NCBI GenBank assembly: GCA_002239105.1
Contig: MPNQ01000010.1
Span: forward strand, 14,638-78,637
Length of the DNA: 64,000 bases
Origin: a marine group bacterium Sva0996 bin134
Lineage (GTDB): Bacteria; Actinomycetota; Acidimicrobiia; Acidimicrobiales; Bin134
Direction of reading: 5' to 3'
Part shown: positions 1-64,000 of the stretch, piece after piece
Numbering within the stretch: the stretch's first letter is position 1
How the letters are laid out: each line of letters begins with the position of its first letter
Made by a program: the position numbers and the translations under genes
Notes under the pieces: model-generated
What the model was told of the DNA's origin: nothing
The model's input: only the letters and a program-made list of their open reading frames with translations
Databases searched by the model: none

Positions 1-728
1 TGCCCGACAGCCCCAACCTGCCCTACGACATGCGCAAGGTGATCGGTGCGTTGGTGGACGACGGGGACTTCATGGAGTACCACGCCCACTGGGCCCAGTC
101 GATCGTGTGCGGCTTCGCCCGCCTGGACGGCTACACCGTTGGCGTGGTGGGCAACCAGCCGATGGTGTTGGCCGGCGTGCTCGACATCGAGTCGTCGTCC
201 AAGGCGGCCCGCTTCGTGCGGACCTGCGATGCCTTCAACATCCCACTCCTCACCCTGGTGGACGTGCCCGGCTTCTTGCCTGGAGTAGATCAGGAGCACG
301 GAGGCATCATCCGCCATGGCGCCAAGCTGCTCTATGCGTACTGCGAGGCCACTGTGCCCCGCATCCAGGTCATCACCCGGAAGGCTTATGGCGGAGCCTA
401 CGTGGTAATGGACTCCAAGTCGGTGGGCTCCGACCTGTCGTTTGCCTGGCCGGGTGCCGAGCTGGCGGTGATGGGTCCCCAGGGGGCGGTGGAGATCATC
501 CACCGCCGCGAGCTCCAGTCGGCCGCCGATCCGGTAGCCCGGCGGACCGAGCTGGTGGACGACTACACCGAGCGCTATGCCAACCCCTATATCGCCGCCG
601 AACGGGGCTACATCGACGACGTCATCGACCCGGCCGACACCCGCCGTCTGGTGATCGACGGTTTCCAGATGCTCCGCTCCAAGCGAGAAGAACTGCTGCC
701 TCGCAAGCACGGGGTTATCCCCCTCTAG
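1..728 (+). CDS. pccB: acyl-CoA (propionyl-CoA type) carboxylase carboxyltransferase beta subunit, C-terminal part; 5' end lies outside the window
   Basis: Frame is open from nt 3 to the stop at 726-728. Translation PDSPNLPYDMRKVI...GVVGNQPMVLAGVLD...LVDVPGFLPG...ITRKAYGGAYVVM is the C-terminal half of the AccD/PccB carboxyltransferase family. Confidence 0.9.
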   Translation, partial: PDSPNLPYDMRKVIGALVDDGDFMEYHAHWAQSIVCGFARLDGYTVGVVGNQPMVLAGVLDIESSSKAARFVRTCDAFNIPLLTLVDVPGFLPGVDQEHGGIIRHGAKLLYAYCEATVPRIQVITRKAYGGAYVVMDSKSVGSDLSFAWPGAELAVMGPQGAVEIIHRRELQSAADPVARRTELVDDYTERYANPYIAAERGYIDDVIDPADTRRLVIDGFQMLRSKREELLPRKHGVIPL

Positions 729-785
729 TCACTAACGTTGAAAAATCACCCCGGCGCGGCCGAAAAGGCCAGCTAGAACAGCCCT

Positions 786-980
786 ATGAGCCTCATCCAA
801 TTCACCCCGCAGCCCACCGACGAGGAAGTGGCCGCCATCTTGGCCGCCTACGAGGCTCTTTGGCCCCGCCCCGCGGCCTTCCAGCCTGAGACGGCCGTCG
901 CACCCCGCTGGCGGTTCAGCGGTCGCTGGTGGACTGCCCCGGCCACAACTCGCCGTCAACGACAGGCACTGCGCCGATGA
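786..980 (+). CDS. acyl-CoA carboxylase epsilon-subunit-like small protein
   Basis: 64-aa ORF directly after pccB. PTDEEVAAILAAY... and a Trp-rich tail (PRWRFSGRWW) resemble the small AccE/PccE subunits that follow pccB in actinobacteria. Its stop overlaps the next ATG (ATGA at 977-980). Confidence 0.5.
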   Translation: MSLIQFTPQPTDEEVAAILAAYEALWPRPAAFQPETAVAPRWRFSGRWWTAPATTRRQRQALRR

Positions 981-1543
981 CCGCCGACCCTGCTCGCCAT
1001 CGGACACCCGAGGAGCTGGAGGCGGCCCTCGACCACATCCGCCAAGCTCCTGCCGATCAAGGCACCCTCGAGTTGATCGTCCGCCGGCCCGCGGTGAACG
1101 AGCGAGAAGTGCTGGAATCCGGCCTGCTCACTCTGGAGGAGGGCCTTGAGGGTGACACTTGGAGCCAGCGGGGCTCAACCAAGACAGCCGATGGCGGCCC
1201 ACTGATTGACGCCCAGATCAACATCATGAATGCTCGCACAGCCGCGGCGATAGCCGGACCCATCGAACGGTGGCCCCTAGCTGGCGACCAGCTCTACATC
1301 GACCTCGATATCAGCTTGGAAACCCTCCCTGCTGGCACTCAACTCGCCATCGGCGAATCCGTTATCGAGGTCACCGCCGAGCCCCACACCGGATGCGGGA
1401 AATTCTCCGGCCGTTTCGGCCTCGACGCCCTCCGCTTCGTCAACTCCCCCACCGGTCGAGCCCTCAACCTCCGCGGCATAAACGCCAAAGTCGTCCGCCC
1501 CGGCCCCATCCGCCAAGGCGACCCCATCACCCGACTCTCCTAG
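977..1543 (+). CDS. MOSC domain-containing protein
   Basis: ATG at 977 (the track starts the ORF at 929). LELIVRRP...GLEGDTW...INIMNARTAAAIAG...PHTGCGKFSGRFG...NLRGINAKVV fits MOCO-sulfurase C-terminal (MOSC) domain proteins. Confidence 0.7.
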   Translation: MTADPARHRTPEELEAALDHIRQAPADQGTLELIVRRPAVNEREVLESGLLTLEEGLEGDTWSQRGSTKTADGGPLIDAQINIMNARTAAAIAGPIERWPLAGDQLYIDLDISLETLPAGTQLAIGESVIEVTAEPHTGCGKFSGRFGLDALRFVNSPTGRALNLRGINAKVVRPGPIRQGDPITRLS

Positions 1544-2208
1544 CGGGGCCACGAAGCCGAAGGCTGCTTCACCGCAGCCTTCAATCGCCCCAGATATTCA
1601 CTCCGGGGAATCTCAATCGCCCCCAAACTCCGCATATGCTCCGTCGCCCACTGCACATCCAGCAGCCGCGTCACCCCTCCATGAGCCAACCGGCCCACCA
1701 GCGATACCAGAGCCACCTTGGAGGCGTCGCGGTCAACGTGGAACATCGACTCGCCGGCAAACAGACCGCCGATCGACACCCCGTACAGCCCGCCTACCAA
1801 CTCCCCATCCTCCGACCACGCCTCCACGCTGTGGGCCCACCCCATCTTGTGCAGTCGCACATAGGCATCTCGGATGTCCGGTGAGATCCATCCGTGGGGC
1901 CGCTCGATCATCCGACAGGCGTCGATCACATCAGCAAAGGCAACATCGGCGGTGATCCGATAGCGGCGCAACGACCGGCGCAACGACCGAGTCACCCGAA
2001 GGTCGTCGAGAGGAATCACGCCTCGTGGATCAGGCGACCACCATCCCAGTTTGTCGGTGCGGCCCAGCGGCATGGGAAACAGGCCTGCTCGATAGGCGGC
2101 CAACAGCGTGCCGGGAGCCAGATCGGCCCCCACCGCCACCAAGCCGTGCTCGTCGGCCGCCTCCGCGGGCGGAAATGCCCATTGGCTGGGTTCAGGCTCC
2201 AGCCTCAT
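1540..2208 (-). CDS. aat: leucyl/phenylalanyl-tRNA--protein transferase
   Basis: 222 aa. LLAAYRAGLFPM, GWWSPDPRGV and GGLYGVSIGGLFAGESMF are hallmark L/F-transferase motifs. Convergent CTAG stop overlap with the MOSC gene. Confidence 0.85.
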   Translation of the reverse strand: MRLEPEPSQWAFPPAEAADEHGLVAVGADLAPGTLLAAYRAGLFPMPLGRTDKLGWWSPDPRGVIPLDDLRVTRSLRRSLRRYRITADVAFADVIDACRMIERPHGWISPDIRDAYVRLHKMGWAHSVEAWSEDGELVGGLYGVSIGGLFAGESMFHVDRDASKVALVSLVGRLAHGGVTRLLDVQWATEHMRSLGAIEIPRSEYLGRLKAAVKQPSASWPR

Positions 2209-2260
2209 GCTCCGGCCTCATCCCCATACTCTGCCCCACCCCGAGGCAATGAGCTGAGGG

Positions 2261-3760
2261 TTAGCCGGATTCTTCGACGGTGACCGACTTGACGATCACC
2301 TGGGGATCGGGGGCTCCGCCCAGCCGGTTGCCGGGCTGGTCGGCGTGACTGGCCAAAATGGCCTCGGCCACCGCCAGGCTCTCGGCGTCCATCTGGCCGA
2401 ACACCACGTAAGTGCCCTGGCTGTTGAGCAGGGCGGTGTTCTCATTCACCGCAAGGAAGAACTGGGCGCTGGCGCTGTTGGGCGCTCCGGTGCGGGCCAT
2501 CACGATCTGGCCCGGCTCGTAGGTGAAGCCCGACCCCTCATCAGGGATGGTGTAGCCCGGCCCAGGGTCAGACGGGGAGTTCGTGTGGGGCGCCCCGCCC
2601 TGGATGATGCCGATGCTCGGGTCAGTGCGGAACAACAGCGTGTTGTCGTAGTAGTGGTACCGGGCCAAAACTGCGAAGTTGTTGGCGGTTACCGGCGTGT
2701 TGGCCACGTCGAGGTCAATCCTCATCTCCCCCGCAGTGGTGTCGAACACCGCGGTGTGCTGCTTGGAAACGTCCAAGCACATGGGTTGGGGACCGTCGAA
2801 ATCCAGGACGGTGGGTCCTGATCCGTCTGCGGGCGGGCATGCGCTCAAGTCAATACTCCCTTCAGGAGTGGTGTCGGTGGCTTGTATGTCGATGGAGTTG
2901 ATAATGACCGTTTCCGACGGCCGTCCTCCGAAGGCGGTGTCGGGGTTGTCTACATGGAGAACCAGGGCATCCAACACGACAGTCAAGCTGCCATCGGAGA
3001 TCTGCCCCAAAGTGGCCAGTCCGGAAACCGGTTGGGACGGCAAGAAGTCTGCCTCGTCGTAGGCCAAGAACAAGAACTGGCCCGCAGAATCGCCCTCGGC
3101 CGACCACAGCAGCTGGCCGGCCTTCGAGGTCACCTCCTCGCCGGGGTCGACTGTGAATCCCGGCCCGGGATCGTCAGCTGAGTTGGTATGGGGTGATCCA
3201 CCCTGGATGTAGCCTCCGGTGGGATCGGTGTAGAAGATGGCCGTTCCGTCGTAGTAGTCGTAGCCGGCCAGCGCCGCGAAGGCGTTCACCGCCTCAGGAG
3301 CGGCCTCCTGATCCAGCGCCACCCGTATCCGCCCCAGGCTGGTGTCGAACACTGCGGTGTAGGCGAGTTCGGGATCGAGGCACTGAGCCGGCGCCGATTC
3401 AAACGAGGTCACCCGGAACGTCGGACCTGCCGTATCGGGACAAGGGGTGACGTCTCCGCTTAGCTCGCCGCCGGGCGCCGGAGGTGGTGGAAGCTCCGGG
3501 AATCCACCGGTTCCTGGCGCGGCCTCGGCGCCATTGCCGTCAGCAGTGTCACTTGCAGCACTGGGAACATCGGATTCACCGCTGTCGCCACTCTCCCGCA
3601 GCGTCAGCCAGAGAATTAGCACGCCCACCACGATCGCCAGCCCGATCAGGGCGACTCGGACCCCCCCAGAGCGGAGTCGACCGCGGGTCTCCGTCACCTT
3701 GGCCCGCTGCTGCGCGATCTGCCGATGCTCCCGCTGTCGCTGCCTCTTGCTAGTGGCCAT
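2261..3760 (-). CDS. membrane-anchored peptidyl-prolyl cis-trans isomerase with two cyclophilin-type domains
   Basis: Basic N-terminus plus one TM helix (VALIGLAIVVGVLILWLTL), then a Pro/Gly linker. Two repeats follow, each with ...F(Y/R)TDP..G(Y/I)IQGG(S/A)PHTNS..DPGPG... The second retains QIVMARTGAPNSASAQFFL, typical of cyclophilins. Confidence 0.8.
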   Translation of the reverse strand: MATSKRQRQREHRQIAQQRAKVTETRGRLRSGGVRVALIGLAIVVGVLILWLTLRESGDSGESDVPSAASDTADGNGAEAAPGTGGFPELPPPPAPGGELSGDVTPCPDTAGPTFRVTSFESAPAQCLDPELAYTAVFDTSLGRIRVALDQEAAPEAVNAFAALAGYDYYDGTAIFYTDPTGGYIQGGSPHTNSADDPGPGFTVDPGEEVTSKAGQLLWSAEGDSAGQFLFLAYDEADFLPSQPVSGLATLGQISDGSLTVVLDALVLHVDNPDTAFGGRPSETVIINSIDIQATDTTPEGSIDLSACPPADGSGPTVLDFDGPQPMCLDVSKQHTAVFDTTAGEMRIDLDVANTPVTANNFAVLARYHYYDNTLLFRTDPSIGIIQGGAPHTNSPSDPGPGYTIPDEGSGFTYEPGQIVMARTGAPNSASAQFFLAVNENTALLNSQGTYVVFGQMDAESLAVAEAILASHADQPGNRLGGAPDPQVIVKSVTVEESG

Positions 3761-3861
3761 CGCCTGAAATCTAGAGGTAGAGCTACTGAAGTGCCTACCA
3801 GCCCGAAAAACTCGGAAAACAACAACCGAAGTGGTGATGGGGGGCCGGTAGCGTTTCTGCC

Positions 3862-5076
3862 ATGGCCTTAGTGGTGCAGAAGTTCGGCGGCACGTCGGTG
3901 GCCAACGCCGACCGTATCCGCGAGGTGGCCGACCACGTGCGTCGTTGCCGAGACCGGGGCGACCAAGTGGTTCTGGTGATCAGCGCCATGGGCAAAGAGA
4001 CCGACGAACTGCTGGCGCTGGCGTCGGCGGTCTCCGACACCCAGCCAGGCCGGGAATTGGACATGCTCATCACCGCCGGAGAACGCAAGGCCTGCGCCCT
4101 GGTGTGCATGGCCCTTCACGATCTGGGGGTGCCCGCCGACTCCTTTACCGGCAGCCAGGCCGGATTCATCACCGACACCAACCACGGCAACGCCAAGATC
4201 GTGGAGATCACCCCCGGACGAGTCCAGGCCGCGCTGGAGGAAAACCGCGTTCCGGTGGTGGCCGGTTCGCAGGGAGTGAGCACCGAGAACGACGTGACGT
4301 TCTTAGGCCGAGGCGGCTCCGACACCACGGCGGTGGCCCTCGCCCACACCCTGAGCGCCGATGCCTGCGAGCTGTATACCGATGTTTCCGGGGTGTTCAC
4401 CACCGATCCCCGGGTATGTGCCGATGCCCGCAAGATACCCAGCATCTCCTTCGAGGAGTTGTTGGAAATGACTGCGGTGGGCTGTCCGAAGCCCGCCATG
4501 CGTTCAGTCGAGGTGGCCCAAAACTACGGCGTCAAGCTGCACATTCGTTCGGCATTCACCTGGGAGCAGGGAACCTGGGTGGTCAAAGAGGAGTCTTCCA
4601 TGGAGCAACCCATCATCCGATCGGTCACCCCCGACAGCTCGGAGACCAAGATAACTGTCACCGGCGTGGCCGACCGTCCTGGCGTGGCCGCGGCCATGTT
4701 CCGTCAGCTGGCCGACGCCGGCGTGAACGTCGACATGATCGTGCAGAACGCCTCTGAGGACGGCATCACCGACATCTCATTCACCGTTCCCGACGGCGAC
4801 GCCGATACCGCCGCCGACATCACCCAGAAAGTGGCCGACGAGATCGGCGCCACCGGGGTGACCGCCGACCGGGACATCGCCCGGATCAGCCTGGTGGGCG
4901 CCGGCATGAAGTCGCACCCCGGTGTGGCCGCCACCATGTTCGAGACTCTGTCGGAGAATCAGATCAACATTGAGATGATCTCCACCTCTCCTATTCGCAT
5001 CAGCTGTGTGATCCGCCAAGAACATACTGATGCGGCCACGCAGGCCTTGCACGAGGCCTTCGGCCTGTCCCGATAA
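3862..5076 (+). CDS. lysC: aspartate kinase (alpha subunit reading frame)
   Basis: MALVVQKFGGTSV... amino-acid-kinase N-terminus, two C-terminal ACT domains, followed by asd as in actinobacteria. Confidence 0.95.
   Translation: MALVVQKFGGTSVANADRIREVADHVRRCRDRGDQVVLVISAMGKETDELLALASAVSDTQPGRELDMLITAGERKACALVCMALHDLGVPADSFTGSQAGFITDTNHGNAKIVEITPGRVQAALEENRVPVVAGSQGVSTENDVTFLGRGGSDTTAVALAHTLSADACELYTDVSGVFTTDPRVCADARKIPSISFEELLEMTAVGCPKPAMRSVEVAQNYGVKLHIRSAFTWEQGTWVVKEESSMEQPIIRSVTPDSSETKITVTGVADRPGVAAAMFRQLADAGVNVDMIVQNASEDGITDISFTVPDGDADTAADITQKVADEIGATGVTADRDIARISLVGAGMKSHPGVAATMFETLSENQINIEMISTSPIRISCVIRQEHTDAATQALHEAFGLSR
4600..5076 (+). CDS. lysC: probable nested in-frame aspartate kinase beta subunit (ACT domains only)
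   Basis: Internal ATG at 4600 (Met247) preceded by AAAGAGGAG with a 6-nt spacer. It lies at the kinase/ACT boundary where Corynebacterium and Mycobacterium lysC start their beta subunit. Confidence 0.45.
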   Translation: MEQPIIRSVTPDSSETKITVTGVADRPGVAAAMFRQLADAGVNVDMIVQNASEDGITDISFTVPDGDADTAADITQKVADEIGATGVTADRDIARISLVGAGMKSHPGVAATMFETLSENQINIEMISTSPIRISCVIRQEHTDAATQALHEAFGLSR

Positions 5077-5093
5077 CGGCATCAGTTTCCTGA

Positions 5094-6388
<1,295 letters not shown>

Positions 6389-6443
6389 TGCGGATCTGTT
6401 TAGCCGATTAGAGGACCGGTCACGGTGACCCGGTGTATTCGGT

Positions 6444-7220
6444 TCACAGGCGGTAGCCGCCATCCACGCTGATCACCTGTCCAGTGATGCCTCCGCCCGC
6501 TTCTGAGGCCAACAGCACCGCCATGGGGGCCAGTTCCTCCGGTTCCAGAATTCGGCGCTGGGCACTGTCGGCGTGGGCGTCGGCCTCGGCCTGGGCGGCG
6601 CTGACCCCTTTGGCTGTGGCCAGCTTCTCGAAGTCCACCAACGCCGTGTTGGTCCACCCCGGACAAAGACAGTTCACCGTGATCCCATAGGGCGCCGCCG
6701 CCATCGCCAGCTGCTTGGTAAGACCCACTAGCCCGTGCTTGGCCGCGGTGTAGGCCACGCTGGCCGCGGCTCTCTTAGATGCACCCGAGCCGATATTGAT
6801 GATGCGGCCATATCCCCGCTCCCGCATTGGCGAAAGCGCCTCCTGGCTGGTCCAAAAGGCCGAAATGAGGTTCAACCGCAGCGTCCCCATGAACGCCTCG
6901 GCATCTCCCGAGAACGGATCATGGTTTCCCTCCGACGAGCCCCCCACATTGTTGACCAGCACGTCAATCCGACCGAACTCAGCCATCGCCGCCCGCACCG
7001 GTGACCGGGCCTGGTCTTCATCGGCCGCGTCCGCCACCACGGCCACTCCCTGCCCGCCGACATCTTCAATCTCGGTCACTACTGCATCGAGCTGCTGCTG
7101 GGTCCGAGACGACACCACCACTGCCGCGCCCTCCTGGGCCATTCCAAGCGCAATGGCCCGACCGATCCCCCGGCCCCCGCCCGTGACCACGGCGATCCGG
7201 TCTGCCAGTTGCCCGCTCAC
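6444..7220 (-). CDS. SDR family oxidoreductase
   Basis: VVTGGGRGIGRA cofactor motif, NNVG, and YTAAKHG catalytic Tyr-x3-Lys. 258 aa. Confidence 0.85.
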   Translation of the reverse strand: MSGQLADRIAVVTGGGRGIGRAIALGMAQEGAAVVVSSRTQQQLDAVVTEIEDVGGQGVAVVADAADEDQARSPVRAAMAEFGRIDVLVNNVGGSSEGNHDPFSGDAEAFMGTLRLNLISAFWTSQEALSPMRERGYGRIINIGSGASKRAAASVAYTAAKHGLVGLTKQLAMAAAPYGITVNCLCPGWTNTALVDFEKLATAKGVSAAQAEADAHADSAQRRILEPEELAPMAVLLASEAGGGITGQVISVDGGYRL

Positions 7221-7223
7221 GGC

Positions 7224-7613
7224 CTAGCCATAGGAAATGCTGCGATGGGCCAATTTCCAGCCGTCGGATGTGCGTACCAACCGATCGCGGTAGGTCCCGA
7301 ATAGGGCGATTGAAGGCTCGGTCGCGGTGTTCACCCAAAACTGCCAATAGACTTCGGAAGTGGCATCGTCGCCGTCCACTGCCACCGCCTGGGTGGTGAT
7401 CACGTGGCGAGTGTTGCTCCCCGGCCCAACCGTTCCTGCGGCCCGCCGCTCGATCGCCCCCGCCAAGAGGTTGTCCCGCCCCTGAATGGCCGCCCCCGGC
7501 ATCTCCCACAGAGCATCGTCGGCAAACAACTCCACGTACTCCTCCAAATCCCCCTCATCTGCCAACTGAGCCAACCGGGCAACAACATTCCTGATCGCAG
7601 CATCATCACTCAT
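7224..7613 (-). CDS. SnoaL-like / NTF2-fold protein
   Basis: 129 aa. AIRNVVARLAQLADEGDLEEYVELFADDALWE... is typical of SnoaL_4/NTF2-like domains. Confidence 0.55.
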   Translation of the reverse strand: MSDDAAIRNVVARLAQLADEGDLEEYVELFADDALWEMPGAAIQGRDNLLAGAIERRAAGTVGPGSNTRHVITTQAVAVDGDDATSEVYWQFWVNTATEPSIALFGTYRDRLVRTSDGWKLAHRSISYG

Positions 7614-7635
7614 GCCGAGAGACTAACTTCGACCC

Positions 7636-9324
7636 ATGCACGACCTCGCAATCCGCGCCGGAACAGTTGTCGACGGCACCGGCCAAGCACCATTCACCGC
7701 GGATATCGCCATCGACGACGGCACCATCACCAACATTGGCAGAACCATTGGTGCAGCCCGACAAGAACTAGACGCCGACGGTCTCCTCGTCACCCCCGGC
7801 TTTGTCGACATCCACACCCACTACGACGGCCAAGTCTCCTGGGATTCCGACATGACCCCCTCGGTGTGGCACGGAGTGACCACCGTGGTGATGGGCAACT
7901 GCGGGGTGGGCTTTGCCCCCGTGCGCCCCGGATCAGAGGAATGGCTCATCGGCCTGATGGAAGGTGTTGAGGACATCCCCGGCGCGGCGCTGGCCGAGGG
8001 CATTGAGTGGGAGTGGGAGAGCTTCCCCGAGTACCTCGATGCCGTCGAGCGCAAACCCCGCACTATCGACGTGGCCGCCCAAGTACCCCATGGCGCGCTC
8101 CGGGCCTACGTCATGGGCGAGCGGGGGGCCGACCACCGCAATCACCCCACCGGTGCTGAGATCGCCGAGATGGCCCGACTGGCCGCCGAGGGCATTGCCG
8201 CTGGCGCGGTGGGTTTCACCACCAGCCGTACCATCAACCACAAGACCAAAGACGGCGAGCACACCCCCAGCCTCACCGCCGGCACATCCGAACTGTGGGC
8301 CATCGCCGAGGCCGTGGGGCACACTGGCAAGGGCGTGTTCGAAATGGTGGGCGACTGGGGAGACTTGGACGCCGAATTCGACTTGGTGGCCGAGATGGCC
8401 CGAGTCAGCGGCCGCCCGCTGTCGATGACCATTGCCGTCCCCGACAGCCGGCCCGACCTAGGCCACCAGCTTCTCGACCGCATCACCCGGGCGGCCGAAG
8501 CGGGCATCCCGCTCCGGGCCCAGGTGGCCAGCCGCCCCGTGGGGGTGCTCGTTGGTCTCCAATCCACCTATCATGCGCTCCTCTCGTGTCCTGGCTACCA
8601 CCAGATCGCCTCGCTGGATCTTCCTACGCGGGTGGCCCATCTGCGTGAGCCCGAGGTGAGGGAACGCCTAGTGGCCGAGTTGGCCGCCCAGCCCGTCCAT
8701 ACCTTCAATCAACTCGAAAAGCTCTTCCCGCTGGGGGAGACCCCCGACTACGAGCCCTCGCCCGATGCCAGCGTGGCTGCCGAAGCCGCCCGACGAGGGG
8801 TCGACCCCCACGAAGCCCTCTATGACGCCTTGCTGGCCCGCGACGGCACCGAGCTGCTCTATGTGCCGGTGATGAACTACGCCGACGGCGACTTCGAGCT
8901 CACCAAAGAGATGCTCACCCACCCGCTGAGCGTCCCGGGATTGGGCGATGCCGGGGCCCACGTCGGGTTCTTGTGCGACGGCAGCATGCCCAGCTTCCTC
9001 CTCTCCCACTGGGGCCGCAACCGGTCGCGGGGCGAAACCCTTCCGGTGGAGCAGCTCATCAAGTGGCAGTGCGCCGACACCGCGGCCTTGGTCGGTTTCA
9101 GCGACCGGGGCACGCTGGCGGCCGGGCAGCGGGCCGACATCAACCTCATTGACTTCGACCGGCTCAATCTGCGAGCCCCTGAGATGGTGTTCGACCTTCC
9201 CGCAGGTGGGCGTCGGCTGATTCAGCGGGCCAACGGCTTTGTCGCCACCCTGGTCGCCGGCCAAGCAGTGCTGGTCGACGGAGAGCTGACCGGCGCCCTG
9301 CCCGGGCAGTTGGTGAGGAGCTGA
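7636..9324 (+). CDS. amidohydrolase, N-acyl-D-amino-acid deacylase (D-aminoacylase) family
   Basis: [11 protein letters not shown]...[15 protein letters not shown] metal-binding HxH motif. Length of 562 aa is typical of the family. Confidence 0.8.
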
Positions 9325-9425
9325 ACAGCCCCTCGATCGCAAGTGTCATACGCCTTCCTGGGTACTCCTGAGTAGAGCGATTAGTTGCACTTCCAACTAT
9401 CGGACTTCCTTGATAGGATTTCCGC

Positions 9426-10991
9426 ATGGTCGAGTCAATGTCGGGAATTCCCCTCGACCCCTTCTACGGCGATGGGTTGCAGCCGGGCGAGTACCCCTAT
9501 ACGCGAGGGCTGCACCCCACCGGTTACCGCAGCAAGTTGTGGACCATGCGCATGTTCGCCGGGTTCGGCACCGCCACCGACACCAACGCCCGCTTCCATG
9601 CCCTGCTTCGGGCCGGGGGAACGGGACTATCCACTGCCTTCGACATGCCCACGCTCATGGGCCGCGACTCCGACCACGAGTGGGCGATAGGCGAGGTCGG
9701 CAGAGCCGGAGTGGCCGTAGACACCCTGGCCGACATGGAGGACCTGTTTGCGGGCATCGAACTCGACAAAGTCACCACCTCGATGACCATCAACGGGCCA
9801 GCGGCTATTTCGATGGCCATGTATGTCGCAGTGGCCGAGAAGAGCGGCGTTGGCCGGGCCGACCTCGGAGGCACCATCCAGAACGACATCTTGAAGGAGT
9901 ACCAAGCCCAAAAGGAGTACATCTTCCCGCCCCGCCCCTCGGTTCGGCTGGTAACCGATCTGATCCGGTTCACCACCGCGGAGATGCCCCGATGGCATCC
10001 GGTCTCCATTTCGGGATACCACATCCGCGAGGCGGGCTCGACCGCCGCCCAAGAGCTGGCCTTCACCCTGGCCAACGGCTTTGCCTATGTGGAGGCCGCC
10101 GTCGCGGCCGGATTGAACGTGGATGACTTCGCGCCGCGGCTGTCTTTCTTCTTCAATGCCCACAGCGATTTCTTCGAGGAGATAGGCAAGTACCGGGCCG
10201 CTCGGCGCATCTGGGCCACTTGGATGAAGGATCGCTACGGCGCCACCAACCCCAAGTCGCTGATGTGCCGGTTCCACACGCAGACGGCGGGGGTCTCCCT
10301 CACCGCTCAGCAGCCGGAGAACAACATCGCCAGGGTGGCCGTCCAGGCCCTTTCCGCGGTGTTGGGAGGCACCCAGAGCCTGCACACCGATTCATACGAC
10401 GAAGCCCTGGCCCTCCCCTCGGAAAAGGCCGCCCGCATCGCCCTTCGCACCCAGCAGATCGTGGCTCACGAGACCGGTGCCGCCTCGGTGGTCGACCCGC
10501 TGGGGGGCGCCCCCTTCGTGGAGTGGATCACCGACGAGATGGAGCGCCAGGCCGACGAGATCTTCGACCACATCGACCAACTCGGCAACGGCTCCATGCT
10601 GGAGGGGGTCTACGCCGGTATCGAAGACGGCTACTTCGTGGGGGAGATCGCCGACGCCGCCTACCGCTTCGAGCGCGAGGTGAACGCCGGTAGGCGCATC
10701 ATCGTGGGGGTCAACGAGTTCACCGAGGGTGACGAGGACGAGGCCAATCTGCTGTCCATCGGCCACGAGACCGAGGAGTTGCAACTCAAGCGACTCGAGA
10801 AAGTTCGCGGCGACCGCGATGATGATGCAGTGAGAGGTGCTCTCGCCGCGTTGGTCGAAACGGCCGAGCAGCCCGACGTGAACCTCATGCCCCCCATCAT
10901 CGATGCGGTGCGAACCTACGCCACCGAGGGCGAGATCGTCGCCGCTTTGGAGACGGTGTTCGGCACCTATGTGGAGAATGCGGTGGTATGA
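9426..10991 (+). CDS. B12-dependent acyl-CoA mutase, large substrate-binding subunit (isobutyryl-CoA-mutase-like signature)
   Basis: [56 protein letters not shown] and FHTQTAG are the mutase TIM-barrel motifs. No fused B12 domain. Confidence 0.9.
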
Positions 10992-10995
10992 GCCG

Positions 10996-11448
10996 ATGAG
11001 CGATCTCCCTGCCGACCCATCGTTACTCCTAGACGCTGAATCCGAGATTCCGATCCGGGTGGTTTTGGCCAAACTGGGATTGGACGGCCACGACCGTGGT
11101 TTGAAGGTCGTGGCCCGCACATTGCGAGACGCTGGCATGGAAGTGATTTACCTGGGCCTGCGCCAGACCACCGACAGCATTGTCGCCGCCTGCGAGCAGG
11201 AGGACGCCGACGCAATCGGGCTTTCCATGCACAACGCCGGTCACCTCACCCTGGCTCCCCGCATGGTGGAGGCTGTAGCCCAAGCTGGATTGGACGTGCC
11301 GGTGGTGATCGGCGGGATCGTGCCCGCAGACGACGTCGCCACGCTGATCGACTTCGGCGTGGCCGCGGTCATCGGTCCCGGCGCATCTGCCCAAGAAGTC
11401 GTGTCCGCAGTGAGCGCGGCCGTGGACCGCCAAACCGCCGCCCAGTGA
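10996..11448 (+). CDS. acyl-CoA mutase small subunit (cobalamin-binding domain)
   Basis: ATG at 10996, 4 nt after the large-subunit stop. RVVLAKLGLDGHDRGLKVVA contains the DxHxxG B12-binding motif; also GLSMHNAGHLTL... Confidence 0.85.
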   Translation: MSDLPADPSLLLDAESEIPIRVVLAKLGLDGHDRGLKVVARTLRDAGMEVIYLGLRQTTDSIVAACEQEDADAIGLSMHNAGHLTLAPRMVEAVAQAGLDVPVVIGGIVPADDVATLIDFGVAAVIGPGASAQEVVSAVSAAVDRQTAAQ

Positions 11449-11514
11449 GCCCTAAGCCAGCCGACGACCAGTTCGAGCGATGAGCTCCGACCCGCTCGAC
11501 GAGCTGTTCGAACG

Positions 11515-12474
11515 ATGAGCCGCGACCCGCTCGAAGAAATGTTCGAAGCAGCCCGCGGCGGTAACCGGCGAGCTCTGGGCAAGCTCCTCACCATGGTGGA
11601 GAAGCGGGGCGAATCTGCTGCCCTAGTGTCAGAGGGGGCCCACCGTGATGCTGGCCAAGCCCGCGTGGTGGGGGTCACCGGGGCCCCGGGAACGGGGAAG
11701 TCCACCATAACCGGGCGGTTGGCCGCGGTCTCAGGGGCGTCCCGTCCGGCCATTCTGGCCATCGATCCCAGCTCTCCGCTCACCGGGGGGGCCATCCTGG
11801 GCGACCGGATCCGCATGGACAACCATGTGAGCAGCAGTGCCTTCATCCGATCGATGGCCACTCGCGGGCACGCCGGCGGACTGGCGGTGGCGGTTCCCGA
11901 CGCTGTTCGGGTGCTCGATGCCGCCGGTTGCGATCCGATCATTGTGGAGACCGTGGGCGTCGGCCAGGTGGAGGTGTCGATCGCGGCGGCGGCCGACACA
12001 ACCGTGGTGGTTGTGACCCCCGGCTGGGGCGACGCGGTGCAGGCCAACAAGGCCGGGCTGTTGGAAGTGGCCGACATTTTCGTGGTGAACAAAGCCGACC
12101 GGCCCGATGCCCGCGGTGCCCGCCGCGACTTGGAGTTGATGCTCGACCTCGGCCACCGGGGTGGGTGGCGGGCGCCCATCGTGCTGACTACCGCCACCGA
12201 GGGAGAGGGAATCGGAGACCTGTGGGCCGAGATCGAGCGCCACACGGCTCATCTTCACGACTCCGGCGAGCTGACCCACCGGCGCTGCCGCCGCCGGCGA
12301 GATGAGGTGGCCGACCGCATCGAGCTCGAATTGCGCTGCCGAGTCGACCAGATTATTCAGAACGAGCCAGGAGCAACTGCACTTGGCCGAGTTGACCGCA
12401 ATGAGCTCTCTCCTGCGGCCGCCGCCGAGCAGCTGCTATCGACATTGGACCCCGACAACCCCCCTGAAGGCTGA
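11515..12474 (+). CDS. meaB: methylmalonyl-CoA-mutase-associated G-protein chaperone (MeaB/ArgK)
   Basis: P-loop GVTGAPGTGKST, ETVGVGQ, and NKAD specificity motif. Sits directly after the mutase subunits. Confidence 0.9.
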   Translation: MSRDPLEEMFEAARGGNRRALGKLLTMVEKRGESAALVSEGAHRDAGQARVVGVTGAPGTGKSTITGRLAAVSGASRPAILAIDPSSPLTGGAILGDRIRMDNHVSSSAFIRSMATRGHAGGLAVAVPDAVRVLDAAGCDPIIVETVGVGQVEVSIAAAADTTVVVVTPGWGDAVQANKAGLLEVADIFVVNKADRPDARGARRDLELMLDLGHRGGWRAPIVLTTATEGEGIGDLWAEIERHTAHLHDSGELTHRRCRRRRDEVADRIELELRCRVDQIIQNEPGATALGRVDRNELSPAAAAEQLLSTLDPDNPPEG

Positions 12475-12475
12475 A

Positions 12476-14191
12476 ATGAGCACCTATACCGCTCCTTTGG
12501 ACGACATCTCATTCGCACTGCGCCACATTGCCGGATTGGACGAACTGGCCCTGTTGCCCGCCTGGGCAGATGTCGGTCTTGACCATACCGAAGACCTCCT
12601 GGCTGAAGCCGGGCGGCTGGCCACCGAGGTCATCGCTCCCACCAACCGGATAGGCGACCAAACCGGCAGCGCGCTCAACGACGCCGGCGACGTAATCACG
12701 CCGGAAGGCTTCGCTCCGGCCTACCAGCAGTTCATCAACGGCGGGTGGACCGGAGTGTCGGCCGACCCCGAGTATGGCGGCGCCGGCTTTCCCCTAGTGG
12801 TCGACGTGGCCATCCAGGAGATGATCACCTCGGCCAACATGGCCTTTTCACTGTGCCCAATGCTCAGCCAGAGCGCGATCGGGCCAATCAGTGCCCACAG
12901 CAGCGACGAGCAGAAACACCGCTGGCTGCCCCAACTCATCAGCGGCACCTGGACCGGCACCATGCTTTTGACCGAGCCCCAAGCCGGATCCGATGTCGGC
13001 GCGCTCACCTCCCGTGCTGAACCCCAGGCCGACGGCACCTATCGCCTGTGGGGCCAGAAGATCTTCATTACCTGGGGCGAGCACGACATGACCAACAACA
13101 TCGTCCACTGCGTGCTGGCCCGCACCCCTGGAGCTCCGGTGGGCACCCGGGGGATCTCCCTGTTCATCGTGCCCAAGTTCTTGGTGGACCAGAATGGCGC
13201 GGTGGGCGAGCGCAATGCCGTCCGGTGCATCGGGTTGGAGCACAAGGTCGGCATCCACGCCAGCCCCACCTGCGTGATGGAGCTGGACGGCGCGGTCGGA
13301 GAGTTGGTGGGCGAGGAGCATCAGGGAATGCCCCAGATGTTCACCATGATGAACAAGGCCCGCCTGCTAGTTGGACTGGAGGGGCTGGCCGTGGCCGAGC
13401 GGGCCTACCAGCAAGCGGCCGAGTTCGCCGCTGAACGACGGCAGGGCCGTCGCCCCGATACCGAATCTGGCACCCAGACCCCCATCGTCGAGCACCCCGA
13501 CGTTCGTCGGATGCTGTTGGACATGCGAGCCCGTACCGAGGCGATGCGGGGTTTGCTCTACCTCAACGCCGCCGCCTCCGACCGGGGCGCCCGGCACCCC
13601 GACCCCCAACAGCGACAGCATGCTCGGCAGCGGGCCGAATTACTCACCCCGGTGTCAAAGGCGTGGTGCTCCGACCAGGGTGTCGAGGTGGCGTCCCTGG
13701 GTATCCAGGTGCATGGGGGCATGGGGTTCGTCGAGGAGACCGGCGCGGCCCAACACTGGCGTGACAGTCGTATCGCCCCCATCTACGAGGGCACCAACGG
13801 CATTCAGGCCATTGATCTGGTCGGGCGGAAGCTGCCCATGGACGATGGCGCTCCGCTGTCTGCGCTGCTTGAGGAGATGACCGGGTTGGACAAGAACCTG
13901 GATCAGGCCGTGGGAGCCATTGCCGAAGCCGCCCGCTGGCTGGGAGAGCATCCCGGCGACGACGCTCTGGCCGGTGCCACCCCGTTCCTTGAGATGCTTG
14001 GCCTCACCGTCGGCGGATGGGTTATGGCACGGTCGTGGGACACCGCTGGTCGACTCGAAGCGGCCGAACCACAGCAAGCTGATTTCTGGAGGGCCAAGCG
14101 GGTCTCCAGCCGGTTCTATCTCGACCAGATCCTTCCGACTGCCCCGGCATTGCTGCCCGCAGTCACTTCCGGGGCGTCTGCACTGGGCTAG
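12476..14191 (+). CDS. acyl-CoA dehydrogenase (long form, about 571 aa)
   Basis: ATG at 12476, 1 nt after the meaB stop (the track's 12302 start overlaps meaB). TEPQAGSD, IFITWGEHD, YEGTNGIQAIDLV are ACAD motifs. Confidence 0.85.
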   Translation: MSTYTAPLDDISFALRHIAGLDELALLPAWADVGLDHTEDLLAEAGRLATEVIAPTNRIGDQTGSALNDAGDVITPEGFAPAYQQFINGGWTGVSADPEYGGAGFPLVVDVAIQEMITSANMAFSLCPMLSQSAIGPISAHSSDEQKHRWLPQLISGTWTGTMLLTEPQAGSDVGALTSRAEPQADGTYRLWGQKIFITWGEHDMTNNIVHCVLARTPGAPVGTRGISLFIVPKFLVDQNGAVGERNAVRCIGLEHKVGIHASPTCVMELDGAVGELVGEEHQGMPQMFTMMNKARLLVGLEGLAVAERAYQQAAEFAAERRQGRRPDTESGTQTPIVEHPDVRRMLLDMRARTEAMRGLLYLNAAASDRGARHPDPQQRQHARQRAELLTPVSKAWCSDQGVEVASLGIQVHGGMGFVEETGAAQHWRDSRIAPIYEGTNGIQAIDLVGRKLPMDDGAPLSALLEEMTGLDKNLDQAVGAIAEAARWLGEHPGDDALAGATPFLEMLGLTVGGWVMARSWDTAGRLEAAEPQQADFWRAKRVSSRFYLDQILPTAPALLPAVTSGASALG

Positions 14192-14593
14192 TTACCCGCC
14201 CAAGCGCTCCCGAGCCGAGGCGCTGCGGGCCAGTAGATGGGCTGGCAAGGTAGCCCCGTTCACCACCACATCCCCGCCGGCATCGCCCTCGCCGTTGGCG
14301 GCGGGCAGTTCCTCAGAATCGCTGCTTGGCACTCCGGCAAGCTCATTCGCCTCAGCCGCTGCCTCAGCTGAGGCCCGGTCGACCAAGAAGTCTTCCCAAT
14401 CGGCCTCTCTCACCAGCTTCTCGCGGTGAATCGAACCCCGCTCGGCCCCGCTGTCGAAACGCACCCAATAGCGCAACCAGCGCATGCCGGTATACAGCAT
14501 CACCTCACCGGGAGTTCCCTCAGCAACTCCAGCCAAGTCTTCGGCGAGCACAACTCGTTCTCGCCGGTCTAAGACATCGGATCCCCCGGCCAT
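14192..14593 (-). CDS. hypothetical protein
   Basis: 133-aa ORF with plausible composition. Abuts the ACAD stop. No family recognised. Confidence 0.4.
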   Translation of the reverse strand: MAGGSDVLDRRERVVLAEDLAGVAEGTPGEVMLYTGMRWLRYWVRFDSGAERGSIHREKLVREADWEDFLVDRASAEAAAEANELAGVPSSDSEELPAANGEGDAGGDVVVNGATLPAHLLARSASARERLGG

Positions 14594-14771
14594 CCCCTCA
14601 GGGTATCCATCGCAGGAATGCTCGGAGAAACCGCCGTTAAACCAGTCAATCCATTGACCACAGCAGCCACATCAGTCACACTGAACTCGTCAAGGGGTGC
14701 TTGGAATAATGTTGCAATTTGGTTACGTTTGTATCCATCGCCTCCGCCACCGCGGGTGCCGATAGCTCCTC

Positions 14772-16079
14772 ATGCGAAATATCCTCCGGGCCATCATCCT
14801 TCTAGCGGTCATGATGCCGCTGGTCTTCGGCGCAACCGGCGCGGCCCAAGACACATTCATAGAAGAGCGCCAACAGCAGATCGAAGAAAGAAAGCGGGAG
14901 ATCGAGGAGCAGCGCCGAGAACAAGACGCTCTCCAGCGCGAATCGCTTTTTGCCATAACAGAGCTGGATGTCACCGTTGCCCAGATCGAAGAGGTGGACG
15001 CGCATCTAAATCAGGTCAACTCCTGGATCGCAGCCGCCCAAACCCGCTTGGAATCGGTTGAGCTCTCTCAAACAGTGGCCCAGAAGCGGGTGGCCGACGC
15101 CCGAGAGCGGGCCGCTGAACTCGACGAAGAAATCGCCTCCATCCGAGGGCAGTTGCAAGACCAGGTTGTCCAGTTCTATCTGGATCTGGTGTATGAGCCG
15201 AACTTTCTCCTTGAAGACGGTGATCCCAATCGAAACGCCCGTCGCCAGTTCTACGTCGAGGAGTTGGGCGCTGATGCCCAGGTTCTTATTGATCGGCTGA
15301 GACGAGCCCACGACGACCAGCAGGCTTCGATACAGCAAGCCGAGCAAGCCCAAACCGAGATCGTGCAGGCCCAGGTCGAGATCGAGGAGACCCTCTCTGA
15401 CCTGGCCGAGCTACAGGAAGCCCAGCAAAAGCTCCAAGAGGAATGGAACCGCAAGCGGAGGGAGTTGGAAGAGCGAATCGAGACCGAGGCGCAGGCAAGC
15501 CTCGACATCCAAAACGAGATCCTCCAAAATTCGCAAGCAATCAGAGATCTCGAAGCCGAGATCGCACGCGAACAAGACCGCCGGCGCATCGCGGAGTTGG
15601 AACGCCAGCGACAGTTCCAGCTCGAAGAAGAGAGGCGTCAACGAGAGGACCGACTGGCGGAGCTACGAGAGAAAGAGAACCAGGGGCAATTCGACAACCC
15701 TGCTTTCTTCCCGCCAGTACCGGGACAGGCGGGATCGGGGTTCGGGAACCGGGTACACCCCATCTTCGGCACTGTCCGATTCCATTTCGGGCTGGACTTC
15801 AGTGGGGACATGGGTGATCCCATACAAGCCGCCGCCTCCGGTACCGCAATCCAGGTCAAGTACCGGGAGGGTTACGGCAACACGGTGATGATCGACCATG
15901 GGGATGGGTGGTCAACCCTCTATGCCCATCTCTCAAGCTTCTCTGTGTCCATCGGCGCCCAAGTCAACGTCGGTCAGACCATCGGGGCGATCGGCAGTAC
16001 CGGCTGGTCTACCGGACCGCATCTTCACTTCGAGGTCCGCTTCGAAGGTGTGCCCCAAGACCCGGCCAAGTATCTGTAA
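14772..16079 (+). CDS. secreted M23 (LytM-type) metallopeptidase with long N-terminal coiled coil
   Basis: Signal peptide MRNILRAIILLAVMMPLVFGATGAAQ, then about 280 aa rich in E/Q/R heptads. C-terminal HFGLDF...TGWSTGPHLHFEV carries intact HxxxD and HxH metal motifs. Confidence 0.85.
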   Translation: MRNILRAIILLAVMMPLVFGATGAAQDTFIEERQQQIEERKREIEEQRREQDALQRESLFAITELDVTVAQIEEVDAHLNQVNSWIAAAQTRLESVELSQTVAQKRVADARERAAELDEEIASIRGQLQDQVVQFYLDLVYEPNFLLEDGDPNRNARRQFYVEELGADAQVLIDRLRRAHDDQQASIQQAEQAQTEIVQAQVEIEETLSDLAELQEAQQKLQEEWNRKRRELEERIETEAQASLDIQNEILQNSQAIRDLEAEIAREQDRRRIAELERQRQFQLEEERRQREDRLAELREKENQGQFDNPAFFPPVPGQAGSGFGNRVHPIFGTVRFHFGLDFSGDMGDPIQAAASGTAIQVKYREGYGNTVMIDHGDGWSTLYAHLSSFSVSIGAQVNVGQTIGAIGSTGWSTGPHLHFEVRFEGVPQDPAKYL

Positions 16080-16128
16080 TCACTCCGCTCGATTGTGCCC
16101 TCGCCGGGCTCACGGCAAGACTGGGCGG

Positions 16129-17295
16129 GTGGAGGCCCTTGTCTTCGAACGCAGTCCCGCCCGTTATGTGGCCGCCGCGGTTGCCTCTCGGGTGGTCCCC
16201 GGCGCGGGCGGTGGGATCGGCCCGCTGCGACTGCGAGATGTCGATCTTCCGGAGCTGCCTGGGCCGGAATGGCAGGCGATTCGACCTCGGCTGACCGGCA
16301 TATGCGGTTCCGACCTGGCCACGGTGGAGGGTCGTTCGTCCCGATATTTCGAGTCGCTGGTGTCATTCCCGTTCATCCCCGGCCACGAGGTTGTGGGGCT
16401 CAACGACGACGGACACCGACTGGCTCTCGAACCGGTTTTGGGACCGGCAGCCCGTGACGAACCGCTCCCCTTCCCCGATGCCGCCCCCGGAGACGGCGAT
16501 GACTACGGCTACTTGCTTGGGGGCACCATCGAAGACGGCATCCAAATCGGCTTCTGCTCCAGCACGGGCGGCGGTTGGGGCGAAAGCCTGGTCGCCCACC
16601 AGAGCCAGCTCCATCCGGTACCGGACCACTTCAGCGACGAGGCTGCCGTGATGCTGGAACCGGCGGCCGGGGGAGTCCATGCCGCCCTGAAGGCCCAGGT
16701 AGAGCCGGGAGCATCGGTGGCCGTGCTGGGAGCGGGCACGATGGGGCTGTGTTCGCTGGCCGCGTTGCGATCGCACACCTCGGCCGGGACGATCATCGCT
16801 ACCGCCAAGTACCCCCACCAGCGAGATCTGGCCACCGCCTTGGGCGCCGACATCGTGGTCGATCCCCGGGAGGCTCGCCGCGCCGTCCGCAGATTCTGCG
16901 GCTGTCGGATGCTGGGCGACTACCTGTCGGGCGGAGTGGACGTCACCATCGACGCCGTGGGAAGTCCGGCATCGGTGGCCGATGCCATCGCCATCACCCG
17001 CCCTAGGGGTCGAGTGGTGCTTCTGGGCATGCCCGAACCCGCCCGAATCGACCTGACCGGGCTATGGCATCGTGAGACGGAGTTGGTCGGCGCCTACACC
17101 TATGGAACCGAAACCCTGCCCGAAGGCCGCACTGCCAAGAGCTTCGAAATGGCATTCGACCTGGTGGCCTCGGCCAACCTCGAGTGTTTGGTGTCCGCTC
17201 GCTACCCCTTGAGCCAATATCGGGAAGCCATCGCCCACGCCGCTGAAGCTGGCTCCCGCGGCGCCATCAAGGTGGTCTTCGAGCAGAACGGCTGA
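16129..17295 (+). CDS. zinc-dependent alcohol/threonine dehydrogenase family oxidoreductase
   Basis: GTG at 16129 (VEALVFE...). The track's 15898 start overlaps the M23 gene. GICGSDL, PGHEVVG, and AVLGAGTMGL Rossmann motif. Confidence 0.8.
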   Translation: MEALVFERSPARYVAAAVASRVVPGAGGGIGPLRLRDVDLPELPGPEWQAIRPRLTGICGSDLATVEGRSSRYFESLVSFPFIPGHEVVGLNDDGHRLALEPVLGPAARDEPLPFPDAAPGDGDDYGYLLGGTIEDGIQIGFCSSTGGGWGESLVAHQSQLHPVPDHFSDEAAVMLEPAAGGVHAALKAQVEPGASVAVLGAGTMGLCSLAALRSHTSAGTIIATAKYPHQRDLATALGADIVVDPREARRAVRRFCGCRMLGDYLSGGVDVTIDAVGSPASVADAIAITRPRGRVVLLGMPEPARIDLTGLWHRETELVGAYTYGTETLPEGRTAKSFEMAFDLVASANLECLVSARYPLSQYREAIAHAAEAGSRGAIKVVFEQNG

Positions 17296-17311
17296 TCCCC
17301 AGCGGCTACCC

Positions 17312-18376
17312 CTAAGCCAGCGGGGAAAGGCCGAAGTCGGCCCCGATGGCACTGATCTCTTCCACTAGGGCAACGGGCAGGGGAATGCCCGAAGCCAGCC
17401 GCTCAGCTCGGTTCTCGTGCTCGATCTCGCCGGGCACATAGATCCGATCCACTCCCTCGGCCCGCTCGTTGCTATGCACATCCCGGATGAGCTGGTCCAT
17501 CTGCTCCCGAAATGTCTCCACCCCGCAGAACCGCTCCAGGTCGAGGGTCAGGAACATCCAACCCTTGGCCAGTCGGCGGTTGCCGACCAACTCGCATTCG
17601 GTCTGCTCGGTGTGGCCGAAACTGCTACCAGCCACTATCCCCGACAACACCTCCACCAACAGTGCAATCCCAAAGCCCTTGTATCCGCCGAACCAGCACA
17701 GATTCTGGGCTGATGCCGTTTCGGTATCGGTGGTCGGCCGACCATGGACGTCGTTGGCCCAGCCTTCGGGGATAGTCGGATCACCTCGTTTTTTGGCCAG
17801 CAAGATCTTGTTGCCCGCCACCGCGGTGGTGGCGATGTCGTACACCACCGGCAGCTCTTCGCCCGCGGGTACCGCCCAGGAGAAGGGGTTCGTCGAGAAG
17901 ATCCCCGACCGGCCGCCGTAGGGGGGAACGATGGCCGGTCCATTCTGCACTGCCATGGCGAAGCAACCGGCTTCGGCTGCCGGCAGCGTGTAGTAGGCCA
18001 ACGCCCCCAGATGGGTTCCCTCTCGCACGGTGACGGCCGCCACCCCGTGGGCTTTGGCCCGCTCGACGGCCAACTCCATTGCCCTCACACCGGCAACCTG
18101 TCCAAAGCCGACGCCCCCGTCGAGCATCACTGTGGCGCCGTCGTCGCGGATCACCGTCACTTCGGTGACCGGCCGCAGGTGTCCTGATCTCAGTCGAGCC
18201 ACATACAGCTCCACCAGGTGGGCCCCGTGGGAGTCCACCCCGCGGAGGTCGGCCTCCACCAGGTTGTCGACCACGATCTCGGCTTGATCCAGAGGGACGC
18301 CCAGCCCCTCCAAAATGGCGATCTCGTAGCGTCGAAGGTCTTGATGATCCAGCAGGACCACGCTCGGGTCGACCAC
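17312..18376 (-). CDS. Ldh_2 family (malate/L-lactate/ureidoglycolate-type) dehydrogenase
   Basis: 354 aa. DLRGVDSHGAHLV..Y, FGQVAG, and NPFSWAVP are typical Ldh_2 motifs. Confidence 0.8.
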   Translation of the reverse strand: MVDPSVVLLDHQDLRRYEIAILEGLGVPLDQAEIVVDNLVEADLRGVDSHGAHLVELYVARLRSGHLRPVTEVTVIRDDGATVMLDGGVGFGQVAGVRAMELAVERAKAHGVAAVTVREGTHLGALAYYTLPAAEAGCFAMAVQNGPAIVPPYGGRSGIFSTNPFSWAVPAGEELPVVYDIATTAVAGNKILLAKKRGDPTIPEGWANDVHGRPTTDTETASAQNLCWFGGYKGFGIALLVEVLSGIVAGSSFGHTEQTECELVGNRRLAKGWMFLTLDLERFCGVETFREQMDQLIRDVHSNERAEGVDRIYVPGEIEHENRAERLASGIPLPVALVEEISAIGADFGLSPLA

Positions 18377-18379
18377 TGC

Positions 18380-18913
18380 TCAGGCAGTCTCTTCGGACTT
18401 CGGGGGCCGATAGAACAATGTGAGCTGGGCCAATCCGGCCAGCACGCCGCCCCCAGCGCCAATAGCCAATCCGATGTACCCATCCAAGTCATCATCGATG
18501 CCCAAAGCGCTGTCCACCGACCACTCCATGGGCCCCAGGGTGGCAACTGAAGCCGCCACCACGGCCAGCACAAAGGTGTACTCCCATCCTTCTCGAACGA
18601 TCATGAAGCCGTTGTGGCGGTGAACGGTCCACGCCGCCACCACCATGACGCCCACCATCCCGGCAGCCGCCAGCGGGGTAAACAGACCCAGGGCAAACAG
18701 CAATCCAGCGCTGATCTCCGTGAGCGCGGCCATCCAGGCGTGTAACTTGCCCGGCTTCATTCCCATGCTGTCGAACCAACCAGCGGTACCGGGAATGCGA
18801 CCGCCCTGAAAGATCTTGCCGTACCCATGAGCGGCAAACGTGAGGCCGATGCCCACCCGCAGGATCAGCATTGCCAAATTCATCTCATCCATAGGCCCAC
18901 AGTACTGGCCCAT
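18380..18913 (-). CDS. DoxX family membrane protein
   Basis: LRVGIGLTFAAHGYGKIF...GWFDSMGMKPGKL and four hydrophobic helices. Confidence 0.75.
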   Translation of the reverse strand: MGQYCGPMDEMNLAMLILRVGIGLTFAAHGYGKIFQGGRIPGTAGWFDSMGMKPGKLHAWMAALTEISAGLLFALGLFTPLAAAGMVGVMVVAAWTVHRHNGFMIVREGWEYTFVLAVVAASVATLGPMEWSVDSALGIDDDLDGYIGLAIGAGGGVLAGLAQLTLFYRPPKSEETA

Positions 18914-18926
18914 CTAGGCTGAACAG

Positions 18927-19184
18927 GTGCCTCTATGGCTCAGCGTTCTTGTCGCCATCCTCGCGGGGATGATTCTCATCCGGGTCGGCATTGGAGTATT
19001 GCTGATGATCCGCCAGCCTCTGCCGCCGCCGCCACCGCCGGGTGAACTGCGCAAAGTGAAGATCACCTACCGGTGCACGCTTTGCTATGCCGAGGTTCGC
19101 ATGACCGTCGCCCCGGAAGAAGACCCCGACCCTCCGCGTCACTGCGGCGACGAGATGGACCTGGTCGCGCCGATCGACGAGTAG
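18927..19184 (+). CDS. small membrane protein with C-terminal zinc-ribbon-like CxxC...HC motif (hypothetical)
   Basis: GTG start. One TM helix, a poly-Pro stretch, then YRCTLCYAEV...PPRHCGDEM. No family recognised. Confidence 0.35.
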   Translation: MPLWLSVLVAILAGMILIRVGIGVLLMIRQPLPPPPPPGELRKVKITYRCTLCYAEVRMTVAPEEDPDPPRHCGDEMDLVAPIDE

Positions 19185-19268
19185 AGCAAGTTATCCACAG
19201 GCTGTGTAGAAAACTGGGCACAAACTACAAGGCCGTAACTAGAACGTAACGAGACCCCAGCAGGTTGG

Positions 19269-19544
19269 CTAATGCCACTGGGTGGCTACCAGCATCCCGG
19301 CCAGCAGCAGACCCAGGCCGCCCATCAGGTACCAGTTGTTGGTGTCCCCCGGCAGCAGCGCAACGTAGTTGAGCACGATCACAATGGCCCCCAGAGCCAA
19401 CAGGGCGATCATCAGCACTGGCACCCAGATTGGGCTGACCTTCTCAGCAGTGACCGGCACCCGGGGGGTGGCTTCGTTCTCGGGTCGGGTGCCCCTCGGG
19501 GTAACCCGGCCGCCCTGCACTCTGCGCTTGGTTGGCTTGGCCAT
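19269..19544 (-). CDS. crgA: cell division protein CrgA
   Basis: ATG at 19544 gives 91 aa: a basic N-terminus (MAKPTKRRVQGGRVTPRG) and two TM helices ending ...LLLAGMLVATQWH. Conserved position next to trpG-pknB. Confidence 0.75.
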   Translation of the reverse strand: MAKPTKRRVQGGRVTPRGTRPENEATPRVPVTAEKVSPIWVPVLMIALLALGAIVIVLNYVALLPGDTNNWYLMGGLGLLLAGMLVATQWH

Positions 19545-19611
19545 GCGGCAAGGATAGACCCGATGCAATCCGCTTCTAGCCTTGAGTGGCCTCCCGATAA
19601 CGTTGAACCCG

Positions 19612-20193
19612 GTGAGTTCCCGCATTCTGGTGATCGACAACTACGACTCTTTCGTCTACAACCTTGTTCAGTACTTGGGCGAACTGGGCGCCGAGCCGAT
19701 CGTTCATCGCCACGATGCCATCTCCCTCGATGAGGCCGTCGGCCTCGATCCCGACGGCGTTCTCATCAGCCCTGGACCCGGTCGTCCATCTGATGCCGGA
19801 CTGAGCAATGCACTCATTCAGGAGTTCTGCGGCGTTCGGCCGGTGCTCGGCGTATGCCTTGGCTTGCAGTGCCTCGGCGAGGTTTTCGGGGGCCAAGTTG
19901 TTCGAGCCCCGCATGTCATGCACGGCAAGACATCGATCATCCACCACACCGGCGACGGGGTCTTCGCTGGACTCCCCAACCCCATCGAGGCCACTCGGTA
20001 CCACTCTTTGATCGTGGAGCGCTCCTCAGTGCCCGATGTCTTGGACATAACTGCGGAGACCGACGATGGGCTTGTGATGGGCTTGCGCCACCGCGATCAC
20101 CCAGTAGAGGGAGTGCAGTTCCATCCGGAGTCGATCCTGACCTCCACCGGCCACGACATGTTGAGTAATTTTCTGGCTCAGACTGCCTTGTAA
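19612..20193 (+). CDS. trpG: glutamine amidotransferase component II of anthranilate / aminodeoxychorismate synthase
   Basis: [29 protein letters not shown] nucleophile-Cys motif, [11 protein letters not shown] 19612 is preferred over the track's TTG at 19582. Confidence 0.85.
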
Positions 20194-20203
20194 CCGCGAG
20201 AAA

Positions 20204-22591
20204 TCATCTGGTCCAGGAAACGGCGCAACCATCGTCGACCCCTGGGATGTCTCCATCTATGCCTTCTTCCCAATTCATGGCATTCGCGGCCGCGGCCGGC
20301 ATGGGGTACGGGGGTTCCAAGTTCCACTCCGCGGTGAATCCAGGAATGTCGGAGTAGGTCGTCGCTAGGCCTCGGCACTCTGATTCGAATCTCGCCGACA
20401 GGGCATTCCAATTGGCGATGCTTCCCAAAGCACCTGGTTGATTTGCCGCGGCAATGGATCTTGCGTTCAGCTGTACGGCCGTACTCCTCGCCAGGGTCCT
20501 ACGGGGAGTGAGGGCGTCGTCTGGTTCGTCGGGGGTGTCTGGATCGTCGGGGGTGCCCGTGGAGACAGGCTCCCCGGTGACCTCCGGCGGAACAGGCCCT
20601 ACTGGCCGACCCAGACAGGCGGTTACCTCTGTTTCCCGCGGGTGCTCCTCGTCGGCAAGCGGTGTCTGGTCCATGATGCGACCGACCAGTTCTTCGGTGT
20701 CATTGGGGATTTCACAGTCGGGAATGGGTTGGATCAGCACCAGTTCCAACTCCGTCAACCGCTCAGCGGCGGTGTCCGGGGTCAGCCCGATCAGGCTGGG
20801 CACCACCACGTTCTCCGGACCCGTGGATATCAGGATCACAATTGGGGAATCGGGCAGCAACAAGACGGGGGGCGCCGGATCGGTGCTGATCACCAGACCC
20901 TCCTCCACTTCGTCGGAAGGCTCCTCAACTACTTCGTCGCTCACCTCCAGACCGGCTTGGGCCAATATCTGGGTGGCTCGCAGCAAGGTCATCCCCATGA
21001 CATCGGGCACCTCTATGGCTTGAATCCCCTCGGCCACAAAGAGCACCACCGAGGTGCCCGGAGCAACCTCAGTTTGGGCCGCAGGATCTTGGCGAAGCAC
21101 CTGTCCTGCCGGCGCAGTAGAGCCCTCCACCACTTGCAGCTCGGAGGGGAACCCCCGGTCCTGCAAGAAGCGGACCGCATCGCTGGCGTCTTGGCCCACC
21201 ACTGGGGGCACGGGCACCGGAGCCACCCCCGAGCTCACCGTGATCTCGATCTCCCCACCCGACTCCGCTTCGGACAGCGCGGCCGGGGATTGGGAGATCA
21301 CCTCATTGCTGGCCACCGTGTCACTGGGTTCGAACACTGGGATCACCACGAAACCCTCCCCCCGAAGTTCGCGGGTCGCCATTTGGATCGACCGGCCCAC
21401 CACATCGGGCACCGTCACCAGGGCCGCTGGTGCGCTGGTCGCCACCGGTGGCGGGGCATCTTCGCCGTTGTCAAGCACGTTGGACAGCACGAAGAACACC
21501 AACACGGCCACGGCGATGAATATCACCGCCGCCGCCGTGTACAGCCCGGCCCGTGACGAGGGTTCCAAGACCGCCACCGGTGCGGGTTGGGGGGCCACTG
21601 GTGCGGGCTGCGGCGTGACCGGAGGCTGGGGTGGAGGGGCGGCTTGCGGTGGGGTGTCGTGTGGCGCCCTGGTCGGCTGCTCCGGCTCAACCGCCGGTGG
21701 GGGGGAAGCCGTCGACTGAGCTTCAGCCGCCTTTTGTCGAGGGGATAATTGATGGCGCCCCTCGCGAAAGCGCCGCAAATCCCGCTGGAGATCGTTGGCG
21801 GTCGGGTATCGCTTTGCCGGGTCTTTGGCCAGCAACTTATTGGTGATGGCCTCAAGCGATTCCGGCAGCACGATCCCCAACGATGATGGGGAGGGCACGG
21901 CCTGCTGGACATGCTTGTAGGCCACCGCCACCGAACTGTCGCCGGTGAACGGAGGGCGACCGCAGAGCATCTCGTACAGCACGATTCCCAGCGAATAAAG
22001 ATCACTGCGGTGATCTAACGGCTGTCCCTGGGCTTGCTCCGGTGAGAAGTAGGTGGCTGTTCCCATTACCGAGCCGGTCTGGGTGAGGTTCGACTCCGCA
22101 CCCCCGAACGCGGCAATGGCGATGCCGAAATCGGTTACCTTCACCTTTCCGTCGGGCGACAACAGCACATTGCCCGGCTTCACATCTCGGTGGATCACTC
22201 CGTTGTTGTGGGCAAACCCCAAAGCGGCGGCCACGTACATGGCAATCTCCGCGGCCCGCTCAGGGGGCAGGGGACCGTTCGAGCGCAGCAGTTCGGCCAA
22301 GCTCCGGCCCTCTATGTATTCCATGACGATGAAATACGTGCCCTCGTCCGATCCCCAGTCATACACCGCCACGATGTTGGGGTGATTGAGATTGGCGGCC
22401 GCGGTGGCTTCCCGCCGAAACCGCTCCACAAAGCTCGGGTCAGCGGCAAACTCCGGGAACAACCGCTTAATGGCTACCGGGCGCGACAAGAGGGTGTCCT
22501 GACCTAGGAACACGTCGGTCATACCGCCGCGAGCGATCTGATTTCGCAGTCGGTATCTACCGCCCAAAAGCTCCGGATCGTGGTCTGACAT
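20204..22591 (-). CDS. pknB: transmembrane Ser/Thr protein kinase with four PASTA repeats and an extra Cys-containing C-terminal domain
   Basis: Hanks kinase motifs (VAIK, HRDVKPGN, DFGIA, SPEQ). A Pro-rich linker with a PQPAPVA x2 repeat, one TM helix, four PASTA-like repeats (V.VPDV.G...), then about 130 unassigned aa. Confidence 0.9.
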   Translation of the reverse strand: MSDHDPELLGGRYRLRNQIARGGMTDVFLGQDTLLSRPVAIKRLFPEFAADPSFVERFRREATAAANLNHPNIVAVYDWGSDEGTYFIVMEYIEGRSLAELLRSNGPLPPERAAEIAMYVAAALGFAHNNGVIHRDVKPGNVLLSPDGKVKVTDFGIAIAAFGGAESNLTQTGSVMGTATYFSPEQAQGQPLDHRSDLYSLGIVLYEMLCGRPPFTGDSSVAVAYKHVQQAVPSPSSLGIVLPESLEAITNKLLAKDPAKRYPTANDLQRDLRRFREGRHQLSPRQKAAEAQSTASPPPAVEPEQPTRAPHDTPPQAAPPPQPPVTPQPAPVAPQPAPVAVLEPSSRAGLYTAAAVIFIAVAVLVFFVLSNVLDNGEDAPPPVATSAPAALVTVPDVVGRSIQMATRELRGEGFVVIPVFEPSDTVASNEVISQSPAALSEAESGGEIEITVSSGVAPVPVPPVVGQDASDAVRFLQDRGFPSELQVVEGSTAPAGQVLRQDPAAQTEVAPGTSVVLFVAEGIQAIEVPDVMGMTLLRATQILAQAGLEVSDEVVEEPSDEVEEGLVISTDPAPPVLLLPDSPIVILISTGPENVVVPSLIGLTPDTAAERLTELELVLIQPIPDCEIPNDTEELVGRIMDQTPLADEEHPRETEVTACLGRPVGPVPPEVTGEPVSTGTPDDPDTPDEPDDALTPRRTLARSTAVQLNARSIAAANQPGALGSIANWNALSARFESECRGLATTYSDIPGFTAEWNLEPPYPMPAAAANAMNWEEGIDGDIPGVDDGCAVSWTR

Positions 22592-22624
22592 GGCGAAAAT
22601 AGCGTAGTTGTTGTTTTGTTCGAT

Positions 22625-23422
22625 TTATGGGAGGGCTACGTCGGTCACATCGACGACTACGACCGTCACGTTGTCGCTTCCGCCGTTCTTCAAGGCGAGC
22701 CTCACCAGGGCATCGGCGGCCTCCGACGGCGACTCGGATTGACCCATGATCGCGTGGATGTCCCGGTCGTCCACCTCGTTGGTCAAACCATCAGAGCAGA
22801 GCAGATAGCGATGCCCGCTCACCGGCACCAGAGTCCAGTCGTCAACCACCACTGTTGACTCGATGCCCAGCGCTCGGCTCAGGCGATGCCGAAGTTCGTG
22901 AAAGCCGGCCTCCTGTCGGGTGATCATCCCGGCCTTCACCATCTCATGCACCACAGTGTGGTCTTCAGTCAGTTGGTGAAGGCCGCTCTCGTCGCAGCGG
23001 TACACCCGGGAGTCCCCGACATTGACCACGGCCAGCGCTTCGTCGTGGTCGTCTTCGACCACGGCCAGCGCACACAACGTTGTCCCCATGCCCGCCAAAT
23101 CAGCGATGGAGTTGGACTGGGAAAAGATCTCCGCATTCGCCCGGTCCACCGCATCCAACAACTCCCCCACCGTAGGAGCCGGAGAATCTGATGAGCGGCG
23201 GCCGAACAGATTGCGACGCCGGCCTTCGCTACGGGCTTCAACCGCGGCTTTGATTTCAGCAGCCAGCGTCTCCACTGCAATTGCCGACGCCACCTCCCCT
23301 CCCCGGTGCCCACCTAGCCCGTCGGCGACCGCGAAGAGTTCACCTTCAACCAGCATCGAATCTTCGTTTTTCTCTCGACGTCGGCCTCGATCGGTGGCTT
23401 GTCCCGTTTCCAGCCGGATCAT
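22625..23422 (-). CDS. pstP: PP2C-family Ser/Thr phosphatase (soluble, no TM segment)
   Basis: ATDRGRRREKNEDS, FAVADGLGGHRGGEVAS, LLCSDGL, and DNVTVVVVD are PP2C motifs. Immediately upstream of pknB on the same strand. Confidence 0.9.
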   Translation of the reverse strand: MIRLETGQATDRGRRREKNEDSMLVEGELFAVADGLGGHRGGEVASAIAVETLAAEIKAAVEARSEGRRRNLFGRRSSDSPAPTVGELLDAVDRANAEIFSQSNSIADLAGMGTTLCALAVVEDDHDEALAVVNVGDSRVYRCDESGLHQLTEDHTVVHEMVKAGMITRQEAGFHELRHRLSRALGIESTVVVDDWTLVPVSGHRYLLCSDGLTNEVDDRDIHAIMGQSESPSEAADALVRLALKNGGSDNVTVVVVDVTDVALP

Positions 23423-23574
23423 CAGAGTTCCATTACCGTGGTGCCCCCACTTTGCGGTGGACTATAACCAGCGCTCATCCCGATTGGCAGTCGGTTACAT
23501 GAGAATCTGGATCGTGTCGATACTCAGTTATTGATCTGATCACCCGTCTTGTACGCTTTCCACCCCGACAATCA

Positions 23575-23658
<84 letters not shown>

Positions 23659-23667
23659 CATCGTTGA

Positions 23668-24171
23668 TCAGCCCACCGTCCCCGTGGGGGTGGGGGTGGG
23701 AACCTCGGTCACCGGGATGACCGGGGGCGGGCCCCAGGCAATGGCGGCTTTGGAGAAACCCGCGGCCATGGCCACGGTGAGGGCCAACTCGGCCAACTCG
23801 GCCGGGGTGAACTCCTCGCTCAGCGCCTCCTGATCTGCCCCGGTGAGCCCCGATGGGTCGGAGATCACCGCATCGGCCATCCGCAGAGCCAGCTTGAACC
23901 GCTCGGGCAATTCGCTGTCGGTATAGCCATCGTCGATCTGATCTACCAGTTCTTCAGTGAGCCCCTGCTGCTTCGCACCTGCGAAGCGGAGGTTCTTTCA
24001 AATGTTGCAATCGTTGACTCGGGCATTGCGGAGCCGGCCCACCTCCTTGGTGGCCTGGTCGAGCTGTCCTTCGCTCCACAGCGTGCCGTAGAAGCGGTTG
24101 AACACAGCGAACAGCTCAGGCTGGTGGTCGAACAGCGACATTCCCCCTTCGGGGATGGCGATTCTGGTCAT
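23668..24171 (-). CDS. AhpD-like / carboxymuconolactone decarboxylase family selenoprotein (codon 58 UGA read as selenocysteine; motif C-N-I-U)
   Basis: ATG at 24171 with AAAGGAG 7 nt upstream. The single in-frame TGA (24000-23998) falls at the second Cys position of the family CxxC. The frame stays open for a further 109 codons, and a SECIS-like hairpin follows. The track shows it as two ORFs (23998..24285 and 23668..23910). Confidence 0.75.
23962..23992 (-). promoter_or_regulatory. bacterial SECIS-like stem-loop downstream of the in-frame UGA
   Basis: mRNA reads UGA AAGAA CCUCC GCUUCGC AGGU GCGAAGC AGCA GGGG. This gives a 7-bp upper stem, an AGGU apical loop with G and U at +23/+24 from the UGA, a 4-nt bulge, and a 4-bp lower stem. 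Confidence 0.65.
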
Positions 24172-24545
24172 GGGATGACTCCTTTCAACGCGGCCCGACT
24201 GCGAGCCAGGGCCTCGAACGTGGCGATGGCCGTGGTGAGGGCGGCCAACTCGGGGGGCGATAACCAGGCGTTCATCTCGGCGCACAGCTCATCGGTCACC
24301 CCATGGGCATCAAGAACGTACTGCTCGGTAAACGCCAGCACGACCCTCTCCCGGTCGTCTTGGGGGTTCCGGGCCGGCGGCCCCCCACCGACCATTTGCT
24401 CGACGCGAGCCGCACACAGCTCCAGCAAGGCGGCATTCAACCCCGTTCCATCGAGGGCCTGCACCAACTCATCCAGCGGCCCGGCAACATGGGAGTCCAA
24501 TGCCGCCAGCGGATTGTCGGTCGAAGAAATGTCCATCGGGGTCAT
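24168..24545 (-). CDS. AhpD-like / CMD-fold protein lacking the CxxC motif
   Basis: ATG at 24545 overlaps the MBL stop (ATGA), and its own stop overlaps the selenoprotein ATG (ATGA). LLELCAARVEQM...FTEQYVLDAHGVTDE...LSPPELAALTTAIATFEAL resembles CMD-family helices. Confidence 0.55.
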   Translation of the reverse strand: MTPMDISSTDNPLAALDSHVAGPLDELVQALDGTGLNAALLELCAARVEQMVGGGPPARNPQDDRERVVLAFTEQYVLDAHGVTDELCAEMNAWLSPPELAALTTAIATFEALARSRAALKGVIP

Positions 24546-25258
24546 CCGCCGAACATGGACAGCCACTGCTCAGCTGAGCGGGGCATGAACACATAGTTGG
24601 TACGACGGGTATCGCCCATAGAAGCCGATGGCTGGGGTGAGTACAGATGGCCCGGGTAGAGCGTGGCGCTGTCTGGTACCCGGGCCAAACGCTGGGTGAG
24701 GCTCTCGTACATCGCCGCGGGATCGCTCCCTGGCAGATCGGTTCGCCCGCAACCCTCCAAGAAAAGCGTGTCGCCGGCCACCAGTCGCCCGTTGGTCAAA
24801 AAGCACTGGCTGCCCGGAGTGTGCCCCGGAGTGTGGATCATCTCGATGTCCACTGCCCCCACCGAAAGCACATCGCCGCTGGTATGCAAGCACAGATCGT
24901 CGTCTTCCAGCCCGGTGGTCATGCTGACATAGCGAGCCTCATCAGCCTGGACGTGTACCGGAACCGACACCAGCTCCAACAGTTCGGCAACGCCGGTGAT
25001 GGAGAACTGCATCATCGACCCGCCCACATGATCGGGGTGGTAATGGGTGGCCAACACCCCGGTAAGCCGCATCCCATCAGCCTCTACCAGCGCCACAATC
25101 CCCTCCGGGTCATAAGCCGGGTCCACCACCACCGCTTCCCCCGTCTCCCGATCCCCAATCAAGTAAACGAAGTTCACCATCTGCCGGGCCATCATGTCCC
25201 CGGCCGCAATATCCCGCCCCGACAACAGCTGTCGAAAATAAAGCCGCTCGTCCTCCAC
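24542..25258 (-). CDS. MBL-fold metallo-hydrolase (glyoxalase II / persulfide-dioxygenase-like)
   Basis: GTG start. VNFVYLIGD, THYHPDHVGG (HxHxDH), HTPGHTPGS, and GDTLF..GCGRTDLPG. Confidence 0.85.
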   Translation of the reverse strand: MEDERLYFRQLLSGRDIAAGDMMARQMVNFVYLIGDRETGEAVVVDPAYDPEGIVALVEADGMRLTGVLATHYHPDHVGGSMMQFSITGVAELLELVSVPVHVQADEARYVSMTTGLEDDDLCLHTSGDVLSVGAVDIEMIHTPGHTPGSQCFLTNGRLVAGDTLFLEGCGRTDLPGSDPAAMYESLTQRLARVPDSATLYPGHLYSPQPSASMGDTRRTNYVFMPRSAEQWLSMFGG

Positions 25259-25268
25259 GGGCTAGATA

Positions 25269-26456
25269 CTACGCAACCGGCTCGTCATCGCCTTTGCGGC
25301 GCCATGCCTCTTCCGCCAACGACACCACTTCGCGGGCCGGCAGCCCTAGCAGCTTCGACGCCCGCACGGCCTCGTCGTGTTCGACTTTCACCCGACCAGC
25401 ACCAACTTTCACGCGGATCCGCCTCCCGTCCACATCAACTTCTTGTTCGAACCGCGACCGAGGCCACCGTTCGATCAACTGCCCTCGCACGCCCAGCGAA
25501 CCGGTCTCGTCAGCCAGCGTGGCTGCTACTTGATCGCCCACCGCGGGATCGGCCAATGCGCTCACCGTGTACGCCGGCCGTCCCTTCTTCATGACAATCG
25601 GCGTGATCCAGGCGTCGTGGGCTCCCGCATTCAAGAGCGCGGCCACGCTATGAGCCAGCGTCTCTCCAGTGGCGTCGTCAACGTTGGTCTCGAAGAGCAT
25701 CACGGGCTGGCCCTCGGGGCGAGCCGCCGCCATTGTGCCCACCACCACCTGGGTGAGGTTGGGGCGGTCTTCCAGCTGGTTCTCACCGGCGCCGAATCCG
25801 GCGGCCGAGATGGTCATGGGCGGCATGGGGCCCCACCCCGCGGCCAACGCCGACAAGATCGCCGCGCCGGTCGGCGTGGTCAGCTCCAACCCCACATCCA
25901 ACCCAAACGTCGGACACCCCACCAACAGTTCAACCACCGCGGGCGGCGGGTTGGGCAGCCGCCCGTGCGCGCTGCGAATCATCCCCCGTCCACACGCCAC
26001 CGCACTGGAGTGGACTTCGTCGATTCCCAGCACCTCCAGCGCGGCGCACGTGCCCACCACGTCGATGATGGCGTCCAGCCCGCCGACCTCATGAAAGTGG
26101 ACCTGCTCGGGCGGCCGGCGATGCAACTTGCCCTCGGCTCGCGACAGGGCGTCGAACACCGCCAAGGCCCTGTCGGCCACGCGGTCGGGCAGCCGAGCCT
26201 CCCCGATGAGCGCGTTGATATGACTGGCCGTGCGCACCACCGAAGTCTCCCGGGTGATCACCCTCACGTCGGTGGCGGCAATGCCTCCCCGCTGGGTGGG
26301 ATGGGCTTGAAGATCCCACCCTCCCAATGGCAGCAGCTCGCAAATCTCCCGCACTTCAACCACATCGGCTCCGGCGTCGATCAGCGCCCCCAGCGCCATG
26401 TCGCCGGCGATCCCGCTAAAGCAGTGAAACCAGGCAATGCGCGCCGGCTCAGCCAT
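25269..26456 (-). CDS. larC: nickel-pincer cofactor biosynthesis protein LarC (DUF111 family)
   Basis: IAWFHCFSGIAGDMALGALIDAGAD... N-terminal signature, FHEVGGLDAIIDVVG, 395 aa. Confidence 0.85.
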   Translation of the reverse strand: MAEPARIAWFHCFSGIAGDMALGALIDAGADVVEVREICELLPLGGWDLQAHPTQRGGIAATDVRVITRETSVVRTASHINALIGEARLPDRVADRALAVFDALSRAEGKLHRRPPEQVHFHEVGGLDAIIDVVGTCAALEVLGIDEVHSSAVACGRGMIRSAHGRLPNPPPAVVELLVGCPTFGLDVGLELTTPTGAAILSALAAGWGPMPPMTISAAGFGAGENQLEDRPNLTQVVVGTMAAARPEGQPVMLFETNVDDATGETLAHSVAALLNAGAHDAWITPIVMKKGRPAYTVSALADPAVGDQVAATLADETGSLGVRGQLIERWPRSRFEQEVDVDGRRIRVKVGAGRVKVEHDEAVRASKLLGLPAREVVSLAEEAWRRKGDDEPVA

Positions 26457-27234
26457 CGCTTGCTCCGCTCATCTCCGCCTCCGATGCCGCCCGGTCTCTC
26501 GACTTGAACAATCGCAGCACCGCGCAGGCTGCGCCGAAGCCATTGTCCACCCCCACCACGGTCACCCCCGCAGCACACGACGACAACATGGCCAAGAGCG
26601 GGGTGACCCCCTCAAGGGATGACCCGTAACCTGTGCTGGTGGGCACCGCCACCACTGGGGCCGCGGTCAGCCCGCCCACCACCGAGGCCAGCGCTCCTTC
26701 CATACCGGCTACCACCACAACGGCGTCGGCTGATGCCAACTCCTCGACGTCACCGAGAATCCGGTGAAGCCCGGCCACCCCCACATCGTTCAACCTCCGC
26801 GGCGCCAGTCCGTGAGCGGCCAGCACTACCCCGCATTCGTCGGCCACCGGGAGATCAGCCGTTCCCGCAGCGGCCAGAACCACCCGCTCTGGTCGTGGCG
26901 GCGCCGGGCGCCAGACAACGGTGGTGTCGTAGTGCTCCCCCTCGGGATTGAGGGCCAAGGCGGCCGCGGCCTGCTCGGCGGAAGCCCTTGTCAACATCAC
27001 TGGACCGCCCGGCTGATCCAACAGCTCCCTCACGATGGCCGCGCACTGGTGAGCCGTCTTGCCCGGGCCGTAGACAACCTCGGCCAACCCCTGGCGCAGG
27101 CTGCGATGGTGGTCCACCCGGGCAAAGCCCAAATCGGCGAACGGTAGTCGCCTCAATTGCCTCACTGCGTCGTCCGGCGACACCGTGCCGTCGCGTACAT
27201 CGGCCATCAATTGCCGAAAAAAGGCTTCATCCAC
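26449..27234 (-). CDS. larB: nickel-pincer cofactor biosynthesis protein LarB (PurE-like NaAD carboxylase/hydrolase)
   Basis: DLGFARVDHHR, AAAGTADLPVADE, VVAGMEGALASVVGGL, and PTSTGYG are LarB-type PurE-fold motifs. 8-nt overlap with larC. Confidence 0.85.
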   Translation of the reverse strand: MDEAFFRQLMADVRDGTVSPDDAVRQLRRLPFADLGFARVDHHRSLRQGLAEVVYGPGKTAHQCAAIVRELLDQPGGPVMLTRASAEQAAAALALNPEGEHYDTTVVWRPAPPRPERVVLAAAGTADLPVADECGVVLAAHGLAPRRLNDVGVAGLHRILGDVEELASADAVVVVAGMEGALASVVGGLTAAPVVAVPTSTGYGSSLEGVTPLLAMLSSCAAGVTVVGVDNGFGAACAVLRLFKSRDRAASEAEMSGASDG

Positions 27235-27315
27235 CTCAACATCCCGCCTTCTCCAAAGGTTCTTGTAATTTTCTCACACCGGCCCTGAATCCCAATACCA
27301 CTATCCTGCCCCCTT

Positions 27316-28263
27316 GTGACCGCCTCTGCCCGATCTGTGCGTCAAGTGGCCTACCTGGGACCTCCGGGCACGTTCACCGAAGAAGCGCTTCTCACCCAAC
27401 CCGATTTGGCTGTGGCCGACCACCTCTTGTGCCGGTCGATCCCCGACGTTCTTGGAGCTGCCGCCGACGGCCGGGCCGATTTGGGCTTCACCGCCATCGA
27501 GAACTCCATCGAGGGGACGGTCAACGTGGCCCTCGACGCATTGATCTTCGAACACGATCTGCTCATCCAGCGGGAAGTGGTCATCGACGTTCGCCTCCAC
27601 CTGCTGGGCTTCTCTGGTACTTCGCTGGACAAGATTCGCCGGGTGATCAGCTTCCCCGTGGCAACTGCCCAATGCCGGCGCTACCTGACCGAGAATCTGC
27701 CCCATGCGGAGGAGATCGCCGCCAACTCCACTGCCGCGGCGGCCCGCGATCTCGCCGTCTCCAAAGACGAAACCACTGTGGCCATCGGCACCGCCCTGTC
27801 GCAGGAGATCTACGGACTGGACATGATCGCCACCGATATCGAAGATCACCCGGAGAACCAAACCCGCTTCGTGGGAGTGTCCCGTTCCGGCGTGCCCGCC
27901 CCGACCGGAAACGACAAGACATCCATCGTCGTATTCCAACATGCCGACCGCTCGGGCTCGCTCATGGGCATTCTCGCTGAGTTTGCAGCCCGCTCCATAA
28001 ACCTGACCAAGCTGGAGTCTCGCCCCACCAAAAAGGCGCTGGGTGACTACTGCTTCCTCATTGATCTCGAGGGCCATGTGGCCGACCAGTTGGTGGCCGA
28101 CTGCCTCACCAGCATCATGGCCAAGCACGGCTCCGTGAAGTTTCTCGGCTCTTACCCCACCAACATCAGGGGTAACGAAGAGCACGGCAACGCGGCCACC
28201 ACCGCATGGACCGATGCCCAGAACTGGATCGAAGGCCTGCGCGGCCAAGTCGACGATCCCTGA
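27316..28263 (+). CDS. pheA: prephenate dehydratase
   Basis: VAYLGPPGTFTEEA, PIENSIEGTV-like (AIENSIEGTV), TRF, and the ACT domain ESRPTKKALGDYCFLIDLEGH. Confidence 0.9.
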   Translation: MTASARSVRQVAYLGPPGTFTEEALLTQPDLAVADHLLCRSIPDVLGAAADGRADLGFTAIENSIEGTVNVALDALIFEHDLLIQREVVIDVRLHLLGFSGTSLDKIRRVISFPVATAQCRRYLTENLPHAEEIAANSTAAAARDLAVSKDETTVAIGTALSQEIYGLDMIATDIEDHPENQTRFVGVSRSGVPAPTGNDKTSIVVFQHADRSGSLMGILAEFAARSINLTKLESRPTKKALGDYCFLIDLEGHVADQLVADCLTSIMAKHGSVKFLGSYPTNIRGNEEHGNAATTAWTDAQNWIEGLRGQVDDP

Positions 28264-28272
28264 TTTGACACG

Positions 28273-28293
28273 TTCTAATATCATCCATTAGAA
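28273..28293. promoter_or_regulatory. candidate operator: inverted repeat TTCTAAT-N7-ATTAGAA in the LLM-gene promoter region
   Basis: AT-rich 7-bp inverted repeat in a 73-bp intergenic region. It overlaps TTGACA (28265-28270) and TAATAT (28276-28281) promoter-like hexamers. A TetR gene lies just downstream of the LLM gene. Confidence 0.3.
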
Positions 28294-28336
28294 ACTGCTC
28301 CGACATCGCCCTCATCCAACGAACGCGGAGGAGACC

Positions 28337-29557
28337 ATGGAGTTCGGCATTTTCGTCAACGGCTACATCCCGGGGCCGGCAGCTCACGACACCGAGGCGG
28401 AGCACACCGCTTTGATGCGGGAGGCCCACTACGTGATCACCGCCGACAAGTACAACTGGAAGTACGCCTGGTTCGGCGAGCACCACTGCCTCACCGAGTA
28501 CAGCCACATGTCAGCCCCGGCCCCGGTGATGGGCTACGTGGCCGCTCAAACCGATCGCATCCATCTCTCCACCGGCATCACCAGCCTGCCCACGGCCAAG
28601 GAGCACCCGGTGCGCATCGCCGAGCGGGCCGCCATGCTCGACCACATCACCGAGAACCGCTTTGAGTTCGGCACCGGCCGAGGGGCGGGCAGCCATGAGG
28701 TGGCCACCTTCGGCGGCCTGACCCCGCCCGAGACCAAGTCGATGTGGGACGAGGTCATCCGTGAGATTCCCCGCATGTGGGAACAGCGCGACTACTGCTT
28801 CGAGGGCGAGCACTTCTCGGTGCCCAAGCCCCACAACGTGCTGCCCAAGCCCCACGGCAACGGCCACCCGGCCATCTGGGTGGCGTGCGGCAACCCCCCC
28901 ACGTTCGCCAAAGCCGGGTCGCTGGGCATCGGCGCCATCGCCTTCAACTTCGAGCCCATCTTCAACCTCAAGGGCCGGATCGAGGCCTACAAGGAGGCCA
29001 TCGATAGCCCGGTGGAGCAGATCGGCCAGTTCAAGAACGACAACGTGATGATGACCAACGCCGTCATCTGCCTGGAAGACCGAGACCGGGCCCGAGAGAT
29101 CGCCAAGTCCAAAGGGCGTGGCTACCTGGTGACCATGGTGAACCTCTACCACGACACCATGCCCAAGTCACCCGACGCCATCACCTGGCCTTCCACCCCC
29201 ACGCAGATCGAGTGGACCGACGAGATGCTCGACGGGGCCATCGCCGGCGGCTACATGCTGTGCGGCAATCCCGAAGAGGTGTGCGAGCAGGTGGCCCGCT
29301 ACCAGACGGTGGGCTGCGACCAGGTGGTGTTCGGCCTGCCCGGTGAGGGCATGGAGCACGACGAGATCGACGAGATGCTCGAGGTGTTCGGCACCAAGGT
29401 GATCCCCGAATACGACCCCGACCCGGTCCATTCCACCGACCGGTACCGGGCCACCGCCCAGCGCCGCTACCCCGACTTCGAGTTCCCCCTGCCCGACGGC
29501 ATCGACGTGGAGCTCATCCCCGAAACCGCCATATTGCCCCTGGGCCACGGCAAGTAG
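28337..29557 (+). CDS. LLM-class (luciferase-like) flavin/F420-dependent oxidoreductase
   Basis: MEFGIFVNGY...WFGEHH...RFEFGTGRG... is a typical bacterial-luciferase-family TIM barrel. GGAGGAG ends 4 nt before the ATG. Confidence 0.85.
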   Translation: MEFGIFVNGYIPGPAAHDTEAEHTALMREAHYVITADKYNWKYAWFGEHHCLTEYSHMSAPAPVMGYVAAQTDRIHLSTGITSLPTAKEHPVRIAERAAMLDHITENRFEFGTGRGAGSHEVATFGGLTPPETKSMWDEVIREIPRMWEQRDYCFEGEHFSVPKPHNVLPKPHGNGHPAIWVACGNPPTFAKAGSLGIGAIAFNFEPIFNLKGRIEAYKEAIDSPVEQIGQFKNDNVMMTNAVICLEDRDRAREIAKSKGRGYLVTMVNLYHDTMPKSPDAITWPSTPTQIEWTDEMLDGAIAGGYMLCGNPEEVCEQVARYQTVGCDQVVFGLPGEGMEHDEIDEMLEVFGTKVIPEYDPDPVHSTDRYRATAQRRYPDFEFPLPDGIDVELIPETAILPLGHGK

Positions 29558-29583
29558 CCCGACCGAGCTAAGGAGCAGCGGCT

Positions 29584-30228
29584 GTGCCGCGCGACGCCAC
29601 CGAAACCCGATCCCGGCTGATCGCCGAGGCCGAGCGCCTGTTCGCCGAGCAGGGCATCTGGCGGGTACGGGTGCAAGACATAGTGGCCGCCGCCGGTCAA
29701 AAGAACAGTTCGGCGCTCTCGTATCACTTCGGCTCTCGTAGCGGGGTGCTCGATGCCATCCTGCGGGAGCACGGTGAGCCGATCGACCACGACAGAGGCA
29801 CGGTGTGGGCCGCTTTGGCCGATGACCAAACGCCCGCGCTCATCGAGGCGCTGATTCAGCCCCTCACCCGCCGTCTGGGTACCACCAGCGGTCGGTGCTA
29901 CCTGCGGATAGTGGCCCAGCTCAGCGCGGAGTTCAGCCGCTGGGATTTCGATCCCACTCACGTCCCGGCAAATCTCAATGCCATCTTGCGGCTGCTGCGA
30001 GACCGAACAACTGTGGCTGACAAAGCCCAACGCGACGAGCGAGTTCTGGGCATGATCCAGTTGATGACCGCATCATTGGCCGAGCGAGCCCGCCGCATCG
30101 AAGCGGGCGACCCGTTGGCCACTGATGATGATGTCTATGCCGCCAACCTGGTGGACATGCTGACCGGCATCATCGAAGCGCCCTCCCGGACTGCGATTGT
30201 GGCCGCGCCCCACCTCGCGGGCCGGTAA
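29584..30228 (+). CDS. TetR/AcrR family transcriptional regulator
   Basis: GTG start. TRSRLIAEAERLFAEQGIWRVRVQDIVAAAGQKNSSALSYHFGSR is the N-terminal TetR HTH. Confidence 0.85.
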   Translation: MPRDATETRSRLIAEAERLFAEQGIWRVRVQDIVAAAGQKNSSALSYHFGSRSGVLDAILREHGEPIDHDRGTVWAALADDQTPALIEALIQPLTRRLGTTSGRCYLRIVAQLSAEFSRWDFDPTHVPANLNAILRLLRDRTTVADKAQRDERVLGMIQLMTASLAERARRIEAGDPLATDDDVYAANLVDMLTGIIEAPSRTAIVAAPHLAGR

Positions 30229-30313
30229 TTTGCCACTGTGACCATCGGCTTTGTCAGACCGTTCGCTCTGCTCTGATGCATCGCCGACCGTGCCAATAGG
30301 CCATGCTTTGGGC

Positions 30314-31027
30314 ATGAATCGATTTGACGACAAAATTGTCATCGTCACCGGCGCGGCTTCCGGCATAGGACGGGCCACAGCAGACCGACTGCGCTCAGAA
30401 GGCGGCACCGTGGTGGGCATCGATAGGGCCCCGCTGGACGATGTCGACCTGGCCATTCAACTGGACCTGCTCGACTTGGACGCCATTGCTCCCAGCGTCG
30501 CTCAGGTGATGGATGCCTACGGCCGCATTGACGTGTTGTGCAACATCGCCGGTCTCGGCCATTTCGCCCGCGACGAGGACGAGACCCCCGAGGCCTGGAA
30601 CCGGGTTATCGGGGTAAACCTCACCGGCACCTACTTCATGTCCCAAGCCTGCTTGCCCCACTTGCTTGAGTCCAAGGGCAACATCGTCAACACCGCCTCC
30701 ACGGCAGGCACCCACGCCCAGACGTGGAGTTCGGCCTACTCAGCCTCCAAGGGCGGGGTGATCGCTCTCACCCAGACCATGGCCATCACCAACGGGCGGT
30801 CGGGGATCCGGGTCAACTGCATCGCCCCCGGTGGCGTCGAGACGCCGATCGGCGAGCAGTTCACCCCGCCGGAGGGCGTAGACCTCACCCTCATGGCCGG
30901 GATCCTCCCCTTCCACCGCCCAGCTCAACCGTCAGAGTTGGCCTCAGCGTTCGCCTTCTTGGCCAGCGACGACGCCAGCTACTGCAATGGAATCGTCCTC
31001 AGAGTAGATGGAGGGACCAAGACATGA
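30314..31027 (+). CDS. SDR family oxidoreductase
   Basis: ATG at 30314 (MNRFDDKIVIVTGAASGIGRA), NIAG, YSASKGG, and PGGVETP. Confidence 0.85.
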   Translation: MNRFDDKIVIVTGAASGIGRATADRLRSEGGTVVGIDRAPLDDVDLAIQLDLLDLDAIAPSVAQVMDAYGRIDVLCNIAGLGHFARDEDETPEAWNRVIGVNLTGTYFMSQACLPHLLESKGNIVNTASTAGTHAQTWSSAYSASKGGVIALTQTMAITNGRSGIRVNCIAPGGVETPIGEQFTPPEGVDLTLMAGILPFHRPAQPSELASAFAFLASDDASYCNGIVLRVDGGTKT

Positions 31028-32256
31028 GCCATTCGTCTCCCCCCCTGGCCGGTGTCCGGGTCATCGAGAGCTCGCTGCTCGGTCCGGGATTCTTGACCAC
31101 GTTCCTCTCCGACATGGGCGCCGACGTCATCAAGGTGGAGCCCCCTCAGGGCGACTACATCCGCCAGATGACCTGGCCCATCGTCAACGGGGTGTCGCTG
31201 CTGCATCTGCACACCCACCGAGGCAAGCGCAGCATCGTCCTCGACCTGCGCCAGCCCGAAGGCGTGGAGCTGTACCTGGATTTGGCCCGGAACGCCGACG
31301 CCGTGGTGGAGGCCATGAGGCCCGGTGCGCTAGAGCGGCGGGGCCTGGGCTACGAGCAGCTCAAGGAAGTGAACCCCAAGATCGTGTTCGCCACCATTAG
31401 CGGATACGGCATGACCGGCCCTTACAAGGACATGCCCAGCCATGGCATCGCCTATGACACCTGGGCCGGACTCATCCCTCCCGCCTATGACGACGACGGA
31501 TTCTGCCGCATCCCGGAGATGCCCAACATCGGCATCAACATCGCCCCCCTCATCGGTGCGCTCGCGGTCTGCGCCGGCATCATCCGGGCTCGGGAAACCG
31601 GCGAGGGCTGCCGCCTGGAGCTGGCCCAGTCGGACGCGGCCGCCTACATGGACTGGTACCGCATCGAGACGTGGAAGGCCTACGAGCGCCCCGAAGACGA
31701 GGTGACCGGCAACCCGTCCGACGACTACGAGCGCCGGGCGCCGGGTCTGGCCGGCATGTGGGAGGGCGTCCGCTACCAGATGTACGAATCCTCCGACGGC
31801 CATGTGCTGTTTATGGCTTCCGAACAGGCCTTTTGGCGGAATTTCTGCGAGGCCCTAGATCGAATGGACCTGTTCGACCGCTGGCCAGGGTCGAAATACG
31901 CTGACCACGCCCGGGGCAATCTGGAACTTCAGCGGGAGCTGCGGGACATCTTCCGCACCAAGACCAGCGCGGAGTGGCTGGAGTTCGGCGACCGAGTGAA
32001 CACGCCCATCGCCCCGGTGAACAACGCCAAGAACGTGGTCGACGATCCCCAGTTCCAAGACCGGCTGCCTCTGTTCACCGTAGATGAGGTGGGCTGCGAG
32101 CAGCTCCCCTTGCCGGTGAAGTTCTTTGACGAGGAACTCCCAACCCCAACCCACGCCCCCACCGTCGGCCAGCAGACCGACGACGTGTTGAGCGAGGTGC
32201 TGGGCCTGGGCGAAGACCGTCTGGCCGAGTTGCGGGACCAGGGCATCCTCGGATGA
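31024..32256 (+). CDS. CoA transferase, family III (CaiB/BaiF)
   Basis: ATG at 31024 overlaps the SDR stop (ATGA). LAGVRVIESSLLGPGFLTTFLSDMGADVIKVEPP and GYGMTGPY motifs. The track's 30724 start is an out-of-context extension inside the SDR gene. Confidence 0.85.
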   Translation: MSHSSPPLAGVRVIESSLLGPGFLTTFLSDMGADVIKVEPPQGDYIRQMTWPIVNGVSLLHLHTHRGKRSIVLDLRQPEGVELYLDLARNADAVVEAMRPGALERRGLGYEQLKEVNPKIVFATISGYGMTGPYKDMPSHGIAYDTWAGLIPPAYDDDGFCRIPEMPNIGINIAPLIGALAVCAGIIRARETGEGCRLELAQSDAAAYMDWYRIETWKAYERPEDEVTGNPSDDYERRAPGLAGMWEGVRYQMYESSDGHVLFMASEQAFWRNFCEALDRMDLFDRWPGSKYADHARGNLELQRELRDIFRTKTSAEWLEFGDRVNTPIAPVNNAKNVVDDPQFQDRLPLFTVDEVGCEQLPLPVKFFDEELPTPTHAPTVGQQTDDVLSEVLGLGEDRLAELRDQGILG

Positions 32257-33020
32257 CCGAATCGGCCGATGCCGATCTGCTGAGCGAGGCCGTTGAGCTG
32301 GCCTGCGAAGCCGGGCGGCTCACGCTGGACTGGTTCAACGATCACGAGTTGTCAGTGGGCCGCAAAGACGACGGCTCCCCGGTGACCGAAGCCGACAAGG
32401 CCGCCGAAACTTTTCTGCGGGAAGCTTTGTCCAAGCGGTTCCCCGACGACGGGGTGATCGGCGAAGAGTACCCCGAAGAGCAGGGCACATCGGGGCGGAC
32501 TTGGATCATCGACCCCATCGACGGCACCCGCAGCTTTGTTCGCGGCGTGCCCCTGTACACCACCCTGTTGGCCATGATCGACCAACACGGCCCGGCCATC
32601 GGTGTAGCCGCCGTCCCCCCTCTCGACGAGGCGGTTTGGGCCGGCCGAGGCCTGGGCTGCTACCACAACGGCCGCCGCTGCCAGGTAAGCCCCCAGACCG
32701 AGCTAAGCCGATCGTATCTGTGCGCATCTGGCTTCGAATGGTGGCCCGAAGGCGCTTTCGACCGAGTCAAGACAGCAGGCGCTCGCATGCGAACCTGGGG
32801 AGACGGCTACGGCTACGTCCTGGTGTCCACCGGTCGGACCGAGGCCATGATCGACCCCGGCTTGAACCTCTGGGACATAGCCCCCATGCTGGTCATAATC
32901 CCCGAAGCCGGCGGTCGCATCACCCAATGGAACGCCAGCACCACCCCCAGCGCGGGCGACTGGCTAGCCACCAACGGCGCCATCCACGACGAGCTCCTTG
33001 CTCGTCTCCGCGGCGGCTAG
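32253..33020 (+). CDS. inositol monophosphatase family protein (HisN-like histidinol-phosphatase candidate)
   Basis: SPVTEADKAAE, GEE, and WIIDPIDGT(R)SFVRG metal-binding motifs. ATGA overlap with the CoA-transferase stop. Confidence 0.8.
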   Translation: MTESADADLLSEAVELACEAGRLTLDWFNDHELSVGRKDDGSPVTEADKAAETFLREALSKRFPDDGVIGEEYPEEQGTSGRTWIIDPIDGTRSFVRGVPLYTTLLAMIDQHGPAIGVAAVPPLDEAVWAGRGLGCYHNGRRCQVSPQTELSRSYLCASGFEWWPEGAFDRVKTAGARMRTWGDGYGYVLVSTGRTEAMIDPGLNLWDIAPMLVIIPEAGGRITQWNASTTPSAGDWLATNGAIHDELLARLRGG

Positions 33021-33991
33021 GCGCCGGCGAACTCCTCGCAAACAACCCCTTGCCCCTCTAGAACACCCAGAAACTCCGCTGCGTCCACCACCTCAGCCAG
33101 CCCCACTGCCCCCATCTGGTGCACTCTTCCTGCTGCAATGAGCTCTATGGCACTCATCAACACTGCGGCCGTTACCGTGCCGGGCGGTGCCGAGGCGCCC
33201 AGAATCTCCCCGGTCCACTCTTGGCCCCTCTGCCCGCGCACCTCAACCCTCACCGCCCCCAGCTTCCCCTCCGGATGCGGCGACCGCAGCATCGGCAACC
33301 AAGAGCTGAAGCGATCCCTGCGAGTGGCCGCCATTCGGGCGGTGATCCGATCTGCCCTGCTGAACTTTCGGACCAGCAGCATCGGGTCGGGCAGCGCCGC
33401 TCGATAGCAGTCAGCTGCATCCACCGGACTGGGAAACCAGCACAGCTCCCGGCCCGAACCTCCTGGCCGCTGCTTCCACCCCCCTCTCCACTCCAACGCC
33501 AGCGAGCTCAAAGCCCTGTGATGCTGGCGGGCGCAAGCTGGCCCCCCTGTGCCGAATTTGGCAACGTGCACCTCTGTCACCCGATCGAGCTCGGCGGCCG
33601 CCCGAACGGCCAGAACATCGCTCAACCCTGGAGCCATACCCACCCCGGCCACCACCAGCGTGTCCTGCCGCTGTGCGGCTTCGTTCATGCCTAGGAGACG
33701 CTTCACATCGGTCATCGAGTCAGAGGTGGACAGCATCACTCGTCCGCGGCTCAGAAATCGACGGGCCAACCGGGCTTGGCTGCCTGATGCCGTGGCCAAC
33801 ACCACGATGTCTGCTGAGTCGTCAAGGCTGCCCACAGTGACCGGCGAGCCGTGCTTCTCCGACAATTGCCAAGCACGTTCGGGATTGCGGTCGGCAACTG
33901 CCACCCGGCCCCCGGCCAGCAACGGCCAATCGGCCAGGCGCTGCACCAAACCAGCGCCGACTACGCCCCCGCCGACAACCAGAATGTCCAT
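33017..33991 (-). CDS. NAD(P)-binding protein, saccharopine-dehydrogenase-like
   Basis: ATG at 33991 gives MDILVVGGGVVGAGL, a Rossmann start. The remainder resembles the Sacchrp_dh N-terminal/C-terminal architecture only loosely. Confidence 0.45.
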   Translation of the reverse strand: MDILVVGGGVVGAGLVQRLADWPLLAGGRVAVADRNPERAWQLSEKHGSPVTVGSLDDSADIVVLATASGSQARLARRFLSRGRVMLSTSDSMTDVKRLLGMNEAAQRQDTLVVAGVGMAPGLSDVLAVRAAAELDRVTEVHVAKFGTGGPACARQHHRALSSLALEWRGGWKQRPGGSGRELCWFPSPVDAADCYRAALPDPMLLVRKFSRADRITARMAATRRDRFSSWLPMLRSPHPEGKLGAVRVEVRGQRGQEWTGEILGASAPPGTVTAAVLMSAIELIAAGRVHQMGAVGLAEVVDAAEFLGVLEGQGVVCEEFAGA

Positions 33992-34197
33992 GTTGCTGAG
34001 CCGGAGCAGTTCAGAAGGTGTTGCTGCCGCTGATCTGGCGCCACCCACCCGATTGGGGTGGAACGCCCCCGGTTCCCCGGGCACGCAATATGGCCGCGAT
34101 AGCTGCCGCCCCTGCCAGCGCAACCAGCGCTCGTCGCAGAATCTTCACAATGCCCATCCTAACGAACCCCTACAAAGACGCAACCGGCCCAACACTG

Positions 34198-34271
<74 letters not shown>

Positions 34272-34288
34272 GTAGCCGAGTGGCAAGA

Positions 34289-34801
34289 CTACTTTCGGGG
34301 GTTCCAGGCAGGCCAACGAAATCGCCGAGGTCGACTGCGAGGCCGCTGGCGGGCTGTCTCCTCCTCGATGACGGTGACCCGCATTCCCCCGGTCAGATCG
34401 CTAATGAGATTGAACAACACGCACAGCAAAACGTTGAAGAATGTGCCAGCCACCACCAGCACCAGCCCGCCCACCGCAAACCCCCGGAAGATCTGGCTGG
34501 CGTTGAACTTGAACTCTTGCAGCGCGAACAGCTCCTCGATAAATGACTCGGTGTCGTCCACCGTGCCCGATCCCACGGCAATGCTCCACAGCATCACTCC
34601 GGCCAGCATGACGATCATCCACAAGCACAGGTAGAAGATCAAAGAGATCTTCAGCATCGACCAGGGTTCGATGTGCCGTATCACTCGGCGCACCTTCCGG
34701 GCCTGTAACCGCACTGCCCGCCGATACTCCCTCGGGGTTACCCGTACCGGCTGGCGCGCCGCGGCCGGACTCGGCAACTGGGAGGCTGACGGGTCGCTCA
34801 T
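34289..34801 (-). CDS. DUF3566 domain-containing transmembrane protein
   Basis: RKVRRVIRHIEPWSMLKISLIFYLCLWMIVMLAGVMLW...FNLISDLTGGMRVTVIEE. Occupies the conserved actinobacterial position between gyrA and tRNA-Ile. ATG 34801 overlaps the upstream stop (ATGA). Confidence 0.75.
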   Translation of the reverse strand: MSDPSASQLPSPAAARQPVRVTPREYRRAVRLQARKVRRVIRHIEPWSMLKISLIFYLCLWMIVMLAGVMLWSIAVGSGTVDDTESFIEELFALQEFKFNASQIFRGFAVGGLVLVVAGTFFNVLLCVLFNLISDLTGGMRVTVIEEETARQRPRSRPRRFRWPAWNPRK

Positions 34802-35190
34802 CCGACCGGGGTCGATGGACACGACTCGAAGTGTACGGGATCGACGGTGGCAAGAGACTGGCACCGCCACCACCCGAGGGGAAGCAGTTCGGCCCTGGCC
34901 GTTGCCGTCGCCCCATCACGGCGAACCACCACCTCGGTTTGAAAACTGTCCCTCGCCGACGAAACCAGGCTTGCCTTGTTGGCGGTCGCGACCCTCGCAG
35001 CCGCATCCGGTTCAGCGACCGCGGCCATCGCCACCACATCAGCCACTGCGGTCACCCGTGCCCGCCGAACGGCATCGGCGCCCAACTGGCCCAGCAACAC
35101 GATGGCCACTCCGATCACGGCCAAGATACCCACGCCCAATACCGAGATCGATCCCCGCTCGCGCACAACGCTGCTCCCATGTCGTGTCAA
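34798..35190 (-). CDS. TadE-like pseudopilin (Rv3654c/Rv3655c-type, helicase/secretion-neighbourhood TadE-like family)
   Basis: ERGSISVLGVGILAVIGVAIVLLGQLGADAVRRARVTAVADVVAMAAV matches the ERGS + hydrophobic helix + A-rich signature of actinobacterial TadE-like proteins. Confidence 0.55.
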   Translation of the reverse strand: MTRHGSSVVRERGSISVLGVGILAVIGVAIVLLGQLGADAVRRARVTAVADVVAMAAVAEPDAAARVATANKASLVSSARDSFQTEVVVRRDGATATARAELLPLGWWRCQSLATVDPVHFESCPSTPVG

Positions 35191-35215
35191 GGGGGAAGCT
35201 TCGACTCAGAAAAGG

Positions 35216-37684
35216 CTACTCCTCGTCTTCTACGGTGGATAACACCGGTGCTACTGCGGCAACCAGTTGACCCTCGGCCAGACTCATCACTCGCACTCCT
35301 GAAGCCTGTCGTCCCTTTACCGATATGGAAGAAACCGGCATTCGAATGGTCACTCCGTTGGACGCAACCACGAACACCTCGTCTTCGGGGGTGACTACTC
35401 GCGCGGCCACCACCGTTCCTCGACCATCCATCATCCGCATTGCCCGCATCCCCAAGCCGCCACGGTGCTTGGCCCGAAACTCGTCGAGCGGCATCCGCTT
35501 ACCAAACCCCTGGTCGGTAACCAACAGCATCTCGTCACCGGGCTGCACTGCACTGGCCGCCACCACCACGTCATCACCTCGAAGCTTCATGCCTCGTACG
35601 CCAGCCGCATTCCGCCCCATAGACCGGACTTCGGTTTCGGAGAATCGCATGAGCTGTCCTGTGGCGCTCACCAGACAGACATCGTCGGATCCCCTGGTCG
35701 CCAAAACCCGCACCAGTTCGTCGCCCTCCTTCAGGTTGATGGCAATGAGGCCTCGGGTGCGCGTTTTGTCGTACTCCAAGAAACGAGTCCGCTTCACTAC
35801 TCCCCGTTGGGTCACGAACAGCAGATAGCGCATCGTCTCGTAGTCTCGGGTGTCGATCACCGCCGAGATGGTTTCGTCGGGTGCGAGATGGAGCAAGTTC
35901 ACGATGGCTATGCCGCGAGCCGTGCGGCTCGTTCGAGGCACTTCGTGGACCTTGATGCGAAACACTCGCCCCATGCTGGTGAAGAACATCAGATAGGCGT
36001 GGGCGGTGGTGTGGATGAGCGTGGCTATGTAGTCCCCGTCTTTCAGGTTGGCGCCGATAACCCCCTTGCCCCCCCTCCCCTGGGTCTTGAACTCATCGGG
36101 CACCACCGTCTTGGCATAGCCGGCTGCGCTGAGGCTGAAGATCAGTTCCTCGTCGTCGATCAGATCCTCGATATTGAATTCACCCTGGTCGGCCATGATC
36201 TGGGTGCGGCGCTCGTTGGCATAGCCATTTCTCACCTCGAGCAGCTCTTCTCGGATGACGGCCCTGAGCTTGGAGTCATCAGCCAAGATGGCCTCCAGCT
36301 CGACGATCAGAGCGCGCTTCTGGGCCAGCTCATCGTTCAGCTCCTGGGTTCCGAGCTGGGTAAGCCGTCCCAGGGCCATGTCGAGGATGTGGTTGGCCTG
36401 AATCTCGCTGAACTCGAACTGCTCGCCCATGAGCGTGGTTCGGGCCGCAGCCCGGTTCTCCGACGCCCGAATGGCAGTGATGATCTCGTCGATCATTTCC
36501 ACCGCCCGCACCAGTCCTTCGAGGATGTGCTCTCGCCGTCGGGCCTCGTCCAAGCGGAACTCAGTGCGGCGACGTACAACTTCCTGCTGATGGCCGGCAT
36601 AGGCCGCCAGGCAATCGCGCAGCGTCATGGTTCGGGGGACCCCATCGGCCAGCGCCACCATGTTCACCGGGAAACTGGTTTGCAGCGGAGAGTATTTGTA
36701 GAGGTTGTTGAGCACTACGAGGGCGGGAGCATCCCTCTTCAGCTCAAAAACCAACTTGGTCTGGCCCTTGGCCGACTCATTGTGAATCTGGCGAATGCCG
36801 TCGATCACCCGCCGGTTGACCAAGTCGGCCACCTTCTCCTCAATGACCTCCGCACTGGTCTGGTACGGGATCTCGGTGACCACAATGCGGGTCTTGTTGC
36901 CGCTCTCCTCGATCTCAGCCAAGGCCCGCACCTTTATCGTCCCCTGGCCGGTGGTATAGGCGTCCCGGATGCCCTGAAAGCCCATGATGCGGCCCCTGGT
37001 GGGGAAATCAGGGCCCTTCACGAACTCCATGAGCTCGGTGGTGGTGGCCTCGGGATTCTCCAGCAGGTGATTCACCGCGTCGATTACCTCACCCAGGTTG
37101 TGAGGGGGAATGTTGGTGGCCATACCCACTGCGATGCCCTGGCTGCCGTTCACCAGCAGGTTGGGGAACCGCGAAGGCAGCACCACCGGCTCTCGCTCTG
37201 TGGAGTCGAAGTTCTCGGCAAAATCGACGGTCTGCTCGTCGATGCCGTCCAACAGGCGCATGGCCAGCTCGTGGAGACGGCACTCGGTATAGCGCATCGC
37301 GGCGGGCGGATCGTTGGGAGAGCCGAAATTCCCGTGGGGGTCGATCAAGGGGTGTCGAAGCGAGAAGATCTGTCCCAGTCGCACCAAGGCGTCGTAGATG
37401 GCCTGGTCACCATGGGGGTGATATTTGCCCATGACATCGCCCACCACCCGGGCGCACTTCACATAGGGCCGATTGGGGCGGTTCCCCTGGTCATACATGC
37501 CCCACAGGATCCGGCGGTGGACCGGCTTGAGACCGTCTCGCACATCGGGCAGGGCCCGGGCGGTAATGACTGACATGGCGTAGTCCAAGAAGGACTGCTC
37601 CATCTCGGTTTGGATATCGATGTCCTGCACAGCACCGTCGGGCACCTGTGCAGGCTCAGGTGGGGCATCAGTATCGTCAGGCAT
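35216..37684 (-). CDS. gyrA: DNA gyrase subunit A
   Basis: 822 aa. [17 protein letters not shown], the catalytic-Tyr region AAMRYTE, and C-terminal beta-pinwheel repeats. Confidence 0.97.
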
Positions 37685-37699
37685 GGAATCCCTGAACCT

Positions 37700-39802
<2,103 letters not shown>

Positions 39803-39863
39803 CTACCAGTTATCAGTGTCTACTTGACTCACCGGAGAGCCGGTTGCCAGCCACCTGAAACGA

Positions 39864-40256
39864 TCATTGAGGGCGGACTCTGATCGTCAGAGAAATGACG
39901 GCTTCCTCTTCGGCCGCGGCGTTGATCCGAGCGATGAGCTCGGGGCTGAAAAACCTCATTTCGGTGGCCCACGCCGGGTCGTCCACCGCCACAACCAGCT
40001 CGCCGTCCACCAGGCGCACTGGCGACGTGTGGGCTGCCATCACCGAGCCGACCAACTCCTCCCACGCTTCAAATACCATCTTCAGCACCTGGGCCCGCGG
40101 TGCCTTCAGCCGGGAGGTCAACTGGTTCAGGGCTTCCCCCAACCGCTTGGGTCCCGACGACTTGTACAGCGGTTCCCAGCCCATCTCCTCAGTCTGCCCC
40201 GACAACGCGGCCTTGGCGACCGGGAATTGACATCTCCGGACGGACCGAGAAATCAA
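39864..40256 (-). CDS. dciA: DUF721 / DciA-like protein (replicative helicase operator candidate)
   Basis: Sits between recF and gyrB as in mycobacterial Rv0004. ...WEELVGSVMAAHTSPVRLVDGELVVAVDDPAWATEMRF... is the DUF721 core. The start is uncertain (TTG 40256 or ATG 40184). Confidence 0.6.
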   Translation of the reverse strand: MISRSVRRCQFPVAKAALSGQTEEMGWEPLYKSSGPKRLGEALNQLTSRLKAPRAQVLKMVFEAWEELVGSVMAAHTSPVRLVDGELVVAVDDPAWATEMRFFSPELIARINAAAEEEAVISLTIRVRPQ

Positions 40257-41338
40257 ACCTCGCGGACGATACGACCACCGGTAACCCGGAATCGGGCGCT
40301 GTAGTCGATATCGGGGGGGAGCGCTCCGGCAGTGGTCAGCAAGGTCTGCTCGGATTGCAACGCACTCAACACGCCCCGCGACCTGTTGGGATCCAACTCT
40401 GAGAAGACATCGTCCAACAGCAGCAGCGGAGATTGCCCGGTAGCCTCCTCCAACTCCCGGTGCACGGCCAGTCGAAGGGCCAGAGCCAGCGACCGCTGCT
40501 CGCCCTGGGAGGCGTGGGTACGCGCCGGCCTCCCATCTAGAACGACTGATAAATCGTCTCGATGAGGGCCCACCGTGGTCACGCCCCGGCGCAGATCTTC
40601 ACGACGGAGGTGGCTCAGCGCCTCACTCAACCCGCCGGGAGACCAGGTTGACTCATAGCTCAGGTCCACCGGTGTCGCCTCAATGGCAATGGACTCGTAT
40701 GCCGTCTCCGCTCGGGCATGGAGATTCGCCACCAGGTCTCTCCGAGCGCCGGCCAACCGCTCCCCTACATCGGCGAACTTGTCATCCCAGACATCCAAGG
40801 TCACGGCCACATCCGAGCTGAGTTGGCCTCCCGATTGTCGCAGCAGGGCATTCCGCTGGCGCAAGATGTTCTCCATGTCCGACCTGACGACATCGAGACG
40901 GGGGTCGATCTGACCCAGTGCGTCGTCTAGGAAGCGGCGTCTCTCGCCCGGTCCACCCTTGAGCAGCACCAAATCATCCGGCATAAAGACCGAGACCGGC
41001 ACCAACCCCAGCAATTCCCGGCGGCGCACTCGTTGTCGGTTTACCTGGAACTGAGAGCGACCGGTTGACCTCAACGCGGCCTCAAAGAGGATCTCGCGTT
41101 GTTCGGAAACCATCTCTCCCCGCACCACTGCCTCCGATGCTCCCGTTCCACTTCGGATCAGCGAATCAACGGTGTTGACGCGAAACGACGTCATTGTGGC
41201 CAGATAGAAGACCGCCTCCAACAGATTGGTCTTGCCCTCTCCGTTGGAACCCACAAACAAGCTTGTGCCCGCGGGCAGCTCTAGATCTAGATGAGGATAG
41301 TTGCGAAAGTCTGCTAGCCAGAGATGTTGAAGACGCAC
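40253..41338 (-). CDS. recF: DNA replication and repair protein RecF
   Basis: FVGSNGEGKTNLLEA Walker A, ASQGEQRSLALALRLA signature motif, and LLLLDDVFSELD Walker B. Confidence 0.92.
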   Translation of the reverse strand: MRLQHLWLADFRNYPHLDLELPAGTSLFVGSNGEGKTNLLEAVFYLATMTSFRVNTVDSLIRSGTGASEAVVRGEMVSEQREILFEAALRSTGRSQFQVNRQRVRRRELLGLVPVSVFMPDDLVLLKGGPGERRRFLDDALGQIDPRLDVVRSDMENILRQRNALLRQSGGQLSSDVAVTLDVWDDKFADVGERLAGARRDLVANLHARAETAYESIAIEATPVDLSYESTWSPGGLSEALSHLRREDLRRGVTTVGPHRDDLSVVLDGRPARTHASQGEQRSLALALRLAVHRELEEATGQSPLLLLDDVFSELDPNRSRGVLSALQSEQTLLTTAGALPPDIDYSARFRVTGGRIVREV

Positions 41339-41365
41339 ACTATGCCCAATTGAGGCGCACAGGGC

Positions 41366-42460
41366 TCAATTGATGCGAACGGGCATCAACAAATAAAGAA
41401 ATTCCCCAGATTCTGGCGTGCGGATCACCGCAGGCTTGAGGGCATCCACTGTGTTCAGGACGATTTCATCTCCTGGTGCCGCTTCTGCTCCGTCCAGCAA
41501 ATACTCGGGGTTGAAGGCAACAGTTAGGTCCTCGCCCTCAAATACCGCATCCAATTGTTCTCTGGCTTCTCCGACATCTTGGGTCGTGGCCGACAACTCA
41601 AGGCCAGCAGCCGACATATCCATCCGGATAGGTGTTGAATCCTGAGCCATGAGACGAACCCGACGCACCGCGTTGATGAATCCCTCTCGACCAATGGTCA
41701 GCCGGTTGGGCTGGTGTGCGGGGATCAACCCTTCGTAACTCGGGAATTCCCCCTCGATCAACCGGGTGGTGACGGTTACCTTCCCCAATTGGAAGGAGGC
41801 CTCCCGCTCACTAAAACGCACGCTCACTTCCTCAATATCGCCCAGTAGTCGAATTACCTCTTGAAGTGCCCGGGATGGAACCAACACACTTTGGTCGGAT
41901 CCCAGCACTTCCAGCCCGGGGAGGTCACACAACGCCAGCCGGTAAGAATCCGTTGTGACCAAACGAAGGCCTTCTTGTTCAGCAGAGAGCAGGACACCGG
42001 TCAACACCGGGCGGGACTCATCGGCCGATGCGGCCTTCACCACTTGCCGCAGTGCGGTCAGCAACCCATCGGCCTCAAGTACCACTGGATCCCCATCGAG
42101 GGCGGCCACCTGTGGGAAATCCTCAGTCCCCATGGTTTGCAGCGAAAACTTGGAACGCGCGGAGTCGATGTGTATGCCCTCGCCGTCAACCGTCACGTTG
42201 ACTGCACCGGCATCTAGGGACCGAACGACGTCGTTGGCCAACCGTGCCGTTACGACTGCTTCGCCATCCCCATCTCCGGCCACCGTCAGGCCCATGGTTA
42301 TCGTCAATTCGCGATCGGTAGCCGTAAGGGTCAGCTCGTCGCCTTCCAGTGACATGTGGACACCGGCCAGCACAAGCTGAAACCCACCTCGAGTACCCGC
42401 TGCCCTGCCCGTCACCGACAGCGCTTCTAGAAGGGCGTCTCGCTCGCATCGGAATTTCAC
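41366..42460 (-). CDS. dnaN: DNA polymerase III beta sliding clamp
   Basis: 364 aa. MKFRCERDALLEAL..., three-domain clamp length, position between dnaA and recF. Confidence 0.92.
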   Translation of the reverse strand: MKFRCERDALLEALSVTGRAAGTRGGFQLVLAGVHMSLEGDELTLTATDRELTITMGLTVAGDGDGEAVVTARLANDVVRSLDAGAVNVTVDGEGIHIDSARSKFSLQTMGTEDFPQVAALDGDPVVLEADGLLTALRQVVKAASADESRPVLTGVLLSAEQEGLRLVTTDSYRLALCDLPGLEVLGSDQSVLVPSRALQEVIRLLGDIEEVSVRFSEREASFQLGKVTVTTRLIEGEFPSYEGLIPAHQPNRLTIGREGFINAVRRVRLMAQDSTPIRMDMSAAGLELSATTQDVGEAREQLDAVFEGEDLTVAFNPEYLLDGAEAAPGDEIVLNTVDALKPAVIRTPESGEFLYLLMPVRIN

Positions 42461-42701
42461 AGGGCTACTCGCTTTCTTACCTGTACTTATTAATAAATAC
42501 TGCTGTTAGCAGTAGGTCGGTGGATATGTGGAAAGGTAGCATTTCCCCTGGTTGGGGCTGCATCAATTGTTCCTTCCTTGTCCCCAAGCAAGTGGATTGT
42601 ATGCGCTGTTTACTGCGGGGCTGTGGACGAGGGCCGAGTCGTCCCCAGTGAGAGGAGGGCTTTCCCCAAGTTCCCCTCTTGTTGATCCCCAGTTAGATGG
42701 G
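42461..42701. other. candidate oriC (dnaA-dnaN spacer) with DnaA-box-like 9-mers and an AT-rich unwinding element
   Basis: AT-rich CTTATTAATAAATAC at 42486-42500. TGTGGACGA (42622-42630) and TTGTCCCCA (42578-42586) each match TTGTCCACA at 8/9. Weaker boxes lie at 42519-42527, 42527-42535 and 42591-42599. Confidence 0.55.
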
Positions 42702-44081
42702 TCAGGCATTCTTGATCCTCTGGATCAGCTCGGTGATCTGGTTGAAAGTTTCCGGCTGCTCGGCCATTTGCTTGGTCATTTTCTGCACTGCATGAATTGC
42801 CGTGGTGTGGTCTCGGCCGCCGAAGACCCGAGCAATATCGGGGTAACTAAGTTCTGTTAGCTCGCGGAATACGTACATTGACACCTGGCGGGCCTTCACC
42901 AATGGGCGTTGCCGTCGCGGCCCGACGATCTCGTCGATGCTGAAGGCGAACAATTCTGCCGTTGCTTGGAGAATTACATCGGCTGTAACCGGCTGTGGCT
43001 CGCGGCGGGCGGTGATATCCCGCAAAATGAGCTGGGCAAGGTCCAAATCGAGGGGCTTGTCGTTAAAGCTCGAGTAGGCCGTAACTCGAGTCAGCGCCCC
43101 TTCCAGCTCACGGATGTTGTCCTTGATGTTGCTTGCTATGAATGTCAGGACGTCGTCTTTGATGATGAAGTTGGACTGCTCGGCCTTTTTTCTCAGGATG
43201 GCCAATCGAGTTTCGAGATCGGGAGGTTGGATGTCTGTCAGCAGTCCCATCTTGAACCGGCTCGTCATACGATCTTCAAGCGTAGGTATAGCATCAGGTG
43301 AACGATCGCTGGTTAGGACAATTTGCTTGTTTACTTCATGAAGCGAATTAAAGGTGTGGAAGAACTCTTCTTGTAGTCCCTCTTTACCCTCTAAGAACTG
43401 AATATCATCGACGAGGAGTACATCAATCTCTCTGTAGTTTCTCTTGAATTCACTGCGGGTATTTGTACGGATGGCATCTACGAATTGGTTGAGGAAAGTT
43501 TCCGTTGACACATAAACGATTCGCTTGATTGGATGCCGCTGATCATCTACATAGTGACTTTTGACATAGTGTCCAATGGCTTGAAGGAGGTGGGTCTTTC
43601 CTAGACCAGCATGGCCATGGATAAAGAGGGGATTGTAGGATTTGCCTGGCGTCTCTGCTACCGAGAGCGCGGCAGCCAGCGCGAATCGATTGGATGGTCC
43701 GGTAACAAATTTGTCAAAGACATAGTTCGGGTGCAGGGCATTAGCTGGTTTGCTGATAGGGGTGGGACTGGGAAGCTCTGGAAGGGCAACCGGTGGAGCA
43801 GCGACGTTTACACGGGTGTCTTCGCCGTTTGTACTTTGTTCCGTCGATATCTTTAGTGTGATGTGAGTAGCGTTTGACTTGGCGAGGGCATTCCTCAATA
43901 CTTCGAAATACTCGCCCTCCAAGCGGTCTTTTATTATGGTATTTGGAACAGTGAGTTCGAGGACGTCTTCCTCCAAAGAAGTTGCTTTGGCTGGATTGAA
44001 AGTCGATTGCCATACCGCGTCGGGAACCTGAGCCCGTATGTTGTTGGCGCACGAAGACCAGAGAAGTGTTGCTGACACCAT
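42702..44081 (-). CDS. dnaA: chromosomal replication initiator protein DnaA
   Basis: ATG at 44081 (MVSATLLWSSC...) is preferred to 44123. GHAGLGKTHLLQAIG Walker A, LLVDDIQF, and the C-terminal DNA-binding GGRDHTTAIHA. Confidence 0.95.
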   Translation of the reverse strand: MVSATLLWSSCANNIRAQVPDAVWQSTFNPAKATSLEEDVLELTVPNTIIKDRLEGEYFEVLRNALAKSNATHITLKISTEQSTNGEDTRVNVAAPPVALPELPSPTPISKPANALHPNYVFDKFVTGPSNRFALAAALSVAETPGKSYNPLFIHGHAGLGKTHLLQAIGHYVKSHYVDDQRHPIKRIVYVSTETFLNQFVDAIRTNTRSEFKRNYREIDVLLVDDIQFLEGKEGLQEEFFHTFNSLHEVNKQIVLTSDRSPDAIPTLEDRMTSRFKMGLLTDIQPPDLETRLAILRKKAEQSNFIIKDDVLTFIASNIKDNIRELEGALTRVTAYSSFNDKPLDLDLAQLILRDITARREPQPVTADVILQATAELFAFSIDEIVGPRRQRPLVKARQVSMYVFRELTELSYPDIARVFGGRDHTTAIHAVQKMTKQMAEQPETFNQITELIQRIKNA

Positions 44082-44113
44082 TTTGTTGGCAACTCCAAGA
44101 ATATTGACGAATG

Positions 44114-44144
44114 GTATCCACAAATGTGTATAAGTTGTGGATAA
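44114..44144. promoter_or_regulatory. inverted pair of DnaA boxes upstream of dnaA
   Basis: GTATCCACA (44114-44122) and TGTGGATAA (44136-44144, the reverse complement of a perfect TTATCCACA) are separated by 13 nt. They lie 33-63 nt upstream of the dnaA ATG. Confidence 0.6.
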
Positions 44145-44441
44145 CTCGCGACTTTTTTGCTTCCACCACCCAAGTCGGCACCGCCTCGACTGGAATCATG
44201 GACTCTAGCACCTCTGGCAAATCCATGCACGGGCGCATAGTAGGTTTTCGCTGGTCACAGGCTTATGTTGATGATGTTGCCAGTGTCGTTCAGGTGGTTG
44301 CTGTGGGCGTATGACCGGCGGTGGTGATCAATTGGTTGTCGCGGTGCAGGGATAAGCCGTAGCCTAGGGGGGACGCCGGGAGACGGGAGGCGCTTGTAGG
44401 GCGGCCCCCATGACGATGCCACCCCGGCCTTGGAGGAACTT

Positions 44442-44576
44442 GTGAAGCGCACATATCAGCCGAATGTGCAACGCCGGGCCCGGCGCCACGGATTTCGGCA
44501 CCGAATGACGACAAGAGGTGGTCGGGCGATTATCAACGCTCGCCGACGCCGCGGCCGCAAAAAGCTGTCAGCCTGA
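44442..44576 (+). CDS. rpmH: 50S ribosomal protein L34
   Basis: GTG start with GGAGG ending 5 nt upstream. Translation is [44 protein letters not shown]. Too short to appear in the ORF track. Confidence 0.92.
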
Positions 44577-44917
44577 TTGAGCGGCTCCGAGGACGTTCGG
44601 CGTTCGCTCGGCTGAGTGCCGATGGTGTTCGCACTGGTGATGAACTGCTGTGGGTTCGGTACTTGCCCGACCCCTCCCTTGGAGCGGCCCAGGTGGCTTA
44701 TGCACTGCCCCGACAGATGGGAACTGCGGTAATGCGCAACAAGATCCGACGTCGTTTGCGGGAGATTGTGAAGGATCTTGATCGAGAGGCTCCTGCTGGC
44801 TTGCCCGCAGGCCTATACCTCATTGGTGCTCAGCGCGGTTCTCTGCGTTTTTCCCACGCTGACCTGCGGGTTTCGCTGGAGGCGTGTTTGTCCAAGCTTG
44901 GTCGGACTGCATCATGA
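44576..44917 (+). CDS. rnpA: ribonuclease P protein component; the 5' limit is uncertain because no canonical start precedes the conserved N-terminus
   Basis: Frame is open from 44414. ...[28 protein letters not shown]... followed by [13 protein letters not shown] is RnpA-like. The first ATG/GTG/TTG in frame is TTG 44663, which would delete the conserved N-terminal strand. Confidence 0.75.
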
Positions 44918-45222
44918 GGCCCAGGGATCGCCGCGATAACAGCTTGGAGATGAGTATGGTCGCTCGGGCTGTGAAAGGCCTGATCACGTTGTATCAGCGG
45001 GCCACCGACCATCGTCCCAGCCCCTGCCGGTACGTGCCGAGCTGTTCCTATTACGCGGTTGAAGCAGTAGAAGTCCATGGTGCGACCAGGGGTGTATGGC
45101 TGGGCCTGCGTCGCCTGTTGAGGTGTCGTCCCGGGGCTCCGACGGGCTGGGATCCGGTGCCCGATGCCAGTGGCCGCCTCGCACCCGACCCCACTGCAAG
45201 CAGGGCGGTGACCAGTGTTTGA
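44914..45222 (+). CDS. yidD: membrane protein insertion efficiency factor YidD
   Basis: ATG at 44914 overlaps the rnpA stop (ATGA). [34 protein letters not shown] is the YidD signature. Confidence 0.8.
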
Positions 45223-46438
45223 CTCGATTTTCGACGGGTTGTTCGACGGCCTTGCTTGGCTGCTGGCGGTTTACTACACGCTGGGACACAGCTACGGAAT
45301 CGCCATCATGTTGTTCACCCTCACGGTAATGCTGGTTCTGACTCCGCTTACCTTCTACACCACCCGTTCCATGCTTCGGATGACGGCCCTTCAGCCCGAG
45401 ATCAAGAAACTTCAGGCGCGGCACCAGGGCGACCGCCAGCGGATGAACGAAGAGATGATGCGCCTGTATCAGGCCAACAACGTGAATCCGCTGGGGAGTT
45501 GCCTACCCATGCTGGCTCAGCTCCCAGTATTTTTCGTGCTTTTTCGCCTTATTCGTGGACTTACACGACGCGTCAGCGATTTAGGAACGCACGTGGGTTG
45601 GCGGCTGCCGTTCGGAGAGAACGCGGTACCCAGTCCTGACTTTCCCGAGCGGACATTCAACCCGGAGTATTTGGCATCAGATTCCGAATTGCGAGCCGCT
45701 CTCGAAGGCTCCACGGAGATGAACTTCTTGAGCACGGACCTCTCGTCCAGTCTCACCGATGCATTTCGGGACTCTTTCTCCACCGCGTTGCCTTTCTTGC
45801 TGCTGATCGTCTTGATCGGTGTGACCAGCTACATCCAGCAGCGCCAGATTGCTGGGCGCCGCGACCCCGATGCTCCGGTGAACCCCCAACAGCAGATGAT
45901 TATGAAGCTGATGCCCTGGTTCTTGCCGATCATCTCGATCGGCTTTCCCGCCGGGCTGAACCTGTACTTCGTGAGTTCCAACATCGTGCGTGTCGGTCAG
46001 CAAGCGGTGATCACCCGCCGCATCTACAACCCTCACAAACAACGCCAGGCCTTGCTCGAGAGCACCAGCGATGATGATGACGATGAAGAGCCAGCAGAGC
46101 CTGTGAAGCCAGCCCCCCAACCGGTCAGTCGCTCCCGGGCGCCGGTGCAGGACCACGGAACGCGGCGGCCCACATCCAGAACGCCACCGAAGCGGCGGAC
46201 GGACAGCCGCCGTACGCAGGTGAAGCCTACTGAACAGCGGACTCCACCCCGGGCGGCCAAGGAGGTCGAAGCCAAGGAGACCAAAGCGAAAGACGCAAAG
46301 TCGTCCGGAGCCAAGGCCGGAAGCAGCAAGTCATCAAAATCAACGCCGGAACAACGCCAGACGAGCCGGACCACCCAAAGGGGTCACCAATCACATCCCA
46401 CTGATCGTCGGCGCCAGCGGAAGAAGAGGAGAAGGTAA
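45215..46438 (+). CDS. yidC: membrane protein insertase YidC with long basic C-terminal tail
   Basis: GTG start. [43 protein letters not shown], and [10 protein letters not shown]. About 140 aa of K/R/S/T-rich tail. Confidence 0.9.
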
Positions 46439-46440
46439 CC

Positions 46441-47367
46441 ATGGAGTGGCTTGAAGTCACAGGTAAGACCATTGCCCAAGCCGAGGAAGCAGCTCTCGAC
46501 CGGTTGGGAGTAGACCGCAGCGAAGCCGAGTTCTCCGTTGTGGATGAGCCCAAATCCGCCCTGATGGGTCTTCGGCGAACGGAGGCTCGAATCCGGGCTC
46601 GAGTACGCCCAGTGCTACCGCGAGAGAAGCGGAACCGCCGCCCTTCCAACAACAGGGATCGGAATCGGAACCGCAAGCCTGAACGGGGTAACTTGAAGGA
46701 AGGCAGAAATCGAGGCGGCCGGGGCGGCCAAAACAAGAATCGGAGTTCAGGAGCTTCGAGCGGCGAGCGGCCCCCACGGGAGCAGCAGCAAAAGAAATCT
46801 CAGAATGCCGGCAAGACCAATAAGGGAGCTGGCAAGAATCGTCCATCAAATGCCCCTGAGGGCAATCAAGCAAGGAAGAGCAAACCCATGGAAGACCCGA
46901 TGAGCCTGCAAGAGCAGAGCACCCTAGTAGTTGAGTTTCTGGACGGGCTGTTGGATGCCTTCGAGTTGGAAGCCGAGGTGTACGCCGAGAGCGTCGACGA
47001 CGAGACCATGGAAATGAGAGTGGAGAACACCGACGGAGTGGGTCTGCTCATCGGACCCAAGGGCACCACATTGCGGGCGGTAGAGGACTTGTCCCGAATG
47101 CTGGTGCAGCGCAAGTCGGATGGGAACTGCGAGGGCCGTATCCGAGTTGACATCGGTGGCTACCGCGAACGCCGTCGGGCGGCCCTGGAGGTATTTTGCG
47201 AGAAGATTGCCGTGGAGGTGCGAGACACCGGTGCTGAGCGTCCTCTCGAGCCCATGAACGCAGCCGACCGCAAGGTTGTCCATGACGTTGTGGCCGACCT
47301 CGACGGCGTCGGCACCGTCTCGGAAGGCCAGGAGCCTCGTCGATGGGTTGTGATCATCCCTGAGTGA
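46441..47367 (+). CDS. jag: Jag/KhpB-type RNA-binding protein (Jag_N, KH, R3H) with a basic disordered insert
   Basis: MEWLEVTGKTIAQAEEAALDRLGV is the Jag_N domain. The C-terminal part carries ...LIGPKGTTLRAVEDL... (KH) and PMNAADRKVVHD (R3H). Confidence 0.85.
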   Translation: MEWLEVTGKTIAQAEEAALDRLGVDRSEAEFSVVDEPKSALMGLRRTEARIRARVRPVLPREKRNRRPSNNRDRNRNRKPERGNLKEGRNRGGRGGQNKNRSSGASSGERPPREQQQKKSQNAGKTNKGAGKNRPSNAPEGNQARKSKPMEDPMSLQEQSTLVVEFLDGLLDAFELEAEVYAESVDDETMEMRVENTDGVGLLIGPKGTTLRAVEDLSRMLVQRKSDGNCEGRIRVDIGGYRERRRAALEVFCEKIAVEVRDTGAERPLEPMNAADRKVVHDVVADLDGVGTVSEGQEPRRWVVIIPE

Positions 47368-47370
47368 TCT

Positions 47371-47970
47371 GTGCCTTTGAACCACGCCATTCGGGCCCAG
47401 TTGAAGGAAGTTCTTGGCCAGGCTCAAGAGCGAGGGTGGATCGGTGGGCGGCCCATCGATCAGCACATTGACCATGCACTGGGGTTTGCCGAAGTCGCCT
47501 CAGCGGTTCCGTCGGTGGCGGTTGACCTGGGTAGCGGCGGCGGTCTGCCGGCATTCGTTCTGGCTGCGGCCTGGTCCCGCTCGCAGTGGACGCTCGTGGA
47601 GTCCTCTCTGCCCAAGGCCGCCTTCCTAGAGTTACACCGTGCCAATCTTGGGTGGTCAGACCGGGTGGCCGTATTCCATGGCCATGCCCAGAGTCTTGGA
47701 CAAAACGAGGACTTCCGTGGCCGAGCAGACCTAGTAACCGCCCGCAGCCTTGGTCCGTTTTCCCTCGTCATCGCGACGGCCGCTCCCCTGCTCCGCTTGG
47801 GCGGCGAACTCATAGTCAGTGCCTCCCCCGACGCCACCCCCTGGCCGTTTGAATCCCTTGCCTCCCTAGGCATGTCTCCCGACCGCCTCACCCAGACAGC
47901 TCCCAAGTTCCACCGAACAACCCAGCTAGCGCCCGCTCCTGGTTCTCCTCCGGTGGATGGCCAACAGTGA
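47371..47970 (+). CDS. rsmG: 16S rRNA (guanine527-N7)-methyltransferase RsmG (GidB)
   Basis: GTG start. VDLGSGGGLPAFVLA SAM motif, LVTARSL. Conserved position before parA. Confidence 0.85.
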   Translation: MPLNHAIRAQLKEVLGQAQERGWIGGRPIDQHIDHALGFAEVASAVPSVAVDLGSGGGLPAFVLAAAWSRSQWTLVESSLPKAAFLELHRANLGWSDRVAVFHGHAQSLGQNEDFRGRADLVTARSLGPFSLVIATAAPLLRLGGELIVSASPDATPWPFESLASLGMSPDRLTQTAPKFHRTTQLAPAPGSPPVDGQQ

Positions 47971-47986
47971 TGTTTCACATGAAACA
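47971..47986. promoter_or_regulatory. parS centromere-like site
   Basis: TGTTTCACATGAAACA matches the TGTTTCACGTGAAACA consensus at 15/16. It begins directly after the rsmG stop, 49 nt upstream of parA. Confidence 0.75.
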
Positions 47987-48034
47987 TAGGGGGTATCCTT
48001 GATCCTTGGTTGAGGGTAAGGGAGAATTGACCAG

Positions 48035-48841
48035 GTGCCAGATCTCGAAACAATGCAATCTCGATCATGTCGCGTGATTGCGGTTGCCAATCAAAAGGGC
48101 GGGGTTGGAAAAACCACGACGACCGTCAATCTCTCTGCCTGCCTTGCCGACATCGGCCAACGTGTGTTGGTGGTTGACTTGGACCCTCAGGCCAACGCCA
48201 CAACGGGACTGGGAATTGATCCGTATGCCGGGGGCGTGTCCACTTACGACGTTCTGCTGCAAAACGGGACCATGAGAGACAGCATCGTTCCTACCCAAAT
48301 TGACAACCTCTGGGTATCGCCGTCCACATTGGACCTCGCCGGCGCAGAAATCGAGTTGGTACCGGCCTTCAGCCGAGAGCGCAGGCTCGACTCCGCCCTG
48401 GCCACGGTGAGAGGCGATTTTGATTTTGTCTTTGTGGACTGTCCTCCATCGCTTGGCTTGCTCACCGTGAATGCGTTGGCCGCGGCCCGGGAAGTCATGG
48501 TCCCCATCCAATGCGAGTACTACGCACTGGAGGGCCTCGGCCAGTTGATGAGAAACATCGACCTGGTTCGCAACAGCCTCAACAGCGACCTGGAGATCTC
48601 CCTGATCGTTCTTGTGATGTTCGACGGACGTACCAAGCTCTCCGCCCAGGTGGCCTCGGAGATCCGTAGTTACTTTGGGGACAAGGTATGTCATCAGATG
48701 ATCCCCCGGAATATTCGGTTGGCCGAGGCACCGTCGTACGGAGCTCCTGTCACCATCACCCATCCGAAGTCGCGGGGAGCGTTGGCCTACCGCGAACTAG
48801 CCAAGGAGGTTGCTGATGGCACGCTCGCCCGGGTTGGGTAG
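48035..48841 (+). CDS. parA: chromosome partitioning ATPase ParA/Soj
   Basis: VIAVANQKGGVGKTTTTVNLSA deviant Walker A, and VLVVDLDPQANAT. Confidence 0.92.
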   Translation: MPDLETMQSRSCRVIAVANQKGGVGKTTTTVNLSACLADIGQRVLVVDLDPQANATTGLGIDPYAGGVSTYDVLLQNGTMRDSIVPTQIDNLWVSPSTLDLAGAEIELVPAFSRERRLDSALATVRGDFDFVFVDCPPSLGLLTVNALAAAREVMVPIQCEYYALEGLGQLMRNIDLVRNSLNSDLEISLIVLVMFDGRTKLSAQVASEIRSYFGDKVCHQMIPRNIRLAEAPSYGAPVTITHPKSRGALAYRELAKEVADGTLARVG

Positions 48842-49694
48842 GGGACTCAGCGCTCTCATTTCAGATTCCCCGTCGATGAACGATGGCGCCCGCACCTCGA
48901 CCTATTTGGAACTCCCCCTCGACGCCATTTCCGTGAACCCGTATCAACCTCGGGACAAGTTCGATCAGGCAGCCTTGAACGTGTTGACCGAGTCCATTCG
49001 CGAGGTTGGCGTGCTTCAACCGGTGTTGGTTCGCCCTAGTTCCAACGGCAAATACGAGCTAATCGCCGGCGAGCGGCGTTGTCGGGCAGCAAGACAGGCT
49101 GGACTCGAGCGGATCCCTGCCATTGTCCGCACCGCAGAAGATGCTGATTCCTTAGAGCAGGCCCTGCTGGAGAACTTGCACCGGGAAGACCTGAATGCCA
49201 TTGAAGAAGCCGCTGCGTGCCACCAGCTGATTGAGGAGTTTGGGTTTACCCAGGACACCGTGGCGAAGCGATTGGGCCGAAGCCGATCTGCGGTGGCCAA
49301 CACCGTGCGTCTCTTGCAACTCCCCAGCGAAGTCAAAGCGATGGTTGTGGAGGGCTCGCTGTCGGCGGGTCATGCCCGGGCGCTGTTGAGCGTTGCCAAC
49401 GAGAAACGCTTGATCAAGCTGGCGAAGAAGGCAGTGGCAGATGGCTTCACCGTGAGGATGGTGGAGGAAGCTGCTCGCGATGGAGCTTCAACAGCCAAGA
49501 ACGCCAAGAAACCCGAGGAGCGGTCAAGTAGTTCTGATCGGGGAGCAGCGGTACTCGAGTTGGAGGGCCTGTTGAGTGAACACCTCAGCACCAAGGTGGA
49601 TGTGTCGCTCGGTAAGGGTCAGGGAAAGGTAGTTATTCAGTTTGCTGATCTGGATGACTTGGAGCGCATCTACCGGGTGATGCTCCAGGCCTGA
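48816..49694 (+). CDS. parB: chromosome partitioning protein ParB/Spo0J
   Basis: GLGRGLSALI, NPYQPR, the GERRCRAA arginine patch, and an HTH (QDTVAKRLGRSRSAVANTVRLL). Confidence 0.92.
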   Translation: MARSPGLGRGLSALISDSPSMNDGARTSTYLELPLDAISVNPYQPRDKFDQAALNVLTESIREVGVLQPVLVRPSSNGKYELIAGERRCRAARQAGLERIPAIVRTAEDADSLEQALLENLHREDLNAIEEAAACHQLIEEFGFTQDTVAKRLGRSRSAVANTVRLLQLPSEVKAMVVEGSLSAGHARALLSVANEKRLIKLAKKAVADGFTVRMVEEAARDGASTAKNAKKPEERSSSSDRGAAVLELEGLLSEHLSTKVDVSLGKGQGKVVIQFADLDDLERIYRVMLQA

Positions 49695-49708
49695 TCAAGC
49701 AGGCTTGG
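49685..49708. terminator. possible bidirectional hairpin at the convergent parB / cwlM-like gene ends
   Basis: CCAGGCCTG-ATCAAG-CAGGCTTGG forms a 9-bp stem with one mismatch, spanning both stop codons. No U-tract. Confidence 0.25.
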
Positions 49709-50675
49709 TTGCCCATAGGGCAAGGCAGCCTTCTATGGCCCGGGCTAAGGGGGAGAGGCGGGCATGCACTAGGCCGGGGGGGCCCATGAGGCATTGGACG
49801 GCGGTCATTCGGGTGTGTCGCAGCACCGGCAACCGCATTCCCTTTACATCGGCGCTATCGGTGCCCAATGCCGCAGGAAGCCTTTGGCCTAGAATGCTGG
49901 CCAACCGCTGACCGCCGGGAGAGACGAATCCCTCGGTGGCGAAATAGGCCACTCGACACGCAGGGTCGTCGGAGGGGAGCAATCCCAGGTATACGTCCAC
50001 TTCCAGACGGTTGGCTTCGTCGGCCCGGTCGGCCTCTGTCCAGTCGCAGGCCTCGCTAACTGCCGCACCGGAGCGCCGCAAGCCAGTGGCCAATTCTCCG
50101 GCTACTGCGGCCATCGTGCTCGTCGAAGCGATCATTATGTGTTGTTCGGTCAGTCTTCGCGGCGCTAGCTGGAGTTTTGCCCGCTCCCGAACGGCGGCCA
50201 CGGTGGCGGGGGTGACTCTGGCCGACATGCGCACTAGGGCGGCGGTGGTGGCCGGGCCACACACCGCATCGGCGACGAGGCCGCTGTTGAGCTGGAATTC
50301 TTCCATCGCGTCGGCGGTGTTAGGCCCGAAAATCCCATCCACCCTTCCGGCATCGAATCCCAGCGACCCCAGCCGGAGCTGCAATTCGGCGACGTCGTCA
50401 CCCCGCAGCATGGGGTGGCTCATGTAGAGGTGTCTATCGCCAAGCGACCAGCTGGCCTCCTGCAAGGCAGTCCAGGTATGAGGCCCGCAGATTCCGTCAA
50501 CGCTGAGGCCTCGGCTGGCTTGGAAATCAGCTACCGCCGACGCGGTGGAGGCATCAAAGGATCCGTTTGCCGATAGTGCCAGGGCAAAACCTGCCGACGC
50601 CAGCTTCTGTTGCAGGAGTACGACATCGTCGCTCTCGTCTCCCCGCTTCAGCGTGGGTAGATGGTCGTCGGCCAA
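49695..50675 (-). CDS. cwlM: CwlM-like protein: two PG_binding_1 repeats plus an apparently degenerate amidase_3 domain, no signal peptide
   Basis: Two copies of G..G.DV..LQ..L...GF......DG.FG..T..A...FQ. The C-terminal amidase_3-like fold has IASTS where DPGHGG is expected. Synteny parB / cwlM / trxA / trxB / sigM matches mycobacteria. Confidence 0.65.
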   Translation of the reverse strand: MADDHLPTLKRGDESDDVVLLQQKLASAGFALALSANGSFDASTASAVADFQASRGLSVDGICGPHTWTALQEASWSLGDRHLYMSHPMLRGDDVAELQLRLGSLGFDAGRVDGIFGPNTADAMEEFQLNSGLVADAVCGPATTAALVRMSARVTPATVAAVRERAKLQLAPRRLTEQHIMIASTSTMAAVAGELATGLRRSGAAVSEACDWTEADRADEANRLEVDVYLGLLPSDDPACRVAYFATEGFVSPGGQRLASILGQRLPAALGTDSADVKGMRLPVLRHTRMTAVQCLMGPPGLVHARLSPLARAIEGCLALWATKPA

Positions 50676-50737
50676 TTCTGGCGCTCCTCGTATTCGTGCT
50701 TGTCAGCCCCCCGCAGGCGATGAGCGAAAGTAGACCG

Positions 50738-51067
50738 TCAAAAGGCGACTTCGCCGATCTCCTGGAGCAGTTGTTGCTTGCCTTTGGCCCCCACGATCCG
50801 CTTGGCCGGTTCACCATCTTTGAACACGATCAGCGTGGGAATGCTCATCACCTGGTAGCGCAGGGCAACGTCTTGGGCATCGTCCACGTTGAGCTTGGCC
50901 ACGCTGAGCACGCCGGCTTTCTCGACGGCGATCTCATCGAGGATTGGGGCGATCATCTTGCACGGGCCGCACCACTCAGCCCAAAAGTCGACAACGACCG
51001 GTAGCTCCGCGCTGCCAATCACTTCATCAAAGGTCTCATTGGTGAGCGTGGTGATGCTCTCAGCCAT
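50738..51067 (-). CDS. trxA: thioredoxin
   Basis: VVVDFWAEWCGPCKMIAP active site. 109 aa. Confidence 0.95.
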   Translation of the reverse strand: MAESITTLTNETFDEVIGSAELPVVVDFWAEWCGPCKMIAPILDEIAVEKAGVLSVAKLNVDDAQDVALRYQVMSIPTLIVFKDGEPAKRIVGAKGKQQLLQEIGEVAF

Positions 51068-51128
51068 CTTTGGGATCCCTTCGTTTGCGGGGGTCGGGGA
51101 GCGATCAGCCTATCAGCGGATCTTCGAT

Positions 51129-52115
51129 TTAGCCGTGTCCGGCGGACTCCAGCCAACGCTCGGCATCTATGGCGGCCATGCAACCTGAGCCGGCGGCGGT
51201 CACCGCCTGGCGGTAGATGTCGTCTTGCACGTCGCCGCAGGCGAAAACGCCCTCGACATCGGTGTGGCTGGAGTCGGGCTTGGTAACCAGGTACCCGTTT
51301 TCCTTGCGCTTCAGCTGACCTTCGAACAGGTCGGTGTTGGGCCGGTGGCCGATGGCAATGAACAGCCCGGTCACGTCTAGAGCAGAAGTCTCGCCGGTGA
51401 CCACATTCTGGACATCGACGCCGGCGAGCTTGTCGTCACCGCGGATGTCGGTTACCACATTGTTCCACAAGAACTCGATGCGGTCGTTGGCGAATGCCCG
51501 ATCCTGCATGATCTTGGAGGCCCGCAACTCGTCTCTGCGATGGACTACCGTGACCTTGGAGGCGAAACGGGTCAAGAAGGTGGCTTCTTCCATAGCCGAG
51601 TCGCCGCCACCCACCACGGCGATGTGCTGGTCCCGGAAGAAGAAACCGTCGCAGGTCGCGCAGGTGGACAGGCCGTGTCCGATCAGCCGCTCCTCGGCCT
51701 CCAGGCCCAGCATGATCGACTGGGCTCCGGTCGACACGATTACCGCCCATGCCCGGTAGGTGGGCTCGGGGGCGTCGGGGTCGCCCACCCACACGCCGTG
51801 GGGTGGACCGGTTAGGTCGACCCGGCTGACCTTCTCGGTGAGCATCTCCGCGCCGAACCGCTGGGCTTGCTCTCGGAATTTGATCATCAGCTCCGGGCCC
51901 ATCACCCCGTCGGGGAAGCCGGGGTAGTTCTCCACGTCGGTGGTGAGCATCAGCTGTCCGCCGGGCTGGTCGCTGGTGGACGACGGCTCGCCCTCGATGA
52001 CCAGGGGAGAGAGGTTGGCCCGGGCGGTGTAGACCGCCGCGGTAAGCCCGGCTGGCCCTGAGCCGATGATGATTACCTCGCGGATGCCTTGATCAGTTGT
52101 GGGAGCGTCGGTCAT
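51129..52115 (-). CDS. trxB: thioredoxin-disulfide reductase
   Basis: IIIGSGPAGLTAA FAD motif, CATCDG redox centre, and VVGGGDSAMEEA NADPH motif. Confidence 0.95.
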   Translation of the reverse strand: MTDAPTTDQGIREVIIIGSGPAGLTAAVYTARANLSPLVIEGEPSSTSDQPGGQLMLTTDVENYPGFPDGVMGPELMIKFREQAQRFGAEMLTEKVSRVDLTGPPHGVWVGDPDAPEPTYRAWAVIVSTGAQSIMLGLEAEERLIGHGLSTCATCDGFFFRDQHIAVVGGGDSAMEEATFLTRFASKVTVVHRRDELRASKIMQDRAFANDRIEFLWNNVVTDIRGDDKLAGVDVQNVVTGETSALDVTGLFIAIGHRPNTDLFEGQLKRKENGYLVTKPDSSHTDVEGVFACGDVQDDIYRQAVTAAGSGCMAAIDAERWLESAGHG

Positions 52116-52441
52116 GAGGGCCGCCTCGACCAGGCGAAGGCGCCTAGCGAAACGAAGAACAACCCGAGGATGCCGTGAGCTGCCCAGGCCCGTCCGGTGG
52201 CCACCTCTAGGCCGCGCACCGCGGCGATTATGCCCAGCACCAGCACGATTATCAGGGGAAACACCCCGAAAACGACGTAGGCCAGCATGCGGCTAGCCCC
52301 GACCACTGGCCCGGAGGTCACATCGCGGACCTTGTCTACAGAATTGACGACGGCATCAGCAGCCTGTTCGGGCCAGTCTTCAGACAGGCCCAGCATCGAA
52401 GCGGTCGTCGCCTCTTCTTTTGGCTCAGCGGCATCAGCCAT
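52112..52441 (-). CDS. small membrane protein (hypothetical), translationally coupled to trxB
   Basis: 109 aa with two predicted TM helices. Its stop overlaps the trxB ATG (ATGA). Confidence 0.4.
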   Translation of the reverse strand: MADAAEPKEEATTASMLGLSEDWPEQAADAVVNSVDKVRDVTSGPVVGASRMLAYVVFGVFPLIIVLVLGIIAAVRGLEVATGRAWAAHGILGLFFVSLGAFAWSRRPS

Positions 52442-52501
52442 AGGTGTTCAGACTACCGCCGAGCTGTGTCATATCCGATGTTGGGGGATAGGGGGGAGAG
52501 G

Positions 52502-53536
52502 CTAGGGCCAGTCGAGAAATGTGTGGGAATTGAACAGCTCACAGTCGGGCGGCGGGGATGTCTGGGTGAATCGCAGTTCGCCTTCGCCGAGGTACACCGA
52601 CACCTGGGATCCGGTTCCTTCCACCACTGCATCGAATCGGGTCAGCAGTTCGAGCTTCTCGTCGGCGGTCAGAGGACAGTCCAAGAGGTCGAGTCGGGCG
52701 GCAGCATCGGCTTGGTCTGTGCCTTGAGCAGCGGTGAGATCCTCCGCCACCTGTACAACGTGGACGATGAGATCAGCCTCGCTGGCGAACACCAAGGCGG
52801 CCTCTTCAGAAAGGGGCACGATTTCTGCTGGCTCGTCGGCCATTGCCGGCTCTGGTTCTTCTGAGTCATCGCTGGGGGCTTCATCGGCGGGTTCGTCTTC
52901 AAGCGATTCGGGACTGGCGGCCACAGCGGCAGACTCTTCTGCGGGCCCCATCAGATCGATGGGTTCCGGCAGCGCCTCTGTAGCGGCGTCGGCGTCATCC
53001 GACATTGGAGCAGCCGATTCCATTGCCATATCTTCGGCAGGCTCCTCGCTCTCGGCTGGCTCTGCGCTCTCGGGTTGGGGCTCGGGAGCAAGTGGTGCCT
53101 CGGGGACGGCATCTGCCGGTGCGTCGGCCATCGCCGGGGCCGACGCCGAATCGTCTGCGAACTGATCGTCGTCGCCGGTCTGCTCGAACAGGGTCACGCC
53201 CACCATGGTGATGGCTGCCACCACTGCGGCTGCGGCCAAAATGACCCGTGCTCGTGGAGGTACCGACCGCAGTCGGCGGCGGGCTGTCTCCAGCGACACC
53301 ACCGGGGCTCGGTGGTCCAGTGCCTGGGCGATCATCTGATCCCGCACCTCGTCGGAGGGCGGTTCCACCGGGGAGGCCACCAGATCTCTGACGGCCCGGA
53401 GCTCTTCCACCAGTTCCAGCAAGCGGGGATCGCCTTCCACCAGGGCGGCCTCTTCTGGCGTGGCTTCCCCGTCCAGATAGGCGGAGGCCAGCTCGTCTAG
53501 TTCCTCTGGGGTCATCTCGCGGCGCTCGTCGCTCAT
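52502..53536 (-). CDS. putative anti-sigma factor (single-pass membrane protein with acidic extracytoplasmic region)
   Basis: 4-nt overlap with the sigma gene. N-terminal LASAYLDGEATPEEAALVE... anti-sigma-like helix, TM segment VILAAAAVVAAITMVGVTLF, and a D/E/A/P-rich outer part. Confidence 0.6.
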   Translation of the reverse strand: MSDERREMTPEELDELASAYLDGEATPEEAALVEGDPRLLELVEELRAVRDLVASPVEPPSDEVRDQMIAQALDHRAPVVSLETARRRLRSVPPRARVILAAAAVVAAITMVGVTLFEQTGDDDQFADDSASAPAMADAPADAVPEAPLAPEPQPESAEPAESEEPAEDMAMESAAPMSDDADAATEALPEPIDLMGPAEESAAVAASPESLEDEPADEAPSDDSEEPEPAMADEPAEIVPLSEEAALVFASEADLIVHVVQVAEDLTAAQGTDQADAAARLDLLDCPLTADEKLELLTRFDAVVEGTGSQVSVYLGEGELRFTQTSPPPDCELFNSHTFLDWP

Positions 53537-54186
53537 GGTTGCTCCCCAGTGTGACGTTGGCCGGAGTCATCTGGGTTCCCGCTCATCAATTCGGCCAAAC
53601 GCCGGCGTCCCCGGGAGATGCGAGACCGGACTGTCCCGGGAGCGATGTCCAACTCTTCGGCGATCTCCTCATAGCTCAATCCCATCTGGTCGCACAGCAC
53701 CACCGGCACCCGGAATGCCTCGGGGAGCTGGGCCAGGGATGCCTCGATGTCCAGCCGATCGCTCACCGAGTCGGCCACCGGCCGCTCGACGGCCGCTAGG
53801 GGCTGCTCCTCCACTGGCGCCGGCACTGGCCGCCGGCCCCGGCGTCGCAGCTCGTCGAGGCAGGCGTTGGTCACCACCCGGTGCATCCAAGTGGTGAACT
53901 TTGAGCGCCCGTCGAAGCGATCGATGCGCCGCACCAGGGTGATGAGGGCCTCCTGGGTGGCATCTGAGGCGTCGGCCTCGTTGCCGGCCAGCCGCCGGCA
54001 GATGGCGTAGATCTGGTTGTAGTGCCGCCGCAGCAGGTCATCGAACGCGGCCTGGTCGCCCTTTTGGGCTCTCTTGACAAGGTCGGTGTCGTCGGCTGCG
54101 CCCCTGATTCCCTGAGGGTACTCACCCTCAGGGTGTATATGGTTGAACCAGGTGTAACTAGGCCGGGAACTAATCCACTCCGGCAT
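53533..54186 (-). CDS. ECF (sigma-70 group IV) RNA polymerase sigma factor, SigM-like by synteny
   Basis: Region 2 reads DLVKRAQKGDQAAFDDLLRRHYNQIY...DATQEALITLVR. Region 4 reads LSYEEIAEELDIAPGTVRSRISRGR. Confidence 0.85.
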   Translation of the reverse strand: MPEWISSRPSYTWFNHIHPEGEYPQGIRGAADDTDLVKRAQKGDQAAFDDLLRRHYNQIYAICRRLAGNEADASDATQEALITLVRRIDRFDGRSKFTTWMHRVVTNACLDELRRRGRRPVPAPVEEQPLAAVERPVADSVSDRLDIEASLAQLPEAFRVPVVLCDQMGLSYEEIAEELDIAPGTVRSRISRGRRRLAELMSGNPDDSGQRHTGEQP

Positions 54187-54197
54187 TCGTCATAGGT

Positions 54198-55619
54198 ATG
54201 ACCGATCGACGGGGGAGGACACCCATGCACCACGCGAACCCCACTGCAACCAAGTCCAAGCGCCGCCCCCTGGGCTTCATGCTGCTGGCGCTGCTCAGCG
54301 CGTTCTTTGTGCTGTTCAGCGCATGCAGCCCCGGCAACGACGACGATGCCGCGGTCAGCATGGATGCGCCCGCTGATGATATGGCCGCACCCGAATCGGC
54401 AATGGCCACCGATGACAGCGGAGGTCCCGTTTCTGAGCAAGCTGCGGACGAAGAGTCCGCGTTGGCCCGGCCCGAACCTGTTGAGCTGAGTGAAGACAGC
54501 GGCCTCGCCGTCCCCACTGCCCTCACGCCTGCCGATCTGGGCCGCGACATCATCTACCGGGCCACCATCGAGGTGCAGGCCGACGATGTGGCCGCGGCCA
54601 ACCGCGAGGCGGTGGCCATCGTGCAGGGCTTGGGCGGGATCGTGTTCTCCCAGTCCACCCGCACCGAGCCCCGCCCTCGCACCGAGATCACCTTCAAGGT
54701 GCTGCCCGGCGATTTCTCCACCGCGCTCGAACGCCTGGCCGGGGTGGGCAAGCTGATCGATCAGGTCATCAGCTCCGACGACGTGACCGAGATCATCGTC
54801 GATCTGGAAAGCCGCATCATCACCGCCGAGGCCAGCGTGACCCGTCTCCGTAAGTTCTTAGAGGAGGCCACCCAGCTCGAAGACGTCGCCCAACTCGAGC
54901 GCGAGCTGCTCGACCGGGAGACCACTCTGGAACGGCTGCGGGGCCAGCTCCGCACCCTGAGCGACCAGGTGGATCTGGCCACCATCACCCTCACCATCAC
55001 CCAGTCGCCCACCGTGTTGCCCGACACCGGGATCCGGGTCACGGCCTGGGTGTCCGAGGACGCCCAAGACCCGTGCCTGGGCGTGCAGAACATCACCGTG
55101 GAGCCCGACGCAAGCGTCTACCTCTGCTTAGAGGTGGAGAACACCGGCACCTCAGCGCTCACCGACGTGGACGTGAGCACCCGCAACCTGCGCCTCAACC
55201 TCGACAACTTCCGACCTGTCCAGGGCAACTTCAACCGCATCGAGGCCAACGAGTTGATGGCCGCGGTGCTGGAGCTCCCCATCGAAGAGGGCCGCCTGGC
55301 CGGCCGGGTGGCCACCCGGGGACTGCCCATCGAGCTCGAAGTGCTGGCCACGCCGGTGGATTTCGACGGCACTGCGCTCGATGAGGTGTGGGGCGAGTCG
55401 GTGGTGTGGGTGCAAGTCGACACCGACGACGCCCTGCCCGGCTTCGGCGACTCAGTGTCCGACGGCGCCAGCGGCGTGGTGGCCGTGTTCAGCGTGGTAC
55501 TGATCGTGGTCGGTGTACTGCTGCCCTTCCTGCCCATAATCGCCGCCCTCGCCGCCCTCATCTGGTGGATCCGCAGCCGCCGCAACCGCAAAGCAGAATC
55601 GCCGCCCCCGGCTAGCTAA
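54198..55619 (+). CDS. DUF4349 domain-containing lipoprotein with C-terminal TM anchor
   Basis: Lipobox-like LFSAC. DIIYRATIEVQADDV...ITFKVLPGDFSTALERLAGVGKL...coiled coil...DLATITLTI is the DUF4349 pattern. A hydrophobic helix lies near the C-terminus. Confidence 0.75.
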   Translation: MTDRRGRTPMHHANPTATKSKRRPLGFMLLALLSAFFVLFSACSPGNDDDAAVSMDAPADDMAAPESAMATDDSGGPVSEQAADEESALARPEPVELSEDSGLAVPTALTPADLGRDIIYRATIEVQADDVAAANREAVAIVQGLGGIVFSQSTRTEPRPRTEITFKVLPGDFSTALERLAGVGKLIDQVISSDDVTEIIVDLESRIITAEASVTRLRKFLEEATQLEDVAQLERELLDRETTLERLRGQLRTLSDQVDLATITLTITQSPTVLPDTGIRVTAWVSEDAQDPCLGVQNITVEPDASVYLCLEVENTGTSALTDVDVSTRNLRLNLDNFRPVQGNFNRIEANELMAAVLELPIEEGRLAGRVATRGLPIELEVLATPVDFDGTALDEVWGESVVWVQVDTDDALPGFGDSVSDGASGVVAVFSVVLIVVGVLLPFLPIIAALAALIWWIRSRRNRKAESPPPAS

Positions 55620-58569
55620 ACACAGCTCGGGAGGACATCAACCGATCGTATAGTTCCATGAGATCGGGGCTGACCAAGTCGTCGGCCTCTGGCTGCTTAC
55701 TCTCTCTGCGGAGCAATTCCACCAATTCGACCATGACGTGGCGTATCTCGGTGGGACTTTCCGCCGAGGCGGTCAACCGCCAGCGATAGCACTGCTCGCA
55801 TATCCCCACCACCCGGAGGCTGGTTAGGGCAGCCATGCGGGCGCCCTGAGTGTCACCCGCCTCTATGCACCTCTCAGCCAACTCGTGGGCCGTATTGTCC
55901 ACAAGGCAGTCGATTTGGGTGCGCAGGCCGAAATCGGCCCATCGGTACATGTCCCCAGTTCCTCCGGCGAATGGGGTTCCTCGCACAAGTTCAAGAGCAG
56001 TTTGAAGCATTTCTCGCCCGCGTTCGCTGGGATCCAAGCGAGCAGCGGAAACGAGGTCCTTGAACCTGCCGACATCGGTCCCCACTTCCGGTCGCAGACG
56101 ATAAATACCCCTTGGGCCCACCCTGGGCAGGTAATGCTCGCCATCGTCGTTGAACCCCAGCGCCTTGCGGGCCCGGCTAACAGTGTTGGCCAGAGTTGAA
56201 CGGGAGGGAGGTTTGTCAGGTGGCCAGATGTTGGCCGTTATCTGATCTGCGTCAGCACCCTCAGGATGGAAGGCCAGGTAGGCCACCAAATCTAGGGCGC
56301 GACGCGATTCGAACTGACGCGCCGCCCCCAGCACATCCACGCTTCCCATAGCCCGAACTTCTAAATCGACGGGCAAGGGGTCAATGAGAGGAGGGCCACC
56401 ATTTGGCGGGATCGATGTCGCCACAGCCGGACTCACTCCTTGGATTTCCTTGGCACAAACCGCCAGTTCGGCGACTGCCGCGACAGCATCACCAGAAAGG
56501 CCAAAAGGCTCCAGTTGAAGGCCGATTGGCTCTAGCAACAAGCCGCGCTCATCGAAGTACCCCTTCCAATTCGCGCCCTTGAGTCCGTGAGCCACGATGC
56601 TGACCGACGAACCGCACACCTCCAGAAGGCGGGAAGCTTCTTCCTCTTGGAGGGCGTTGGACACCAGCACCACAGTGGGATGCCAGAAGTCACCGCTGCT
56701 TCCGAATCTGGTGATGGCTGGAGGGGGATGGCTTCCCAGCAGTGCTCGGTTCTGGCTCCTTTGATATTCGATCCGTTCGATTGCCGAAGTCACGTCGGAG
56801 ACGTAGTCAACTCGCTCAAACGCAGTCAGGGCCTGGCCAAAGCCAACGCACAGCACGGTGAGATCGTCGGCTAGGTGGCTGCTGGCCAGCTGGGTAGCCA
56901 TTGCGGCGCACATGTCGCCAACTGCTTCGCTGTCACCCTCCAAGTTCAGGGCGTCTATGTATTCGAGGTTCAACAAGAATTCGTGGCCGCTTCTCTTTCC
57001 AACGGTGACTAAAGCGGGAAGTGGTGCTGGCACACCGTCTGCCTCCGCCAGGAGATGCTCCAGCTCAACGTCCCTCGACAGCCTCCATGTCATGCCGTCT
57101 TCGCCGACAACGAACCCGGAAGGTGCCTCAGCGGGCGTGCCCAGAAGAACTGACACGCTGTGTGAATCCAGGCTCACTCCAATGATCTCGAGTGGGGGAG
57201 TGCCTAAGACCCGAGAAGACAGCACTCTCAATGATGCGTCCAAGAACAGAGCGCTGTCAGGGTCGAATGCAGCCTCCAACTGCTGTTGCACATGAACCGC
57301 TTCAGCGCTGGGCGAAGCAGGTATGCGAAGGTTTGGCAGACTGCGGCGATGAGTCCGCCGAAGCCGAGCCAACACCCAACCGAGGCTGCTGGCGAATACT
57401 CCTAGACCGCCGATCGCGATGACGGTCTGCCTGCCGGAATCAGGCTGCCCTTCGGTTTCTGCCGGGATAACGCTGGTCACGACGGTCGGTCTGGCGGCGG
57501 AGTAGGCCATCACCGGGGCGGGACGGCCAGTCGATACTGGCAGCGGCTTGGAAGGTGGATCAGTAGACGGCGGCATTTGGATCTCCGGTTCATGGGCTGG
57601 GAGTTGAAGCTGCCATCCAGGCATGATCACGCTGGGATCTTGAATGATGTCCCGGTTGGAATTGAAGATGTCGATCCACCTTTCCGGGTCATGGAGATGA
57701 TGGGTTGCTAGCCCCCACAATGTGTCTCCGCTTTGCACGGTGATCGTGGAGTCATCGGGTTCGGGGAGAGGAACCAGGGTTGGCGGGCTATTCACCGGGG
57801 CTTTCTTGTCATCGAACACAGCTAATTCCTGGTGTGTATCAGCGGGCATGACCAATTCCCATCCCGGCTGAAGTCGCGCAGGATCGGTCAAAGTGCCCCC
57901 AACAGCCTGAGGTTGGTCTTGATTGAGCACAAACACCTCATTCCATCTGCTGGGGTCACCCAAATACCGTTCGGCGAGCATTCGCAGGCTGTCGCGTCGC
58001 CCTACCGTATGAATTAGCGGCTCTGCGTCAGTGGGTTCTTCCCCAAGCGTGGCGTTGGCTTCGCTCCTATTTGCATCTGGGGCAAGTCGGCCTTCCGCGT
58101 CTTCAAATGCAACTTCCCATGACTGTCCAACTTCCGTCTCAGTGCTTGCTGGTGCCAGGAGATCCTGATTGTCGGCCATCGCAACCCCAGGATGTTGAAT
58201 CGAAAATGCGATCACCAGGGCGGTGCCGATTATTCGGGCTGACAAGCGCTGTACGAACAGAGGGACGAAAGCAACTCGGGGGGCTACTCGACCATGAAGA
58301 TGGGCCCACAGTTCTATGGCTACGCCGGCAAGCATCTGCAACCAGAGAACCCAAACCACGAGGGAGATCGACTTCAGGATCAGGGATGGGGGAATGGCCC
58401 CTGTCTTGAGGGCATTTGCTACCTCCGACCCCGATGGAATCTCTTGGGGAAGTGGCCATCCCACCCCAACTATGAGGAGTATTGGGAGGCCGACCAGCAA
58501 CCCGGCGAGCAAAGCGGCAGAAGCCAAGCCGCGGATGAGTTCCGTGCGGTTTTCTTCGTTCAGATTCAT
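55612..58569 (-). CDS. polytopic membrane protein with two LysM-like repeats and a C-terminal winged-helix + BTAD (SARP-like) module
   Basis: Three N-terminal TM helices. LysM-like HTVGRRDSLRMLAERYLGD...GWELVMP and ITVQSGDTLWGLATHHL...GWQLQLP, then TM4 (TVIAIGGLGVFASSLGWVL). About 330 aa are unassigned. The C-terminus has an OmpR-type wHTH (EVRAMGSVDVLGA...IYRLRPE) plus BTAD helices. Confidence 0.75.
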   Translation of the reverse strand: MNLNEENRTELIRGLASAALLAGLLVGLPILLIVGVGWPLPQEIPSGSEVANALKTGAIPPSLILKSISLVVWVLWLQMLAGVAIELWAHLHGRVAPRVAFVPLFVQRLSARIIGTALVIAFSIQHPGVAMADNQDLLAPASTETEVGQSWEVAFEDAEGRLAPDANRSEANATLGEEPTDAEPLIHTVGRRDSLRMLAERYLGDPSRWNEVFVLNQDQPQAVGGTLTDPARLQPGWELVMPADTHQELAVFDDKKAPVNSPPTLVPLPEPDDSTITVQSGDTLWGLATHHLHDPERWIDIFNSNRDIIQDPSVIMPGWQLQLPAHEPEIQMPPSTDPPSKPLPVSTGRPAPVMAYSAARPTVVTSVIPAETEGQPDSGRQTVIAIGGLGVFASSLGWVLARLRRTHRRSLPNLRIPASPSAEAVHVQQQLEAAFDPDSALFLDASLRVLSSRVLGTPPLEIIGVSLDSHSVSVLLGTPAEAPSGFVVGEDGMTWRLSRDVELEHLLAEADGVPAPLPALVTVGKRSGHEFLLNLEYIDALNLEGDSEAVGDMCAAMATQLASSHLADDLTVLCVGFGQALTAFERVDYVSDVTSAIERIEYQRSQNRALLGSHPPPAITRFGSSGDFWHPTVVLVSNALQEEEASRLLEVCGSSVSIVAHGLKGANWKGYFDERGLLLEPIGLQLEPFGLSGDAVAAVAELAVCAKEIQGVSPAVATSIPPNGGPPLIDPLPVDLEVRAMGSVDVLGAARQFESRRALDLVAYLAFHPEGADADQITANIWPPDKPPSRSTLANTVSRARKALGFNDDGEHYLPRVGPRGIYRLRPEVGTDVGRFKDLVSAARLDPSERGREMLQTALELVRGTPFAGGTGDMYRWADFGLRTQIDCLVDNTAHELAERCIEAGDTQGARMAALTSLRVVGICEQCYRWRLTASAESPTEIRHVMVELVELLRRESKQPEADDLVSPDLMELYDRLMSSRAVFS

Positions 58570-59027
58570 AAGTCATCTCCTTTGCTGATGCCCTGAACTG
58601 CTCGGGCGGTGGCGGTACCAGCCACCCGGCGCGAGTCAATGCCGAGCATTGACAGGATTTGGAGGGGTTGAATCAACCACACGGTCGTTGAAACCGTGTC
58701 TCCCTTCACCGATATCGACCACTCTTGGTGTTGCCCAAGAAATTCGGAGGCCGCCATTCGAGCCAGTGATGGATCAACGACCACGTTCCCTGTTTCCCGA
58801 TACATGGCTTCGGTTGACACTGCTTGGGCTCCAGCTCTGGCTGCTTCGAAAGCCAGGGTGGAGGCTTCCCGTCGGGCAATCAATATCTGTGCTCCGTCAT
58901 ACGTCAGCCCTGCGAGCATGACCAGCACCGCAGCCAAGATGACAAACACCACGGTGACCTGTCCCCGCTGTTGGCATCTCAAGGAGTGGGGATTGCCCAA
59001 ACTTCTACTTGGAGCGAATCGAGGCAT
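58566..59027 (-). CDS. TadG/TadE-like pseudopilin
   Basis: QRGQVTVVFVILAAVLVMLAGLTYDGAQILIARREAS... is the N-terminal TadG-like hydrophobic helix. 4-nt overlap with the downstream gene. Confidence 0.6.
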   Translation of the reverse strand: MPRFAPSRSLGNPHSLRCQQRGQVTVVFVILAAVLVMLAGLTYDGAQILIARREASTLAFEAARAGAQAVSTEAMYRETGNVVVDPSLARMAASEFLGQHQEWSISVKGDTVSTTVWLIQPLQILSMLGIDSRRVAGTATARAVQGISKGDDL

Positions 59028-59029
59028 GA

Positions 59030-59479
59030 TTACGTGCTTCCGCTGCGGTAGCGGTCAACCATTGACGAGGAGTCCGCCGACACGGTCAGGCTGCCGGGAA
59101 TGTCTAGCAAGGTCAGATCTGACAACCGAACGACACATGACACCTGGACATGCACCTTCCCTCCCGGTTGAAGGTCCATCTGTCGTATGCGAACTTGTGG
59201 CCCGCCTTGGCAGCCAACATTCAACTGGCCCAAGGAAGCTTCAGCAGTCGTGGTGGCTGCCGCTTGGGCCGCCGCAACCGACTGGTATTGGGAGGCGGCT
59301 CGGGCGGAGCTGCCGGCAGCGATCGTCAACTTGCTCTCGGTCACCCCTACTCGACCGGCGGCTACGACAAGGAACAAGACCGTGGCCATGACGGGGGTGA
59401 GGACTGCCAGCCCAATCACGCTGCTGCCCCGCTCGAATGCATCATCGAACCGCTGGCGCCCCGGAGGGTTACCCTTCAT
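59030..59479 (-). CDS. TadE-like pseudopilin
   Basis: ERGSSVIGLAVLTPVMATVLFLVVAAGRV... is the TadE N-terminal motif. Confidence 0.6.
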   Translation of the reverse strand: MKGNPPGRQRFDDAFERGSSVIGLAVLTPVMATVLFLVVAAGRVGVTESKLTIAAGSSARAASQYQSVAAAQAAATTTAEASLGQLNVGCQGGPQVRIRQMDLQPGGKVHVQVSCVVRLSDLTLLDIPGSLTVSADSSSMVDRYRSGST

Positions 59480-59883
59480 TTTCGAATCCCGGGAATGAAG
59501 ACCTCGCGGGGACCTACCGCGGTTGACAAAATGGTCGGGGCATACCCCGGGATCAAGGACTTCACCGAGGCCTGCACTGTCACCGATAGTTGCGATCGGT
59601 TCGTTCGAACGGTGACGTTCACGTCCGACAGGAGGTTGCCCGCGCTTGTGCCGATGACCGACCGGGCTGCTGTTCGGGCAGCTTCTTCAGTGCCTCGTTC
59701 GCCTTGGCCGGCCCGGGCTCCGTCGTGGGCAGAAGCGTCGACTATGGCCTGCGCGTGAAAGACCAAGGCTGCTTGGACAACGACGAGGATCATGAACATG
59801 GCAAGGGGAACGGCCAAGACCGCAGTGGTCGTTTCGCCGCGCTCGCTGTCCATTCTCTGGTCGATCCCACCGCTGTAGGTCAA
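59476..59883 (-). CDS. TadE-like pseudopilin
   Basis: ERGETTTAVLAVPLAMFMILVVVQAALVFHAQ... is the TadE N-terminal motif. Confidence 0.65.
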   Translation of the reverse strand: MTYSGGIDQRMDSERGETTTAVLAVPLAMFMILVVVQAALVFHAQAIVDASAHDGARAGQGERGTEEAARTAARSVIGTSAGNLLSDVNVTVRTNRSQLSVTVQASVKSLIPGYAPTILSTAVGPREVFIPGIRK

Positions 59884-60080
59884 CTGATCTTGCTGGTTTG
59901 GCCGGAGATAAAGGTTGTGATGACCACGCCAGCAGCAACCGCGGCGGCTACCAGGACCGCGATGATGATCACAGTCGAGGTCACGTCACCCCGCTCGTCT
60001 TGCCATGCCCTTCGCACTCGTTCCTCTAACCCATTCCGCGATGCGGCCAGCAAGAGGTGGAATTTGACTACCGCTTTCAC
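59880..60080 (-). CDS. Flp-type (DUF4244-like) pilin candidate
   Basis: GTG start with AGGAG ending 6 nt upstream. ...QDERG|DVTSTVIIIAVLVAAAVAAGVVITTF is a leader ending in Gly plus a hydrophobic helix. It occupies the Flp slot between tadC and the tadE-like genes. Confidence 0.5.
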   Translation of the reverse strand: MKAVVKFHLLLAASRNGLEERVRRAWQDERGDVTSTVIIIAVLVAAAVAAGVVITTFISGQTSKIS

Positions 60081-60168
60081 TTGAGTCTCCTGCGATTATT
60101 CGGTGGGGGCGGTTCTAAGCGCCGATATGCGGATGCCTCTGCCTTGCGAACAAGTTTCTTTGAACCGA

Positions 60169-61047
60169 TCATGCGCTGACGATGGCGGCAATCGCCGGAT
60201 AGCCGATCAGCCCCAGAAAGCCCGTGAACATGAGTACGACGGGGAGCGACATGCGCTCGGTGGCCTGCTGAGCCTCCGTCTCTGCTTCGTTAAGTGCTCG
60301 CTCTCGCAAGCCTCGGGCTTTGGTGTGCAGGGACGATCGAACGTGGGATCCGGAGGTGCCGGCAAGCAATAGCCAAGCGGCAAGCTCCTCCATTTCTGTG
60401 GAGCCAAGATCGTGGCCCAGCTTTTCCAAAGCGGTCCATGATGGTTCGTTGGCCAATTGGGCTTGTCTCAAAGTCCGCTGGATTTCGACAAAGCCCCAGG
60501 CCAGACCACACCCTGCCGAGTCAGCAAGTGCCCGCTCCATTCCTGAGCCCCCGGACAAATGGAGGCCCACCAGATCTAGGTAGGTGCTGATTTGGTGGCG
60601 CAGCTCTCGGCGCCGACGCCGGGCCTTTTCGCGCAACGACAGATCTGGGACCAAAAAGAAGAGTCCTCCAGCCAAGATTGACGCCACCACCACCAGAATC
60701 GGAGAAACCCACGCTCCACCAAACCAGGCGACAATCCATACGCCCACAGGGAGTCCTGCTCCCAGGAGCAGCATCGCCAGCTTGGCCACGGCTAGCTCTT
60801 CCAGGCTTTGGCCGGCAGCTCTCAGGTCTTGCTCGACCCGGCGACCTCGCAATCCCAAGGGCCCGAACGACTGTGCCGCGGCCCGTCCAATTCTCTCACG
60901 GGGAGTTCCTGATCGGTGGCCGTCCTCCAATGGCTGATCTAGTTCGCTCAGTCGGATCTGCAATGACTCTCGGGGTGGAAACAATCCCCAGAAGATCGTG
61001 GCTAGACCAAGGCCGAGTAGGGATCCCAGTACCAGACCGACCGTCAT
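60169..61047 (-). CDS. tadC: Tad secretion system inner-membrane platform protein (T2SS-F family), TadC-like
   Basis: 292 aa. N-terminal TM, central cytoplasmic helical T2SSF domain, C-terminal TM pair. Overlaps tadB by 4 nt. Confidence 0.75.
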   Translation of the reverse strand: MTVGLVLGSLLGLGLATIFWGLFPPRESLQIRLSELDQPLEDGHRSGTPRERIGRAAAQSFGPLGLRGRRVEQDLRAAGQSLEELAVAKLAMLLLGAGLPVGVWIVAWFGGAWVSPILVVVASILAGGLFFLVPDLSLREKARRRRRELRHQISTYLDLVGLHLSGGSGMERALADSAGCGLAWGFVEIQRTLRQAQLANEPSWTALEKLGHDLGSTEMEELAAWLLLAGTSGSHVRSSLHTKARGLRERALNEAETEAQQATERMSLPVVLMFTGFLGLIGYPAIAAIVSA

Positions 61048-61931
61048 TGTTGGTGCCCACCGACTGTGCTTGGAGTCGCGGGAGCCCGGCCAACGTCAAG
61101 AATTCGCGCCGGACTGCTGAACCTGCTCATCTTCACGAGAGCAAATCCCGACCCGATGAACAACCCACCGATGATGGCAAGGGTTACCTGACCGGTCACG
61201 GAGTCGAAGGGGGCCAAGTACGGCCTGCTGAAGCCCACCATGGCAACGGAGAACACGGCCACCACGCCGGCAATGAAGCGGGCAGAGGTGAACTGCCGAG
61301 CTCGAGAGGCCTCGATCCGCAATCGCATTGACACTTCTTGACGTGTGCTGTCGGCAAGGTCGGCCAGCGACTCCTGCAAGGATCCCACCTGGTTGGCTGC
61401 TGCCAGTCCCAGTGTTACCGCAACGGTGTCGGCTACCGCGTGGTCGACTTCGTTGGCGAACTTGGCCAGAGCCCCAGGAAGCGGCTCTCGCTCAGCCCGA
61501 GCCGCGAGGGACCGCACGTGAGCGCGCACGGGCATGGGTGCGGTAACCGCCGTGGCGTTCAGAGCCTCGGTCAGCCCTGATGCCGCGCTGATGGTGTCGC
61601 GTACCATTTCCACCCAGGTGGCCAGGGCGTTCATGCGGGCGATTTCCCAATCACGGCTGGCCTTGGCTCCCAAGACCGTGGGCGAGATGAATCCAGCGGT
61701 GCCGGCAATGAGTCCGGCAACCGGCCATCCGGTCAGCACCATTGCGGCCACGAACCCGGTGCCCGCCACAGCAAATCGAATTACGAGTGAGGCAACAGAA
61801 CCCCTCGCCCATTTCGACCAAGTCAGACTGCGCTTGCCTGAGGACGACGGAGTTCCGCGCCATCCCACAAGGGCCGTGAAGACCCCGCTACCCACCGCAG
61901 CCCCCAGCAGCGCTCCAATCAAAGAGGACAA
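61044..61931 (-). CDS. tadB: Tad secretion system inner-membrane platform protein (T2SS-F family), TadB-like
   Basis: 295 aa, same architecture as the tadC-like gene. Overlaps tadA by 13 nt. Confidence 0.75.
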   Translation of the reverse strand: MSSLIGALLGAAVGSGVFTALVGWRGTPSSSGKRSLTWSKWARGSVASLVIRFAVAGTGFVAAMVLTGWPVAGLIAGTAGFISPTVLGAKASRDWEIARMNALATWVEMVRDTISAASGLTEALNATAVTAPMPVRAHVRSLAARAEREPLPGALAKFANEVDHAVADTVAVTLGLAAANQVGSLQESLADLADSTRQEVSMRLRIEASRARQFTSARFIAGVVAVFSVAMVGFSRPYLAPFDSVTGQVTLAIIGGLFIGSGFALVKMSRFSSPARILDVGRAPATPSTVGGHQQ

Positions 61932-63226
61932 TTCTGGTCCTCCCCCACAGCTTCGACCTCTGAGGCAGTGAGCTCGAAACCGACGTTGGCCAACCGATAG
62001 AGGGTGGAGGATTGAAGGGAACCGCTAGGACGAGCCTTGTTTGACTCGTGGTCCGAGAACACTTCCACGCTCTTCACGTCGCCCATCGAAGTGCCGGTAA
62101 CCTCTCGCACCGAGCCAACCCGGCGGCGGCCGTCTCGACCCCTGCTCATGTGGACCACGAAGTTGATGCTCTCCGCGACCATCCGATTGGTGGCCTCGAC
62201 GGGGATCTGCTCTGCGGAGCGCAATGCGTAGGTGGCGATCTTGCTGAATGCCGCCTGTGAAGAGTTGGCGTGAATGGTGCACATCGACCCGTCGTTTCCG
62301 GTCGACAGCGCAGCCAGCATGTCCACGACTTCGGGACCTCTCACCTCACCTACAACCAACCGGTCGGGCGACATGGCCAGGGCATTGCGCACTAACTGCT
62401 GCATGGTGATTGCGCCGGTTCCCTCGATATTGGCTGTCCGGGTTTCCAGTTCGATCACATCGCGATGTCGGTCGGAGTCAGCACTCAGAGCCAACTCCAG
62501 CCGATCTTCGATGGTGATCAGCCGTTCATTGGGATCGCAGGCGTTCAGAAGCGCGCGCAAGAGCGTTGTCTTGCCGGCATTGGTTCCGCCGCAAACGATG
62601 ATGCTCAGTCGAGCTTTCACCGCAGCCCGCAGAAAATCTCGGAGTCCGCTGTCGACGGTGCCCATATCGCACAAGTCGTCCAGGGTGATCCGCTCGTGGC
62701 GATGACGGCGAATTGATACCGCAGGACGTTCGGACACTGCCATCACCGCGTTTAGGCGAGACCCGTCGGGCAACTGCAAGTCCAAGAACGGGTTGGCCAT
62801 GTCGAACCGTCGTTCGGTTCGTCCCAGCCGTGCGGCTGCCCTGCGGATCAACGCGATGAGTTCATCGTCGGAGTCGGCGATGGCATCGGCTTGTCGTTTA
62901 GCCCCACCCGCGTAATGCACCCAAACCGTGTCACATCCATTTGCGTTTACGTTTTCTACCGATTCGTCGGCCAACAACCGGTCGATCGGACCGAGTCCGA
63001 ACAAAGTGGCCAACACCTCATCGGTAACCCGTGACTCCTCGGCGTTGTCGATGGGGGGAAGAAACGCCCGGGCGCGCTCCGCGGCGATGATGTCGAGTGC
63101 TTCGAGGATGAATTGCCCGGCCAGCGCCTTTTGTTCCAGTCGATTGTCAAACTGGCTTGTCTCGGCCCTATCGAGTTCTCGGGTGACCATGGCAAGAACC
63201 TGGTTGAAGTGGGGGCTGGCAGTCAT
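61919..63226 (-). CDS. tadA: Tad/Flp pilus assembly ATPase (CpaF/TadA, VirB11-like)
   Basis: Walker A CGGTNAGKTTLLRAL, RLITIEDRLEL, the Walker B region DRLVVGEVRG, and a His box (MCTIHANS). Confidence 0.9.
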   Translation of the reverse strand: MTASPHFNQVLAMVTRELDRAETSQFDNRLEQKALAGQFILEALDIIAAERARAFLPPIDNAEESRVTDEVLATLFGLGPIDRLLADESVENVNANGCDTVWVHYAGGAKRQADAIADSDDELIALIRRAAARLGRTERRFDMANPFLDLQLPDGSRLNAVMAVSERPAVSIRRHRHERITLDDLCDMGTVDSGLRDFLRAAVKARLSIIVCGGTNAGKTTLLRALLNACDPNERLITIEDRLELALSADSDRHRDVIELETRTANIEGTGAITMQQLVRNALAMSPDRLVVGEVRGPEVVDMLAALSTGNDGSMCTIHANSSQAAFSKIATYALRSAEQIPVEATNRMVAESINFVVHMSRGRDGRRRVGSVREVTGTSMGDVKSVEVFSDHESNKARPSGSLQSSTLYRLANVGFELTASEVEAVGEDQNCPL

Positions 63227-63235
63227 CGGCTCTCG

Positions 63236-63982
63236 CTAGGCGGTCGCACAACCGGTGGCCGCATCTTGCATGCGGTAGTTGATCCGATGAACGAGTTCGC
63301 CCAGGGTTCGCCACAGCAGCAGCCGACGGTGACGCTGGTGGGCGGGCAATCCCCCCACCATCACTTGGGCCGCTCTTGGCTCATGGGCCATGACACCCAA
63401 GAGATCGAGTCGAGAGGCCTTTGCCATCTCCGTCGGCGGGTATGGCCGGTCACCCACACATACCAGTGCCGTTGGGATGTCATGGGCGATCATCCTTCGG
63501 GCTTGATGGACTAGAGGGACAAGCTGATCGAACTGGGGCCGAGCGACGAGCACTAGCAGATTGCAATGCTTGATCAACTCGACAGCAGGGGAGTGAGGCC
63601 GTACCCGACCAACATCAACCACGGCGTCGATGCCGTCAAGGCGGCCCAGACCGTCCGCCAGACGTCTCGCCAGCGGGGCAAGCACCAAGGTGGTGGTTTC
63701 GCCGCAACCCGGAGAAACCAGGGCAGGCAACTGACCCGCCAGCAATTGGCAGTTGTTCTGCAACCTGTTGATGGTTAGTTCGTGTCGAGCTATCCCCGAC
63801 AGTTCCACCAACGACGGAGTCGAGGCCAGCCCGAAACGAGCCGCCAATACACCGCCGTCTCCGTCGGCTTCAACCAAAACAGCTCGGCGTCCGGTACTCG
63901 ACTCCCATGACAGTCCAAGTCCAACCGACAAGCTGGTGACGCCAGGACTGGCCTTCACGCTTCCTACCGCAATGATGCTCAT
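63236..63982 (-). CDS. CpaE/TadZ/Ssd-like ParA-fold protein with degenerate P-loop
   Basis: IIAVGSVKASPGVTSLSVGL occupies the deviant Walker A position but has V where the GK(S/T) lysine is expected. It is the first gene of the tad cluster, as in actinobacterial loci. Confidence 0.6.
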   Translation of the reverse strand: MSIIAVGSVKASPGVTSLSVGLGLSWESSTGRRAVLVEADGDGGVLAARFGLASTPSLVELSGIARHELTINRLQNNCQLLAGQLPALVSPGCGETTTLVLAPLARRLADGLGRLDGIDAVVDVGRVRPHSPAVELIKHCNLLVLVARPQFDQLVPLVHQARRMIAHDIPTALVCVGDRPYPPTEMAKASRLDLLGVMAHEPRAAQVMVGGLPAHQRHRRLLLWRTLGELVHRINYRMQDAATGCATA

Positions 63983-64000
63983 CGAGCTGCTTCCTCCACC

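Follow-up and report, generated by a model that had tools for sequence, protein, structure and literature searches.

Gene structure at the locus

In the window, by which we mean the whole 64-kb stretch of DNA analysed here, the ORF track lists two minus-strand halves separately (24285..23998 and 23910..23668), and the public gene calls give a 57-aa and an 80-aa ORF in place of one gene of 167 codons. A sequence-only reading of this DNA had proposed that the halves form a single gene, interrupted by an in-frame TGA and lost to standard gene callers, and both the frame and the public calls turned out as it described. The TGA at 24000-23998 is the only break in the minus-strand frame that is opened by the ATG at 24171-24169 and closed by the TGA stop at 23670-23668, and the 87 nt that separate it from the TTG at 23910 are 29 open codons with the translation KNLRFAGAKQQGLTEELVDQIDDGYTDSE. 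The AAAGGAG ahead of the ATG and the overlap of this start with the stop of the upstream ORF (as ATGA), which the same reading had pointed out, are likewise present in the sequence (Table 1). The choice of the ATG at 24171 as the start is supported by the N-termini of homologues, which read M-R-I-x-x-P-E-G-G (M(T)RI..PEGG) in an alignment of 24. Read through the TGA, the product carries the active-site motif D-C55-N-I-U58.

The 64-kb window is 100% identical to an ENA contig and to GCA_026710925.1 JAPOQC010000103.1, and the gene sequence is identical in the independent assemblies from ENA, NCBI and Logan (loci L052-L054). Compared with genomes of the Poriferisocius type, the window shows 80-84% DNA identity. 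TGA is still used as a stop in the host genome, where it ends both the selenoprotein gene and the partner gene upstream of it. Scanning the window for a TGA with open flanks, followed by a stem of at least 6 bp and with GU near +23/+24, revealed no second selenoprotein gene; the four other matches were out-of-frame or antisense noise.

Table 1. Features of the predicted selenoprotein locus (positions in the window; nucleotides of the hairpin are counted from the U of the UGA)
Feature	Position	Strand	Basis
Predicted selenoprotein CDS, 167 codons including Sec58	23668..24171	(-)	translation, Pfam PF02627, 24-homologue alignment, 48 genomes
UGA, predicted to be read as selenocysteine (residue 58)	23998..24000	(-)	alignment with the invariant second Cys of CxxC, TGA at this column in ~80-90 distinct homologous sequences
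Shine-Dalgarno-like AAAGGAG, 7 nt 5' of the ATG	24179..24185	(-)	direct sequence reading
Predicted SECIS hairpin, nt +9 to +37	23964..23992	(-)	fold and Sec/Cys comparison
Hairpin upper stem, 7 bp	23987-23981 with 23976-23970	(-)	RNAfold
Apical loop AGGU, with G23/U24 at 23978/23977	23980-23977	(-)	RNAfold, fdhF register
Weaker lower stem	23992-23989 with 23968-23964	(-)	minimum-energy fold
Partner gene, 125 aa from ATG 24545 (alternative GTG 24566)	24168..24545	(-)	ORF list, public gene call
Metallo-beta-lactamase-fold gene, 238 aa	24542..25258	(-)	PF00753, ORF list

The read-through product and its family

When the U was replaced by C for the Pfam run, the read-through product matched the CMD family PF02627 with 41.5 bits (cut-off 23, E = 1.3e-10), which upholds the earlier description of a 167-residue AhpD-like/CMD protein. 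Of 421 homologues from a protein search, the best are 60-70% identical, 166-172 residues long and uninterrupted. Aligned with 24 full-length homologues, the TGA coincides with the second, invariant Cys of a C-x-I-C motif; the UGA thus sits at the second Cys of the CxxC, as had been claimed, and the Cys/Sec column that an alignment with Cys-containing homologues was expected to reveal does exist. The residues just after the UGA, KNLRFAGA, are among the most conserved of the family in the same alignment, and E43, C55 and U58 all occupy invariant columns, with the Glu placed 12 residues before the first Cys. The proton-relay His, found in AhpD four residues after the second Cys, is absent, and an invariant Arg (R62) takes its place in this subfamily. 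An Asp precedes the first Cys in 88 of 88 Sec-type proteins, whereas most Cys-type proteins have Gly there.

Structural comparisons point to the same fold. The family profile matches the AhpD-like structures PA0269 (2ijc, 2o4d), P. aeruginosa AhpD (7xw1) and Atu0492 (2gmy) with E values of 4e-9 to 1e-7, and the match to these AhpD-like PDB entries puts their CxxC opposite C-N-I-U. The evidence on the fold comes from P0003, a Cys homologue with 70% identity, whose AlphaFold model (pLDDT 88.8) stands in for the window's protein and superimposes on PA0269, Atu0492 and 'AhpD core' structures with TM scores of 0.65-0.80.

Among the curated NCBIfam families with an AhpD domain (NF053654, TIGR01926, NF041047, NF041537 and NF045649), none was matched above its cut-off. 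The best match, to the YciW-related NF053654, reached 29.4 bits against a cut-off of 310, the peroxidase-related TIGR01926 scored 25.4 against 81.8, and NF041047 (GSU3128) 16.5 against 110. With scores so far under the cut-offs, membership in the named NCBIfam protein and selenoprotein families was rejected. Judged from its sequence, the gene product is an AhpD-like protein of the CMD family; AhpD-like chemistry would be an extrapolation, the relay His being Arg62 here.

TGA-bearing relatives and coding constraint

Searching GTDB species-representative genomes with the degenerate pattern C-x-I-TGA-[KR]-N-L-R-F-x-G-A identified 48 species-level genomes with a TGA at the same codon. Most belong to Acidimicrobiia, among them many complete chromosomes that carry the label 'Candidatus Poriferisocius' (Acidimicrobiales), and a few are Acidobacteriota MAGs. 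When metagenomes were scanned with the family alignment, numerous further TGA forms came from soil, sediment and lake or other freshwater samples. Altogether the set comprises 88 distinct Sec-type proteins, down to 49% identity, and 132 Cys-type proteins. At the UGA column, 80 distinct sequences have TGA and 29 have TGC or TGT, and every homologue examined that lacks the TGA has Cys.

The frame downstream of the TGA behaves as coding sequence in these relatives. In 98 TGA-bearing loci it stays open for 98-124 codons past the TGA, and in the 48 genomes the C-terminal half after the TGA is conserved and ends in a normal stop; close relatives that end at this codon or are frameshifted after it, which would have spoken against a selenoprotein, did not appear. 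A second warning sign, the lack of coding-type conservation downstream, was not seen either: 3' of the hairpin, variable sites at codon positions 1, 2 and 3 number 68, 53 and 95 of 97, so that third positions vary most, and codon differences relative to the window comprise 1308 synonymous and 988 non-synonymous changes (57% synonymous). Because the downstream variation is of the coding type, we exclude a pseudogene, a sequencing error or a pair of small ORFs as its explanation.

The nearest neighbour of every Sec-type protein is itself Sec-type. A single origin of the Sec forms is nevertheless not cleanly shown, as in a neighbour-joining tree the smallest clade to take in all 88 contains 18 Cys-type proteins as well; this may reflect switching between Sec and Cys or noise in the tree, and the two cannot be separated.

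A hairpin that accompanies the TGA

Immediately 3' of the TGA, the sequence-only reading had drawn a hairpin with a 7-bp upper stem, an AGGU loop and a lower stem. RNAfold returns the upper stem (GCUUCGC/GCGAAGC) and the AGGU loop with a free energy of -18.2 kcal/mol; the lower stem comes out slightly different from the drawing, its pairs in the minimum-energy fold being C9-G37, C10-G36, U11-A35 and C12-G33, and these are only partly conserved. Folded alone, the window's hairpin is not significant against shuffled sequences (z = -1.49, with 18 of 200 folding as well), and because the single-sequence fold is no better than the shuffled controls, the significance of the hairpin rests on comparative data.

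For this comparison a table of 80 distinct Sec-type and 29 distinct Cys-type sequences was used. The loop sequence AGGT is present in all 80 Sec-type sequences and in none of the 29 Cys-type ones, and all seven stem pairs can form in 75 of the former, as against at most five of seven in the latter. The hairpin spans the codons for R-F-A-G-A-K-Q, and the constraint on it is visible at synonymous sites: the Ala codon at position 7 is GCA in 80/80 Sec-type but 1/29 Cys-type sequences, and the Gly codon at position 8 is GGT in 80/80 but 5/29. Across codons +4 to +10, third-position entropy in the Sec-type set drops to 0.17 bits, compared with 0.95 in the 45 codons upstream, whereas the same codons of the Cys-type set show 1.01 bits compared with 0.90 upstream. 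The protein differs as well, reading mostly AGA-[K/R/Q]-QQ-G at the hairpin in Sec-type and AR-[D/E]-x-G in Cys-type sequences, and the arrangement GCA-GGT-GCG-AAG is missing even from the nearest Cys-type relatives.

Evidence from covariation is thin, as double changes affect one pair only and the related sequences are not independent. That pair, 18-27, is C-G in 76 sequences, U-A in three and U-G in one, which includes a compensatory change; pairs 15-30 and 16-29 vary to G-U only, and in a subgroup of five Sec-type sequences pair 17-28 is a U-C mismatch. Formal covariation statistics were dropped because the stem is almost invariant. An Rfam scan of the whole window at gathering thresholds, together with a scan of 23900-24060 at E<=10, gave no SECIS match, the matches in these scans being two tRNAs and one chance match to an lncRNA; this negative result is uninformative because a usable model of this bacterial SECIS is lacking from Rfam. 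On the evidence of the Sec/Cys comparison, the hairpin accompanies the TGA and not the protein family.

The partner gene and its neighbourhood

The product of the gene directly upstream is a divergent member of the CMD fold that keeps a single conserved Cys (LELCxxR; LELC-R-x-R) and has no CxxC motif. In 118 of 135 loci, Sec-type and Cys-type alike, a homologue of this partner is found directly upstream in the same orientation. Pfam gave no match for the partner protein of the window, and its affinity to CMD proteins rests on its orthologue in the Cys-type locus L049, which has 165 residues and matches PF02627, and on a weak match to NF053654. According to the alignment, about 23 residues of the partner have been deleted in the lineage of the window.

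The stop of the metallo-beta-lactamase-fold gene overlaps the start of the partner gene by 4 nt, and because of this overlap the gene is probably co-transcribed. It may or may not belong to the same functional unit, and the linkage may be specific to this lineage because the Cys-type locus L049 has other neighbours. Further upstream, beyond the metallo-beta-lactamase-fold gene, lie LarC-like and LarB-like genes, and downstream of the selenoprotein gene there are a convergent tRNA-Leu(CAG), a PP2C phosphatase and a PASTA kinase. Among the neighbours of the selenoprotein gene there is no ahpC gene.

Decoding of the UGA

Taken together, we consider it about 93% probable that the locus holds one functional 167-residue AhpD-like selenoprotein gene with a C55-x-x-U58 redox centre, and we infer from the comparative data that decoding depends on SelB and that selenium is incorporated at the UGA. 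Under such a mechanism, the mRNA 3' of the UGA at 24000-23998 would fold into the 7-bp stem with its AGGU loop as the ribosome arrives, and the codon would be recoded by the mechanism that operates at E. coli fdhF, with G and U of the loop standing 23 and 24 nt from the U of the UGA. In the fdhF SECIS, G23 and U24 are the nucleotides contacted by SelB. Lying within the codons for R-F-A-G-A-K-Q, the hairpin would fix the amino acids (AGA-K/R/Q-QQ) and also the synonymous sites (GCA, GGT). By homology, Sec58 would stand in for the second Cys of the AhpD type and cycle with Cys55 between a selenol/thiol and a selenenylsulfide state, and the selenoprotein may be a peroxide- or disulfide-reducing oxidoreductase that probably works with the co-translated single-Cys CMD-like partner encoded directly upstream. 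The substrate and any heteromer with the partner are likewise inferred.

The machinery for selenocysteine is assumed to be encoded in the host genome. ARAGORN found no tRNA-Sec in the 64-kb window or in 50 related loci, and tblastn with E. coli SelA, SelB and SelD found no selA, selB or selD in the window or in all related loci; these searches covered the 64-kb window and about 0.6 Mb of related loci, far too small a share of any genome for the negative result to weigh against selenocysteine. In the class Acidimicrobiia the full machinery has been reported for 84 of 84 complete genomes of Actinomarina, a member of a different order, and it has been reported from mycobacteria as well.

An alternative to which we give only a slim chance is that SECIS/SelB-like decoding, or a suppressor tRNA, places a residue other than selenocysteine at the UGA, yielding a full-length product without selenium; this could be Cys inserted by a tRNA with a UCA anticodon, or Trp through low-level near-cognate read-through. 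The comparative data prove that the UGA is translated and that an RNA element is conserved, and not the identity of the inserted residue, and the Sec machinery was not found in the window and related loci. However, the column is Cys in every non-TGA homologue, which is the classic signature of Sec/Cys exchange, loop sequence and register of the hairpin are those of a SECIS with proven dependence on SelB, and the Sec trait has been recorded in the same class. For the insertion of Cys, a TGC codon would serve without the costly hairpin, yet the TGA and the hairpin persist together in ~80-90 sequences. To our knowledge, recoding of UGA to Cys of this kind is rare.

Less probable still is that the locus makes two separate products, a 57-residue peptide that ends at the TGA and an 80-residue protein that starts at TTG 23910, with the hairpin serving as a regulatory or stabilising RNA. 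The public gene calls list exactly these two ORFs, and, termination at the UGA being in competition with insertion of Sec in known systems, some 57-residue product is likely if selenium is scarce; the efficiency of Sec insertion in E. coli has been given as 40%. Two products would nevertheless leave the 29 codons between TGA and TTG untranslated, yet these form the best-conserved segment of the protein, aligned residue for residue with uninterrupted Cys-type homologues, and the fold is a single domain that spans both parts. The TTG is moreover not conserved as a start, the homologues having an internal Leu aligned there.

Least probable is a pseudogene or assembly error in which a change of TGC or TGT to TGA killed an ordinary Cys-type AhpD-like gene: a single substitution separates the TGA from either Cys codon and Cys-type homologues are common, but the comparative data have effectively refuted this possibility already, as the sequence is the same in independent assemblies, the same TGA recurs in 48 species genomes and many metagenomes in constrained frames without frameshifts, and decay does not explain a conserved hairpin that is specific to the TGA.

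Wider implications

As read here, the gene is a new, unannotated member of the AhpD-like CxxU selenoproteins, a group established since 2005. At least 48 species-level genomes suffer the same splitting into two ORFs, complete 'Ca. Poriferisocius' chromosomes among them, and no curated NCBIfam model would rescue the gene. A selenoprotein at this locus implies dependence on selenium, and investment of selenocysteine in an AhpD-like redox protein, in sponge-associated and soil Acidimicrobiia and in Acidobacteriota. The Sec-type and Cys-type sets also provide an unusually clean natural experiment on the way in which a SECIS inside coding sequence holds amino acids and synonymous sites alike fixed. 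This contrast, the identity of loop and register with fdhF across phyla, the conserved partner and the gap in annotation are what make the locus of note, while the current understanding of Sec decoding and of the AhpD family is left unchanged.

A further and quite tentative reading is that the Sec-type genes form a distinct subfamily, as yet outside the curated models and defined by D-C-x-x-U, an Arg where the relay His would be and an obligate CMD-fold partner with a single Cys, encoded with an overlapping stop and start, and that the two proteins make up a hetero-oligomeric selenol/thiol redox enzyme. Such a subfamily would be widespread in Acidimicrobiia and soil Acidobacteriota, although gene callers systematically divide its genes. 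Its substrate would be something other than the classical AhpC, because no ahpC gene lies nearby. Candidate substrates of such an enzyme are small-molecule hydroperoxides or persulfides, and, by analogy with the CMD-fold debrominase Bmp8, thiol-dependent dehalogenation is a possibility that, if true, would be notable in a sponge symbiont.

Comparison with known systems

A counterpart of the gene pair is TIGR04030 (perox_Avi_7169), which we take to be paired with an adjacent CMD-domain gene. The arrangement resembles that of the window in having two adjacent genes of the CMD fold, one of them with a CxxC-type motif, and the window's gene is not a member of the family (19.6 bits against a cut-off of 233).

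Among proteins of the AhpD fold, M. tuberculosis AhpD (Glu118/Cys130/Cys133) and PA0269 (Glu36/Cys48/Cys51) share with the window's protein (E43/C55/U58) a Glu 12 residues before the first Cys and the C-x-x-C spacing. In the published relay of AhpD the residues are Glu118, Cys130, His132, Cys133 and His137, and relative to AhpD and PA0269 the window's protein has Sec for the second Cys, Ile57 for the relay His/Tyr and Arg62 for His137/His55. PA0269 also shares the all-helical AhpD-like fold (TM 0.66-0.80 to the P0003 model), whereas M. tuberculosis AhpD itself is a poor structural match (TM < 0.45).

The sequence-only reading had pointed to a precedent for AhpD-like selenoproteins, and the literature supplies it: one of COG2128 was reported from the Sargasso Sea in 2005, the GOS survey of 2008 distinguished 'AhpD-like 1' (COG2128), its fourth most abundant family, from 'AhpD-like 2' (pfam02627), and a table in a 2026 review lists a 'CMD-like protein PF02627 CxxU'. 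Like the product of the window, these published AhpD/CMD CxxU selenoproteins belong to the PF02627 fold family and have Sec at the second position of the CxxC, and their SECIS, with a small apical loop that contains G, directly follows the UGA; the likeness is one of description, and the subfamily may or may not be the same. The curated models linked to the published families (TIGR01926, NF053654 and NF041047) give scores far under their cut-offs. Homologues of the window's gene have been named 'alkylhydroperoxidase family enzyme' or 'AhpD family' by JGI. The subfamily of the window is marked by an Asp that always precedes the first Cys, by an Arg for the relay His and by a conserved partner gene for a single-Cys CMD protein. 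Its hosts are sponge-associated Acidimicrobiia and soil Acidobacteriota.

The hairpin agrees with the rule given for bacterial SECIS elements, a stem of 6-8 bp whose small loop has a conserved G at about 20 nt past the UGA (PMC4605307), in that it has 7 bp, an AGGU loop and G's at +22/+23. It had been called an fdhF-type element, a description that holds for loop sequence and register but not for the upper stem, which lacks the bulged U of fdhF: RNAfold leaves U18 of the fdhF 5' arm unpaired, giving an interrupted stem of 3+3 bp, whereas the stem of the window is a perfect 7 bp. The loop itself is AGGU in the window and GGUC in fdhF, the lower stems are unrelated, and the host phyla differ. 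In E. coli fdhF (UGA140), as in the window, the hairpin nevertheless lies in the coding sequence directly after the UGA. The codons read TGA CAC GGC CCA TCG GTT GCA GGT CTG in fdhF and TGA AAG AAC CTC CGC TTC GCA GGT GCG in the window, and both have GCAGGU at nt 19-24, as codons 7-8, which puts G23 and U24 into the apical loop of each. The loop G and U at +23/+24, which had been compared with fdhF, therefore match the register of the E. coli sequence.

Active-site and hairpin variants

An Asp lies directly N-terminal to the first Cys (D-C-x-x-U) in 88 of 88 distinct Sec-type proteins, the homologues with TGA at the codon of the second Cys (loci L001-L048 and L057-L136). Most Cys-type proteins, which have TGC or TGT at that codon, carry Gly at this position (G-C-x-x-C), and only about 10 carry Asp. 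The Asp may be a sign that the active site has co-adapted to selenium.

The hairpin also varies among the Sec-type loci. In one subgroup (L007, L014, L016, L025, L043 and L047) Gln replaces Lys after AGA (GCGCAGC), so that the upper stem has a U-C mismatch midway along its length, and the hairpins are predicted to be weaker, at -11 to -16 kcal/mol. The E. coli fdhF element has an unpaired U at roughly the same place.

Scanning the window for other selenoproteins, as a TGA followed by a hairpin of at least 6 bp with GU near +23/+24 and open flanks, gave four further candidates, none of which (0/4) is supported as a selenoprotein gene, their translations resembling out-of-frame or antisense noise.

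Features of the window discussed here
Feature	Position	Strand	Remark
Asp before first Cys	24012-24010	-	residue 54 of the selenoprotein
TGA candidate	33822-33824	-	hairpin scan
TGA candidate	59241-59243	-	hairpin scan
TGA candidate	21069-21071	-	hairpin scan
TGA candidate	23665-23667	+	hairpin scan
tRNA-Leu(CAG)	23575-23659	+	convergent to selenoprotein gene
Partner gene	24168-24545	-	
LarC-like and LarB-like genes	25269-27234	-	PF01969 Ni_insertion, 395 aa; PF00731 AIRC, 261 aa
PP2C phosphatase and PASTA-domain Ser/Thr kinase genes	20204-23422	-	kinase 795 aa

Gene neighbourhood and copies

Only 8 nt separate the end of the tRNA-Leu(CAG) gene from the selenoprotein stop codon. This tRNA adjoins the Sec-type gene in about 28 of 48 related genomes, so that the junction is syntenic. 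The PP2C phosphatase and PASTA kinase genes, near which crgA, gyrA and DUF3566 were also seen (in the window plus its flanks in L052, an assembly with the identical sequence), belong to a conserved origin-proximal actinobacterial gene cluster. Immediately upstream of the metallo-beta-lactamase-fold, partner and selenoprotein genes are the LarC-like and LarB-like genes of nickel-pincer cofactor biosynthesis; neither LarA nor LarE was noticed near them.

Alignment of the single-Cys, CMD-like partner proteins showed that a segment of about 23 residues (...AAGLTEEKIxxLxQWPTSPxY...) is missing in the lineage of the window, whereas partners encoded at other loci, both Sec-type and Cys-type, contain it. 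In one Acidobacteriota MAG, CAVTAI01 (MFD04651.bin.2.135), two separate contigs (L013 and L019) each have a Sec-type gene, and the encoded proteins are identical, reflecting either duplication or assembly/binning redundancy.

Structural match to Bmp8

Many hosts of the selenoprotein gene are sponge symbionts, and for this reason a dehalogenase-type substrate is conceivable, given that the structural matches of the AlphaFold model of P0003, a Cys-type homologue, include the CMD-fold, thiol-dependent debrominase Bmp8 (6ohj/6ohi; TM 0.64, 17% identity).

Follow-up and report, generated by a model that had tools for sequence, protein, structure and literature searches.

Nickel-pincer cofactor genes, an MBL-fold enzyme gene and an AhpD-like pair with a predicted selenoprotein probably form a lineage-specific composite operon in a member of the Acidimicrobiales

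The window, that is, the whole stretch of DNA that was analysed (64,000 nt), holds on its minus strand five genes arranged head to tail: larB, larC, a gene for an MBL-fold enzyme (hereafter MBL), a gene for an AhpD-like protein without CxxC (AhpD1), and a gene for a predicted AhpD-like selenoprotein with a CxxU motif (AhpDU). With a probability of about 0.8, three modules that are independent in function, all of them from known gene families, make up this cluster as a composite operon specific to the lineage. The first module, larB-larC, would serve the synthesis of the nickel-pincer cofactor (NPN); the second, MBL, may carry out thiol persulfide or thioester chemistry independently of NPN; and the third, AhpD1-AhpDU, would be a CMD-fold redox pair formed by a CxxC-less partner and a catalytic CxxC subunit, which here is CxxU. 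The original prediction had offered mere operon hitch-hiking as one of three explanations, and this is the one supported by the restriction of the gene order to one genus and by the independent variation of the modules. The features of the locus are as follows:

26449..27234 (-): larB, 261 aa, pyridinium-3,5-biscarboxylic acid mononucleotide synthase; heads the unit
25269..26456 (-): larC, CTP-dependent nickel insertase in which LarC1 and LarC2 are fused, 395 aa
24542..25258 (-): MBL-fold enzyme, 238 aa, GTG start, predicted to be ETHE1/persulfide-dioxygenase-like
24168..24545 (-): AhpD1, 125 aa, CMD/AhpD-fold partner without CxxC
23668..24171 (-): AhpDU, 167 aa, predicted CMD-family selenoprotein, CNIU replacing CxxC
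23998..24000 (-): in-frame TGA probably read as selenocysteine, within the AhpDU gene
23968..23989 (-): SECIS-like hairpin, stem GCUUCGC/GCGAAGC, loop AGGU, beginning ~11 nt past the UGA
23575..23659 (+): tRNA-Leu(CAG), detected by ARAGORN; convergent; end of the unit and of the variable slot that holds the AhpD pair
27235..27315 (no strand): larB/pheA divergent spacer, 81 bp; presumed promoter region, judging from the gene arrangement
27316..28263 (+): pheA (prephenate dehydratase), PF00800, 178 bits; conserved syntenic anchor

The packed co-directional cluster described in the original prediction was reproduced in its coordinates and junctions: larB and larC overlap by 8 nt, a gap of 10 nt separates larC from MBL, and ATGA (4-nt) overlaps join MBL to AhpD1 and AhpD1 to AhpDU. 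We infer that the five genes are probably transcribed together from the 81-bp spacer between pheA and larB, and the overlaps probably couple their translation. A consensus scan detected neither a promoter in this spacer nor a terminator-like site between the five genes, and it returned two weak sigma-70-like matches inside the unit (25235-25208 and 24188-24161). These matches are what would favour the existence of internal promoters that split the cluster into separate units (e.g., larBC, MBL, and the AhpD pair) instead of a single transcript. Nevertheless, they overlap coding sequence or span a start codon and thus cannot drive a full downstream gene, and the tight junctions and the lack of terminator-like sites between the genes also make separate transcripts very unlikely. 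Because overlaps couple the five genes in the genus, their co-expression there is almost certain. Such co-expression could still have physiological meaning.

Both lar genes of the cluster encode proteins of well-defined families. LarB passes the NF033503 equivalog model (230.7 bits, with a cut-off of 175) and matches PF00731 (PurE-like fold, 41 bits), while LarC matches PF01969 (390 bits) and holds both of its domains above their cut-offs (TIGR00299 for LarC1, 186.8 versus 90 bits; NF052512 for LarC2, 106.5 versus 50 bits). Neither larE nor larA is encoded within the 64,000-nt window, as had been noted, and both were located on other contigs of the genome, in which every lar gene is present as a single copy. 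The gene larE is found on contig C25 (TIGR00268, 301 bits), and its product has the SGGVDS and CYWC motifs plus a distal Cys. The LarA homologue, on contig C74, is a client of the LarAH14/15/16 family (NF052592, 903.5 bits versus a cut-off of 740). With a LarE and a LarA-family client also encoded, this is the known pathway, complete in this genome yet dispersed over three contigs. The original prediction had named a canonical larA-larB-larC-larE cluster elsewhere as an argument against a link; this applies only in part, since the missing genes do exist but lie on separate contigs.

Compared with the lar system of Lactiplantibacillus plantarum (LarA, LarB, LarC1/C2, and LarE), the likeness lies in LarB and LarC, which pass the curated equivalog models. 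In contrast, no single lar operon is formed here, LarC is one fused protein, and the client belongs to a family other than lactate racemase. LarE also differs, because it bears the CXXC-C [4Fe-4S] motif that characterizes the T. maritima type, as opposed to the sacrificial Cys176 type (PMC9283937). Judging from this motif, the host LarE would not be of the sacrificial type and should need no repair, and a repair arm for a sacrificial LarE was rejected for this reason.

The product of the third gene matches PF00753 (76.7 bits) and reaches none of the NCBIfam equivalog cut-offs. Its assignment to GloB (TIGR03413) was rejected, as it scores 98.3 bits against an equivalog cut-off of 200.8, and the score with NF040641, the sole related NCBIfam equivalog, is 59.8 bits against 625. 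The best matches in sequence and fold are ETHE1-type persulfide dioxygenases (human ETHE1, 4chl; M. xanthus, 4ysb; BpPRF, 5ve3; and the CstB-like 3r2u) together with glyoxalase II/YcbL. The nearest solved sequences include 4ysb and 4chl, and most of the top 22 matches in a Foldseek search are persulfide dioxygenases (TM ~0.65). MBL has in common with these enzymes the MBL fold, the GCGRTD loop, and a set of ligands (HxHxDH, H, D, H) that does not vary; however, it is only 22-32% identical to solved structures, holds no rhodanese domain, and remains below every curated equivalog model. All 81 MBL orthologues compared keep residues H72, H74, D76, H77, H146, D163, and H204, and the protein is 66-97% identical across the Acidimicrobiales. 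On the basis of homology, MBL is thus predicted to be an ETHE1/persulfide-dioxygenase-like enzyme, highly conserved throughout the order.

The neighbourhood was compared across some 150 related genomes, whose loci were resolved by tblastn anchoring and targeted ORF extraction; longest-ORF and GC3-based callers are error-prone on these mixed-GC loci. Among 80 MBL-anchored loci, larC is located directly 5' of MBL in 33, with gaps of 14-186 nt, and upstream but 1.7-3.9 kb away in another 10. The gene pheA, which is divergent from larB, or from MBL where larBC is missing, abuts MBL in 17 loci without larBC, and neither larC nor pheA is found 5' of MBL in 13 loci. Altogether, 43 of the 77 informative loci, which belong to several families of the order, have larC 5' of MBL, either adjacent to it or close by. 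In other settings, so frequent an adjacency would be taken as a sign that the two neighbours are linked in function. The six larC-MBL inserts that were examined consist of unrelated genes, mostly on the opposite strand (fatty-acid desaturase, PaaX, PanE, P450, and uridine kinase).

The separate fates of larBC and MBL can be observed directly in the relatives. No LarC is encoded anywhere in 19 of the 21 genomes with pheA but not larC upstream of MBL, complete chromosomes included, although in metagenome-assembled genomes such an absence can partly reflect incompleteness; all 19 retain MBL at ~70% identity. Conversely, 13 of the 14 genomes in which MBL stands alone carry larC elsewhere. These are soil genomes in which MBL lies megabases from larBC, and in every one of the 13 larB-larC stays divergent from pheA without MBL. 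In the MBL tree, the context switches at least 13 times, and larBC has been lost at least 4-5 times. The proposed survey of larC neighbourhoods in other Actinomycetota pointed in the same direction: in most of the 30 loci, larC is flanked by larE, larB or both, and none of them (0/30) has an MBL homologue within 1.5 kb of larC.

The AhpD genes are joined to larC-MBL in only 13 of the 80 loci, all from the genus clade, and MBL lacks the pair in the other 67. In other lineages, the gene 3' of MBL is variable (Zn-ADH, FAD reductase, PNPOx, YkuD, or GGDEF). No close AhpDU orthologue was found in 34 Acidimicrobiales genomes from outside the genus, including the sister lineage L052, in which tRNA-Leu is found 30 nt past the MBL stop and the AhpD pair is missing. 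It is in the Ca. Poriferisocius-like clade alone that the pair separates MBL from tRNA-Leu. Because the genomes of this genus clade are 89-97% identical, conservation within it is weak evidence. The original prediction had stated that a neighbourhood not conserved in relatives, or genes that vary independently, would argue against a link. In fact, the five-gene order is confined to one genus-level clade, and larBC, MBL, and the AhpD pair vary separately. An order conserved across divergent relatives, accompanied by co-occurrence, which would define a coupled lar-MBL-AhpD cluster, was not observed.

AhpDU matches PF02627 (41.5 bits versus 23) and holds the motif DCNIU, in which CNIU aligns with the CxxC that is invariant in 12 Cys homologues (57-70% identity). 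The TGA, the downstream hairpin, and purifying selection downstream of the TGA are all kept in 12 of 12 related genomes, and a genome search of six relatives revealed one TGA inside each of their AhpDU orthologues. The hairpin (17 nt from the UGA to the loop), a stem-loop that the search for terminators flagged as well, folds in 13 genomes with energies of -12.9 to -24.2 kcal/mol and a conserved stem. The Sec machinery in the genome includes tRNA-Sec, selD, and the C-terminus of selB at a contig end, while a search of the assembly, which is 94% complete, gave no selA; that this reflects an assembly gap beside the truncated selB contig, and not a true absence, is an unproven reading. The nearest known systems are the CxxU AhpD-like selenoproteins of the Sargasso Sea and GOS selenoproteomes (PMC1088965, PMC2398784) and the NCBIfam YciW-related (seleno)protein. 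AhpDU and these families are alike in the CMD/AhpD fold, the Sec (predicted in AhpDU) in place of the second Cys of CxxC, and the marine source. In contrast, the AhpDU subfamily (~167 aa) has a Pro-rich WGPPP...PTPxPxGxV tail and is in every case accompanied by a smaller paralogue that lacks CxxC, and the scores of AhpDU with all named NCBIfam selenoprotein models stay well under their cut-offs.

This smaller partner, AhpD1, has no Pfam match. Its homology to the AhpDU family emerges from a profile-profile comparison with hhalign (96.9% probability, E 1.3e-10), and its AlphaFold model (pLDDT 87.6) has its best but weak matches in AhpD/PA0269 structures (TM 0.66-0.69; best Foldseek E 4.5e-3, with none at or below 1e-3). 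AhpD1 exhibits GGGP where CxxC would sit, and it is orthologous (35-43% identity) to the partner encoded upstream of AhpDU homologues elsewhere. The Cys homologues of AhpDU are present in Acidimicrobiia, Frankia, Acidobacteriota, and Deltaproteobacteria, and a small AhpD1-like partner precedes them in six of six assemblies, which represent four distinct and unrelated neighbourhoods (in L114 this partner was called as two short ORFs). Neither MBL nor lar genes lie near the pair in any of these six assemblies. As far as gene order can tell, AhpD1-AhpDU is a self-contained two-gene module, and we infer that the two proteins form a heteromer. The composition profile of the locus showed no anomaly that would signal horizontal transfer of the pair, which says nothing about recent transfer.

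In the Poriferisocius-like clade, MBL-AhpD1-AhpDU might act jointly in sulfur/selenium redox chemistry that has nothing to do with NPN, as a unit in which a selenol-thiol reductant would recycle the thiol substrate, or protect the metal site, of a persulfide dioxygenase/thioesterase. The ATGA overlaps, which are kept in most genus loci, the preservation of the arrangement in 13 of 13 genus-clade loci, and the thiol or chalcogen chemistry common to the three families are consistent with such a unit. However, the pair exists without MBL outside the genus, MBL exists without the pair in most loci, with no close AhpDU orthologue in the 34 of those genomes searched directly, unrelated genes fill the slot after MBL in other lineages, and the genus genomes are too similar for their shared order to weigh much, all of which makes this scheme unlikely.

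Alternatively, MBL might be an accessory, non-essential helper of NPN biosynthesis in the Acidimicrobiales, which would account for its frequent position behind larC. NPN contains two thiocarboxylates (PMC9283937), and the nearest solved relatives of MBL act on sulfane sulfur or thioesters; MBL might therefore control a persulfide/thiocarboxylate pool for LarE of the Fe-S type, or remove a side product that is a thioester or a thioacid. The frequency of the larC-MBL adjacency across the order and the short gaps in the 33 direct cases speak for this role. Against it stand the retention of MBL in genomes without LarC, its distance from larBC in the soil genomes, the opposite-strand genes in most inserts examined, the 30 larC loci of other Actinomycetota without MBL alongside, and the location of larE itself outside the cluster; this role is accordingly highly improbable. 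The slimmest chance of all is given to the version in which the tendency of MBL to follow larC reflects a real, dispensable role in NPN sulfur chemistry that is extended by the AhpD pair in Poriferisocius; if true, the Lar pathway would have a fourth arm, new to science, that handles chalcogens. Neither the new cofactor-dependent client nor the alternative chalcogen-handling or repair arm suggested initially is supported, given the MBL orthologues of the 19 genomes lacking larC and the LarE type indicated by its motif. Under the preferred reading, that of a composite operon, pheA/larB-larC-MBL would be an old Acidimicrobiales synteny block near the origin region, and the AhpD pair would have been inserted, in the Ca. 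Poriferisocius-like clade alone, into the variable slot that MBL and tRNA-Leu delimit.

The false lead is worth showing, as the mining of lar neighbours is currently productive. It has yielded a new NPN client, the AKR-type NphT (PMC13524815), where an NPAD-dependent ornithine cyclodeaminase is cited as another such client and where LarA and NphT bind NPN covalently (+450 Da). The original prediction followed the same reasoning, namely that a gene beside lar genes might use the cofactor. Contrary to NphT, MBL fails this test, since it persists without LarC and is absent beside larC outside one order; it would be an enzyme of the whole order that works without NPN and lies with larBC in an old synteny block. 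The analysis also gives three by-products of modest value: a clear case, among marine or sponge-associated Acidimicrobiales, of an NPN pathway that is complete yet dispersed, a deep synteny of pheA with larBC in Actinomycetota, and a conserved uncharacterised two-gene AhpD-like module whose putative catalytic subunit has probably changed from Cys to Sec in one lineage.

The five minus-strand genes are packed with overlaps or a small gap, as the original prediction had described and as the ORF listing and direct reading confirm:

27234-26449, minus strand: larB (NF033503, 230.7 bits; cut-off 175)
26456-25269, minus strand: larC (PF01969, 390 bits; TIGR00299, LarC1, 186.8 bits; NF052512, LarC2, 106.5 bits), overlapping larB by 8 nt
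25258-24542, minus strand: MBL-fold gene with a GTG start (PF00753, 76.7 bits), 10 nt after larC
24545-24168, minus strand: AhpD1, 125 aa, ATGA overlap with the MBL gene
24171-23668, minus strand: AhpDU, a 167-codon frame (PF02627, CMD/AhpD, 41.5 bits), ATGA overlap with AhpD1
27316-28263, plus strand: pheA, divergent, the upstream boundary, 81 bp from larB
23575-23659, plus strand: tRNA-Leu(CAG), convergent, the downstream boundary

A single transcript would be the likeliest arrangement, because the genes overlap and a consensus scan found no terminator between them and only two promoter-like matches in the cluster, both weak and lying within coding sequence or spanning a start codon. Beyond the tRNA-Leu gene, a sigma-70-like match (CTGCCA-18-TATAGT, 23461-23490, minus strand) upstream of a PP2C phosphatase gene (pstP-like, start at 23422) is plausibly the separate promoter of a pstP-pknB unit.

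Homologues of the MBL protein number in the thousands, the best of them (66-97% identity) coming from Acidimicrobiales, with Ca. Poriferisocius MAGs nearest. Among 80 MBL-anchored genome loci, fetched with their neighbours placed by tblastn, larC lies immediately 5' of the MBL gene in 33 and behind an insert of 1.7-3.9 kb in 10; pheA is immediately 5' in 17 loci devoid of larBC and more distant in four devoid of larC, 13 have neither gene upstream, and three are uninformative. The inserts examined (6/10) hold unrelated genes, mostly on the opposite strand (fatty-acid desaturase, PaaX-type regulator, ketopantoate reductase, P450, uridine kinase). A whole-genome LarC search of the 35 genomes without larC adjacent to MBL found none in 19 of the 21 with pheA and no larC 5' of MBL, complete chromosomes included. 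In 13 of the 14 genomes with MBL alone LarC is located elsewhere, and in all 13 larB-larC is divergent from pheA and lacks MBL; in one complete 5.56-Mb chromosome (genome G027), larC lies at 0.74 Mb and MBL at 4.3 Mb. A separate, canonical larE-larB-larC cluster, with a LarC identity of only 36-39%, occurs in two marine genomes. A maximum-likelihood tree of the MBL protein implies at least 13 context changes, with larBC lost at least 4-5 times and relocated at least 2-3 times.

LarC is present in 178 of 251 Actinomycetota genomes. The survey of actinobacterial larB-larC neighbourhoods yielded no MBL homologue within 1.5 kb of larC in the best 30 larC loci outside Acidimicrobiales (0/30), most of which are flanked by larE and/or larB and several of which adjoin pheA. 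The MBL gene is independent of larBC, and this survey of contexts shows that the conserved anchor is pheA synteny rather than a functional larC-MBL pair. The divergent pheA/larB-larC arrangement (window 27235-28263; loci L099-L112 and L126-L135) is conserved across Acidimicrobiales, and pheA beside larC also occurs in several other Actinomycetota families, a synteny far deeper than any MBL link, which may be meaningful or merely origin-proximal. Two loci with typical Acidimicrobiales synteny, L059 and L028, are titled as a 'Bifidobacterium breve' MAG and a 'Dehalococcoidia' MAG, and these contigs are probably mis-binned or mislabelled.

The MBL protein itself is predicted to act on its own, as a housekeeping-type enzyme of thiol persulfide or thioester chemistry. 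Across 81 orthologues its seven metal ligands (H72, H74, D76, H77, H146, D163, H204) and GCGRTD loop do not vary, and its nearest solved sequences include the ETHE1 persulfide dioxygenases of M. xanthus and human. The top 22 fold matches of its model (pLDDT 81.9) are mostly persulfide dioxygenases or PDO-rhodanese fusions, with glyoxalase II types ranking below; no curated equivalog was reached (GloB, 98 bits against 200.8). The gene 3' of it varies by lineage (Zn-ADH, ferredoxin-reductase-like, PNPOx-like, YkuD, GGDEF, acyltransferase). It is very improbable that larC and the MBL gene adjoin so often in Acidimicrobiales because of an accessory sulfur-handling role.

The AhpD pair is a module of its own. 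AhpD1, which had no match in a Pfam search and has GGGP at the CxxC position, is a CMD-fold paralogue all the same: its family aligns with that of AhpDU (hhalign, 96.9% probability, E 1.3e-10), and the structures closest to its AlphaFold model (pLDDT 87.6) are PA0269, P. aeruginosa AhpD and Atu0492 (TM 0.66-0.69), a weak fold match with a best Foldseek E of 4.5e-3. Cys (CxxC) homologues of AhpDU (57-70% identity) occur in Acidimicrobiia, Frankia, Acidobacteriota and Deltaproteobacteria. The six looked up come from four different gene settings (one Acidimicrobiia contig, Frankia and two near-identical pairs, the first metagenomic); in 6/6 a small gene (135-162 aa when intact) lies immediately 5', and in none is there an MBL or lar gene nearby. 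Three of these partners compared with AhpD1 are orthologues (35-43% identity, E 1e-15 to 1e-18). At locus L114 (4596-5004), on a metagenome contig, gene calling splits the partner into two short ORFs that overlap (91 + 52 aa); a frameshift, recoding or a misassembly could account for this. Among 40 Acidimicrobiales, close AhpDU orthologues are confined to the six genomes of the Poriferisocius-like clade, with the TGA in 6/6; the sister lineage (L052/G304) has none, and its tRNA-Leu gene begins 30 nt past the MBL stop. The pair was therefore added to a variable MBL-tRNA-Leu slot in this clade only. All AhpDU-family members end, outside the CMD domain, in a conserved proline-rich tail (WGPPPxxPVxxxPTPxPxGxV; window 23668-23730), which might mediate partner-subunit binding.

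AhpDU is probably a selenoprotein, as proposed, on sound sequence grounds. Its single in-frame TGA (24000-23998) places DCNIU at the position of the homologues' CxxC, and 12 related genomes keep the TGA at the same codon, the protein sequence 3' of it and the hairpin GCUUCGC-AGGU-GCGAAGC (UGA-to-loop, 17 nt). CxxU AhpD-like proteins are a long-known selenoprotein type, abundant in marine settings (PMC1088965, PMC2398784). The genome encodes tRNA-Sec (contig C45) and selD (C27:5504-6448, minus strand), which has one in-frame TGA, so that SelD is probably a selenoprotein as well. Of selB, the assembly contains only the C-terminal winged-helix domain (C77:4697-4816, minus strand), at the extreme end of a 5.2-kb contig, and selA was not found in the 94%-complete assembly, probably owing to an assembly gap covering the selAB region. 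More distant AhpD-like paralogues (30-45% identity) with one in-frame TGA each occur in other Acidimicrobiales (G293:C7:30297-30761, G297:C134:1872-2315, G299:C199:8870-9268, G006:C523:710-1051), which indicates Sec-containing AhpD-like proteins at several unrelated loci of the order.

The larE and larA homologues sought elsewhere in the genome were located. larE (TIGR00268, 301 bits) lies on contig C25, where its neighbours encode an ammonium transporter and a permease. The sole LarA homologue (537 aa), on contig C74, matches PF09861 and the 'LarAH14/15/16 family' (NF052592, 903.5 bits; cut-off 740) and probably consumes the NPN made by the window's larBC; the genes on either side of it encode a 770-aa fatty-acyl reductase/HAD fusion and a 300-aa PlsC-type acyltransferase, and the region (C74, about 16716-21530; locus L008 4716-9530) resembles an ether-lipid-like operon. 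Every lar gene is single copy, and with larE and the LarA homologue thus placed the NPN pathway is complete though dispersed; the canonical larA-larB-larC-larE cluster envisaged elsewhere is borne out in gene content but not in clustering. LarE carries SGGVDS, and its CYWC with a distal Cys forms the CXXC-C motif, which in T. maritima LarE binds a [4Fe-4S] cluster and functions catalytically (PMC9283937). Judged by this motif, the enzyme would not be of the sacrificial kind, which leaves the idea of a repair arm without rationale.

Most of the refutation tests attached to the original prediction come out against its fixed larBC-MBL-AhpD link. Its hitch-hiking reading fits, as the modules vary independently and the AhpD pair lies beside the MBL gene only in the Poriferisocius-like clade. 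Genes of three known kinds have here come to lie side by side in a lineage-specific arrangement.

Follow-up and report, generated by a model that had tools for sequence, protein, structure and literature searches.

What does a protein with putative wall-binding repeats outside the membrane and a putative DNA-binding module inside it do at the end of a tad (Flp pilus) operon? The question is raised by one gene in the window, the 64,000-nt stretch of contig MPNQ01000010.1 analysed here, which the original prediction had read as a one-component regulator. We refer to it as LFS (LysM / FtsK-like / SARP membrane protein).

The LFS gene and its family

The LFS open reading frame was confirmed as real and occupies the last position of a tad operon, whose other genes were recognized by Pfam matches and keep the same order in related contigs (all features on the minus strand):

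55612-58569 (-): LFS gene, ATG start, stop-free translation of 985 aa
58566-58569 (-): ATGA start/stop overlap of LFS and the TadG-like gene, read from the sequence
58566-63982 (-): remainder of the tad operon within the window, comprising
58566-59027 (-): TadG-like, 153 aa (Pfam Tad/TadG)
59030-59479 (-): first TadE (Pfam)
59476-59883 (-): second TadE (Pfam)
59880-60080 (-): Flp-like, 66 aa
60169-61047 (-): TadC (T2SSF)
61044-61931 (-): TadB (T2SSF)
61919-63226 (-): TadA (T2SSE ATPase)
63236-63982 (-): TadZ-like, 248 aa

Across the LFS start, AAGGAGATGACTTATGAATCTG, the start codon (ATG, 58569-58567) overlaps the stop codon (TGA, 58568-58566) of the 153-aa TadG-like gene upstream, with an AAGGAG ribosome-binding site 8 nt 5′ of the start, and the identical 4-nt overlap is present in the called genes of loci L002, L050, L051, and L052. 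This overlap couples translation of LFS to that of the last pseudopilin gene, and the original description of LFS as the terminal tad gene was borne out by the ATGA and by the Pfam identity of its upstream neighbor. Contigs encoding an identical LFS protein have a SAF (RcpC/CpaB) gene immediately past the point where the window ends. The locus is core chromosomal, between tilS-hpt and sigM-trxB-trxA-cwlM-parBA, and no mobility genes were found around the window's own copy.

LFS is widely conserved and belongs to a large family rather than being a one-off or rare fusion. Full or near-full homologues number 64, at 52-98% identity, in addition to distant ones, and a search with the middle domain returned 527 clusters (50% identity) at E ≤ 1e-10. 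The four-module plan was identical in 99 of the 148 best representatives and the middle domain and SARP module were both present in 132, while representatives lacking the SARP module appear to be truncated. A dN/dS of about 0.2 indicates purifying selection. In the suggested check for co-occurrence with tad loci, LFS followed the pseudopilin genes at about 30 close loci. The same held for 12 of 12 distant actinobacterial loci, where it stands after SAF-TadZ-like-TadA-TadB-TadC-Flp-TadE-TadE-TadG, whether on a chromosome, a plasmid, or an integrative element.

Membrane domain, topology, and LysM repeats

The N-terminal part of the protein was divided as follows:

58195-58557 (-): N-terminal three-helix membrane domain, aa 5-125 (hydropathy, charge bias, AF2 helices, invariant columns)
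57835-58023 (-): LysM repeat 1, aa 183-245, predicted extracytoplasmic (39% identity to LysM2)
57592-57756 (-): LysM repeat 2, aa 272-326, predicted extracytoplasmic (Pfam PF01476)
57340-57426 (-): predicted fourth TM helix, aa 382-410 (hydropathy and AF2), with a positive patch, RRTHRR, directly after it

Hydrophobic peaks at aa 15-37, 62-88, 107-125 (weak), and 382-402 are matched in the AF2 model by helices at 5-36, 61-91, 104-125, and 390-410, and the K/R-rich loops at aa 90-112 and 403-425 fit an N-in, LysM-out, C-in arrangement. The predicted topology of four TM helices with both termini inside, the LysM repeats outside, and the SARP module in the cytoplasm thus holds up by hydropathy and charge as well as by the AF2 model. 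Within the membrane domain, G37-x-P39-L40-P41, W73, W76, and E86 are near-invariant across the family, and W38 is invariant only within the 26-sequence set.

Both LysM repeats were recovered, LysM2 with 27 bits against PF01476 (gathering cut-off 20.9) and LysM1 through its 39% identity to LysM2 (E 9e-13), a pLDDT of 86-96 in the AF2 model, and NCBIfam PRK11198, which reported two stretches of LFS. The LFS profile matched the LysM domain of TsaP (6ve2_O, E 5.7e-11) and also 3jc8.

The middle domain is an FtsK/EccC-type fold

Between the fourth helix and the SARP module lie:

56449-57306 (-): stalk helices and FtsK/EccC-like pseudo-ATPase domain, aa 422-707 (AF2, Foldseek, profile)
56914-56949 (-): degenerate Walker-A position, aa 541-552, LNLEGDSEAVGD (alignment to the EccC5 DUF)

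This region was modeled by AF2 with a pLDDT of 85.9 and a pTM of 0.83, and the top 38 Foldseek matches were all FtsK, EccC, EssC, or TcpA. The best compact match was the EccC5 DUF, which was also the closest in sequence (8rin_A, E 1.7e-5 with the trimmed domain profile); its segment 'ALVGEREQVLG' aligns with aa 541-552 of LFS. A conserved GxxGxGK[ST] (Walker A) motif was not found in 120 LFS homologues. The faint degenerate P-loop noticed originally is therefore an FtsK/EccC-type P-loop fold without Walker A, nearest to the EccC "DUF" pseudo-ATPase.

The C-terminal SARP module

The C-terminal features are:

56080-56364 (-): predicted OmpR-type winged helix, aa 736-830 (AfsR profile alignment, Foldseek, Trans_reg_C in homologues)
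56155-56205 (-): putative recognition helix, aa 789-805, SRSTLANTVSRARKALG (conservation)
55624-56079 (-): predicted BTAD helical domain, aa 831-982 (PF03704 in homologues; AfsR and EmbR structural matches)

The assignment of the winged helix and BTAD domain rests on homologues, the family profile, and predicted structure and not on single-sequence Pfam, in which Trans_reg_C reached only E 0.064 and BTAD was not found, both being sub-threshold. Trans_reg_C and BTAD (PF03704) were detected in 11 of 26 aligned homologues, and the family profile matched the AfsR SARP domain along its whole length (E 3.3e-9). The AF2 model of the module matched EmbR as well as AfsR 8hvr_I, the latter with a target-normalized TM of 0.70 at 24% identity. 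No stretch of LFS is better conserved than the recognition helix, which shows 88% identity among close homologues and 42% in the distant set, where other domains fall to 23-32%. When compared to the positions at which AfsR contacts DNA (PMC10936776), 7 of 12 residues are identical in LFS, with W74/P79/S80/S91/R92/R94/K95 of AfsR corresponding to W782/P788/S789/S798/R799/R801/K802 in the profile alignment; R801 is kept in 76 of 77 family sequences and W782 in 68 of 77. The C-terminus thus holds up as a predicted complete SARP module, an OmpR-type winged helix followed by BTAD. Domain searches, topology prediction, and the survey of tad neighborhoods, on each of which the original prediction could have failed, were all run and none spoke against it.

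Target DNA and loci without pilus genes

At the tad promoter, no SARP-type direct repeat (11/22-nt spacing, overlapping the -35) was identified, and the conserved promoter already has reasonable -35 and -10 elements. The AT-rich half-sites upstream of it are 9 nt apart and lack conservation in the window's lineage, and no motif common to the distant LFS loci was found. Of the proposed one-component regulator, the module architecture stands and the regulatory function is one that we infer, but the search for its DNA site came back empty.

Two lineages, represented by loci L027 and L032, independently lost TadA-TadG and retain the promoter along with the TadZ-like gene and an LFS gene that is intact and whose dN/dS is unchanged (0.18-0.22). 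We count this retention in favor of a regulator, as pointing to a function beyond that of a mere pilus part. In a third tad-less locus, L043, the LFS gene is broken into fragments, so that retention after pilus loss is not universal.

Comparison with known systems

LFS shares with the SARPs AfsR, EmbR, ActII-ORF4, and DnrI a winged helix followed by BTAD. Known SARPs are soluble and carry this module N-terminally, with C-terminal NB-ARC/TPR (AfsR) or FHA (EmbR) additions in the 'large' members, whereas the LFS module is C-terminal, preceded by four predicted TM helices, two LysM repeats, and the FtsK/EccC-like pseudo-ATPase, and encoded in a pilus operon instead of an antibiotic cluster. ToxR, TcpP, and CadC likewise tether a cytoplasmic OmpR-type winged helix to the membrane together with an outer sensory or anchoring domain, and TcpP/ToxR feed into type IV pilus expression. 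Their wHTH is N-terminal, however, with a single TM helix and without BTAD, LysM, or an ATPase-like domain, and the likeness is an analogy of logic, not membership, the sequence relationship being that of the wHTH superfamily only.

With the EccC/EssC (type VII secretion) 'DUF' pseudo-ATPase domain and the FtsK/TcpA motor fold, LFS has in common a membrane helix and stalk helices, along with a P-loop fold of the FtsK type in which canonical Walker A is missing. LFS differs in having a single such domain, followed by a DNA-binding module instead of active ATPase domains, and no T7SS genes were found near it. TsaP and FimV share LysM wall anchoring and are encoded with or act on a type IV filament machine, but they are part of the type IVa systems of diderms; TsaP is periplasmic and secretin-associated, and FimV has one TM helix and cytoplasmic TPR motifs and lacks a DNA-binding domain.

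The claim that no member with this topology has been characterized stands as to function, since no functional study of this protein type was found in the literature for any family member, but such a gene had already been tabulated. A 2013 annotation table of a Cutibacterium plasmid lists a gene with Pfam 'LysM, BTAD' at the equivalent operon position, PAGK_2369 of C. acnes plasmid pIMPLE-HL096PA1, directly after three TadE genes (PMC3666418, Table 2). It is an annotation row mislabelled 'TadB', without analysis of topology, middle domain, or function, and is likened to LFS by domains and position; six Cutibacterium plasmid records match the window's LFS protein.

Possible functions of LFS

The best explanation, to which we assign a probability of about 50%, is that LFS is a SARP activator anchored in the cell wall, tethered to the membrane, and linked with the Tad system. 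The LysM repeats would fix it in the wall beside the pilus machine, and the ATP-dead FtsK-like domain would serve as an oligomerization or docking module that may be informed of the machine's state, possibly by the TadZ-like or TadA ATPases. Depending on this state, the SARP module would bind promoter DNA, recruit RNA polymerase as AfsR does, and activate tad/flp, perhaps with other genes. Architecture and topology, the AfsR contact residues, the conserved recognition helix, the fusion of middle domain and SARP module, and the tad linkage favor a regulator; the missing SARP repeat or shared motif, the decay in L043, and the sub-threshold Pfam scores for wHTH and BTAD speak against it. Coupling to structural genes and presence in every such operon look more like a stoichiometric machine subunit.

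A less probable alternative is that LFS is a structural subunit of the monoderm Tad machine: anchored in peptidoglycan, it would act as an inner-membrane scaffold with a function like that of TsaP/FimV in type IVa pili. The LysM repeats would hold the machine in the wall, the FtsK-like ring and TPR-like BTAD helices would dock cytoplasmic ATPases, and the winged helix would be a protein-interaction remnant or have a secondary role. This is consistent with the LysM region finding its closest PDB sequence in the pilus-secretin-associated TsaP (6ve2_O, 3jc8), with conservation of the start/stop overlap across orders, with the occurrence of LFS in every operon of the type examined, with its loss of integrity in L043, and with the near-invariant membrane residues, G-x-P-L-P, W73, W76, and E86, which suggest specific intramembrane contacts. 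However, the most conserved stretch is the DNA-recognition helix with its AfsR contacts, not BTAD or the membrane domain, and LFS persists under unchanged selection in two genomes without TadA-TadG at the locus. To our knowledge, the well-studied Tad systems of Aggregatibacter, Caulobacter, and Bifidobacterium make pili without such a protein.

It is unlikely that LFS is a DNA-handling component, anchored in membrane and wall, whose role at the Tad machine would be to tether or present DNA in the conjugative transfer of operon-carrying plasmids and integrative elements, or else in Tad-dependent DNA uptake. In design it would be an ATP-dead relative to Streptomyces TraB, which combines membrane, PG-binding, FtsK motor, and wHTH parts. 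Operons of this type often lie on mobile DNA: 215 plasmid records matched the whole protein by tblastn, of which only 13 cover at least 80%; a Brachybacterium plasmid locus adjoins a 'conjugal transfer protein', and L052 has integrase/excisionase on one side and a TraG/VirD4-type coupling protein on the other. TraB-, VirB4-, and TcpC-like genes are present on Cutibacterium Tad plasmids (PMC5696575), Micrococcus luteus transformation needs Tad pili (PMC4322843), TraB binds peptidoglycan (PMC4447253), and the top structural matches include the FtsK motor and TcpA, a coupling protein. Nevertheless, Walker A was found nowhere in the family, which argues against a motor, the winged helix is of the SARP/OmpR type with BTAD and not of the FtsK gamma or TraB type, the middle domain is nearest in sequence to EccC, a protein secretion component and not a DNA translocase, and the window's copy is core chromosomal without mobility genes. 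Still more doubtful is a sensor of cell-wall stress or wall state that hitch-hikes in the operon with its regulon, envelope genes, elsewhere; LysM ectodomains would suit wall sensing and the gene is kept in L027 and L032, but in both loci it remains downstream of the tad promoter alongside the TadZ-like gene, and tad synteny is strict across classes and on small plasmids with few other candidate targets.

The activator remains our preferred reading. In it, LFS would be a fixed accessory gene of one type of actinobacterial Tad (Flp) pilus operon, and its product probably links the cell envelope or the pilus machine to gene expression.

Position of LFS in the tad operon

The open reading frame of LFS, a protein with LysM, FtsK-like and SARP parts, lies at 55612-58569 on the minus strand and, from the ORF listing and translation, encodes 985 aa from an ATG start, with a ribosome-binding site (AAGGAG) 8 nt upstream. 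As read in the sequence, this ATG and the TGA of the upstream 153-aa gene share ATGA. The 153-aa product matches the Pfam family "Tad" (TadE/G-like), and the same-strand genes further upstream encode two TadE-like proteins, a 66-aa Flp-like protein, TadC and TadB (T2SSF in each) and TadA (T2SSE), so that the Pfam components met in the operon are T2SSE, two T2SSF, two TadE and Tad. Contigs encoding an identical LFS protein place SAF (RcpC/CpaB) as the first gene of the operon, just past the window end. With tad genes upstream on the same strand and the shared ATGA, the original prediction of a terminal tad-operon gene with a 4-nt overlap was borne out. The canonical Tad components are TadZ, A, B, C, D, E, F, G, V, RcpA, B, C and Flp; LFS had no match to any Tad family in Pfam or NCBIfam, and it is an extra, lineage-specific accessory gene outside this set.

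Features around LFS in the window
63236-63982, minus strand: TadZ-position gene, 248 aa
59880-60080, minus strand: pilin candidate, 66 aa, GTG start
54198-55619, plus strand: DUF4349 gene, convergent with LFS; a 473-aa ORF in the window, called as 464 aa on contigs
53533-54186: ECF sigma gene, sigM-like (identity via related contigs)
52502-53536: zf-HC2 anti-sigma-like gene (identity via related contigs)
45215-54186: origin-proximal core flank (gene identities from related contigs with the same LFS protein)

The 248-aa protein at the TadZ position gave zero Pfam matches, even at E 10, and its sole PDB match was a weak one to the P-loop BY-kinase BceF (E 0.086). Its gene keeps this place between SAF and TadA in every distant locus compared and is retained together with LFS in genomes that lack tad genes at the locus. 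The 66-aa pilin candidate had no Flp match in Pfam and showed a weak archaeal-flagellin-like (class-III-signal-like) N-terminal match (E 0.042). Its charged leader of ~30 aa, ahead of the hydrophobic segment, is unusually long. The DUF4349 gene overlaps the 3′ end of LFS by 8 nt and occupies the same position in most close (Acidimicrobiia) loci, being missing from the more divergent of these (L026, L028, L029, L034, L035 and L041).

On contigs with the identical protein, the operon is flanked by tilS-hpt and by the ECF sigma and anti-sigma genes, past which lie trxB, trxA, a cwlM-like gene, parB, parA, gidB, jag and yidC. The order sigM-antisigma-trxB-trxA-cwlM-parBA is known from mycobacteria; the flank is thus a core gene set, placing the tad operon in a conserved chromosomal neighbourhood with no obvious island. 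A role in Tad regulation was weighed for the ECF sigma gene downstream and rejected, because that gene belongs to this core arrangement.

Membrane topology and LysM repeats

Hydropathy placed hydrophobic helices at approximately aa 15-37, 62-88, 107-125 (weak) and 382-402, and the K/R-rich loops at 90-112 and 403-425, together with an acidic stretch at 127-180, oriented the protein with its N-terminus inside, residues 127-381 outside and its C-terminus inside. A full-length AF2 model built on a 77-sequence alignment (mean pLDDT 82.3) contained helices in agreement with these (5-36, 61-91, 104-125 and 390-410), as well as two LysM units and middle and C-terminal domains that were all modelled confidently and are joined by disordered linkers (136-180, 249-271 and 329-383). 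In the LysM region, aa 183-326, the second repeat scored 27 bits against the PF01476 cut-off of 20.9, the first is 39% identical to it, and both adopt the secondary structure E-H-H-E at pLDDT >86; LysM was matched in all 26 of 26 aligned homologues. Hydropathy, charge bias and the model thus agree with the four membrane helices, external LysM repeats and internal SARP module expected from the translation, and both of the LysM-like repeats proposed there are upheld. An extracytoplasmic location of the repeats is supported by the positive-inside rule and by the count and modelled positions of the membrane helices, and LFS would there bind peptidoglycan. The order of parts is three TM helices, LysM, LysM, a TM helix, a stalk, an FtsK/EccC-type pseudo-ATPase, wHTH and BTAD.

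An FtsK/EccC-type fold in the middle domain

Residues 403-740, previously left unassigned with a faint likeness to a degenerate P-loop, were modelled as a confident fold (pLDDT 85.9, pTM 0.83). In a Foldseek search with this domain the top 38 PDB matches were all FtsK motor, EccC/EssC or TcpA structures at probability 1.0, the most compact being the EccC5 "DUF" domain. The trimmed middle-domain profile likewise matched the EccC5 DUF at E 1.7e-5, its matches to EccC5 and T. curvata EccC spanning E 1.7e-5 to 6.9e-5. In this alignment the family consensus "..alvGdseaarall.." falls on "ALVGEREQVLGLM" of EccC5, that is, on the Walker A position with no GK[ST], where the window's protein reads LEGDSEAVGD. 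The Walker A motif GxxGxGK[ST] was conserved in none of 120 homologues, the three matches seen being off-position and attributable to chance, and for this reason the domain is classed as a pseudo-ATPase like the EccC DUF and not as an active FtsK/EccC ATPase. The suspected degenerate P-loop is therefore confirmed, with an FtsK/EccC-type fold lacking Walker A now assigned to the region, and the EccC-type pseudo-ATPase fold gains a context beyond type VII secretion.

The C-terminal SARP module

Searches with the single sequence failed on the C-terminus, where the SARP module covers aa 736-985. Trans_reg_C reached E 0.064, under the gathering score, and BTAD was not matched in Pfam; wHTH and BTAD were likewise sub-threshold or absent across Pfam and NCBIfam, and phmmer with the C-terminal 250 aa found no match in the PDB. 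The module was resolved only by profile and structure. Both Trans_reg_C (PF00486) and BTAD (PF03704) were matched by 11 of the 26 aligned homologues, many distant homologues carry precomputed PF03704, and the family profile aligned to residues 34-281 of AfsR at E 3.3e-9. The best PDB matches of the AF2 model in Foldseek were AfsR and EmbR, the AfsR match having a TM score of 0.62-0.70 (normalised to target) over ~265 columns at 24% identity. The proposed SARP-like OmpR-type winged helix with BTAD helices is, accordingly, established through homologues, family profile and predicted structure.

No stretch of LFS is better conserved than the recognition helix (aa 789-805), at 88% identity in the close clade and 42% among distant homologues, where the other folded domains are at 23-32% and the linkers vary freely. 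DNA contacts of AfsR defined by cryo-EM are S46, Q48, W74, P79, S80, Q81, R87, T88, S91, R92, R94 and K95, that of R92 being base-specific (PMC10936776). In the profile alignment W782, P788, S789, S798, R799, R801 and K802 of LFS are identical to AfsR W74, P79, S80, S91, R92, R94 and K95, and the remaining five positions differ, including T88 to N and R87 to A. R801 is conserved in 76 of 77 family members and W782 in 68 of 77. These contacts and their conservation indicate that LFS very likely retains DNA binding.

Distribution of the family and its tad operons

Close homologues (52-98% identity) were found in Acidimicrobiia, including the sponge-associated Candidatus Poriferisocius, and distant ones (23-33%) in Phytoactinopolyspora, Kitasatospora, Micrococcus, Geodermatophilus, Rhodococcus and others; for many of the latter, BTAD and LysM matches are precomputed. 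With the middle domain alone as query, phmmer against 1.84 billion cluster representatives returned 1311 proteins at E<=1e-3, of which 527 reached E<=1e-10. The full four-module order is present in 99 of the 148 best representatives, and 25 have only the middle domain and SARP module, the remainder being partial; several of the 25 start within the basic patch that follows the fourth TM helix and so look N-truncated. An artefactual gene fusion was rejected since the same contiguous architecture recurs in 99 of 148 representative clusters. Against any impression of rarity, LFS thus belongs to a large and widespread family (527 members at E<=1e-10).

The genome-wide sample of loci was drawn from close homologues and so covers the Acidimicrobiia, the context at greater distance being taken from nine separate look-ups. 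A complete operon lies directly upstream of LFS in ~30 of 39 Acidimicrobiia loci. In 12 of 12 distant loci (L001, L002, L003, L005, L009, L044-L046, L049, L050, L051 and L052) LFS follows SAF, TadZ-like, TadA, TadB, TadC, a small pilin, TadE, TadE and TadG-like genes, sometimes with one to four unknown genes between and often with a prepilin peptidase after; L002, L050, L051 and L052 also have the 4-nt overlap of start and stop codons. Co-occurrence with tad loci in relatives is therefore real, and LFS appears to have a fixed place as the tenth gene in one Tad operon type that is widespread among actinobacteria.

The LFS-type operon is often carried by mobile DNA. A tblastn search of plasmids with the whole protein matched 215 records (Streptomyces 145, Rhodococcus 20, Curtobacterium 8, Cutibacterium 6, Micrococcus 6), 13 of them covering at least 80% of the protein, and one distant locus is on a Streptomyces linear plasmid. 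Carriers of LFS range from sponge-symbiont Acidimicrobiia chromosomes to Streptomyces linear plasmids, acne-associated Cutibacterium plasmids and integrative elements. The pilus of this operon type may serve conjugation.

Transfer- and mobility-related features at distant LFS loci
L009 (Brachybacterium plasmid), 3017-4012: "conjugal transfer protein" adjoining the LFS operon
L052, 1-1014 and 23098-23207: integrase/excisionase at one end; TraG/VirD4-type coupling protein and M23 peptidase at the other
L003 (Micrococcus contig), 14651-15499 and 19848-20420: FtsK-like gene and resolvase

Retention of LFS at loci without TadA-TadG

Three Acidimicrobiia loci lack most of SAF and all of TadA-TadG and still have the conserved promoter/5′UTR, the TadZ-like gene and LFS.

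Loci without TadA-TadG
L027, complete genome OZ220474.1, 8900-10010: LFS intact
L032, complete genome NZ_OZ242338.1, 8950-10010: LFS intact
L043, 9000-13609: LFS fragmented

The protein tree places L027 as the sister of a tad-complete genome and L032 within a tad-complete clade, indicating that their losses were independent; the SAF/TadA-TadG deletions thus number two, possibly three. The dN/dS of LFS in L027 and L032 versus relatives (0.18-0.22) is the same as among tad-complete genomes. That it persists after loss of the tad genes at this locus is a weak argument for a role beyond the purely structural, and for LFS acting as a partner of the TadZ-like protein.

Promoter regions and probable RNA hairpins

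SARP target promoters have direct repeats spaced 11 or 22 bp, with the 3′ repeat 8 bp from the -10, and SARPs activate transcription through contact with RNA polymerase and sigma region 4. Two conserved non-coding stretches were searched for such an arrangement.

Conserved non-coding elements of the operon
L006, 3775-3890 (just past the right end of the window): stretch upstream of SAF, very strongly conserved in ~30 loci
60106-60127, minus strand: element TATCGGCGCTTAGAACCGCCCC of the tadC-flp spacer, which spans 60081-60168; it occurs once in the window and is kept in 22 related loci

The stretch upstream of SAF contains an AT-rich segment and TTGCTT-N17-TGGCAGATT, an extended -10-like promoter. 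It is followed in the 5′UTR by a hairpin (GGAGC/GCUCC), in which L026, L035 and L041 carry compensatory changes, and then by CCUCCCC; this 5′UTR had no Rfam family. In the close clade, neither the conserved tad promoter nor the flp spacer showed direct repeats with 11/22-nt spacing. Isolated repeats of this spacing in single distant loci (L005, L009 and L001) are unrelated pairs, noted with no statistics, and a motif common to the distant loci was not found. AT-rich "GAAATA" half-sites upstream of the -35 were dismissed as SARP boxes, since their spacing is 9 nt and they are degenerate in the lineage of the window itself. A 10-nt sequence shared with the Phytoactinopolyspora locus, TATCTGAAAT, was absent from every other distant locus and treated as chance.

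The TATCGGCGCTTAGAACCGCCCC element forms a stem of 4-5 bp (GGCG/CGCC), with a compensatory fifth pair in L024, L025 and L040 and all pairs kept as G.U in L010. Because these changes fit a small RNA hairpin, a SARP site or ECF promoter at this position was rejected. From its covariation, the element is probably an RNA hairpin just 5′ of the pilin gene with a role in processing or stability, and not a protein operator.

Discussion

LFS has the OmpR-type wHTH, adjoining BTAD and recognition-helix contact residues of the SARP family. SARPs are known as soluble activators of antibiotic clusters, and the LFS family extends them into a membrane-embedded format with predicted wall binding. ToxR-like regulators have an N-terminal cytoplasmic wHTH, a single TM helix and a C-terminal periplasmic sensor; compared with ToxR, TcpP and CadC, the domain order of LFS is reversed, with four TM helices and extra domains, so that the likeness is one of functional logic and relatedness ends at the wHTH superfamily. 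SCO4439 was dropped as a membrane-SARP comparator since the paper describing it does not identify its regulator domain as a SARP (PMC4751497). No functional study or analysis of an LFS-type protein was found in the literature, public records naming such proteins "LysM peptidoglycan-binding domain-containing protein" or "BTAD domain-containing putative transcriptional regulator". On the Cutibacterium acnes plasmid pIMPLE-HL096PA1, PAGK_2369 ("LysM, BTAD") follows three TadE genes and is labelled "TadB" (PMC3666418, Table 2); a later paper on Cutibacterium plasmids makes no mention of it (PMC5696575).

We consider it about an even chance (roughly 50%) that LFS works as a SARP activator specific to this Tad operon type, tethered in the membrane and anchored to peptidoglycan, in which the FtsK/EccC-like pseudo-ATPase would act as an oligomerisation or signal-receiving module. 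Of the one-component regulator of the pilus locus originally predicted, the architecture, topology, retained DNA-contact residues and conserved synteny are observed features, and no SARP-type operator was found; its binding to peptidoglycan and its regulatory action, with the promoter it would bind, its targets and its signal, we infer. That LFS instead has a structural role in the monoderm Tad machine, as its wall anchor or scaffold, is a doubtful reading that deserves some weight; it would account for the translational coupling and ubiquity of the gene, but sits less easily with the intact LFS and unchanged dN/dS of L027 and L032 after TadA-TadG loss, itself a weak argument. LFS also resembles the Streptomyces TraB design in combining membrane segments, predicted peptidoglycan binding, an FtsK fold and a wHTH (PMC4447253), and this, with its carriage on mobile elements, would suit a role in tethering DNA during conjugation or uptake. 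Such a role, which we regard as quite unlikely, is weakened by the dead P-loop and by the location of the window's copy in a chromosomal core region. Least probable is a wall-state sensor with a non-pilus regulon.

It is also conceivable, and on balance unlikely, that LFS is an assembly- or surface-contact checkpoint within the Tad machine, with the tethered SARP released or activated by machine state. The wall-anchored LysM/TM part and a ring of the EccC-like pseudo-ATPase would then belong to the basal body of the pilus, alongside the TadZ-like and TadA ATPases, and the SARP module would be released or activated in one defined machine state only. Transcription in actinobacteria would in this way be coupled mechanically and directly to the pilus or wall, a link that, on the many plasmids and integrative elements with the operon, could reach DNA under transfer.

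Tad/Flp pili serve adhesion and colonisation, and DNA uptake in Micrococcus; to our knowledge, very little has been established about their assembly or regulation in monoderm actinobacteria. Whether LFS acts as the dedicated activator favoured here or otherwise, the analysis delimits a large, architecturally uniform, uncharacterised protein family. Should the checkpoint reading prove true, monoderm Tad systems would have a new core component in LFS, the first SARP-based device to signal across the envelope.
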